Positions 1-64,000 of a stretch of DNA of 64,000 nucleotides are shown piece after piece; within the stretch, counting starts at the first letter, position 1, and each line of letters starts with the position of its first letter. The position numbers were made by a program, and so were the translations under genes. The DNA is taken from assembly GCA_034780895.1 (NCBI GenBank), contig JAUZTB010000127.1, forward strand, positions 35,249,869 to 35,313,868. Reading direction: 5' to 3'. This DNA comes from Rhynchobatus australiae. Its lineage: Eukaryota. The notes beneath the pieces were generated by a model. It was not told the DNA's origin. It was given only the letters and a program-made list of their open reading frames with translations, and ran no database searches.

Positions 1-249
1 AGGGTTTTCAATAAGAAAGATTAACTTTGTTTTTCTCTCCGCAGATGCTGCCTGACCTGCTGTGTATTTCCATCATTTTCTGTTTCTATTGCAGATTTCC
101 AGCATCTGTTGTTTTGTTTTGAGTTTCATGGACCATGACCTCTAGATTCTCACTCTTCCCTTCCAAACTGTTCTGTAGTCACTCAGTGAAATCTTTGGGC
201 CTGGAACAAAGAAGGAAACATACCAACATGGAATGATATCTCTGATGGA

Positions 250-700
250 AAAGTGTCTAACTCTCCCCTAACTATAGCGTCCTTGACAACTATTGCTCTC
301 TTCACCTTTCTCCTCCCTCCTAAACACCTGAGCCAGCCACAGTGCTATGGTCTTGGCTGTAGTTGCATTCTCCAGGAGAAACCTGTCTTCATTGGGACTG
401 GAATTGGATATGGGTTACTGAACATGATGCCCTCAGGGGTCTCCTGACATATCTGCTTGTTCAGACCATCTCCTCGTGCATTGTCCTGAAACATGCTATC
501 CATAAAACACCCAGGCTCACAGATGGACTGCAGTGATACTGTGTCCTGCTCAACCTCCAAGACCTGGAGCTGAAGCTCCTCCAGGTAATAACTCTTCCTG
601 CACCTTTTTTTAGTCCAGCATACCTGGACCTGGAGATCCCCTGGGCATGGGACATATATATTCAATGGGCCTGAGGTGCTCTGTCATGCCTCTATTTAAT
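250..700 (-). mobile_element. CR1 LINE ORF1 fragment
   Basis: ORF 345-665 (LEELQLQVLEVEQD...FMDSMFQD...SNPY) resembles the CR1 ORF1 coiled-coil region, followed by a decayed esterase start (D-x-IVRG). Confidence 0.6.
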
Positions 701-1249
701 TGGTGAAATTACTAAGAAGAAACTAAAACAGAACTTCCCCTGCGCACTTCACCTAATTGCTCACTCACCAAAATCCTGAGTTCCATACTCTGAAGGTTCT
801 GCACTGGCCTCCCGCACTTCTTACTCCGTATGTTGGGGAAACCATCCAGTGTTTATTCTGGCTGAACTTCCAAAGACCAGAGTCATCCCCCACTAACAGT
901 AATTAGCTGGCAACCAGTTCTCACCAGCAACCTTTAATTATGCAACTGCCAGTAGCAGGAACCTTGTTTACCACACACTAAAAAAGTGAAAGAAAGTCCA
1001 ACATTAATTGCTAAACATTAGCTGCAAAACCTAACAGAAATTTAGGAAGAGATCAGCCCTCTAACATCTTTCAAGTTCCCTGCACTCATCAAACTCATGA
1101 GTTTTGTTCTCTGCAGTTGCAGCGCTCTGTAGTACTGGACTCTACCACTCTTACTGCCTGGAAACATCAGTGGTTATGTACTGCCTCTGGAAGAATGCCA
1201 CCAACTTAGTATTTCGTGTTACTGACTAGGGATGGACCAGTGATAGAAA

Positions 1250-2140
1250 CTGTCTGATCCTGCGCACCTCTCAGCCTTTTGTGCTGTTACTTTCTTCATC
1301 TCTGTTATGCTGTTATTCTGCTAGTTTAGTTTTGATGATTTGCTGTCCCAGATGGATGAAGGATGGAGAGATGCCATTCTTTTCCTCCAATGTACAAATG
1401 CAAATGTTCAATATCCAATGCATTTCTAACATCACCCAATATGTTTTCAAGTTTTCACTTTGTTCTTAACCACACTATCTTTCTCCAATATAACTGCAAA
1501 ATATTTTTGTGTTCAATTTGATATCCCTTCCAAACTTCGTTTCATGCTTTTTTTGTAGCTCTTACTGTTTGTTTCATAAATTTTTGCTGTTCATCGCCTT
1601 TTTCTCAGTTGCCTGGATCCATACTGGTTTCTTGCTTTTTTTCAATGTCTTTTCTGTTACTTATATACTAAGCCTTATCTTCATTTACCCATGGCTATGT
1701 TTTCATTGGAGGATGCAAGGGGATGCAATTAGAGCTCCTGCTAGTGCAAACAATTTCTGTATCACATAAAGTTACTGTTGAATGCTTTCAACTGATTATT
1801 TTACTGTTACCCATGAATTGAATAGTCCAGTTTACTGTGGACAGTCTCTGTTTTTTAGTCTCATGCAAAGCAGCTTTAGCAAAACTTAGAATCTTCTTGC
1901 TGTTTTGCATTTATCCCTTCCAAGTATTACACTAAACTCGATCACATCATGGTCACGACTACAAAAATGTTCACAGACTGTTATGTTGTTGACTAAACCT
2001 GGCTCATCACTCATTTCTAAATATAATATGATCTGCTCCATTGTTGATTCTAAGATGTGTTGTAGAAGACTCCCTTGAACACATGCCAGAGATTTACAAT
2101 CTTTCATCCTGATTTATATGAAAGTTAAACTCCCCCATTA
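1250..2140 (-). mobile_element. Decayed CR1 ORF2 endonuclease/linker fragment
   Basis: EPGLVNNITVCEHF..DHDVIEFSV matches the SDH-type C-terminal motif of the LINE APE endonuclease. Confidence 0.6.
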
Positions 2141-2309
2141 AAAACACTTAACGTTTGCCACAGATTTGACTAATTTCTTCATCTGTCACATAATAACTTC
2201 TGCTAAAAGGCCAATACACAATTCTCACTATGGACTTTTTTTAAAAAATCAGTCCGTAAAATTTTCCACTGCCTACTAATCTTTCATTATATCCTCTCTT
2301 TTTATTATA

Positions 2310-2590
2310 AGAAAATATTTTATTCATAATATATACAAGAAATACAAATAGTACACCCTTTCCCTACATTCATTGTGCCACCAGTTCAGTACATTGTCTT
2401 ACAATGCAAAAATGTCACTCGTGTTTTCTCCTTAAAAAATACACCCATGTGTGTTTGAGAGGTTGTTATGCAAGGGCCCACTTCCTCAGTGTCCAGTGGT
2501 AGGACCCAAAACTGTGGTCCTTTCCCACAGAGTCTTCACGGTGGCTGTACTGAGCTCCTGTGTATCCCTCAACATGAACCCCTGGCAAAC
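2310..2590 (-). mobile_element. L1/Tx1-like LINE 3' end
   Basis: Minus-strand QGFMLRDTQELSTATVKTLW resembles Tx1-clade ORF2 C-termini; followed by AATAAA near 2318. Confidence 0.45.
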
Positions 2591-3104
2591 CTACCATCTC
2601 TGGAACCATTCTATTGGATACTTCTCACTCTCTACTATTTCTCCGTCTTATAAGCTGGTCTATTTGTTCCCCAGTGCCAAATTTCTTGTGGCCATATCTT
2701 AGTAATGGTTACCATATTATGCCAGGCAAGCCAAGATGAATTTGTTTCTGCTGTTCATGTAAATGTTTTGTACTCCCTGCATTTGTATCAAGCACTAGTA
2801 TTCTTGCCATATACTTTAAAGTATCCTTCTGTACAAATGTTTCACTCATATTTTTCTTGTAACCGTACTGGTTTAATTATAACTTGTTTTCCCTTGATTA
2901 TTAGTCCTCTAAATATTTTCTCTTAAATTAATCTATTCTATGATTCTATGACTCTACACTCTTCATTGTGTTTATTTAAGAACTATTATTTAATCTATCT
3001 TTTTTCCTTGGCTCAACACAACCTCAAACCTCNNNNNNNNNCACCCAGTTTTCAAGTTTAAGGTCCTTGTGAACTCACCATGGCTGTGAAATTCATCTAA
3101 GCCA

Positions 3105-3770
3105 TAAACAGAGTCATCGAGTAATATAGCACAGAAACAGGCTGAACTCCTCTATGCTGACCAAGTTGCCCACCTAAGCTAGTCCCATTTGCCCACATTT
3201 GGTCCATATCTCTCTAAACCCCTCCAATCTATGCACTTATCCAAATGTCCTTTAAATGTTATTATTGTACCTGCCTCATCTACTTTGTTTGGCAGCTTGT
3301 TCCATATATACATCACCCTCTATATTAAGAAGTTGCCCTAGGCCTCTTTTGAGTCTTTCCCCTCTCACCTTAAACCTCTGCCCTCTAGTTTTTGATTCCC
3401 TTTCCCTGGGAAAAAGACTGTGTGCATTCACTGTTATCTATGGCCCTCAATATTTTATACGCCTCTATAAGGTTACCCCTCAGTCTCCTACGCTCCAAGG
3501 AATGAAGTCCTAGCCTGCCCACCCTCTCCCTATAACTCAGGCCCTCAAGTCCTGACAACGTTCTTGTAAATCTTCTTTGCATTCTTTCCAGCTTAATGAT
3601 ATCCTTCCTATAACAGGGTGACCAAAACTGTAGCCTATACTCCAGTTGTGGCTTCACCAATGTTTTGTACAACTGCAACATCTCAGCTTCTATACTCAGT
3701 GCCTTGACTGATGAAGGCCAGTGTAACAAACGCCTTCGTCACCACCCTGTCTACCTGTGATGCTACTTTC
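3105..3770 (-). mobile_element. CR1 (HER1-like) LINE 3' end
   Basis: ORF 3385-3729 LQLYKTLVKPQLEY..QFWSP.YRKDIIKLERMQRRFTR...ERRRLRGNLIEAYKI is the CR1 RT C-terminus, plus a typical 3' tail. Confidence 0.92.
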
Positions 3771-4468
3771 AACGTATTTTTGGGTGAGTTAATGTCGGCT
3801 GTTAATAAGGTATGGAATTTTTGGTGCGAGAATTCAGTGTACCAGAGCACTGTTTCTTCAGCGTGCAGAGCTGCCAAATGATGTCAACATTTGTGCAATA
3901 CCCAACATTGTTTCTGCCGACGTTTTTAAAGGATGCAGTTCTAGTCTGAGAGCCCTGCATCCTTCTGCTGATGATTGGCATGGAGCACCCCAGGGTCCTG
4001 ACTTTCAGTCTTTGATTGAGATCGTTTGAACCTTATAGCCAATCAATAGTTGTGGCATTTCCTTCCTTTTCATTGCACTCAGGGACACAAACGCATGCTG
4101 TCAGTATCCTGTCAATCATTTGGATTCTCTCAGCCTTTAATGGGGTTTGCAGCGAGTTCAGTGTTTAGCGGGTCGAATCACTTTAGAATATGCACAACTA
4201 TAAATGAGACAGTTAATGGGTTTAGTATTTTTTGTTCACAAAGTGAGTCATGTTTTTATGAAGGTGAATAGAAGCCTTTTGATGCTAATTTAATCATATT
4301 AAAAATATGATTGAGCAGACCACGCTCCCATGCCCTTATTCTTTCAACTCTGAGTGCTGAACAGCCTGTCACCTTGGTAACCAATAGCTTTGTGGATCCA
4401 TTTGGTGCTGTACTCTGCAATATTTAGTCCATTTCCTCAGCAACTATTTGTACCTGGGAGACGTGCGC

Positions 4469-4745
4469 TGTGGCACAGTGGTTAGCATTGCTACCTCACA
4501 GCTCCAGGGACCTGGGTTCAATTCTGACCTCCGGTGCTGCTTGTGTGGCATTTGCGTGCTCACCCTGTTACTGTGTGGGTTTTCCCCAGATCATCCGGTT
4601 TCCTTTCATATTCCAAAGATGTGCTGGGCAGGTTAACTGGCTACTACAAATTACTGCTTCGGGTAGGGTAACTGGTAAAAGAATCAAAGGAGAGTTAGTG
4701 GGCATGTGGGAGAGAATAAATGTTGCAGAAAAGTATCACATGGAC
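4469..4745 (+). mobile_element. tRNA-derived SINE (HE1/V-SINE-like)
   Basis: GGCACAGTGGTTAGCATTGCTACCTCACAGCTCCAGGGACCTGGGTTCAATTC A/B-box head, plus the V-domain-like GGGTTTTCCCC...GGTTTCCT. Confidence 0.85.
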
Positions 4746-5739
4746 TCCGCAGGCATCTGCTTCGGAAATCTTTATTGTAGCATGATATCATGGAGAGCTC
4801 AGACTCCTAAAAGCGGAGGTCCGTAGCTCTGCCCGACCAAGAGATTACAACCTTTATTTATATTACAAGAGTATGTGACTACAAGCATCCAAGCACAATT
4901 GGCAGAAGTAAATAGTAGAACCAAATGGCCGCAGTGGCCAACCATAGTTTTGGTCTCAGCCCAGCACTCTTGAGGAACAAGGTATAATTAGATTGCCGCG
5001 TCTTGCATGGCAGACAAGATGCAGGATCTCACCATATCGAAAGACGTCATCATATATGGATAGCCCTTAGTTATCGGCAGAACATTAGTTACCCAGAAGA
5101 ACATTCTCAATTATCCTTCACATTTCTCCCACAATAACTTGCAGGCCAGCAGAGGGATAAAGACAGGAGGAATGGCTCTGCATGGACAGCTCTGCTGGTC
5201 TCCTTCACTATCGTAGTAAATAAGTAAAATGGTCCAAGGGTTCCTACAGAGGGAGGGATGCACTTAAAAAGACATCTGTGCACTCTCAAACTTGAGCTGA
5301 CCTATTTATGCTGGAAGGGGTGGCACCCAGCAATCAGCAAGGTTTGTCCAGAGTTTGTGTTAACAGTTCCAGGGCTACCTTCTGGCTTCACTGTAAACGT
5401 TTGTCTCCCCGTCTCTGCTGCGCTAACAAGACAGGGATATTGTGGAGAATCCTGTGAGGTTGATGGAAAAGGATACAATTCTGCAACACAAACATTCTGT
5501 TGGCCAGCACTTTAACTCGGGTATCAGCTAGCAGCTGTTGAATAGAAAGGCTTCAAAACATTGACCACACTTAAGTGCTTGTGTACTTGAAGCAGTCACT
5601 ACAATGTGCAGATAGCTCCAACACTGTCACACCATGGGCAGCCCAATGATTGGTTTCAGATGACACAAAGTCTCTGCCCAAAGAAGGTTCACTTTTCCAG
5701 TGCTGAGAGATCAAGCCTGGTGTGCTGTTGAGGGATGTT

Positions 5740-6434
5740 CACCTGAATATTACTCAGAGATACGTGCCAGGAATATTATTGAGAGCATTGCACAAGGGGT
5801 ATTAACCAGAGCAGCATGTTACAGGTATTACTGAGAGTAGCACACTGGGAGTATTACCAGCAGCAGTACACTGGGCATGTTGCAGACATTGACATATCAG
5901 GGTATTACTCAGAGCAGAACCCTAGGGGTCTTACTGTGAGCAACTTACCGGGGGTTCTATTGAGGGCAGCACAGTAGGGCGTTACTGAGCAACTTTGTGG
6001 GGTTATTAAGGGGATTGGAACATAGGGCGTACTAATGAGAGTTATATTTTGGGAGCATTACTGAGATCAGAACGGACATTATTATTGAGAGCAGTTCACT
6101 CAGGGTATTTCTGAGGGCAGAATGCAGGGGCTGTTACTGAGAGCAGCACACTGGGGTATTTCTGAGACCAGCACACAGGGGCTGTTATTGAGAGCAGCAC
6201 ACTGGGTACTAATGCTGAGAGAATACTGGAGGTATTGCTGGAAGCAGCACACAGGGGTAGTAGCATGAGCAGTACAGCAGGGGTATTACTGGGAGCAGCA
6301 TATGGACAGTATAACTTTAATGCAGCAGACAGGGTATTATATTGATTGGCATATGGGAGTATTACTGAGAACAGCACACTGGGGGTATAACAGAGAGAAG
6401 CGCACCAGGGACATGACAGGGAGTAGCATACCAG
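5740..6434. repeat. Degenerate minisatellite, ~25-26 bp unit (GGGGTATTACTGAGAGCAGCACACT)
   Basis: More than 20 diverged tandem copies running into an N gap; related units reappear at ~8330-8512 and ~8850-8925. Confidence 0.85.
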
Positions 6435-6799
6435 NNNNNNNNNNNNNNNNNNNNNNNNNNNNNNNNNNNNNNNNNNNNNNNNNNNNNNNNNNNNNNNNNN
6501 NNNNNNNNNNNTGATTGCATTGTATACAGATCGTGTGCTTTATTGAATAAGGGACTGATTTCATTTTAAATTTATTGGTTTAATTTAATTCTCCTAACCT
6601 TGTTGTTTTAAATTAACGTCATTGGATAGTCAGCTAGAACTGGTTAACTGAAGTCTGGTGACTCATTCTTCTACCTGGGAATACAAATCTGTAGTCTTTA
6701 AACAGCATTGCGAGGTTGCAGCACGCGTGGAGTGTGGACTTTAGGAGAGGCTATTGTAGTGGTGTCAGAATTAAATAAACTGATCAAATTCAATAAATA

Positions 6800-8290
6800 T
6801 TTTAGTGCGGACAAAGCAGTGCAGATGATGTGTGTGCAGCTGCAGTGTGTGTAGAGGTTGATGGAAACCATTAGGATCCATGGTGATCACATCTGCATAA
6901 GTGGCTGAGACTCAAGGAGCGTCAGCTTGGTAGATGAGAGTTCTTTTCCAAGGTTTAGTCATTGCAGTGCATGAGGGGGATTACCCAAACACTTTGTTCC
7001 ATGAGGCTGCCACAACCATTAGATTAAATACCCAGATTCAGACAGTGAAGTACAACAGGAGATTATGACTCAGAATGAGGCAGGCGATTCAGAAGGAAAA
7101 ATTGCAGGAGCCTCAGCCCTTGCACTTGTTTGACAGGTGCGAGGTTGACGAAAGCAGCATGAATGAACATAGTGACCAAATTACTGTGGTACAGGGGTCA
7201 TTCGAATTGGGGAAGTGAGAATGAAAATGGTGGTGATAGGGGACAGTATATTTAGGGGATAGACACTGTTCTCTGCAGGCTGTGTTGCCCACTCCACGTC
7301 ATAGTTAAGGACATCTCTGAGTGGCTGGAGAGCAACCGAGAGTAGGAGGGTAAAAATCCAATTGTCACGGTCAATGTGGGAACCAATAATATCGATAGGA
7401 TAAAGGAGATTTTGTTGAAGGAATATGTGCAGCTAGGGTCCAAATTTTAAAAAATGCACAACCAAGTTAATAATCACAGGATTACTACCACATGCAAATT
7501 AGCACTGGTTATGATAATTAATGATTGGTTCATAGGTTGGTGTGGGAGGGAACAATCTCAAATGTACTGAAGAAAGGGAGTGATGTTCCATTGGGACTTG
7601 ACGACCAGCATCCCATCAAATCAAGTAGGGATGTACTCAAGGCTTGAAACTAAGTGGGGTGAAGATAGGGGTTGTTTTAGATCTTGTGTTTTGTCATGAG
7701 AAAGGCCAGGTGGTGAGACACTGGGTAGTACTGATATTCAAAGAGACCCGAGTATGCTTGTAAACTGTTTCCCAAAGACCAACATGCATACGGTGATACA
7801 CAGAAAGGTGGTTGTGTTCAAAGATGCCTGGGTGACTTTGTACATTGATTACAGAATTTTAGTTTGTAATTGGGAAGGCAATTGTTTTACTTGGCATTTA
7901 TTGAAAAGGAATGATTACTAGAGGGATCCTTGCTTCAATTATTTCAAGCCCTAATGAGATCACACCTGGGATAGTGTGTAGAGATCAGGTCTCTCTACCC
8001 GAGGAAGAACATACTACACAATGACAGTTCACCAGTTGTTTCCTGAGACAGTGGGTTTGTTGTCCAAGGACAGATGAAGCAATTTACACCATTATTCTCT
8101 ACAGTTTAGAAAAATGAGAGGTGATGTCACTGACAGGCCAGATAGAGTTGATGTCACCCTAATAGAGGTGCCTAGATATAACAGTTGATGTCTCAAAATA
8201 AGGCTAGCCATTCAGTGTAGGACATGAGAAATTACTTCTGCCAGAGGGTGATTAATCTTTGAATTGAACTTAGGTTGCTGGAGTTGTGAG
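6800..8290 (+). mobile_element. Internally deleted CR1 element (ORF1 zinc-finger/esterase remnants plus ORF2 3' end)
   Basis: VVIGDSIFRGIDT (~7228) and VNVGTNNI (~7370) are SGNH-esterase blocks of CR1 ORF1; RT C-terminal remnants lie at 7820-8280. Confidence 0.75.
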
Positions 8291-8506
8291 GCAGCAGCTC
8301 ATTATGTTACTCTATTTCTTACATGGGTACCACCAGAGAAATTACAGACAGCCCTTCACAAAGCACATTACTGGGAGGTGTTCACTTAAGGGTATTCTTG
8401 AGGGACACAGGCCCCAGTTATCAATGAGAGAAGTCACTCAGGTACTACTAAGGGACCCAGACCCAGGATATTATTGAGGGAGAAGAGCATAGAATGTTAT
8501 TGAGAG

Positions 8507-8780
8507 CAGCACAGTGGCACAGCTGCTGCCTCACAGGTTCAGTAACCTGTGTTCAATCCATACCTCCAGTGGTATCTGTGGAGGTTTCATGTTCTCCCCT
8601 GTGACTGTGTGGGTTTCCTTTGGCTGCTCCAGTTTACTCCCATAACCTTGCTGTGTAGTTGATTAGTGAGCATTTTGGGGATGTTAGTGGGAGTGTGGGT
8701 AGAATAACATAGGTGCACGATGGCTAGCATGAACTCAGTGGGCTAAAGGGTCTGTTTCTGTGCTGTATTCCTCAATGACA
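8507..8780 (+). mobile_element. tRNA-derived SINE (HE1-like)
   Basis: Same head as the 4469 copy and a CR1-like tail GGGCTAAAGGGTCTGTTTCTGTGCTGTA. Confidence 0.8.
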
Positions 8781-10931
8781 GGCCTGGCATTTTGTTGTAG
8801 CAAAGCTGAATAGTGCAGAGCTGGGGTTTAAAACTGAGGGACATCAGCTCAGAATATTAACGAGATACTTAGAACCCAGATGTCATTAAGGACACTACCC
8901 AGGTATAAAGATTTTACTGAAGTATACTAAAACTCAATTTTATGTATTTCAAAAATACAGGTTGAAAATATTAGATTTATCTGCATGTGTAGGAGTGGAC
9001 TCAAATATTCAGAGTTTGGGATGCGGCAGATCCTTTTGGGGTGGGGTGTCTGCAAAAGAAAATGAAAAAAAGCAAGCAGATTGACGGTGTATAAACACTG
9101 ACATCTTAAGGCTGATGAATGATAGAAATGGACAAGGCTGGCAGCTGAAACAGGAGAGCAAGACCCACACCAGAATGCAAAATAAGACATTACAGAAGCT
9201 GGGGGAGAAAGCAAAACAGAAAATGCTGGAAATATACAAAATGGTGAAGCCACATCTGTGGAAAGAGAAACAGAGTTAACATTTCTTGTCAATGATGTGT
9301 GTTGTTTTGACCCAGAGAAGCTATTTAACTACATAATCACCCTCCCATGCATGAAGTGCTGTAGTTGCTAGGATACAGTNNNAACATTTACTTATTTTGT
9401 CCAAGGTCACTTGATGTGGAATTGCTAGTGCACATCAGGCCTTACAACCAAGGCTACAGTTCAATCCTGACCTCAATGGAGGCTCATTTTCATGCACTTA
9501 TGGCAGTAGTCAGAATCTGACTTTTGGCCACAACCTGTTCTGGCACTTGTATCACTTTGCATTACTTAGTTGCAAATTATTATCAATACCATTAACTAAC
9601 TGCACCAGTCCTGGCAGAACAGCCTTCAACACTTCGCTACCTCAAGGAGAGAGCATGTTCAATCAGCCCATACAGTAAGTGAAGGCCCCCAGAACCTTAG
9701 ATTTTGTTTCTGTCACTGACATGCTATCTCAAGTCTTTCTTTCAAAAAAAAAAGTTTATTCTGATTTCTTTAGCAAGGGCCACACTAATTTGTTTTCACC
9801 TATTTTCAGATTTGCAAACTCTTGACCTCTCAGCCACTGAATTGACTGCTTTCATTTATATCTTTCATACATTTTCAAAATATAGCCCTGTTAACTATGA
9901 AAGATCAATCAGAAAAAAGGCCACAGCATCAAAATGACAACATTTTGATATCACTACTCTGGCCTAAGACGCATTCATCTCATTTGATCATCTATAATCT
10001 GTTATAAAACCACAACTGCCTCCCTCTGGTTATGTGCTATTAACCAGAAACATAACACTGCTGCACGTCTCTCAAGCATCCTTGTCCCCTTTACGTCAGG
10101 GAGCAAAATTGTAGACGAGGGAAAAGGAGTTGATCTTTCCCATGACACTGCAATAAACTCCAGAACTTTTACTCTGCACAGAGGATTATTTGATAAATTT
10201 TTGAATAACCCGTTTCTTTTTCAGTGTGACTAGTGACATTGCTAATTGGTAATGAATCAATCACAATGACCACAAACACTAACCTGCCCCTGCAAGATTT
10301 AGGGCTGGTGTTTGGCATTGTCAAAAGTAGTTTCAAAATCTCTGGTATCTTGCAGTTTAAACTTAAACAATCCATAAATGAACAAATGCATGTAGTTTAA
10401 AAGCAACTTCTATTGGCCCAAACCCAATTTTCTTCTACCCATTTGATCATGTACCAAGCTTCAATTTTCCCCAAAATCTTTTGTGATGGGAGGTGGTTAT
10501 TTTTAAATGATTTTATGACACTACCATACCACCAAATCCATTAGTCATCAGATTCCAAATTAAAAAAAACAACCTACTTTTGTCACTATAACCACGAGCT
10601 GAGACTCCATGCTGGAATCAGTTTCTCCAGAAGTGCTCCCTTGAATGCAAATATTCACTGAAGCTGCTGTCAGATGAGAAGGCAAGGTACTAAAATGTAG
10701 GAGGTCAAACACACCAACGTTTGATCCAAAGCTATAAATTGAGAAGCAGCAATCACATGCAAAGCACATTCCCATGTCATAGTTTCAGGGAAATCTACAG
10801 ATAGTCATTCCCTCTGCAAAAAGCAGTTCTGATTGGAGCAATCATGCTCAACTCAGCAGGTCACTTAAGGAAGGCAGTGTGGCCCAAGAAAGTAACCAGC
10901 AGAAACATCAAGAATGTTTTTGTACAAATCC

Positions 10932-11215
10932 TTTATTACCCTTTATAGACTTAGGGACAGAAGACTGTGCAAACAATGATAATATTTCACAGCCTATGAA
11001 GGAGAGCCCAGCCCATTTCCTAGTGGAGTCACATGACTCCCAAATAAAGACTCCATATCTGTATCAGAGCCATGCACAATATTTTGTTTTCTTTAAATGC
11101 AGATGGACAGCAATGGTATTACCATCCAGAATTGTGCATTTTGGAAATATAAAAGTTTCAGCATTTTACAGCACTTGGAATATCAGTTTACTCCTTATTA
11201 AAATAAGTGTTTATT
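10932..11215 (-). terminator. Candidate UBE2I polyadenylation signals (AATAAA at 11210-11215 and 10932-10937)
   Basis: Plus-strand TTTATT about 300 and 580 nt downstream of the stop, in AU-rich 3'UTR-like sequence. Confidence 0.55.
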
Positions 11216-11512
11216 TCTTTATAATTCAACCATTAAAAATACAAATTGATGGGGAGACCCCAAAACTGGTTTGGATCAAGCAGAGTCAGCAAGTACCTGG
11301 CTTGAAGTGACCAATGCTCATTTCTGCAGCAGGTGCCAATGACAAAAAGCAAATAGAAAACCAGGTTTGGAGGAAGGGGAAAACAAACTGTCAGTCTTCA
11401 GATGGTTCCTGGTGGAAAGAACACAGTGGGACTTTATAAAACAAAAGTCCACTTTAAAACATGGTCACTTCCCTAAAGTGTCCTCTCCATTGCACAATCC
11501 ACTCTGGCACAT

Positions 11513-19474
<7,962 letters not shown>

Positions 19475-19489
19475 TTATGTAACGGTACA

Positions 19490-20579
19490 TTAAAACAATC
19501 TTTCAATCCCAACGACCCCCCCCCCGCCGCCCCAATGCTCCCCCTTAAATCTTCCCCCATACTCCAACGTGCACAAAAGCTGTGGATAATCAGGGAACTC
19601 GGGCAGGTTGTCACGGTAAATGAGAAGCAGTAGGCCATTGCAATAGCTCTTACTGGGCGGAAGGGAAGACAGTTCCAGTGTTCGTGGAGCTACAGGCCGG
19701 ACTGGATCACACTGAACAGGCTGGAAGGGGGGAAAAAGATATCCTAAAGCCCCTGAAAATCCTCGACAGCCGTTCGCCAGCAGCTGACCATCACGGCCAC
19801 GGGACCGGTGGCAGAGGGAGCAATCCCAGCTACTGGCGATGCACCCCACTGCCGAATATCCCGCAGGAAGTCGCGCCCTCTGGTCGCAGACAATCCGTTC
19901 GGTACTGACGACTCGGCAAGACTCCGGGCCGGGGGAAGAGGCCACCAACGTCCAGCGCACCTCGCCCTGGAGACGGAGCGGCCATTCAACGAGCAGCCGA
20001 GGCCTCAGACCCAGCCGCGCAAACCATGACACCGAGGCCCGAGTCCAGACCGGGGTGAGGGGGTGGGAGATGTGAACCCAGAAGGTCCCACGTCCTCTCC
20101 ACCACCGCCTCTCGCTAACCCGGACCCCCGCCTCCCCTCACTCGCACGGCTCCCTCCCGGGCCGCCGCCGGAAGCCCAGGCCGGGAGCGCCACCCTCACA
20201 CACACGGGCCTGAGCCCGGTCCCGGCTCACAGCCGAAGCCCCTGACCGCACAGCCCCCCCACTCCTCACCTGCCGCCGATGCCCCTGCTCCTCCTCCACT
20301 CTTCCCCCGCACCGGTAGGAGCCCGGCCTCCCTGCACCGCGATAACCGCCCGCAACGCGCCGGGGCAACTTCCGCTCCTTGTGACCTTTAAACCAACACC
20401 GTGACCTTTGACCGTTCCAAATTTCCCCCCCCCCCGTCCAAAGCCACCCACTGGGATCTTGCTGTGCCGAAAGTGCCTTCCCTACGTAATCGTTGGCGAC
20501 AGAGACCCCGCCTGGTCTGCACCGCCCCATCCCATGGCCCCGCCCAGAGCCGCTCCCCTGCCTCCAAACCCGAACCCCC
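19490..20579. promoter_or_regulatory. CpG island / UBE2I promoter
   Basis: Abrupt GC- and CpG-rich stretch in CpG-depleted surroundings. It has GC boxes (CCGCCC ~20522, ~20540), an ETS site and a DR1-like TGACCTTTGACC at 20402-20413, and runs into a 946-N gap. Confidence 0.85.
20270..20375 (-). other. UBE2I: Putative non-coding exon 1 of UBE2I
   Basis: Strong donor GGCAG|GTGAGG at 20269 inside the CpG island. An ETS-type GCGGAAGT at 20368-20375 is typical of housekeeping start sites. The exon start is approximate. Confidence 0.65.
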
Positions 20580-21525
20580 NNNNNNNNNNNNNNNNNNNNN
20601 NNNNNNNNNNNNNNNNNNNNNNNNNNNNNNNNNNNNNNNNNNNNNNNNNNNNNNNNNNNNNNNNNNNNNNNNNNNNNNNNNNNNNNNNNNNNNNNNNNNN
20701 NNNNNNNNNNNNNNNNNNNNNNNNNNNNNNNNNNNNNNNNNNNNNNNNNNNNNNNNNNNNNNNNNNNNNNNNNNNNNNNNNNNNNNNNNNNNNNNNNNNN
20801 NNNNNNNNNNNNNNNNNNNNNNNNNNNNNNNNNNNNNNNNNNNNNNNNNNNNNNNNNNNNNNNNNNNNNNNNNNNNNNNNNNNNNNNNNNNNNNNNNNNN
20901 NNNNNNNNNNNNNNNNNNNNNNNNNNNNNNNNNNNNNNNNNNNNNNNNNNNNNNNNNNNNNNNNNNNNNNNNNNNNNNNNNNNNNNNNNNNNNNNNNNNN
21001 NNNNNNNNNNNNNNNNNNNNNNNNNNNNNNNNNNNNNNNNNNNNNNNNNNNNNNNNNNNNNNNNNNNNNNNNNNNNNNNNNNNNNNNNNNNNNNNNNNNN
21101 NNNNNNNNNNNNNNNNNNNNNNNNNNNNNNNNNNNNNNNNNNNNNNNNNNNNNNNNNNNNNNNNNNNNNNNNNNNNNNNNNNNNNNNNNNNNNNNNNNNN
21201 NNNNNNNNNNNNNNNNNNNNNNNNNNNNNNNNNNNNNNNNNNNNNNNNNNNNNNNNNNNNNNNNNNNNNNNNNNNNNNNNNNNNNNNNNNNNNNNNNNNN
21301 NNNNNNNNNNNNNNNNNNNNNNNNNNNNNNNNNNNNNNNNNNNNNNNNNNNNNNNNNNNNNNNNNNNNNNNNNNNNNNNNNNNNNNNNNNNNNNNNNNNN
21401 NNNNNNNNNNNNNNNNNNNNNNNNNNNNNNNNNNNNNNNNNNNNNNNNNNNNNNNNNNNNNNNNNNNNNNNNNNNNNNNNNNNNNNNNNNNNNNNNNNNN
21501 NNNNNNNNNNNNNNNNNNNNNNNNN

Positions 21526-22720
21526 TCATTTAGTCTTTACAATTATCCATCACTGTAACGTTCTTTTAAATCTCTGCACTCCAGTGAAATCAACTTCTTT
21601 CCTGTAATCTGGTGACCAGAACTGCACGTAGCATTCAAGCTGTGGTTTAACTAATGTTGTATAGTTCTAGCATCACCTCCCCTCTCAGCTAATGAAGAAA
21701 AGCCTGCCATACATGTCTATAATCACCTTATTGACCTGCTTCCTTTAAGGATCTGCGAGTCCCTTTGATCTCTCGCATTACTCAATATCCTCCCATTTAT
21801 GAGATATCCCTTTGTCTTTTTGTACCTCCACAAGTGAATTACCTCACGCTTCTCTGGATCAAATTCGATTCCACCCAAATGACCAGATCATTTATATTTT
21901 CTCAAGTCCAAAACTCTCCTTAGTGTCAGCACAGCCAATTTTTTTTGCGTCACTTGATTTTTTGTTTTATCATACCTCCTACATTTAGGTCCAACGATAT
22001 TTAATACAAAAAGCAGGGGACCACGTATTGAGCCTTGTGCAATCCCACTGGTAAGTTTTCCCATCACAAAGACCTGCTAAACCTTTACCCTTTCCATGCC
22101 TCTGAACAAATTTATAATCTGATGAAATGTCACTGACTCAGAGCATTGACGTTGTTTTCCTCTCTCTGTGGATGCTGTCTGACATACTTTTGATTTGAAT
22201 TTAATTTGCCATTCAGTCTTGGATCCCATGGGCTTTTTTTGACCAAGCTGTTATGTGGGTCATTGCCAAAAATCTTGCTGAAATCCATATTGACTACATC
22301 AAACACATTGCCTCCATTGGCCTTCCTTGTTACCTCCTCAAAAAATGTTAATCATGCTCATTAGACATGAACTTCACTTAGCAAATCCATGCACCTATTC
22401 CCAATTAAATTGACTTTTTATGCTGCCCCTTAGAATTGATTCCAAATAATATGCCTACAACCAAAATCAAACAAACTAGCCTGCAATTACTTCACTTTCC
22501 CTGCCTCTCTCTTCAAACAATCTCCCAATCCACTGGCTCAACCCCTATTATAAGGGAGGATGAAAAAATTGCAAATTAGAACCACCACAATTTCCAACCT
22601 TGCTTCTTTTAACAGCTAGGGATATATTTCATCTGGACCTGGCAATGTATCCATTTTCAAAGATGCCAAACACATTAATGCTTTTTACAATATTTATCCA
22701 TCCCATATTTTACACTCATT
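21526..22720 (-). mobile_element. Decayed CR1 ORF2 between the KCTD5 3' end and the UBE2I promoter
   Basis: GGTGACCAGAACTGCACGTAGCATTCAAGCTGTGGT (reverse of PQLECYVQFWSP) and further RT motifs; interrupted by a short Penelope-type repeat at ~22110-22190. Confidence 0.8.
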
Positions 22721-24779
22721 CACATCAACATCATCCCCTCCTATAGTGAAGACATTTGCATATTATTCACCTTACCCTTATACCCCACCTCTGCATCATC
22801 ATGGTTACTATTACATCCCCCACTTTCTATTGTTACCCTTTTGCTCTTTATGTACTTAAAATAACTCTGGATTTTCTTATTTTACTTGCTAGTGTGTTTT
22901 TCCCCCACGGACTCTGTTTCCTTGCTTTCCTTTCTTTCCTATATTTTCTACACTATACTGATGCTCTGCTGTATTAAGTTGTTAATTTCTGATATATGCT
23001 TCCCTTTGTTGCATTCTCTTACCCTTTATGTACCAGGTCATCTAGATTGCTCATTCTGAGTTTGGGCTTACATTCAAGCAGAGTTGCCCACTTCAACGTG
23101 TTTGTTTTGTTTCAGTCAAATGGTACTGTCAGTCTCCAGTCTGTTGGCTTGTTTTTGGAGCTGGGAAGCAGACATGGAACTGTACCTGCACTTACCCAAT
23201 TCGGTAATTGTGTGAAGGACTCTGGGGCAAATTCAGCATTATCAGGCAGTGTTGAACACATTCGATACCATTACACTCAGACCAAGGGATGGGATTTTAT
23301 TTTGTTCAGCCAAATCCAGAAATTTACATAAAAACTTTCAGCTTATTCAAATTTATCACAAGAAAATGAAGCAAACTTTGGAAGAATGATCAGTAATAGC
23401 TTAGCTTACAACACTCCCTATTGATTGCAATCTGCTCCTGGGGATCAACATCAGTAATTCTTGATAACAGTTTATATGGATTCCACAAACAAAAAAAAAG
23501 CAACTATACTTTTGCTATTGTAAAGAGAAAGGGACCCCCTTGGACATGCACATAGCCCTTAAAAGATTAATGATGCATCGTCTGCAGCCCTGGACTATTT
23601 TTGGAGAACAGGAACTGAGCTCTGCATTGCACTGCCCTCAAGTGGAATCATAAATAAAGCAAGTTATTAATCAATTTTCTCCTCTCCTTCTCTGCTGGTA
23701 ATTGTGTGGTGGAGCACAGTTTGCAAAGCCAGTCAGTCTCCAATACTCAGTGGTAATTCCTCTCTGGTGGATAATTTGAAGGAAGAGACACCCATGAAAC
23801 AGTGACGAGAACCAGGATTCTAGCCTGGCTACACACTTCCCAATCTAGATTTAAATTGTAGCCTCCTGCTGTCCTTGTGGCTCAGACTTATTAATTTATC
23901 TTCTCTTCCACCAAAATTACAATTAATTTACCCATTAACTATAAATACCTACAGAAATACATTTGGCCCAGATAATGAGTATTTACAACATTTTCTGTTT
24001 CCATTTCTAAAGCAACCAAAATACTTTCTAATAGTAATTCAAAATGATTCTGCTTCTTCCATCCAGACCATTATTTCTGTACATTTTTTCACCTTGAATT
24101 CTTAGTCCCTCTGCTCTTTAATCTCCCGTCACCCATCCATCATAGATGCTTTTTTCCCTCTAGTCTATGTCTCCACCTCAACACTGCCATCTTCTATATT
24201 TCCTCATTCCGACAAAAGGTTAAACATTTAAACATTAACTATTTCTCTCACCACAGGTGCTGCCTGGCCTGCTGACCATTTCTACCATTCTCTATTTTTA
24301 ATTGATTTATGGCATCTGTACTATTTTACATTTGAATAGCTGGGACTTGGCTCAGAACGTGAGGGGTTTGCCACAGGTAGAGACTGCACAAAGAAATGCA
24401 GATTTTGCAGACCCCTGTACAAAGAAGGGAGCCTGGATTCCAACCAGCAATTACGGTGTATTCAGTGTATATGGTTTTGATTAAGTAATTCAGTTTGGGA
24501 GCAGGATGCAGTTCCTTGATGCACAATGCATCCACATCAATCCCTCCACTTAGTAAACATACTGTAGGTTTGGAAGGGTGACAGCAACTGTCCAGAGGTT
24601 AGATAAACCCAAATGACAAGCGAGAGGCTCTGGAAGCACTTTGCTGAGGATTTTCGCAATGGAAATGGAGAGAGTAGCATTTTGATAGGCACTTGAACAT
24701 TCACTGCTCATCGAGATTGTAATTTGAGCTGTGCAAGGACCACTTTGATTAGAAATCATTTCAAATTATATTATAATGA

Positions 24780-25110
24780 CACAAAAGGAGGCTAGTTAGC
24801 CCATTATCTCCATGCCAGCTCCCAGGGGAGCAGTACCATTAGTCCCACTCCCCTATTGTCAGTTAACCCACAATTTATTCTCTCTTACAAATACCCATCA
24901 ACTCCTTTTTGATTCTTCTTGCCATTAATCCACACTTAGAGGTAGCTTAAAAAAAGTCAGTTAATCTGCCAGCATGACTTTGGGATGTAGGAGGGAACTG
25001 GAGTGCCCAGAGGAAGTCCATGCAGCTGGAGCAAGAACATGCAAACAGAGACCCAAGGTCAGGATCAAACCTGTGGTTTGAACGATGTGGCAGCAACACA
25101 AGGTGTGGCA
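24780..25110 (-). mobile_element. tRNA-derived SINE
   Basis: CTTTGGGATGTAGGAGGGAACTGGAGTGCCCAGAGGAAGTCCATGCAG...GGTCAGGATCAAACC is the reverse of the SINE body. Confidence 0.75.
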
Positions 25111-25738
25111 TGTTGCAATACAAACATGAGTGGAAGGACAAAAAACTGCAGATGCTAGAATTCTGAAATAAAACTATAAATGCCTGGAATACCAAGGTCA
25201 GGCACAGGCAGGATCTATGGANNNNNNNNNNAGGCGGGAAAATTGTTGGTCAATCAGAATGCAGGGAGAGAGAAACAACTAAAGTTTCATGTCAATGAAT
25301 ATGCATTGATCCCAAATGTAAACTTTCAACATATTCTACCAGACCTCTTGAGCACTTCCAGCACTTTGTTCTGATGAGGGAAAGTGTTGCAGGTCTGCTT
25401 AAATACCAATGTAAAAGGTTTCAGGCTGTGTAAACACAAGGATCAGAGGGTATGGAACACCATAACCAGAGGTAACATTTTGTAATCGTGTTTTGGCAGG
25501 TGTAGATGTTGCCTGCCTATCAATTCGTTCCTGCCCACCGCAGCCCCCCCCCCCACCCCAAAAAACACTTACTTTGTCTTTTTGCAGGGTATCATTTCAT
25601 GGCCAGCTGGCACTTATACCCAAATGACTAATTTTCCTGTGGCAAGTCAGATCAGGAATTGTTTAAGGAAGCTATTTTAATATGGGAAGGAGGCCTGGAT
25701 AGTAAATGCTCTCACATTCTGTTTGTATGTCTCAATAA

Positions 25739-25764
<26 letters not shown>
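25739..25764. repeat. (GA)n microsatellite
   Basis: About 13 AG dinucleotide units. Confidence 0.95.
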
Positions 25765-25770
<6 letters not shown>

Positions 25771-26795
25771 TATTTTCATTGAGTAAGGGAGAGGGAGAAG
25801 GAACACTCAACTTCAGTTACAGGCTTAACATGAGTTCCTTATGTAGGATAAACTCAGTGCAGATGGTAGCTAACNNNNNNNNNNNNNNNNNNNNNNNNNN
25901 NNNNNNNNNNNNNNNNNNNNNNNNNNGTAGTTTCTGACAGCAAGAAATGTGCTTAATTATTGAAATATGGTTCTGAAATTGTGTCATTTCAGCAAGTCCA
26001 AGGGTTGGATTTGTTTGGACAATTTTTATATAAAGGTTTAAAACATATGGAAAAAGTTTAGCAGCTTAACCTATAGGTATTTCATCTTTAATAATCCACA
26101 AGAACCCTAAAAAATATATACAAAGGAATTCTAAAGCATACAAACCACTTCAAACAGCAATTAGTGAAATAAAAAGCAGTAAACCAGGCAACCAGATTGA
26201 AAATATCCCATCAGAATTTAACGGTTTCTTTAACTCATTTATTTCCCCAAACAATGAGCTTTAATTGAAACTACTTTTAGTTGACAGTGGGTGCTGAATT
26301 CCTTAACCAAACTTTTTATGCCCATCTCCCAGTCCTTTCCAGAGCACCCAGCCAACTAAAACAGCCTATTTACAAGGTACAGTGAGTGATGATGACCCAG
26401 CCACTAAACATGTTTCTTCTTGCCACATACATAACCATTTATAAAGGAACTAGTGTAATCAAAGTGGCTCTGGGTGGAAGTGTGCATCTGTTGAATGAGA
26501 CACAGCCTTCATTCTGTAATTGATAAACTGTACCTCAGTTATACACTTGATTCAGGCTCCAGGTTTCTTTGTAAAATAACAAGCTAGTTCTTTTGTAAAC
26601 AGGAGTTCATTGGTCTAATCCCAGGAGGGAAAGGAAGCATCAGAGCAGCCCTCTGGCCAGATGAGTCCCTGATATGGAGGTATCAATGCTGCTCCCAGCT
26701 AGCACAGACAGGCTTCAATATATGGCCGTCTTTATAATGCATAAACATTTCTAAACCCTTGAAGTGTTCACTGTCAGTTAGAAAACTCTGTGCAA

Positions 26796-26900
26796 GGGAG
26801 AGGGCGAGGGGGGGGAAGGGGACGAGAAAGGGCGAGGGGGGGGAAGGGGACCAGAAAGGGAGGGGGGGGGGGAAGGGGACCAGAAAGGGTGAGCGAGAGA
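26796..26900. repeat. G-rich tandem repeat (~29-30 bp x3) in the KCTD5 3'UTR
   Basis: (GGGCGAG)GGGGGGGAAGGGGAC(C/G)AGAAA repeated three times. Confidence 0.85.
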
Positions 26901-27047
26901 AAGAGGAGAAAAATCAATCCATTTTTAAAGATTTTGCAAGAAATGTTCATGTCACAGAGCATTTAGGTTTGTCTCTGTTTCCATTTGCATTTCTTCTGAC
27001 AGTACAATAACTTTAAGCTCCTTCCATGGTCAAGGTCAATACTGACT

Positions 27048-27077
27048 TCACATCCGCGATCCACGTTCTTGCAGAAT
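27048..27077 (-). CDS. KCTD5: KCTD5 last coding exon
   Basis: ttctcttatag|ATT CTG CAA GAA CGT GGA TCG CGG ATG TGA = ILQERGSRM*. Confidence 0.96.
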   Translation of the reverse strand: MLQERGSRM

Positions 27078-30000
27078 CTATAAGAGAAAATAAATCAATT
27101 GTGATAACCCCAGCATCACAGCTGCTTAAATTACCTTGGGCAACAGCCCATACTATACCATGGTCAATAAGGTAACATCTTGAGCTAGCTTGTTTATCCA
27201 TTTACAAAGCTGAAACTACTTTGTACAACTTCCTGTCTTGTGGAGAAGGCTTAGAGGATGATTCTTAATCTCCCTACAATTTAACACTCTTCAGATGAAA
27301 TAAAGATCATCAGCCAAGATTTCTGCTTCTCAATGGAATCCAGTGACCTCTCTTGATATGAGGATTGGGCTCAATAGTTGATGGCTGCCCATCTCTAATA
27401 ATGTTTTCTCTGGCAATATTACCACTGTCAACAAAGAACTGTGGCATAACTATTCCCCACGGAAATGTGATTCAAGAATCAGTACCTCACTGGTAGGATT
27501 AAAAGCAAAGAATGCAACAGAATGATGGAGCAGCTTTCATCTTAAAAGGTTGGCCCCCTTACCCTGTCTCTCCCTANNNNNNNNNNNNNNNNNNNNNNNN
27601 NNNNNNNNNNNNNNNNNNNNNNNNNNNNNNNNNNNNNNNNNNNNNNNNNNNNNNNNNNNNNNNNNNNNNNNNNNNNTACCCTGTCTCTCCCTAACTTAAA
27701 ATTGTAACAAGGGACAAAACTACTTTGTTAACAGGAATCAGGGATTCAGACTGAGTGTTGCATGAATATGCAGGCAACACGTAGGGCAAGGACAGGTCTT
27801 GCTAGTCTGGACAGGGCTCCCAAAAACTTGTTGTTTATACATTTACCTGTAGATACAGTACATTTCTTAGCACCGCAGAAGCAGGACATTGCAGTGGAGG
27901 TGAGGTAATTGCGCTTGGACTATTTCTGTTTCTGCAATATATTCTGACTGACAAGCAAAATTGTTTTGATCTTCAGCTAAAGAGAACCTCTGGGTAGCTG
28001 CAGTGCACATGCTGGCTTGTTCCTGACCTCTATCCATGCACAATGCAGTGCAGGTGTTGGGTGCAAGCCCCTCAGCTTTATGCCAACTATGCAAGGACAT
28101 CCCTAATTACTTGAATGGAGTGCTGACCTGCATCTAATAGTCTAGATGCAAGCTTTTTTTGCCTTCACTATTTTTAATTAATTTCTAGAACTGAAACATT
28201 TCAAGTAAAATAAAAAAAATAAACTTTTTTTGTAATTTTTAAAAATCCATTTGAACAGTATTTAAATATCTTTGATCAGAGCATTTAAAAGAGGTTAAAA
28301 TGCATTTGACTGCGGTGAGCTGTCAAAAGACCATCAAGGCATTCCATGAGACCTCAGTATCTACTGCCTGAGGCCTCCTCACAGTCCATGGAATGGCTGT
28401 GGCAATCCAACTATCAGTTATTACTGCATTTGGTTTGGATAACATTGTGCAAGTGCTTGAAGCATAGAAATGCAACAGATTCAAACTAGGATGGACAGGG
28501 ATTTTATCTGACCTTCTCCAAAGATGTTGAAACTGAACTGGTGTGGTTTTTGACGTGCCTTAGTCAAAATGCCATTTTCCAAACAGAAGATGGAATATTA
28601 GGTATTGCCAAGCAATCCAACTGTAAAAGCAAAGCTACACTACATGTCAACTAGGCAATCAAGGCAAGATGAATTTTGGGCCTGAAGCTAATTGTTGCAC
28701 AGTTACCCTCAGCTCAGCTAACTTAGATCCAAGGATGAAGGGCAAGTCTGGCTCTTGCGATGCAATGGACTCTAGCTTCTACATTTGTTAACCAAACCAT
28801 ATTTCCTATAAGGAATGGACATGAACACACTGACAGCATTGGGAGTAAACACAGTGAGCTCCTGTGCAATGAACAGTTCTGCTTATGTTTTCTCCCCCAT
28901 TGTTCCACATTTCTATAGACTAAATTTATGGAGTTGAAGTCATGCAACTCACAACAGTGAAACTAATGTTCCAAGGGTCAGTCTTCCTTTTTCGGATGCA
29001 TAAAGAAAATAAGACATTAAGGAAGAGAGTGTAAAGAACCAATCATGGAAGACCAAATTACCTTGACTGAAAACATACCCTTCTCTGCTCAGTTTCTTTC
29101 CATTTCAAGCAGAATGAGTTAGGTTAGCATGGTATCCCATTATTAAGGGAAGCCTTGGCTGAAATAGGACATGCTGTCATAAAAAATGTTAAAAGCTGTC
29201 CTCTCATGGGAGTCCATCCCTCTCTGACCCAGTCTATTCACAAGTATGGCATATTTGTTTAAGCCAATCGAGGTGATGCAGTCTGTTTTCCCACTGTCTC
29301 GTATAACTTGTGTATAATTCATATTCTGTGCATTTTCTGTACCTGCATGCCTGTAATGCTGTTGCAAGTTTTTCATTGTACTGTACCTCACCGTACTTGT
29401 GCACATGATAATGAACTTGACTAAACACATATCCTTATGTACACAAATGTTCTTTTCCCACCTCTACCATCACCTAATCCATACCTCCCCTAGTCCCCTC
29501 ATCCCAATCTTTATTCCCTCTAGACTTGACTAACCCATCACCCCTCCATTCACTTCCCCCTCAATTCCTCAAACTTGAAATCATCCAAACATTGCTCCCT
29601 AGGTCCTATATCACACCATGTTCCATGCACCATACACTTGTGCTCACTCAGCTACAATGATTCCAGGTAAAGCATCGATATTAAAATTCTTATGCTCCTC
29701 TTCAAATGCTTGCCTAAACTCTTAGTTCTAGAATTCCCTCCATAAATCTCCATCTCTCTTCACTTGAGGCACTTCTCAAACCAAGCAATGGTCAAGCTTT
29801 TGGTCATTTGTCCAAAGTTCCTTAAGCAACGACCTCAATTTTTGTTTGATAAATTCCTTTGCATGCCTTCTTTATTTTTAAAGACACCCTATAAAGAGAA
29901 GCTGTTGTGGTCAGAAGGCAAGTACAGGGTGAATGCCTTGGGCCCAAGCAGCAGGTGCTGGAGGATTAACATACTTACTAACTCTGAGCCTGGGCTGAAA

Positions 30001-33000
30001 AGTGAGGAATTCTTGGTGACACTGAACATGTGAACAAATTGATGGATTGGAGTTGGAGTTAGGCCATGTCTTTCAGTCTGGCCATATCAGAGATAAAATG
30101 GCATCAGCTCTCCTCACTTTCTGCTTCCAGCCTGAAATATAAGGTTTTTCATATTTCTTCAATTCTGAAACCCTGAGTCACAGGCAGCAACACAAACTAA
30201 AGGCCCATTGTAGGTCGGATATGATGGCAGAATATAGTATTAATGGTAGGACTCTATGCAGTGTGGAGGATCAGAGGGATCTTGGGGTCCGAGTCCATAG
30301 GACTCTCAAACGTTGACTCTGTGNNNNNNNNNNNNNNNNNNNNNNNNNNNNNNNNNNNNNNNNNNNNNNNNNNNNNNNNNNNNNNNNNNNNNNNNNNNNN
30401 NNNNNNNNNNNNNNNNNNNNNNNGGTTTAAGGTGCTGGGGAGTAGATATAGAGGAGATGTCCGGGGAAAGTTTTTTACTCAGAGAGTAGTGAGTGCGTGG
30501 GATTGGCTGCCGGAAATGGTGGTGGAGGCGGATACGATAGGGTCTTTCAAGAGACTGTTAGATAGGTACCTGGAGCTAAATAAAATAGAGGGCTATGGGT
30601 AAGCATAGTAATATCTAGGGTAGGGACATATTCGGCACAGCTTTGTAGGCCAAAGGGCCTGAATTGTGCCGTAGTTTTTCTATGTTCTAACAAGCATCAA
30701 TGGATGCAATTCAGGTTGTGGAGTTGCTGTGTGGGGCCCATAGTGACGAGGCAACATAATGCTTGTAATTGTCAATATTTCAGCAACATTTTGTACTCAG
30801 TCTGATACAGTTGACAACAGGCACTTCGTGGTATTTTACAGAAGCTCTCTAAATCAAAGAATGCTCTCCTAAGGTTGAATGTATCAAATATCTCTGCTCG
30901 TAGTACAGCAGAGCATGTAACAGCAGGGTAACACACAGCACAAAACTGTACTACCAGGCAGCAAGCATCCAGGCTGGTCAAGGGCAGGGCAGAGCAAGGC
31001 AAATGACAGTTAGGGTCACGGATGGCAACTCTACAGAGGCAAGGGCAAACTGAGGGGAACTGAGAGGATCTGTGCTTTTTCCAACGGATCACTCGTGCTC
31101 ACCGGTACATTTTATTTCAAATTAATCTGAGTCAATCATATCGTAATCCGTTTCTTCATCGTCGCTCTGGATTCAGCATGCAGCATGCAGAAATGTAAAC
31201 AGGAAGGAAGACATTGTTGTAGGCAATAGTTTCCGAACTCTAGTCAAGAATGTCAGCAACAGGAAATGTAAAAATAAATGTGCTCAAATAAAATAGTGGA
31301 AAAAGATTAGCAAAAGGTTACCTCATCTGCTATTTTCACAAATTTGAACTCCAATAATCCAAAACCATCTTTTACAGCTATCTTCTTCTGGAGTTATGGA
31401 CCCATAATGGGATGCCAAGGGAGGTGGTTGCATTCATTATTTCACCCAGATGGAGCATTAGCAAGCCCCTCACTACTCATAGTTCACCTAACACCAAGCT
31501 GAGCTCAGGTGTTTATAAACTTCACCAGGGACCGAGCAGGATGAGAGCAATGTCTGATTTTCCTCACTCCTTGTTCAATGAACACTTTGTTGAGCTTAGT
31601 TCAGTGGGACATCAGGCAGCATAAATTTCTGTGCACCATCTTACTTAAGCACCAATCCCAAAGCACATAAACCACACTGGAGCATATTGTTGACTTGAGC
31701 TTGAAACTTGGAGTCACAACCCAAAACTGGAATGATGGCTCACATTGTAGCTGTTCACTGTTAAGTCTTTGGCAACTGGCTAGAGACATCACTGAGCTGG
31801 AAAATGAACTACTAGCTACAGAACTGCCTTGGGTGGGTTGACATGAAAACACTCCCCTTCCCTCCTACTCCAAATGAGTGGCACAGTTAGTCAATCTACT
31901 GTCTCTCAGTGCCCATGTCCAAGATAAAATCCTGTCTGTGTGTTCACATGTTCTCTCTGTGACCTTGTGGATTTCCTCCTGATGCCCCTGATTTCTCCCA
32001 CATGCTGAAGGTATATGAGTTGGTGGGTTAATTGGCCACTGTAAATTGCCCTAGTGGTAAAATAGATCACATGGAAAATTAGTGGAAGAATGGGGTTGCT
32101 CCAAGTCAGATGAATGACCTCCTACCATGCTCTAAGGAAATATGGAGAGATCACACTGTGAAGGCACTTGCTGCTTCTCTGAGCACTGCAGCGTCATCCA
32201 CTTCCCGAAAGATAAACATTAAATACTCTATTGCGAGATAAAAGCAAACTCTTTCAGGACATCAGTCATGTAATTATATACCAAATTAAATGTACTTTAC
32301 TGAACTAAGGCTGTGGCTATATTGACAGCTAGCCATTCAAGACTAAAAAAGTGCATGGTGATAACACGTTCGGACAGGCACATGGACGTGAAAGGTTAAG
32401 AGGCATTTGAGCCAACACAGGCAAATTGGATTAGTTTAAGATAAGCATCTTGGTTGTCATTGTCTAACTCTAGGATTCTATGACTCTAAAAGTTACTTTA
32501 ATTATTCACTTAGAACACAAGCTGTTAAAACTGCTGCAACAAAAAAGGCACAATAATCTAATTCTATAAATGAATGGACTAATGCTGACCACTGTGATTT
32601 GTGACATTGTGCAGAAATAATCAAAACAGGAAGCAGTGTGAGGTGGTGAATTAGTCAGTGACTGAATGCTCAAATGTGTTCATATAATCNNNNNNNNNNN
32701 NNNNNNNNNNNNNNNNNNNNNNNNNNNNNNNNNNNNNNNNNNNNNNNNNNNNNNNNNNNNNNNNNNNNNNNNNNNNNNNNNNNNNNNNNNNNNNNNNNNN
32801 NNNNNNNNNNNNNNNNNNNNNNNNNNNNNNNNNNNNNNNNNNNNNNNNNNNNNNNNNNNNNNNNNNNNNNNNNNNNNNNNNNNNNNNNNNNNNNNNNNNN
32901 NNNNNNNNNNNNNNNNNNNNNNNNNNNNNTGTCCCTAAGGATTTGATCTGGATAGAGCTTTTTTTATTTTTAACCACCAGTTAGAATCAATGGTAAATAG

Positions 33001-36000
33001 AGTCTACAAATGCTATTGATGGTTGGCGTGGACTTGTTGGGCTGAAGGACCTGTTTTCATGTTGTCTCTCTCTATGACTCCATGATTCTAAATTAACATG
33101 GCTTTAAGATGTTCATCAGGGCATAAGTTGTACCCATATCGGTGCCTGGTTTGGCAAAAGAAGCAAAAGCATGTTTAAAAATCTCTGCAGACAGAGCTCT
33201 GCACTGTTATTGTATGAAAACTATCAGTAGCAACATCGGCAGCAGTGCAACAATGATCTTTGTTAGCGGACTCTCAGCTGGATACATCAGGAATAGACCT
33301 GGCAAAATAACATGGAATGCTCATTTTTTGGCAAGTATAAAGTAATTAATGACTGTTTTCTGTTCACGATGAAAGTTGGAGCATTCCATCCCCTGCATTT
33401 AATGTCTCCATAATGTTCTCTCAGTTGGACTGAGCTATACTGCCCAGACACATGATAAAACCCAACCTAACCATAACATTGGGTCCTCTTGGTTCCCCAT
33501 GCTTGATCAAGAGTGAGCTGTACAGTGGTAGCCATTCTGTGCTGATAACTCAGACCATTTGACATTTCTCCAAACTCATTTTGGTTGGGACTTAAGATTT
33601 ACAACACAGAGTGGGATTAAAAACCACAAAAGCAAGCATTCAGGAAGCTGTATATGATCTCTGTATAATTTCACTCACCTTGGCTTTTTCGCTGGGTTCA
33701 GAATTTGTGCCATAAGGTGTATTATGCAATTCTCTGGAGACCACACAAAGAAATTCAGCCTGATCTTCATTTCCATAGTTGTAGGAAGAACCCATACTGA
33801 CCAGCTGAGAAGAGAGAAGAGAGTGTGTTTAATATATCAAAGAACTGGCATCCAAGCATACATTGAGACATGCAATCAGGGAAATAGTGTGACAAGCTTA
33901 GATGAACGTTTCCCGACTTCCCCAAATTATGAATAACCACCTTCAGCTTTCATCACTTCAAATAAGATATATACAGGCTGTGCTTACAAGAGAGACAAAC
34001 AGCACGAGCAATATGAAAACAGAAGGGAGGGACAGATGTGATGGTTGATGATCCCACTTTCTAGGGTTATAAGTGGTGAAAGTTTCAACAGGAACAANNN
34101 NNNNNNNNNNNNNNNNNNNNNNNNNNNNNNNNNNNNNNNNNNNNNNNNNNNNNNNNNNNNNNNNNNNNNNNNNNNNNNNNNNNNNNNNNNNNNNNNNNNN
34201 NNNNNNNNNNNNNNNNNNNNATTTCACCAATTCACTTTCATAACATGTCCACAGACCACTCTAATAAATGCAAGCATAACACTGGCTAATCCTGAACAAA
34301 CATTGGTCCTTACCGAGAGCATAATCCCTCCAGTTCCTCATATTTCTTTATCTTTCCTTGCCCATTCTCCCCTGCAAACTCTTGCTCCCTTAATTACCTG
34401 CTTCTCTTCAGTCTCCCATCAGTCTCACTACAATGCCTCAGATAAGACAACAAAGCCACAGACTTCAATTCAGTGCATTTAAATTGCTCATTGTTGTCAG
34501 AGGCCAAAGGATGCAGACGGTCAGGGGGAAATAGTTTGTGAAACAAGTTCTGACAAGTGTATACATTAACTACCTTCTCTAAAAATGTCAAGATATGTGA
34601 TATGATCAGTGCAGGCAATGATTTGTGAATTTGGTTGTCACACCAAAAAGTGTTCTAATTGTGGCAGAGGGCAGAATGAGCTAAGCCAGGCTCAAATGTG
34701 ACTGTCTTTGCGATGAGATCAGAACCACAGCTTTTAGTGATTCTGCAAACATCCTCTGCAGCTGTAGAGAGGCAGGGATCCTGTAGTTAAAGGCAGCAGT
34801 GAATGACAGAGGTTGATGCAGCTGACTGGAGTCAATGAGAAGAGTGATGGCACCACACTGGACAAACATCCTATTCGGGAAATGCCAAGTTTCAATTGTG
34901 GTTTAACAAACTGTAAAGTCTAAGAAAATGCTTCCGTCTCAGATCGGACCTATAATTACACAGCCTTTTGTAGCTTCTCCCATTGTTCCAGAGATTTCTG
35001 CCTCAGATCATTTTTCCTTATAGGATTCAGTTCATGATTATTTTAGTCCAAACTTTCCCACAGCTACACAAAGGCTGAGGTAGGATTCCTTAAAAGTCCT
35101 TTGATGGCAGGTCCAGCCTACCCTACTTCACTGTGAAGAGCAACAACAACTGGTCAGGCCCAGCTCACCTCCCAGAGCAGGTCCCGTCCAATTATGAATG
35201 GATGCTCTGACCCATCTCCCCTGCAACAGGTGTTGACCTTTGTTCATGAATGAGAAACCTATCCCATCTCTCTTATGCAAGGGTTGGTGTGTGCTGTAAC
35301 CAACAGCTTCCTATTCTCAGGAGCAAGCCAGTGATCAGGAGTGAGGACCCTGGCATATCAATCCATGCAATGACTGGTTTGTGAGTAGCAGTGGGAATCC
35401 TGGCTCATCTTCTTTGAGTAATGACTGGCCCATGATCTGGAGTTGGCGCTGTGGGTAAATACCTCTTACAGCCAATGTCTGTGATATAGATCGAATATCT
35501 GCCCTGCAGGGGCAGGCCTGAGATCAGGAGTGTGATTCCTTGAATTCTTTCAAGAGTTGTAGTTGTTTTGCTTTACCCATTGTGGTTTGATAGGCGGCAC
35601 AACATAGTGGGCCGAAGGGCCTGTATTGTTCTATGGTTCTGTACGAGGCTTCTGTACAAGAGGAGGCACTTTTTACTATTAATCAGCCAGAATGATCATC
35701 TGGATAAAAATCAAAACTGCAGGTGCTGGAAATCTGGGGAGGTTAAAGAGGAACTTTGAAGATTCCAATGGTCCTCTCTCCCAAAAATTTCCCTAGTTAT
35801 TCCATCAGTTATGTTGCACGTTCCAGATCAGCCCTGGGCTTGCCTGTAATGTGAACTGTAAGGCATCAGCACTTTATGGAACAAACTAAAGCAACCAGTC
35901 TATTCATCTCCATCTTTTTAATGCCTAACGCAGCAAAGGCTGAAAGCAACGTGGCAAACTGGTCTCTGGGTCGCATCCCACAGAGCCCATCGTACTATCC

Positions 36001-39000
36001 ATTCCTCACAACCACACTCTTTGCTTAACTCCTGCAATAGTTCAATGGGGACTTATACCTTTAAAAAGTCAACAATTAATTAACTGAAAGGTAGATTTCA
36101 AAAACCAGTTGTTTAATTGCTGTGTCTCTCGCAAAACAAAAAGGAGAACAAAGTGCATGGAATGTTTTTGTAACAAGGTCCCAAGGGAAGATACCCTTGG
36201 GACCAGGAATGANNNNNNNNNNNAACAGGTATACCCCAAAAATAACAACCAGGTACTGCTTGTTTTTGTACCCATGACACCAACACTCAGCTCTGGTCCC
36301 ACTTAGTCAGCTTCACTGCAGGCAATGGTTTTTAAGCAATAAAATGGGGTGATACTCTCAATACAAAGTGGCAGGTGACAGAAAGCTCAGGGTTACTTTG
36401 TGGTCTGAATAGAGCTGGTCTCCAAAGTGGTCACCCAAACAGCATTTGGATTTTCTAGTCTGGAGACCATGTGAGGACCAAATGGAATATACTAAATGTG
36501 AATAAGTGCAAATAAATTGCTGCTTCACTTGGGAGTGTTGGGTCCTGATGTTGAGAAGGGATGAAGTGTAGGGCAGATGGTACATATCCTTTGATTGCAT
36601 GGGAATGTGCCAAGAAGAGAGTGGGCATTGGTGGAGTTGGAAGAGTGAGTCAAGTCACAGCAGGAACAGTCCCTCTGGAATGCTGAGAAGTGAGAGGAGG
36701 AATATAGTTGTTTGCTAGAGGCATCTCGTTAAGAGTAGAAATTATGAAGCATGATCCATTGAATGTGGGGGCTGGTGGGGTGAGAACAGCAGTAGCAAAG
36801 GAATAGATGCAGTTGAGGATCCTATCAACCATAGTGGAGGGTTAAACGACAGTTAAAGAGAAAAGATCTCAGTAACATTGGGGTAGAACATATGGTCATA
36901 TGAATAGATACAATGAAACCGGAGGAAATTACAGCAAGCAGGGCAGGAGGAGGTGCAGTCAGAGAGCTGCGAGAATCTGTTGACTTGCAATGGATATTGG
37001 CCATTAGCCTCTTCCCTAAGATAGGGGTAGAGAAGTTAAGAAAAAGGTAGGAAGAATTAGAGATGAACCATGCAAAGAAGAGAGCAGGTGGAAATCAACT
37101 GCAAAGGTGATGAAAATTATTCTGTATGGCAGCAGGAAGCAGCACCAATAGAGTTAATAATGTACTGGATAACGAAGTGAAAGATAGGGCCCTGAACCAG
37201 ACTGAAACAAGAATTGTTAAATATATTCCCACAAATGGCAGGCATAGCTCCGATCTGTGTGGGTTCCCATAGCTACATCTTTCATTTGGAAGAGATGAGT
37301 GGATTTAAAGTTGTTAAATCTGAGAATGAGTTCAATAAGTTGAAGGAGATGATGGTGATGGAGGGAGCAAGTTCAACATTTGTTCAAAGAAGAAGCGATA
37401 GCCTTCCTGATTTAGAGAGACTAGATGTACATGGTAATACTGAATCAGCTAGGACCAGGAAAATGTCAGAGATGCAAGTGTGATACAATGACTTATTGTT
37501 CAGTGGGGGAAATCACAGTCCAGAGAAAGGTATGAGGATGTGTGGGGGATTTGACGTTGGGGCTAGTTTGCCAAACAAAGCACTATCTTTGGCAGGTTTG
37601 ATGACACTATTGAGATTGCTTACTGAGTGAAGTTCCACAAGTTCAGAGGGTAGTAGGTACAGTGAATAAACACAAGCTGAGGCAACGTCACATAAACTTC
37701 CAAGTAAGTGTACTGCACGAGGCACTTACATTGTGGTCTCCACCACAGTGGAGAAAGCAAATGCAGAATGGTGGTCTCCGTTCAGTCTGCAAGAATGATC
37801 CTGGGCTTTCAGTTATCTGTGTCTTTAATTCTTCAACCCACTCTGACCTCTTGCACTATTCCAAAGCAGCACAATCCAAGCTTGAGGAATGTCGTCTCAT
37901 CTTCTAACTAGGCTAGACAACCTCCTAGACAAAACCATGAATTCAACATTCAGCCACCAGCCTTGACACAAGCTGAAAAGACTGGTTAAGTTTTCATGAA
38001 GGGTCATCAACATGTACCTTCAGCTTTTTTTCACCCCTCTACAGATATTGCCTGACCCATTGAGTATTTTAGCAATCTGCTCTGTTCCAGATTTCCAGCA
38101 TCTGGAGTTCTTTGCATCCTTCAGTTCCAGCAGTTTTCTCTCCTCTCCTCTATTCTCATTCATCTTTCACGATTTACTTTTTCTTTGGTCAGATCAGTTG
38201 TGATTAACAAGTCTTCACCACCCTGAGTCAGCCACCACTATATGTGACACTCAGTCTCCCCCAGTCTCCACCTTATCACGAACATCTCCCCCTCCCCTTA
38301 TTCTTTCTACTTTTATCCCTATTCTGCAACCATACTGAATTTATTTTTTTCCAAGTTCTAAAGGTCATTGATCTGAAATTTGGACCATTTCTCGGCCTGA
38401 TCTGCTGAGTATTTGCAGAAGTTTGATTTTTAAAAAAGAGATTTGGGTTCTGTGTTGTGTATTTGGCACAAAATAATAAACACGCTGGTCCCACCCCTCC
38501 ACAGAATGATTAGCTCAGAATAGCAACAAATGTGACCTAGTGAGGACAAGTTAGCGAGTTTTGAATGAGCAGACTCATTCAGGTTTATGGCTGCTTCAGT
38601 AGTAAATCCAAGCGCCATTACTCCTTGCAAACCTCAGTCAGTGCTGACTGACTATTCCTTCATAGGATGCCTCAGAGTGAAGTCGAAACAGATCATGTCC
38701 ATTGTGCTGGACTAAAATTAGGTACAGGATAATGGCTGATTTTCCCTTCCTGAGGATGAGTGCAGCATCCATCATCACTTGTGACATTAGTTAACAATCA
38801 GCTGGGGACTGAACCTACAGCATTCTACTCTGAATGTACAGTAAAACTCCAATAATCCACTATCTGGCTATTTGGAAATCCCGATAGTTCAGCAACTGGC
38901 TCACCCTGTTTGCTAAGCTCCTTTTCACTCTCTGGGACCCGGGTTCCTGCATTCCACTGAAATCACCAGGGACCTGGTTCCTGCGTTTCCTTTTGACACT

Positions 39001-42000
39001 TCGGGGCCCCAGTTCCCATGCTCCCTTTNNNNNNNNNNNNNNNNNNNNNNNNNNNNNNNNNNNNNNNNNNNNNNNNNNNNNNNNNNNNNNNNNNNNNNNN
39101 NNNNNNNNNNNNNNNNNNNNNNNNNNNNAATGTTTGTAAAAACAGAACCTGTTTCATTACCTGGAGACAGCTGATGATGCTGCCATTCAGCAGCCTTGGC
39201 AAGTTGGGTGTCGTCCATGTAGGAACTGCTGTTTTAATTATTTAGCCCTTCATTAAGACTGGGAGATGTTGCAGGTGTCTGCTGTCAGAAAAAGGGGAAA
39301 ATCTCACACGAAAGTAAATAAAATGATCTGTGACATGCTTGGGATAGAGGACAAGAAGAAAGGCTTAAAATGTGCAATTAGATACAAGGGAAGCATGAAA
39401 AATCAGCATAGTTGCAGTCACCCAGATTGGAGGATTAAAAAACAGGTTAACACTAGAAATGGCTCAGGAGATGGTACTCCCGTGCCACTTGACTACTCTT
39501 GTCTGTCATATGTTGCCAGTACTTGGGCATGAGATTGATCTAGGATTACTTTACACCTTCACTCTTGTTCCCTGTTCCTTTATTTCCGAGCAGTGGGAAC
39601 ATAGAAGAGAGGTCTCTCTTGCCCTGACAGACACACCCCAAGATTGGCTGCAGGGGGTCATTTGCAACAACCTGGAAGTATTTAAGCGTGGCAGATTTCC
39701 TACCTGATTTCCATTTTGTTTGTAAAATAAGTTCTTCACCTTCAGTGTTTTAAAACAAAGTCCTCTTTTTAATAATCTAATGTTGGAGAATGGCAAAAGA
39801 AATCAAATGTTTGTATTTTTTTCTATACAGGAGTTCTGTCAAGCACTTCAGCAACCTGATGGCAAAATTTTTAAAAATTATCTAAAGGTAAGTTGACAAG
39901 AGTGAAAATGTGTGTGTAAATATAGAAATCATATTTATATGGTAGTTATAAATCTTCAACAGATATCTTGCAACCTCTGTTAGTCACAATCACTACTGGC
40001 ACAGTGAAGTTGTTTATCTTTCTCTGAAGCTGTACACCAGGCATTTTATGGGATTGTTGGTACTTGTGGCCATGTATTACCCCATACATATTTGTCCATA
40101 TAAGTTTTTCTCCATATTTCCTTATGACATAAGCTGTTTCAGCCCATCAAATCCATGCTGGCTCATAATGCAATCCCGTTTCCCCCACTCATTCTCTCTC
40201 TGTAACCTATTCTCCCCACATTCCCATCAACTGCCCTCAGGTTCTACAACTCACCAACTCATTAGGGGCAATGTACCTACCAGTGCACCCACCTTGGAGT
40301 CACAAGATCACAAGACAAAGGAGCAGAAGTAGGCCATCGAGTCTGCTCTGCCACTTCACCGTGAACTAAACTATTCTCCCATCTAGCCCCAATTCCCGGC
40401 CTTTTCCCCATATCCCTTGATACCCTGACTGATTAGATACCTATCAATCACCTCCTTAAACACCCCCACTGATCGGGCCTCCACAGCTGTACATGGCAAC
40501 GAATTCCATAAGTCCACAACCCTCTGGCTAAAGAAATTTCTCCTCATCTCTGTTTTAAATGGGTACCCTCTAATTCTAAGACTGTCCTCTTGTCCTGGAC
40601 TAACCCACCAAGGGAAACAACTTAGCCACATCTACTCTGTGGGAGGAAACCAGAGCACTGGTTGGAGAACGTGCAAACATAGACCACCAGAGGTCAGAAC
40701 TGAACATGGGAGCTAAATCCGTGAGGCAGAAACTTCACCAGCTGCACCATTGCTGCTGTCACAGCTGAGCTCAAACTCAACGACCAACTCATCCTTTCCT
40801 GGATACCAGAATTAGCTGCCCAGGAATTATTCTCCTCCCAGTAGACCAAGGAGGCTAATTGGGAGCATCTCCCTCCAGTTGCCTTCTGCAGTAAAATATC
40901 TCAGCACGCTAAACTTTGAGTCTCTAGTTCAGTTCATTTGGTAATTGGTTTATTATTGTCACACTGAAATATAGTGAAAATCTTTTGTTTACACACCCTC
41001 CAGACAGATCATTCCATACATAAGTGCATTGAGGTAGTACTAAAACAATGCAGAGTATAGTGTTAGTTACAAAGAGAGTGCCGTGCAGGTAGACAAAGTG
41101 CAAGGGCTATGACAAGGTAGATTGACAGATGAAGAGTTCATCTTTAGCATACAAGAGGTCTGTTGAAGTCTTATAACAGCAGGACAGAAGCTGTCCTTGA
41201 ACTGATGATGTGTGTTCTCGCTTCTCCCCTCTTCATGGGAGAGAGAAAAGAGAATGACCAGAGTGGGAGGGGTCCTTGATTTCATTGGCTGCTTTCTTGA
41301 GGTGCTTTTCACAGGAGATTAAGGTAGAGAAGCCGGGGTAGGCTATTCACCACTTCACACCTGGTCTGCCATCTGGGTACATACAGCTGTTGCAACTCTC
41401 CACCAAAGGTCAGAAACAAGAATGTAAAAACAAAACAGCATCCATCTTATTCAAACAGACTACAACACTACCAGCAAATCCTACCATGTTTCATATCCAA
41501 ATGCCAGGAAATATTTGAAATAGCTTTGTATTAGATAAACCATTTGGAATTTTAGTTTGCAAGGAATATCATGAGAAGTGTTAGTTTAGATATTTGGTCA
41601 CTGGAGAGTATACAGAAGCAGTCTAAAGCACTGTGGGCGGCAATACTGTCTTGCCCTTCATGACATTTCTTTGCATGATTGGGCCAACATACAACTTAGT
41701 TCTTTCCTACTAATTGAGAACAGCTTTACAAAAACAGCAAAACAGTAAACAGCCAAGGGCATGCCAGGTGCACAATGACTAAACAGGTTCTGACATAACA
41801 GAAAAATGCAGAAACTATTGCCAAGCAATTTTCCCCAGAGACAGATCAAGCAGAGTTCACTAACCAACCTTTCTATTGAGAACAACATTAACCCCACATC
41901 AGCCATGCTTCAGCTTCAAGGATGTTGGTATTCATTAAGGTGGAAAAGGGCAGTTTAACTCAAATAGACTCAGCATTGAAAGAGGGAACTCAGGCACATT

Positions 42001-45000
42001 ACTGAGAGGAGGAAGTTTTCACATGGATGTACATAGCAATCGTAAGTACTTCAAGAGGGAGAAAGCCAGGTGTTTCAAGTGGGATGCTGATCTTATGAAG
42101 TCTTTCCACCCAGAAATCCTCTCTTCAGAAGTAGATGGAATTAACTGCCCTAATTGACCCAGCATCCTGGTTCCCTAATTTCTTAAGTAAAAGCAGAAAA
42201 TACTGGAAACACTCAGCAATTTGACAGTATTTGTGAAAACCTAAATAATATCTGAAGAAGCTTTTTCTGATGAAATATTAACTATTTCTATTTCCGCATA
42301 TGCTACCTCCCTGGCTAAATATTTCCAGAATTTTCATTTCAGATTTTCAGCAGGTTTTTGTTTTCTTATTTTTATTCACTAATTTCTTCTCTGCTGACAT
42401 TATCTTGTTTACTTAGAACAGTTGTGGAAGGCAGCAGTTGCTGGCCTTCCTTTCCCTCCAATCGGGCAGAGGAGTGTGGAGTGATTGGACATCTGTGCAG
42501 AGGTGCTGCCCCCAGATCAGCTTTAACAGAAAGCAAAGTTTGGACAGAGCTTTAGCTTCTGTCAAAGCTGACACATATTTTAAGCTTTTACATGATTCTG
42601 ACATTAAGAAATTTAAAAGCTATTATATTTGAAATAAATAATTCAACAAAAAAATTTATAAAGCTTTGCCTTCTCATAGGTTATGAATCAGCCGGGGATT
42701 TCAGATTCTTTCAACAGGTTTAACTGGCATAGGGCATGAAGAGGTGACTTCCTTCCAATATTTTCACATGATGTAGATCCCCCTTCAATAACTTGTTAAT
42801 TTAGAGGAACGGAGTTGACGACATAATATTACTCTGTTTCTATTCAGAAATTTTGGCCCAGTTTTTCCTTGTTTTTTTTCTATTTTTGTTTGCTTAGTTT
42901 AGTTTACATTGTTCATGATTTTTTTAATATATTGATTTGGGGTTTATTTTTCTTTTTTTTAAAAATTCATACAATAAATCTTTTTCTTTCCTTTCTTTTA
43001 CACTCTATTCATTAACTAAGAGATCGTTGGACCTTGTTTTTTTTATATATTTTATTGTATGATTATCTAAGACTCGAGTGATATCCTGATCTCTTTGTAA
43101 TACATGTACGAACTTGGATGCTATATACCAATCTGTATTGATCTGTGTATCATGTATATAATCACCGATGTTATATGTATTATTCTGTATTAATTTGAAA
43201 ATTAATAAAAAAAATTGAAACAGAAAGAAGAGATGACATCCCAGCTAATTGCTCAGAATCCCAGCAAGATTGGGCCTCCTTGGATCCCATGTTAAGTACA
43301 GTGACAGACTTAGTGTCCCCAAACTGTCACCAAGTCCTGGAATTGGAGCACATGCTGGCAGTTTCTGTTGGTAGTAGTTAACATAACACTATTACAGTGC
43401 CAGTGACCCAGGTTCAATTCCGGCCGTTGTCTGTAAGGAGTTTGTACGTTCTCCCCACGTCCATTTAGGTATCCTCCAGGTGCTCCAGTTTCCTCCCACA
43501 TTCTAAAGACATACAGGTTAGGAAGTTCTGGACATGCTATGTTGGCAGCGGAAACACGGCAACACTTGTGGGCTGCCCCCAGAGCACATGATGCAAAAGA
43601 TGCATTTCACTATGGGTTTTAATGTACATGTGACTAATAGATAGCTTATCTTAGATTCAGCCCATTAGGTCTGGGGCCAGAGATAAAACAAGGGTGGAGG
43701 AGCATTTTCTTTCACTTGTCTTCATCTGCATTCAAACTGAAGGTGCTACAGAAATTACATCTTCTCTCATCTAGAGATGAATACGATGGATTCTGTTTTT
43801 TTTGGACATCTAATATTTCAAATTAGAGCACGGCAATCTGCATTTATATAGCAGTTTTAACAAAGTAATGTGTCCCAAAGTGCTTCTATATCTGACCTCA
43901 GAAGTACTGTTAGGCCTGGTACTCTTGAAGTATCTTGGATGAATCACTGCAAATAAATTCAAAATCAGTGACAGGCTTTGGAAAAGATCACAGTCTTCAT
44001 TGAACAGTGTCAGAAAATTTATGACAAGAGATTATTCAGCCTATCACATCCATGCTGGTCAAGAAGAGCTATCCATCTTAATCCCACCTGCCAGCACTTA
44101 GTCTGTACCTCTGCAGGTCAAGGTTCAAGTATCGTTTAAATGTGTTGAGGATTTCTGCCTCAACCAGCCTCTCAAACAGCGAGTTCTGGACTCCCACCAC
44201 CCTTTGAGTGAAAAAAATCCCTCATCTTCCTTTTCTATCAGGAGGATTTGAGTACAAGAGCAGAGGCGTTTTGCTCTATTTATATAGAGCCCTGGTGAGG
44301 CTATATCTGGTCTCTCTACCCGAAGGAGGATATAGTTGTAGCAGAAGAATTGCAGCAAAGGTTTCACCAGATTGCTTGCTGGGATGGTGGATTTGTCACG
44401 AGGAGAGAGAGACTAGCCTGTGCTTTGAGTTTCACTAAATTCACTAAAACATACAACAATCCTAAGGGGCTTGATGGTCTGGATACAAGGTGATGCTCCC
44501 CCCTGGGTGGGTTGTTGAGAACCAGGGGAAATATCAGCTCACATCTAGACTATCAAGACAACCTCAAAATAAAGAGTTAGCTATTCAGAGGATAATTAGA
44601 AGAAATTTCTTCACCCAAAGGATGGTAAGCCTTTGGAATGCACTCTCCACAAGGGCTGTTGATGCTCAGTCACCGAGTTTATTCAAGAAACTGATAGATT
44701 TTTAGATAGTGCAGGAAAATACTGTTGTGTTAAAAGAACAGGTGATCTTATTGAATAGTGGAGTAGGAACGAGGGACTGAACTGCTTTCGCCTGCTTCTA
44801 TGTGTTTTGATGTTCCAACCACTTTAAAGCCTATGCTTCTTTTGACCCTCTGTTGAGAGTAATAGGTCCTTCCCATTTATGTAGATCCCCCATAATTTTA
44901 TACATTTTTGTGTCTTCTATTAGGCTTCTCTTTTCAAAGACATGAAGGTTGGTAGATTAATTGGCCACTGTAAATTGCTCCCAGTGTGTAGGTGAGAGGG

Positions 45001-48000
45001 GTAGAATCTGGGGGAAATGATAAGAATGTGNNNNNNNNNNNNNNNNNNNNNNNNNNNNNNNNNTAGTGTAAATGGGTGGTTGATGGTCAGCACAGACTCA
45101 GTGGGCAAAAGGGCTATTTCCATACTGTATCTCCCTATGACTGTAAGGTTAGAATGGAGAAGCTGGAGCTGCTCTCCTTACAGCAAGCAAGGTTGAGAGG
45201 AAATATGATAGAAATGTACAAGATTCTGACTGGCTTAGATGGCATAAATAGAGGAATGTTGTTCCCATGATTGGATGGTTTGAAGTCCAAGAGATATAGT
45301 TTTCAAAATTTGGACAAAAGATATAAAGGGAATGCAAGGGAAAACTTATTCATCCTCTGATTACAAGAATGGTGGAAAAAGAATCAATCACTGCCTTCAA
45401 AAGGGATGTAAAGAGAAACTGCTGGAAGTATTCAACATTAAAAAAAGGGAATTAGTTAGGTTGAGGGTGAATAATTTGCAGGGCTATGGTGAAAGTGAGG
45501 AATAGGAATGATGAAATTGTTCTGAAAAGAGCTGGTATTGACTAGATGGGCCAAATGACTTCTTTTGTGCTCTAATAACTGACAAGATCATCTATATCTA
45601 AAGTTTGCCTACATATTGAAATAACTAGGATCAAGACTGGAAGGATTACATCTTGAGAAATCCCCATGAAAAGTTACATGTTGGTAAAATCTTATGAAGA
45701 AGTGCATGATGAATAAGAAATGGACAAGGAAGGTTAGATAAAGCCAAAGTCTCAAAGACCAACCATGGTTGAGGACATAGTGTAGTTTGTCATTCAGAAA
45801 AAAGGCAAGCATGGCCAACATAAGACAATGCACCCAAGCTGATCATTTTCTGGAAAAAAGTAACTCACAAAATATAAATACTCCTTGCACTTAAACTGAT
45901 AGATTGAGTAGACAACTGTAATTAATTTTCTGAAGCATTAGAAAACCAATTGCTCCAACAATTCCAACCCCCCCCCCCCATTGCTCCCCAGCATCCGTCC
46001 CTTGCCCAGTTCCACTCACCACCTTCCTTTCTTATCTGGAGCTCTTTGTTGTCTCCACTGTCACCTAGCAGTCTCTGTTGTCTTCTCCACCCCTCTCTCC
46101 CCCACTTGCCCATCAACACTTCTGCACCTGGATCCATTTATTGCTTACTAACTCCCATGTCATCCCTCCCCTTCACCTCTTTAGATAAGACAAGATATCT
46201 TTATTAGTCACATGTACATCAAAACAGACAGTGAAATGCATCTTTTGCGTACAGCGTTCTGGGGGCTTTATAATGCCTATCTCCTGCTTATGCTCTCAGT
46301 CCTGATGCAGGGTCTTGACCAAAAACATTGGCTATCCCTTTGCCTCTACAGTTGCTACCCGACCTGCTGAATTCCTCCAGCAGTTTGTTTTTTGCTCCAA
46401 ATCCCAGCACCTGCAGTCGCTTATGTTTCCCCCTTCCATCTTTAACCCCATCAATTTCTCCCTCTCCTCTAAATCATTGATACGGTATCTTAGGATCCAA
46501 CAATTTTCACACTGATCTCTACTGAGCACAAGCAACCCTGGGTCCTGATGCAACTCCCTTTTGTGTAATGGAGACTAAATAGCAGGTTAGAGGACCATAG
46601 CCATAGATTATTCTTTATGATGAGCCTTAACCCCTTTGAAACTTGCTTCCCAAAAAGATGCTAGAATGTTAGGAATTGCTGTTCTTAAACTAAATTCATG
46701 TCTGCTATCTTTTAATTATGAATTGCAAATGTAATTTCTTTCAAATCTGTATGGACATTTTCTTGCTTTTGGGTTTCCTCGCCAGTTTCATTCTCATTAG
46801 TCTAGACGTTGAGATCGCTGATTTATAAATTAAGAACACTGCAAACCACTTGAAACATATCTCTACATTGAATTATAAACTTCCATTATTTCTGCAATTA
46901 TAATGAAGGCCTATACCAAAACTTAAAGCTTATATTTCCACTTCCCAGTGGACTCTGTTTATTAATATACCTATTGACATTGTCTTTGATGCTGCTGGCC
47001 TTTGTGACATGCAATATTGTAAAAGCTTGATTTCAGATGATACAGTTCAGAAATATATTTAGAGTTGAATGGATGAAATATGCATATTAAGGTAATCAGT
47101 GCTCTGGCAACATGCCAGAGATCATAACATTCTTCTGTGCATTTTGTCTTCGCTTCCAATTTTCAAGTTTTTGTAAAGTTCATCTTATTCAACAGAGATG
47201 TGAAATGTTAAAAGATCACTTAAGCCATACAAGCAGTCATGTTCTCTCCCAACAGTTCCTTTAATCTCCTGAAGACAACAAATAATCTTTCCAACAGAGA
47301 AAGACTACATTTCTCCATTATTATCAGCAATCATGTGAACATTGAACAAATCAATTTATTGTTCAGCTCTGCACCTGACTAATCCAAGGAACAACACTGA
47401 TATGAAAAGGATGGAATGCAACTGTAGTAGAACATACAGTATGCTGAACATCTCCCTTCATACTGTTACCCTGGTTGACTCCAGGATATTTATTTTATGC
47501 CCTGTACTTAGTCCCATGCTGATGACCCAGCCAAGACAGGGACAACTTTAAACTAAATCATTTCAACAATTAGGTGCTATCCAAGTCTTCAGAAAAATGA
47601 AGAGAATCCAAGGAGGCAACTCATGTAGGACATGAGAATGGGAGGAGTATTGTTGATTAATGGATGTCAAACAAGATACAAGTGAGGACATTCCTTGACA
47701 TATAGTTTTAATTCATCTTTGTTTGATGATGTTGAAGCATCCCAATACCTTGTTCAAGTGATCAGCAATTTGGGGTGGAATATAGATATTCTGATTCAAA
47801 TGTTCCCAATCACATATCCAATGGAGTTCATTTGTACCAATTTGGAGAATTTTATTTTTCTCTCTGGATCATAATGCAGCACTGGCTAAGATTAGCTAAA
47901 TGGGCAGAGGAGGACTGAATCCAGGAACTTCAACCTCCATTATCTCCAGGTGTTAGAATCCAATTACATGTCGCAAAGCAGAAGGATGCTGTCTAGATCC

Positions 48001-51000
48001 ATTAGCTGACAGATCGTAGGAAACAGAAACACTTTGGATACTTTCTACACTACTTAATTAACAACATACACTTTCAACAAAGAAAATTATCACCCTTTGA
48101 AATAATATTAAAATGAGTAGCAATTACAATTTTCTTTAAATTATAAACAGGCATCAACTGTGTATGAAAACCATTCCCCTCTGATCGTCGCATGTCTTCA
48201 TTGCANNNNNNNNNNNNNCTGAACTCCAGAGACGATGCTTCATTATGCCAAAGAGCAAAAGACTGCAGATAGTGCAATCCATCAGTAGGTCAGACAATAT
48301 TTCTGGAGATTACACCAATTCTACCATTGATTTTAACATCAGTTTTCTGTAGTACTCTACACAGACACAGCTCAAAGGAAAGGCAATCATGCAAAGAGAT
48401 GTCAGTAGCTGAAAGATTAGCCCTTACCCTACTGTTCCCCAAGCCTGCTACAGGTTTCACCAACACCATGCAAAGTCAAGATTACTAGTGATAATAGACT
48501 TGCCACATGAAAGACTGTGTTTCCAAATCTGATTTCATAACTTGTTATTTTAGATTTACATACCTTTAATAACTTTAATATTATAGAAAGCAATAGCACA
48601 ATGCATTGAGCATTGCACATAACCATTGTTAAAAAAGTGTGAAAAATGGGTGTAGTCTAAAGATACTGATATCAACACCTACATATCAACATATACAATT
48701 GATATCAGCACAGCACAGAACTGAAACAGTGATGAAAATTGACCTTTCAAAGAATGGAAGATTGAATGCAAAGCAGGTAATGGTAAGAAGCAGGGAGACA
48801 GGTCGTGCATTGTTAGGATGAGCGTGGAGGGTATTACAGGGACAGACCTCACTGCTGCTGCTGTGGAAACTGGTCTCCTCCCCCTTCACTTCCCGCGACA
48901 CAATCAGCAGAAACTCTGACTGATGGCCCCGCCCATAGCCATAGGGGGATCCTATACTGACCAGCTGTAACAACCAGAGCAGAAAATTTGCAATTGGGTG
49001 AATTAAAAGAGTTCTTTCATTTCAAGTTTTCAAAAGGTGTAAATTAAAAACATCTTGTGATTATTAACATTTCAATTACAGTTTCAGTGACACAAGTTTT
49101 CAAAGCGAAAAGAGTGGTAATTACTTAAACTATACACCAGAAATATCGAACCATAAACAAGATCTCTTTATTTAGATTACGGAATGCTGTGTGCTACAGA
49201 ATATCCTGTAACCTGTGGTCATTTGATAAGAATCGAGAACCACCTGGTCCACGTAACAAAACATTAATGTATGATGATTGCAGTGTTGATATCTACAGCT
49301 ATTCAGTTGGAGTGTGAGAATTCAGGAATGACGGAGCTAAAGCTCAGGTGGTGGTGTGGAGGGAGTGGCGGCACTGAGGGAGTGGCGGTGCTGTCCCGCT
49401 GANNNNNNNNNNNNNNNNNNNNNNNNNNNNNNNNNNNNNNNNNNNNNNNNNNNNNNNNNNNNNNNNNNNNNNNNNNNNNNNNNNNNNNNNNNNNNNNNNN
49501 NNTCTACCTGATAGAAGAGGAGAAAAGACAGAAGGGCCTCCATTTAAACCAAAATAGTACAAGGCCACAATGACTCATGTTGCAGGGTCAATTCCTGGTT
49601 TGTACTAAATTATCAGATTAATCAAGTCTTTTTAGGATTAGGAAATTAGCCTTCCATCAACTGGAAAAAAAACTGAAAAGACAAGGACAGGATGGGGTTT
49701 GAGTCATGCCACATATAGATGAACAGATTGTAAATACTATTCTTTCATAACATGGCCACCAAGGGATGATACGTTGCAAGAATGAGGAAGGAGTGTCCTC
49801 CAGCAGCCGTGAAGAGAATGAAACAGGGTGGAGGGATTGAAGGCGGGGTGCAAACAACTGTGGAGAAACATGCAGGGTGGGGATCTGGGAGAGACACTGA
49901 GAAGTATTTCCTCAAAAGGAGTTGCTACTTCAAAAGAGCAGAATTGGCGGAATGGAAAATATAGATCAAACATTACTGCACTCTGGGATATACGGTACAA
50001 TATTTGTAAAATGAACAACTCCCCAAGATTTAAAATCATATTATTTAAAATGAAGTCAGAAATTCAACCCTAAAAAATTACAGTTTTCCAACCAAACCAT
50101 TAGAGTTTGCTTAGCTGGCTCAGAAATATTGACCTCAATCTTTAATTGAGTTATCTGAAATTATATTCTCATGAAGCAAATGGAAAATCAGCAGATTAAG
50201 TAACCTTAGATACATTTGGTTATATAAACCCAGACTTAAAGCTTGAATTGTGCAAGAGATTCTGGGGATCAGGAAACAGCAGCTGCCAGGAGAAAATTCT
50301 TGGATTTGCGAGATTTAAACAATCATCTTTGGCACACTTGGTCAGAGACCAAGTGATGTAAACAAAGCCAGAAATTCTACTGACAGGGAATGTGTAGTCT
50401 TACGCTTGCTCAGATGAGGTACTACCTTTCTCACTTGTCAGGCTATTTTCCTAAAAAAAGTCAAAGCAACACATGCATGAGACACACTAAGGGTTTCTGA
50501 GAAATGCAACTGGACACCATGTAAAAGCAAGCCTGGTTTTCTGTAATTATAGCATTTAGGTGCAGTAGGCNNNNNNNNNNNNNNNNNNNNNNNNNNNNNN
50601 NNNNNNNNNNNNNNNNNNNNNNAGTAGGCTGAGATGGAAAAAGGAGCAAGGGTAACATAGCCTGAGATGACAGTCCAACACATTGACTTTATTCTCTATT
50701 CTCCTTATACTGTAATTTGCACATTGTTTGTGTTAACAGGTATTGCTGTAATTGCACTTTCCTGCCAGTATTAGCGCTGCTGGTCCATTATAAACATAGG
50801 TATGAAAGATTACAAATGGAAAATGTGGATACAGCTTGTATTGTTTTCATACCTCTTCTCCAAAACTAGACAGCGAAATAATGCAGCAACTTAGTTATGA
50901 TTTCCAATGAGAACTGAGAGTTTTCTAGGGTTTAGCCCTAACATTCATTGTCAGTAAAATGTGATAGATCTAAATTACAGTTAAGAAAATTGAAATTATG

Positions 51001-54000
51001 CAATCATAAATGCATTGTCCAGATATACTTCTAATCGCAGGNNNNNNNNNNCGCAGGAGTGAGGACTGCAATAGTGGAAATATTTTAGTAAAGAATCTTG
51101 CCGTGGAATGGAAGACCAACTGTGTCCCCACTTTAATCACAATAAAAAAAGTTGGGAAGGAATCATTCTGCAACAACTGTAGAGTCTGAGCACTGCCTTT
51201 GTTTATATCACAAGATTTACAAACAGTTTCTGACCAGATTGATTTTAAGTATTCAACTCCAAGTCAGAAATGTTAGTTTCCCAGCTATAAACAATGTATC
51301 AAGAAGTAGTTCAAGAAAATGTCATGCTTTTAATCTGTGTTTGATGCAGCCAACTACTGCTAAAGACACAGGTACCCATTTCTAACAGTGTTATGTGGAG
51401 GACCTAAATGGAAGAGGCTCTTGATTATTTTCAACTACAACATAATTTTTTTGATTTTCAGTTCCACTGAATATCTTAACATTGTTACCTGTTCAAACTT
51501 CCATCCATCAGACATTGTTGACACCATCTGGGTGAGTTCCTCTTCTTGGCACTGTAGCACTCTGTAGACATGTTTCATTGGGATCTAAGGATTACAGGCA
51601 GGAAGAATTGAATTACCTCAAAGACCCACTAAAACAAAATGTTATGGAATACAGTGAACACTGGCAACTTCCAATAATGGGAATAATGTTCATTAAATCT
51701 TCAACTGAGACAAGATTATTAAAAACATAGCTGAAATGAAGATAAACTCACTGGTACAAATTACACCAAGTTTGTGTCTATTTGCATTGTTGAAGAGGCC
51801 TGATATCCATTTAATCCCCTTGAGAACCTCTTCCCACCACCCATCCTCAACTTCCTACTTTCAATCCTAGGTCTCTGTCCTCCTCCCCACCAATCCCTGT
51901 ACATTCAACCCTTAATTTCCAAAACTTCTCTAAGCAAGCAGCAAGGCAATTTAAAAAAGCTGCCAACAGGGAGGAAAATGTGAGTGCATTAGATTCCAGT
52001 TAGGTGTAAATTGGATTGCCCTGATAGCTCAGATGCATGGTGGAATGGATTGGATTTGATGTTTGGGTTCACTAGACTTGTGCAAAAGGCATACTCTTCA
52101 TGTCAACGGTCATTCTCGAGTGGCTAATTATTAAACAGGGATAGTGCATATATTTTCACTGAATGAATTCATTTTGTATCCTTGAAAATAACTGTTTTGC
52201 AATGTAAAGTGACACTGTCAAATAGGTGTATTACCTAACAGACTGTCCAATACCCTGAAAGAATATTTTTGGTTGCAAATTTTCTGCCATATTCTAGTTC
52301 CTTCCAGGATGGTCATCATCACATATGACTAAACAAAGACCTTTTTTATGTTATTCTAATTTCAGTCAGACGTGCATTTCCACCAGGGAAACCTGGAGAG
52401 ATAAACGGAGCAGGAAATCCTGCCCAATTTTCCACTGTCTAATGCAAGAACAGAAGACTATTTAGTAATATTTAAATATCTGCAAGAGGTCTGCTGAGAA
52501 ACCCTGATACAGGCTGAACTCAGCACTTAATCTCACCAAATATGCAGCACAATACCTCTATTAAAGAGTGGAGTTGAGCAGGCTCTGCAGAAGGCAGGCT
52601 GCAGCTTTTCCTGTGCTCTAGGCTGACTTGGCAGTTCCTGAGTAAAATCACTTCTTTAGTACTGTAATCAACACTCATATCAACTGCATTAATCTCCTTG
52701 AGATTTCTGACAGTGACATTTATTTTGTGAACATATTCACTGTGGCATTTTACAAATGAATTTAAAGTGTCGCTATGGCCTTCATATTTAAATGACCACT
52801 ATAAACTAAAAATATTCAACAGATTGGCACTTATTTGCACACTAATTTACACAACAAAAACTCCTCCATCCAGGGTTGAAATCCCAAATACAACTCATAT
52901 TAATGATAAAGTGGTGTTCAATATCTACATAATCTTTTGCTATTTTGTCTTCTACTTCTCACCGTCTATTCTTTGCACGAAAGGCTCAGAAATATGGGTT
53001 AGATATTTAGTCATGAAGAAAATTTGGAATATATGGGGGAAATATATTTTTTTAATTCTCTAAGTTCTCTAAATCTGATCTCTTTCCAGGGAAAGTTGCT
53101 GGTATTTAATATTAAATTTTGGGCCATAGCATTGTTTTACCCCATTTATTATAAACACAAACTGAAAATGATGGAAATACTCAGCTATCAGGCAGCACAT
53201 TTGGAGACAGAAATTCAGTTAATGATTCAGGATGATGACATTTTGGAAGTAAACTTAAAGGTTGCAGAGAAGGGGAAGAGAGAAGGGAGACAACAAACTG
53301 GAATTCTGTAATAGGGTGGAGACCAAGAAAGAGGTGACTGCGAGAGAATAGTGAAGGTTTGTTAATTGCAGCTGATCAGTCTGGAGGTGTTACAAGAAGG
53401 TGACTGAAAATAGAGAAGAAAAGGAGAAAAATAAACAACATCTAGAATTAAAAAATATGAAACACCACTGATGTTGGAAATCTGAAATAAAACAATGCTG
53501 GAAATACTCAGCAGGTTGGACAGCAACCGTGGGGAGAAAAATAAAATTAACATTACAGGTTGACAGATTTTCCCGCATTTAACTAAGGGTTTTTGTGCCT
53601 CAAGAATCCTGCATTATGTGAACATTTCTTAAAGGGCTGACAGCCTTTCCATGATCGGTTTTGAAAAAAAATTCATTTTGGTACCCAGTGCTAAGAAGTT
53701 GGTGTGAGCGGTGGACAAGTGGTGGAGAAGTAGCAGCGGCAGACAGAAGTTGCTCACTGACCCATGTTTACAGATCAGGATCAGAGTGGATCTGGTTCAT
53801 TGACTCGTGATCGCTGGTTGGTTCTGCCCTGCTGGTTTGTCAGTGGGAACTTGCAACTGTCCCTGGGGTTGCTCCCCATGCAGTGATGTCATTGCACAAA
53901 TGCCTATTCCCAAGTACACAGCTTACAGTCTGATGCCACTGTACTTATGCCAATTGTTCTCAAGATGGTGGTCTGTTGCTGGGCGGTGGTGTACAGCGAG

Positions 54001-56396
54001 TTTCTTTGGGTCCTGTTGTTCCAAGTTAATCAGTGAAGATATCCCAGTGAGACTGGCCATCAGATCCTGCTTTGTTTTGTTTGAGATTGTACAGTGAGTA
54101 GTGAAACATGCAACCCACCCTTCATTGTTGTGAGTGACATCTTTGTGAAGCGAAGAATTATATTAGATAAAACTTCTTGTTATAGTGAATGTTCGATTGT
54201 TGGGGGACAGCTACATTGGATTCAATAGACTTGATTGTGTCAGGTATGAAGATGAGATTCTACTACTTGGGTTTATGTTGGTCTTCAATGCAACTTGAGG
54301 ATTGACATTCTGCAGCGTTTGGGTTCTCCAATGTAGAAGTGACAACATCAAGAGCACCAAATGCAGTACACCAGATTGCATGTGGTACAAGTGAATTGAT
54401 GTTTCACTTGAAAGGAAGATTTGATTCATGGATGGGAGGCTGTGGTTGCATGGAAAGGTGCTGGAAAAAGGTGACTGGGTATTGGTAACCTAACTACTCC
54501 CTGGCAGTTCACACTTATATTTTTCCAGTGTTGTGTAGGAAACAAATTGAGAAACTGAGGTTGATATTTATCTACTGAATTACAATGGCAAGACCTACAA
54601 AGTTCCAGCTTAGATCAGCTAGCTCAACATGGCNNNNNNNNNNNNNNNNNNNNNNNNNNNNNNNNNNNTGCAATTACACTTTATTTTTCACTCAATTGGT
54701 TGCTGTTCCTTCACTGTTGTTGGGTCAAAATCCTGGAACTCTCTCCCCAACAGCTTTATGGTTATACTCACTGTTGAAGGACTGCAGATGTTCAAGAAGG
54801 CAGTTCACCACCACCTTTTAAAGGGTAATGAGGGATGGGAAATTAAATGCAAGCTCAGCCTGTTAAGTCCACATCCCTTGAATGAATATAAACAAAAATA
54901 ATAGTGACACAGAATTACTGCTATTATAACTACATATTTTGGTATGAACAGCTGGAGTGTCTACTCATTCTGTGAAACTTGGGGCTGTGGAAAAGCATAG
55001 AAATACAAGTGCCATGAACACAAATTAGAAGCTGGTATGCAAGTACAAAATACAACCTAAAAATCAGATAGAATCATTTAGTCCCAGCAGCCTGCATTAT
55101 AAAAGCAATGCTAGACCATTTGTGAGTGAAATCAAACAGCACTTTTCACACGAACAGTAGAGGTAGTCAGGAGCCCCTTCCCCAACGGCCTGTAAATTTA
55201 AGCTAATAAGACCGAGGTGGATAGATTTTGTTTTTTGTTGGGCAAAGCTATGAAAGTATTGAAATCAAGATTTGGCTGGGGAGGGGTGGTTTACAGGGGC
55301 AAAAGGCAGCAAGATACAGATTAGCCATAATATAAAAACCTAAACTGGCACAGGGAATGATAGTGTCTGTTTGTTCCAATGTTCCTCATGAAAATGCAAT
55401 ATTGTAAAACAACTTTAGAAGAACCAATAACAAAAGACTAAATTTGACCGCTCTTCAGGATTGGCGGTGCTGAACAAGCTCCAGGCATCCATCTACAACA
55501 CAAACTTGCCATTATTGGGAATACAGTGTCTTCAAGACTAGTGTCAGCCATGCCTGGTGGGAAATACTCTTACTGAGTCAGAAGGCTGAAAATCTAGTCA
55601 GTGTTGTAATATTGAAATTGCAGTAGCTATTTTGCACACAGCAAGGATAATGGCAGGATTTTTATTTTCAGCTATATGGCTTGAGAGTTCCATATTGGCC
55701 AGGATGCCTGGGTTATATTCATGTGCCAAACGTGGGACTCGAATCTGCAAAATTAGAACTATAAAATACCTTGGGATGCCCAGAAATGGGCATGAAGATC
55801 ACCACAAAAATACAAGTCTTTCTTTAACCACTTGGACTTCTTGTTCCCAACCTCTCTCCACCAGTCCTCAAGGATAATTTCACATCTTTGGATCAGGTCT
55901 CTTTTCACTCACCTGTGATGTTTTGGTGTCTCTTTCTCTTATCCTGTCTTTCACTAACTTTATTAGTGATGTGATGTTGTAAAACTCTGCTTCCTCCAGT
56001 ACACCTGAAAGGATCAAAACAATAATGAAGTATTTTAAACCATAAACCTGGAGAATTTCATAAGTTCCTTATAATCACTACTCAATTCTCAACTCTTGGG
56101 GTGAACAGTTTTAAAATACTGCTCTTTTACTGACACACAAATTATGTAATTATGTCATATCTGAAAGCTGCCTCAGAATAATGTCACAGGCAGACCAAGC
56201 AAGAATTTAGTCAAACTCAAACCAAAGCTGAAATGAGTTTGATCAATCATAAATTAAACAAAAGCTGAAGGTGCACTGAAGACTTGCCTTCTTCTGCTAA
56301 ATCTTTATTAATAACCAGCTTCCCATGCCGCAGGTAGTTCAGGATTGGGCCAAAATAGGTGGGATCTCGGTCTATTAGATAGGCACCAGTATCATC
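27048..56396 (-). CDS. KCTD5: KCTD5 (BTB/POZ Cullin3 adaptor), 5'-partial CDS: join(56288-56396,55913-56004,51489-51584,33679-33804,27048-27077)
   Basis: Spliced translation [150 protein letters not shown]. The segments [16 protein letters not shown] and HNTPYGT fit KCTD5 rather than KCTD2 or KCTD17. Confidence 0.93.
30215..30690 (+). mobile_element. Relatively young CR1 spanning a 100-N gap
   Basis: [50 protein letters not shown]; CpGs retained. Confidence 0.9.
31122..31166 (-). CDS. KCTD5: Putative KCTD5 alternative C-terminal exon (exon 31103-31166) encoding [14 protein letters not shown]
   Basis: Polypyrimidine tract + TGCATGCTGCATGCTGAATCCAG|AGC GAC GAT GAA GAA ACG GAT TAC GAT ATG ATT GAC TCA GAT TAA. 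Donor CCG|GTGAGC at 31102, local CpG retention, in phase 0 with exon 5. Confidence 0.6.
   Translation of the reverse strand, partial: SDDEETDYDMIDSD
31875..32150 (+). mobile_element. Decayed tRNA-derived SINE
   Basis: GTGGCACAGTTAG head; GTTCTCTCTGTGACCTTGTGGATTTCCTCC...TTAATTGGCCACTGTAAATTGCCC. Confidence 0.7.
33679..33804 (-). CDS. KCTD5: KCTD5 canonical exon 5 (5b)
   Basis: tctcttctcag|CTG GTC AGT ATG...GCC AAG|gtgagt; 126 nt; [42 protein letters not shown]. Confidence 0.96.
36330..37480 (-). mobile_element. Penelope-like element (RT + GIY-YIG endonuclease remnant)
   Basis: ORF 36358-36600 [19 protein letters not shown]...[16 protein letters not shown] aligns to the PLE motif FTCxSxNxVYxIxC..YIGETxRxLxxRFxEH; upstream RT-like [14 protein letters not shown] segments. 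Confidence 0.75.
38839..39028 (+). mobile_element. Tc1/mariner (Tigger/pogo-like) MITE, left part, truncated by a gap
   Basis: TA|CAGTAAAACTCCAATAATCC terminus; internal sequence shared with the copy at 58442. Confidence 0.65.
40300..40637 (-). mobile_element. CR1 3' fragment nested inside a minus-strand SINE (SINE halves ~40130-40299 and 40638-40750)
   Basis: [30 protein letters not shown]; (TCTTGTGA)2 tail; the flanks rejoin to the SINE body TTGGAG^TGTGGGAGGAAACC. Confidence 0.85.
40930..41305 (-). mobile_element. Rex1/Babar LINE 3' end
   Basis: Same tail as the 14470 element (TTGGTTTATTATTGTCAC...GTGCATTGAGGTAGTAC); [12 protein letters not shown]. Confidence 0.8.
42770..43225 (+). mobile_element. 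L1-like LINE 3'UTR with A-rich tail
   Basis: T-rich UTR ending TTGAAAATTAATAAAAAAAATTGAAA. Confidence 0.45.
43372..43655 (+). mobile_element. tRNA-derived SINE, second family (tail GATGCATTTCACT...GTACATGTGACTAATA)
   Basis: B-box GGTTCAATTCC; the reverse complement of the same tail occurs at ~46185-46265. Confidence 0.8.
44030..45580. mobile_element. Cluster of CR1 3' fragments (both strands) and a SINE 3' half (~44930-45140)
   Basis: [51 protein letters not shown]. Confidence 0.8.
45930..46430 (+). mobile_element. Penelope-type terminal repeat with a degenerate hammerhead-like core
   Basis: C-rich tract, then CTGATGCAGGGTCTTGACCAAAAACATTG...CGACCTGCTGAATTCCTCCAGCA; interrupted by a SINE tail. 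Confidence 0.6.
48848..48964 (-). CDS. KCTD5: KCTD5 alternative (duplicated) exon 5a
   Basis: gttacag|CTG GTC AGT ATA GGA...AGT GAG|gtctgt; [39 protein letters not shown] aligns without gaps to canonical exon 5; 117 nt, phase 0-0. The 3' boundary is uncertain because the frame stays open to 48686. Confidence 0.8.
51489..51584 (-). CDS. KCTD5: KCTD5 exon 4
   Basis: cttag|ATC CCA...GAA CAG|gtaaca; 96 nt; [32 protein letters not shown]. Confidence 0.96.
55913..56004 (-). CDS. KCTD5: KCTD5 exon 3
   Basis: tttcag|GT GTA CTG...TCA CAG|gtgagt; 92 nt; [30 protein letters not shown]. Confidence 0.96.
56288..56396 (-). CDS. KCTD5: KCTD5 exon 2 (BTB domain), ends at a GC donor
   Basis: gcag|GAT GAT ACT...GAA GAA G|gcaagt; 109 nt. 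Confidence 0.95.
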
Positions 56397-56929
56397 CTGC
56401 AATTCAAGCACAGTTACCTGGTTACAGAAATATTTTACTCTGCAAGTACATTCAAACATGCTTTTCATATACCAATTCATTTTTTAAAACTACAAGTCCT
56501 CACCAGGTTTTGAATGCCCAATTGAGGTATAGCCTGTACATATGAAAGAATGTTTGGGAGATCGGTGGGATTGATTTGCCAGCTGCTGCAGGCATCTTCT
56601 GCCATATGGGAACTTAGTCCGTGGCCATATTTCTGACTTGCAACTGTCTGGATTATGAACAGTTCACAGGAACAGAACCCTGTTAACTAGGGGATTCGAT
56701 TTGTCTTCCCATCTAGCTTCTGCTCCCATGTGGCACACATCTGAATAGTATAGCTTACTAATGTGGACTCTATTACCCATAACCACGACTTGATTAATGT
56801 GTTAATTTGGTCACGGTCCAATTTAGAGTCTGCACAATACAGGTAATTTGTTTATTGCAATTTAACCTTTAGCTACAATAGCTTTTATATCCAAAAGTCA
56901 GCTCAGCTCAGCACAGATAGGAGAATCTA

Positions 56930-57240
56930 TAACTTTGAATCAGAAGTAGGTGTGTGTAAGCTCTATTCTATACATCAACATATAGCATGGATGCATGCAG
57001 TAAGACGTGCTGTCTTCTGGATGAGAATATTAAATAATGGTCCCATTTATCCTCGGGTGCTCACAAGAAATTCCACTATTTGAAAAATTGCAAGACTTTC
57101 CCTTGATCTCCTGATCAATACGTACGAAATGCCAGAGATTAATTATCCTGTTAATTATCCTGTCTTTTATCTCACTTATCTTCGCAAGAACCTGTCCTGT
57201 GGAAATTGATAACTACAATTTCTACACTTGAAAAATTGAT
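56930..57240 (+). mobile_element. Ancient DeuSINE (AmnSINE1/SacSINE1-like) remnant in KCTD5 intron 1
   Basis: GTGCTGTCTTCTGGATGAGAATATTAAA...CCACTATTTGAA...TCCTGATCAATA resembles the Deu-domain consensus. Confidence 0.5.
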
Positions 57241-58441
57241 GGAACTTCCAGAAAACTCAAAAGATGCTCTAGATATTAAAAGTGATGGGGATTGAAAGCA
57301 TGTGGCTGACGATAATGTTCCTGAAGCAGGGCGGTGTGAGCAAGTCTGTATGCAGTAGAATCAACCAAAAGTGAAAAATACCAGGAAATTACATTAATGC
57401 TCAATGGTCCATCACATCTGCTGTTGAATCATATACTCTATTGGGTTGCCTCTGACAAAAAAGCACACAGCTCAAAAGGAAAAGCTCTAAAATATGCATC
57501 TTTATTTTGTCTAAATGGATAACTGTACGCTTTTAAAATTAAATATTCAGATTAGGGATAAACAAGGAAGCCCACAGGCATTCTGTCATTACAGAAAACA
57601 GCTGCAAAGAAATAGTTTACATAGCAAAACACAAGCACAGAACATAAGGCATTCTGCTGTCATTGGATGACCAGTACTTGAACAAATGGAAACATGCTCA
57701 TGAGGAACAACAATCTGCAGGTCAACTACACCAGACAAAGTTTTTTTGTTCACTGTGCTGCAATGAGAAAAATCAGATGATGGAAAATGGTGTATTTCTG
57801 GAATAAAACAGAGGCAAGTCGTTTGGGATTGAAGAGAGTTGGGGTGCAATGAATGGAAAAGGCACAGGTCAACCTTGTGGCATAGAGTATTACCTCAAAG
57901 CCTCAACTCCAATAAAGCCCATGTAATGAAAACACTGAGTGAAAATGGAATATGAAGGTATGAGATCTGAAACTGTAATCTTTCCAACTCTGATGCATCG
58001 GCTGAATGTTGAAAATTAAAAGAAAAATGGAATATGGCTGTGTGGGTGCTATTGGGTATTGAGTATACATATCCAATATTGTAGATCATGAATTCAATGC
58101 TTCATGTCAGTTTACTTTTTGTTGTTTCTCACAGCAGCCAGAGACCACCTTGTAGCAGGGGCAGTACTTTTCACCCCAGTTAAGGATGAATGAATGGGGG
58201 ACCAGGAGGCAACTGCACCATCTAGTTACCAAATTAAAGGAACAATGGGAGTTGTTAACTGCAAAGAATGAAAAGCTAACCAGACTCAAAAGAAAGAGCC
58301 AGTGACTAATTGGAAAGTGGAACAGTTAGAAGCCCTCACTATCAACAAGCTGCAGTTTGTTTTCTGTTCCCTGTGGAGTATCATAATTGCATTTTAACAC
58401 ATTGACAATAATGACCCATAAACTATTTCGGAATGCAAGTA

Positions 58442-58831
58442 TAGTACAAGTCCTAAAATCCACTATCCAATTGTTTGGAAGTTGCAATGGTTCAGTATCT
58501 GGTGAGCCAGATGCTGAATCCACGTTCCCTCTAACACAATGGACTCCTAGTTTCCATGCTCCTGCTAAGTTCAGTGGGGTCCTGGTTCTCACATTCACTT
58601 TAAACCCACTGGGGACTCACTCCCATGCTCCTTCTAATTTACTGGTGCCCTGATTCCTGCACTCTTGAAACTCACTAAGTTCACTAGAAAATTTACTATA
58701 TTACTGTACTGTGTAACATCTAAACAAAAAGAATTAAAAGAACATTTAATTGGAATAACATCTAATAGTCCAAAAAATCTGCCAGTCTTGTACCAAAGTC
58801 CCTGGCCTGCCGGATTAAATGAGTTTTACTC
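58442..58831 (+). mobile_element. Tc1/mariner (Tigger/pogo-like) MITE, ~390 bp
   Basis: Imperfect TIRs TAGTACAAGTCCTAAAATCC...GGATTAAATGAGTTTTACTC flanked by TA on both sides. Confidence 0.65.
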
Positions 58832-59989
58832 TACTTTCCCAGAAAATATTAACTTTTGATTAAGACATAGAGCTCAAGGAAGGTTTCTGCTTCTCAGCTT
58901 TTGNNNNNNNNNNNNNNNNNNNNNNNNNNNNNNNNNNNNNNNNNNNNNNNNNNNNNNNNNNNNNATCCATCTCTATTTGATAAATTCTGTGGTACCCAAA
59001 TTCTCCATATAAGCAGGCAATCTGAGCGCTGCCAAACAATGTAATTTGAGCAAATTTCAGTCGAACTCTATCATCCAAACTCCATACTTTCCAGCAGATC
59101 ACTAGATAGCTCCAGCAAACACAATGCCGGCTGAGTTACATTGATCTAAGAGTAAGACAAGGGAATAAGCTAAAAAGTGGCAGGTGAAAGTCAATGAGTA
59201 TGTGGAATGGCATTTTGTTAAAAATGCAGGAGAAAATTTATTGTGAATGGAATTATGTTCAGTGTTGTGAAAAATCGAGGGTGAGGTTAATAAGGTTGCA
59301 CAAAAGACAATTACTGAAATTCTAAACTTTACAATATGTATGGAAGATAAAAGCCAAAACGAAATAATGAGCCTGTACAAACCTTTAAGCAGTACTGAGA
59401 TCCATATCATACAATGGATACTGGGAGAATAGATTTATTAGAATACAGCCTAGTATTAGGAATTGAATATACCCAAGGAATCATTTTTTTTGTAGTAAAT
59501 CCAGAATAAACTTCTGTGATTCCCAAAGCCATAAGACCATGCTTTTTTTTGGGGAAGACAGTAAGTTCACTTTAAAGATCTCATGCGCAGGAAAGCATTC
59601 TGCACTGGGAGCCTGAAACATCATCAATAACAAAGCCTGAAATCTTGGACTTGTACATGGCATCCAAACACATTTAAAATGCATTTGAAAATGGAATTAA
59701 AGACCACCAGGTAGCATCTGTGGAAAGAACAGGAGCTCTGAAATGGTACGGTCAACTGTTTCTCTCCTTGCAGACATTGCTTTGTCTGATGAGTATTTCC
59801 ATATCTGCATTAAGTTGCATCCAAAAACCAAATAATGAGCTTTGATTTGGAAAGTGGATGCTCAGTTGAATTAAATTCTGCTCCGATATTTGCCAGGTCA
59901 GTGTTACACATGCTTCACTTAGCCTCCAACTAGAAACTCAGAGTAGGTGGTTGAAGAGGCAGGTGCATACTGGTTGTGAAATGATGCTC

Positions 59990-60620
59990 AGAATCAGATT
60001 TATTATCACTGACATATGGCATGAAGTTTGTCGTTTTGTGACAGCAGTACAGTGCAAAGACATAACATCTATAAATTACAAAAATAAATAAATAGTGCAA
60101 AATAAAGGAATAATGAGGTAGTGTTCATGGATCATTCAGAAACCTGATGGTGGAGGGGAAGGAGCTGTTCCTGTATTGTTGAGTTTGGGTCTTCAGGCTC
60201 CTGTACCACCTCCCTGATGGTAGTAACGAGAAGAGTGCGCGTCCTGGATGGCGAGGGTCTTTAACGACAGATGCCACCTTCTTGAGGCACCACCTCTTGA
60301 AGGTGTTCTTGATGTGCTTGTNNNNNNNNNNNNNNNNNNNNNNNNNNNNNNNNNNNNNNNNNNNNNNNNNNNNNNNNNNNNNNNNNNNNNNNNNNNNNNN
60401 NNNNNNNNNNNNNNNNNNNNNNNNNNNNNNNNNNNNNNNNNNNNNNNNNNNNNNNNNNNNNNNNNNNNNNNNNNNNNNNNNNNNNNNNNNNNNNNNNNCT
60501 GCTGACGAGCCTTCTTCTAACTGCATCAATGTGTTGGGCCCAGGAGAGATCCTGAGATGTTGGCACCCAAGAACTTGAAGCTACTCACCCTTTCGACCGC
60601 TGATCCCTCAATGAGAACAA
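59990..60620 (-). mobile_element. Rex1/Babar LINE 3' part spanning a gap
   Basis: CLKKVASVVKDPRHPGRALFSLLPSGRWYRSLKT...SSFPSTIRFLN. Confidence 0.88.
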
Positions 60621-63600
60621 TTTGACAACATTTTCCATTTTAACAGTCACAATCTATTCAAAATTCTCATACTTTCACCATGACTGGCTCCTCTCCAATT
60701 ACTGATCACATTCTAATATCCTTCTAGCATTGATTCCCTCTGGGTTGTTGCAATATTAATCTAAAGTACAGTATGAAAAATAGCAAGGAGGTCATGGGTG
60801 GAACAACATTGTTCTATTAGTGCTGAGTATGACTATACATAAGCTAGACAGGGTAGGAATCACAAGCTTTCATTAGCTGCCTCCTTAACTGCCCAATCCA
60901 AAACATTATGAAGAAATACTTAACCATGCTGTGTCTTGGTCAAATCCCAAAAATGCATTACACCATCAGATAAAACATAGCCACAACCCCTGGTAATAAT
61001 ATGCTTCAGGAGATTCCTTAAATCATAGGGTTTACACTGAATTAATGTTTTGTTGCAACAGTGACAAGATTGTTGCATATACCAGATGGTTGGCAGGTAG
61101 GTTTTACTATGAAATAAGTTAGAAAGTGATCATGAAGATTTCATGGATTTCCATCACACAAAAATAGAAAGACATAACATCCCATGCTCTAGTGGATTTT
61201 TGTAAAAGCCAGCTTTGTTCATTCCATTAAAAAAATCCATTTGTCTCTCTCTCACCTAAAGCACAATGAGCTTATCTAGTAGTAAACTGAGCTACAACAG
61301 CACCTAGCCCCTGGTATTTCAAGACCATGGAATTTTACAGGTCAGGAAGTGGAAAAAGAACAAGTGCACTGGCAACAGCACTCCCTGTCAATGACAGAAA
61401 AGAACCTAGTCCTCAGGTATGAGGGGCTCTTAGTGTTGCTGTACCTGGTACAGGTTTGGCCATATTCTACAATTGTGCAATTGCAATCACCCAAGTCTAT
61501 TTTTTTTTGTTTCATCAGGAGCTCAATAATAAAGCAAGTTTGCAGAACCTCGATGAATAAATCTCCAGAAACAGAGGCACAAAAGGTACCCTTGTGGCCT
61601 TGCTCTTACTGCTAACTTCACACATGACTGCGTAAGCTATGCATGGACCTTGAATATGCAAACACCAAGTTTCATAACATGTAGAAATTCTATTTATTCT
61701 CAGCATTGCACANNNNNNNNNNNNNNNNNNNNNNNNNNNNNNNNNNNNNNNNNNNNNNNNNNNNNNNNNNNNNNNNNNNNNNNNNNNNNNNNNNNNNNNN
61801 NNNNNNNNNNNNCTCAGCATTGCACAGGATGGGTCTGGCCATTTTGTCTCAAAACTTTCAATTTAATTGGACTGTTCCACACCACCTGTCCCTAGTAGGA
61901 TACTTTATCCAGAAGAATATTTTATTATTAATCAATTACTCAGGGGTCTGCACATAATGTTATCAGATTTCTACAGGAAAGAGAGAGAATGCAGTGGGGT
62001 GGTTTCCCTGATAGACTGTCAAAGTTTGTTTTTTGCAGTATGTGTCATCAGCAAAGCTTTCAAACAAGCACCAAGATGTTACTTTGTATTGCCGTGGTGT
62101 TGAGAAAGGCTCACCCCATCAGATCTTTCTTAGTTGGAATATTGGCACAGCACACTGTCTTTGTGATAGCTGCACTGGAAACGAGACCACTGCCCATCTC
62201 CTTTGAGAATGTATCTCTGCCAGGAATGCCCAAGAAGAGATGCAAGGGTATTTGTTAAAATTCAACCTGAGCAGCCACATAACAGAGCTCTCTGTACTAT
62301 GTGGTCTGTTCCCAGAGAGACAAACATCAGCCACTGCTGGGAAACCATCCTCTGGTATGTCCAGAACTCATTAATCTCCCAGTCCAATGTGTTGCCCACA
62401 ATGAAGTGCCACAAACTAGCACACTCAAAAGGTCCAGGACTATGTTCTTAGGGACATGTTAAAGTTGGATACCGACTCTACAGAGGATCTATAGGCAAGG
62501 GCCAGAGTTTTAAATTGATTGAAATCTGTATTAAAATCCCAAGAACTATTTGATTTAGGGTTATAAATGAACAATAACTGATGATGTGTTATTGTTAAGC
62601 AACAGGAAAAACATGACATTATGAAAATGTCAAATGTTCAGCATTACATACTTCTAAATTTTTAATAAAATATATTTTGCAGTAAAAGAAAAGCAGGAAG
62701 TGGTCAGGCTGCTTTCTGTACCAACACCAGTTTTCTGAAAGTTGTTCATTTGGTCTGTGCCTTTCCCCCACAGCTATTAAGTTTTCTTAATTCCCAAACG
62801 CTTCTACATTCTTTTAAAGTCCTATTATGCATTCTGCCTCAGTGCCATTTCTGGAAAAGTAATCTACATTGTAAAATTCTCCACACAAATCCAGTTTTCA
62901 TACTCTCAGGTCATAAGTGAGGCATCTGTAATGAGCCTGCACACTTGGAGCCAAACCCCAAATGGTGAATCAATACCTTTAGGAGCCAAAGGCAGAAAGT
63001 TAGGCACAGGGTAAAGTCTAGTTACAGTAACCTTTTCCTCGCAGACAGTATTAAAGGGCAGAAAACTAAAATCCAAGCATTACAGCCCCAGAAGGAATTA
63101 CTTAACACAACACCATTTGTTCTTTCATACCAAGGTACAACTGTTTAAAAAATCAATTTCTTTTCAATGCAAGTCCACAAATTGCTGCTCTTAACACAAC
63201 ATGTAGTGGAAAAAGAACACTAGTTGAAATGCAATAAATAATCTGTAAACTTCTCTATAAAAATGGCTGAAATGCCCAGACACACTTTTCGTAATTCACT
63301 TTCAAACAAGGTAAATTCTTTAATGAGCAGGGAAGTCTGCCTTAGGAGATGTCCAGGAACTTAAAGCAGAAGGCTAGCTAAGCAATCTGGCATCACAGCC
63401 ATCAATGACAATTAGGAGACTGCAGATGTGAATCAAAACCAGAAAATATTGGAGCCATACAGGACAGGCAGCATCAGTGGAGGTGTACAAGGTCAATGGT
63501 TCATATAAGACCCGACTACAGAACCAAAAAATGCCTGTCTATTGTTCAGTTTAGTATCAGAATAAAAAGGAGGGGAGGGAAGGAAGAACAAAAACCAGAA

Positions 63601-64000
63601 GCTGTTAAATAATTTAGACACCTGACCACAGACACAATAGAATTCAAACAATTCCTCCAAAAACAATGTGACAGAGGTTCTCAGCTGGGGTGGGGGCAGT
63701 GAAATGGTGTTTTAGGGAAGAGGAAAACAAATGATGGGATGGAAGGTAGAATAAATTAAATAACTAAAGGATAATCATGCAAGGCAAGATGAGGAGGTAA
63801 CAGGACAAGTATAGGAACAAAGAATCAGTCAGCAGGAGGTGTAAGAGCAGGATAATTATCTAAAATTACCAGAGGAAGGTGGAATGTTTGTTGAATGTTT
63901 GAAATAAAAATGGTAAAGCAAAATGGTGATTACCTTTCCATGTCTTTCTCTACTCCAAAACCCACTCCAAACTCCAATAAACATCAAATTTAAATGGCTG

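Follow-up and report, generated by a model that had tools for sequence, protein, structure and literature searches.

A conserved duplicate of exon 5 in KCTD5, very probably an optional cassette that may displace the Gβ-binding tail

KCTD5 is a CUL3 adaptor that sets the level of free Gβγ and thus tunes GPCR signaling. The 3′ part of its gene lies on the minus strand of the 64,000-nucleotide stretch of the Rhynchobatus australiae genome analyzed here (contig JAUZTB010000127.1; hereafter, the window), where the fourth intron contains a second homolog of exon 5. We term this homolog exon 5a and the canonical exon 5 exon 5b. The locus raises the question of how two versions of the same exon are used, and what the presence of the duplicate would do to the protein.

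The encoded protein follows the architecture of the CUL3-adaptor family, a BTB domain followed by a three-stranded G-protein-binding domain and a terminal helix. It matches human KCTD5 in phmmer with an E-value of 1e-119, human KCTD5 structures are its top fold matches, and the closest named protein is P0098 from the sawfish Pristis pectinata. All exons are on the minus strand. Exon 3 (55913..56004), supported by its sequence, its splice sites, and tblastn with P0098, encodes the BTB domain's end and the linker. Exon 4 (51489..51584; 96 nt) encodes the first strand and helix of the C-terminal domain and the start of its strand 2, including the equivalents of human R159, L161, E167, S173, D177, and W179. 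Exon 5b (33679..33804; 126 nt) equals human L184–K225 by alignment to human KCTD5, and the coding part of exon 6 (27048..27077) supplies ILQERGSRM and a stop codon, forming the end of the Gβ-binding switch helix. A 64-nt alternative exon with its own stop (31103..31166) would replace the basic terminal helix with an acidic end. Exon 1 was not found by tblastn with P0098 in the window or in the adjoining 19.8 kb.

Exon 5a, the optional duplicate ahead of 5b, occupies 48848..48964 on the minus strand and encodes 39 residues in 117 nt. It opens in the same way as 5b (from 48964 and 33804, respectively, both with cag|CTGGTCAGTAT), ends at 48848 in the donor GAG|gtctgt, and contains neither stops nor frameshifts. 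Its first 81 nt share 51 bases with 5b and encode 27 residues, of which 16 are identical between the exons, with nine codons differing synonymously and 11 non-synonymously, and the first five residues are nearly the same; the last 36 nt (12 residues) are unrelated, with 7 of 36 positions matching. A tblastn search of the window with 5a returned 5b at an E-value of 8.6e-8 and its next match at 1.0, and the pair forms the only direct repeat of at least 40 nt in 33600–51700. The similarity is far above chance, and the similar lengths (117 and 126 nt) and common phase (0/0) are those of homologous tandem exons. In all of these details, the initial annotation of a second in-frame exon 5 homolog in intron 4 holds. 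Of the range that it gave, the start at 48964 stands, whereas the other end, 48686, proves to be the stop codon of an unspliced read-through frame. This frame stays open for 53 codons beyond 5a (48847–48686, minus strand), and a few models from other species end in this way; the intron just 3′ of 5a is uncovered by all four sequencing runs described below, which speaks neither for nor against read-through.

Contigs from four sequencing runs of relatives (X1, X2, X4, and X16, from four studies) were laid over positions 48500–51700. These are contigs with no tissue labels rather than raw reads and lose rare variants, and a minor form joining 5a to exon 6 could escape in them. Their RNA nature is guessed: none of the 24 runs listed is recorded as RNA, 20 were guessed to be so, four of these were used, and X1 carries a flag as probable DNA, even though its contig connects exon ends with no intron between them. 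In all four runs, the 5a contig leaves the exon at 48848 and runs on into 28 letters that match the start of 5b better than anything else in the 64-kb window. The extensions agree with the first 28 nt of 5b at 28, 24, 24, and 23 of 28 letters, compared with at most 14 for exon 6 or the alternative exon at 31166. This joint is read from loose contig ends, as no single contig alignment spans exon 4 to 5b, and contig depth was not taken as a level of inclusion. At its upstream end, the 5a contig enters exon 4 in three of the four runs (X1, X2, and X4) and the upstream intron in X16. The exon 4 contigs of X1, X2, and X4 stop 11, 7, and 7 letters into exon 5, at the point where the two copies part, the outcome predicted by use of both routes, and in X16 exon 4 is joined to 5b-type letters. 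Together, the X16 junction and the stops at the divergence point indicate that skipping of 5a also occurs. A further X1 contig of 198 nt and low depth (50120–50318) is intronic, between exon 4 and 5a, and possibly represents unspliced RNA or DNA.

The same arrangement is found among 345 proteins. Exon 5a is present in 216 of them, for the most part automatic models that were retrieved with 5a itself and are related to one another, hence not independent. Of these, 181 go on to 5b (176 in frame); the other 35 continue elsewhere, mostly into intron. A joint from 5a to exon 6 or to an exon of the 31166 type occurs in none of the 216 jawed-vertebrate 5a proteins and in none of the four runs. Another 118 proteins pass directly from exon 4 to 5b, and long and short models coexist within one species in Pristis (262 and 223 residues), Trichosurus (275 and 236), and Trachemys (270 and 231). 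Forms with and without the exon, a length divisible by three, and a conserved peptide with conserved flanks are the features of a frame-preserving cassette. We conclude with high confidence that 5a is an optional in-frame cassette added before 5b, giving a tandem half-domain repeat.

Some models depart from this pattern at the 5b boundary. In models from Narcine (P0023, P0133, P0137, P0138, and P0139), and in P0348, which has the same shifted C terminus, 5b is entered out of frame; the shift, from 5a or from exon 4, suggests a second acceptor or an annotation quirk there. The 5a–5b junction of two mormyrid KCTD5-like models (P0176 and P0178) is shortened, and the first 5b residue is dropped. 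The motif TGCATG does not occur in the 300 nt on either side of 5a, where splicing-factor motifs were counted without a background.

To what extent is the duplicate conserved? A search with the 5a peptide matched 75 proteins among 82 candidates. The exon occurs in automatic models, often labeled "isoform X1," from chimaera, sharks, rays, bichir, sturgeons, gar, bowfin, and teleosts, and likewise in lungfish, coelacanth, amphibians, turtles, birds, marsupials, and echidna. We aligned 77 distinct 5a peptides, one of them an aberrant model. Within the strand, E17, L20, I21, and V22 are invariant, and S23, R24, E25, and V26 are nearly so. The preceding loop varies and is four residues shorter in 31 of the 77, with length changes in whole codons, and the last ten residues vary freely. 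Of four changed 5a codons listed for the related runs, three are synonymous and the fourth restores a common Asp. Comparison of these peptides shows strong protein-level constraint on the strand residues and, with the mostly synonymous changes and the spread of models from chimaera to echidna, agrees with the initial description of an old, selected duplicate. The flanks are conserved as well. The acceptor region (48965..48994, minus strand) has a pyrimidine tract that is not clean, with a like stretch in other vertebrates, and 31 of 33 proteins that read the upstream intron share one seven-residue pattern there. The donor gtctgtcc (48840..48847, minus strand) is non-consensus and conserved in relatives; 31 of the 35 5a proteins that do not enter 5b read Val-Cys at this site.

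Lampreys and hagfishes carry a 5a-type exon in a different setting. In Lethenteron models and one unnamed Logan protein, it is joined directly to an end resembling exon 6, with no 5b, and a Lampetra model continues past that boundary into the intron. In hagfish models, the 5a-type segment has 39 residues, and the 36 residues after it lack the strands. The cyclostome segments score higher against a 5a profile than against a canonical one (64.6 versus 45.4 and 57.2 versus 44.9); six control peptides score the opposite way, but these could have entered the training set of the canonical profile. A tree of 67 rows (a random draw of 18 of 62 5a peptides, two cyclostome segments, and 47 canonical segments) groups the cyclostome rows with 5a at 95/100, a value obtained from just 30 columns, with end branches that are long and a bootstrap that had not settled. 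In a search of the genome of the window with the lamprey exon, 5a was the sole exon 5 to match at E ≤0.001. Because a 5a-type exon is present in both lamprey and hagfish paralogs, the duplication likely arose before jawed vertebrates, and these sequence comparisons make it likely that it predates the cyclostome–gnathostome split, roughly 500 million years ago; convergence instead of common origin retains some small probability. The lamprey models without 5b look like fixation of 5a rather than a splice choice. The initially predicted product joining 5a to exon 6 is seen only in such lamprey models, and it has no counterpart in the jawed-vertebrate proteins or the runs above. In the lamprey-type proteins P0395, P0417, P0484, and P0485 and the hagfish proteins P0396 and P0416, the 5a-type exon is the only domain-forming exon 5, and the BTB domain has diverged.

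Elsewhere, the exon appears to be missing. Two paralogous loci in the same genome, presumably KCTD2-like and KCTD17-like, have fourth introns of ≈1.8 and ≈1.0 kb, and neither of these introns contains a 5a-like exon. Exon 5a is absent from 23 placental and 13 squamate proteins picked by name among the matches listed (120 of 1462, with at most 15 members per cluster). Judged from these sequences, 5a was apparently lost in placentals and squamates, and such a loss would make the long form dispensable. The initial annotation had rightly taken 5a to be missing from the human protein, in which the 39-residue segment is absent, and possibly predicted already in fish annotations, as it is. In mouse brain, RT-PCR gave a single KCTD5 transcript, encoding 234 residues, according to the available portion of the report (PMC5469494). 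In two placental models, the insert that follows exon 4 proved not to be 5a. In bat and elephant shrew models, 30 and 41 residues lie between exons 4 and 5, with Val first and Gln last; should they represent complete retained introns (90 and 123 nt), these would leave no room for 5a and its splice sites.

What inclusion of 5a would do can be considered against the structures of human KCTD5 (Protein Data Bank 3DRX, 3DRY, 8U7Z, 8U81, and 8JKB; PMC10348674, PMC11047111), which represent the same gene, with the exon 4 contacts and the terminal helix conserved. All solved chains lack the 39-residue 5a segment, and the alignment splits into two pieces there. As described in the accessible parts of these two papers, the C-terminal domain spans residues 156–209 and its β1, α1, and β3 form the main Gβ groove (PMC11047111); R159, L161, E167, and W179 are needed for Gβγ binding (PMC11047111, PMC10348674); the tail, residues 210–234, makes a second Gβ contact, the removal of which cuts affinity about 10-fold (PMC11047111); and KCTD17 isoforms with longer C termini failed to bind Gβγ (PMC10348674). 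All four of these tested contact residues lie in exon 4 and are conserved in the window. It had been proposed that 5a replaces an acidic NEDQ loop with a basic RGHQ and so switches specificity. This idea has fared poorly: RGHQ is found in 1 of the 77 5a peptides, and position 13 is mostly A or D (A in 39, D in 32, and G in 1). Nor does the NEDQ loop appear as a Gβ contact in the accessible text, where the contacts named are the exon 4 residues, β3, and the C-terminal tail; the main text of PMC11047111 makes no mention of E196, D197, or Y193.

We consider it somewhat probable that 5a, an ancient exon 5 duplicate used as an optional cassette, takes the place of the last strand of the domain, displaces the tail by 39 residues, and weakens Gβγ capture. 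In the long form, the nearer strand, that of 5a, would pair with strand 2 and complete the three-stranded sheet. We favor 5a for this position because selection keeps its strand and because cyclostome models use a 5a-type exon alone. The main Gβ site, mostly from exon 4, would survive, and the displaced 5b segment with an acidic linker would separate the domain from the basic switch helix. With the Gβ-binding tail moved 39 residues outward, capture would likely be weaker, by analogy with the longer KCTD17 tails. Since long and short subunits share one BTB domain, they would be expected to mix in pentamers, and adding 5a would tune Gβγ ubiquitination like a dial rather than swap the substrate. 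One structure prediction is compatible with the 5a strand in this position: a ring of one domain built from exon 4 and 5a, without 5b, and four short-form domains scored 0.55, compared with 0.00 for the best of three controls, a result for which a similar solved complex exists and memory of it may play a part. Its runs agree in at least 89% of contacts, and partner pLDDT is at least 59. At the mark applied to such predictions, 51 of 78 solved pairs pass, as do 2 of 108 mismatched ones; for eukaryotes, the corresponding counts are 39 of 65 solved pairs and 2 of 126 unrelated ones. Passes at a score of at most 0.60, however, include only 5 of the 78 solved pairs and yet all four passing mismatches of 180.

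The cassette could also be used with a different outcome, in which 5b keeps its place in the domain and the 39 added residues protrude as an exposed insert from the loop that joins strands 2 and 3; the switch helix would stay in register, and the insert would offer a new binding surface on the pentamer. Two AlphaFold2 models of the long form disagree on this point, each following its own alignment. The model from an alignment of long forms only places 5a in the sheet, at an unreliable mean pLDDT of 37.3, whereas a second, with a mean pLDDT of 75.4, places 5b in the domain (strand 228–237) and leaves residues 186–219 disordered (pLDDT <50). The near identity of the first five residues of the two exons likewise allows the long form to be read as a loop insertion. 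The alignment behind the second model is lopsided, however, with 65 rows on 5b only and none on 5a only, so that every short homolog was set on 5b. What is invariant in 5a coincides exactly with its hydrophobic strand, and the 5a-type exon provides the only strand in the cyclostome models, both of which run counter to an exposed loop. We regard this outcome as unlikely, albeit less so than the others considered here. A more doubtful variant treats the two exons as interchangeable strands for one slot in the domain, between which the long form switches, or of which it lends the spare canonical one to a neighboring subunit. If true, KCTD5 would contain a strand-swap switch that engages or releases the Gβ-binding helix, older than jawed vertebrates and lost in placentals and squamates.

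In another reading, the 5a peptide has no positive role, and the exon might be kept mainly for regulation at the RNA level, or to make an unstable or inactive subunit. The conserved, non-consensus flanks are compatible with this reading, as are the divergence of 5a in X2 and X4 from the window, which is no greater than that of exon 4 (5 of 121 versus 9 of 98 letters), and the out-of-frame 5a–5b joint in five Narcine models. Conversely, the frame is kept, so that the usual form has no early stop, and the mostly synonymous changes, whole-codon length changes, and invariant strand in 77 peptides weigh against it; we find this explanation improbable. The mutual exclusivity put forward in the initial annotation, by which 5a and 5b would swap half of the domain, is the least credible, even though the exons are homologous, phase-matched, in tandem, and similarly long, and an end resembling exon 6 does directly follow a 5a-type exon in the lamprey models. 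Unlike the members of a mutually exclusive pair, 5a and 5b are routinely co-included (4 of 4 runs and 181 of 216 proteins), and 5a has no direct joint to exon 6 in 216 jawed-vertebrate proteins. A 15-kb intron with ordinary GT-AG ends poses no steric or spliceosome barrier to their co-inclusion, and the lamprey models show no 5b with which 5a could alternate. We consider such a pair highly improbable. The reading in which 5a takes the last strand of the domain keeps our preference.

Ancient tandem duplicates of a domain-coding exon are also found in the mutually exclusive homologous exons of FYN, PGM1, and CACNA1C (PMC9741552, PMC8373072). Whereas those exons substitute for one another, KCTD5 5a adds to 5b. 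The fates of 5a correspond to the three described in the available text of PMC9741552: the exon is kept in one paralog, missing in two, and apparently fixed alone in a cyclostome paralog. Of two human catalogs of duplicated exons, neither PMC9741552 in its main text nor PMC8373072 in one supplement mentions KCTD. The nearest precedent we found for co-inclusion, from the accessible part of PMC2394523, is the helix 2 duplication of COE/EBF (H2d–H2a), a tandem exon duplication older than the cyclostome–gnathostome split with both copies in one protein; inclusion there is mandatory, whereas that of KCTD5 5a is optional and seemingly lost in placentals and squamates. A close paralog, KCTD17, likewise has C-terminal isoforms in which lengthening after the domain by splicing alters Gβγ binding (available portion of PMC10348674), but its alternative tails are unrelated, whereas 5a duplicates the last strand of the domain itself.

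The literature searched on KCTD5, the coverage of which left out most subscription papers, yielded no description of exon 5a. What is new is the splice pattern of 5a, its history, and the proposed mechanism; the exon itself is already in automatic annotations. Structural work on KCTD5 used the short human form, as far as the available text indicates (PMC10348674, PMC11047111). If the long form weakens or redirects capture, splicing would control G-protein turnover in the fish, amphibians, turtles, birds, echidna, and marsupials whose gene models include it, by a route seemingly missing in placentals. Exon 5a is also a duplicated domain exon kept as an add-on, invisible to catalogs based on human genes.

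C termini matching the alternative exon at 31166–31103 range from sharks to Puma and Papio, with examples among the proteins of fish, amphibians, turtles, birds, lizards, and placentals. Mouse Kctd5 has a 59-nt exon that is rod-enriched and Msi1-dependent, with a percent-spliced-in value of 74 in rods and 17 in olfactory neurons, as given in the accessible part of PMC6952364. We considered this exon, from the ASCOT paper, as a possible earlier description of 5a and rejected it on account of its 59-nt length and its downstream position, given that the forward primer sits in exon 5. By position and size, the exon at 31166 likely corresponds to it. Use of the alternative exon would remove most of the Gβ-binding switch helix together with the C-terminal SRM, a tripeptide that has been tested as a weak peroxisomal signal, according to the available text of PMC8919083.
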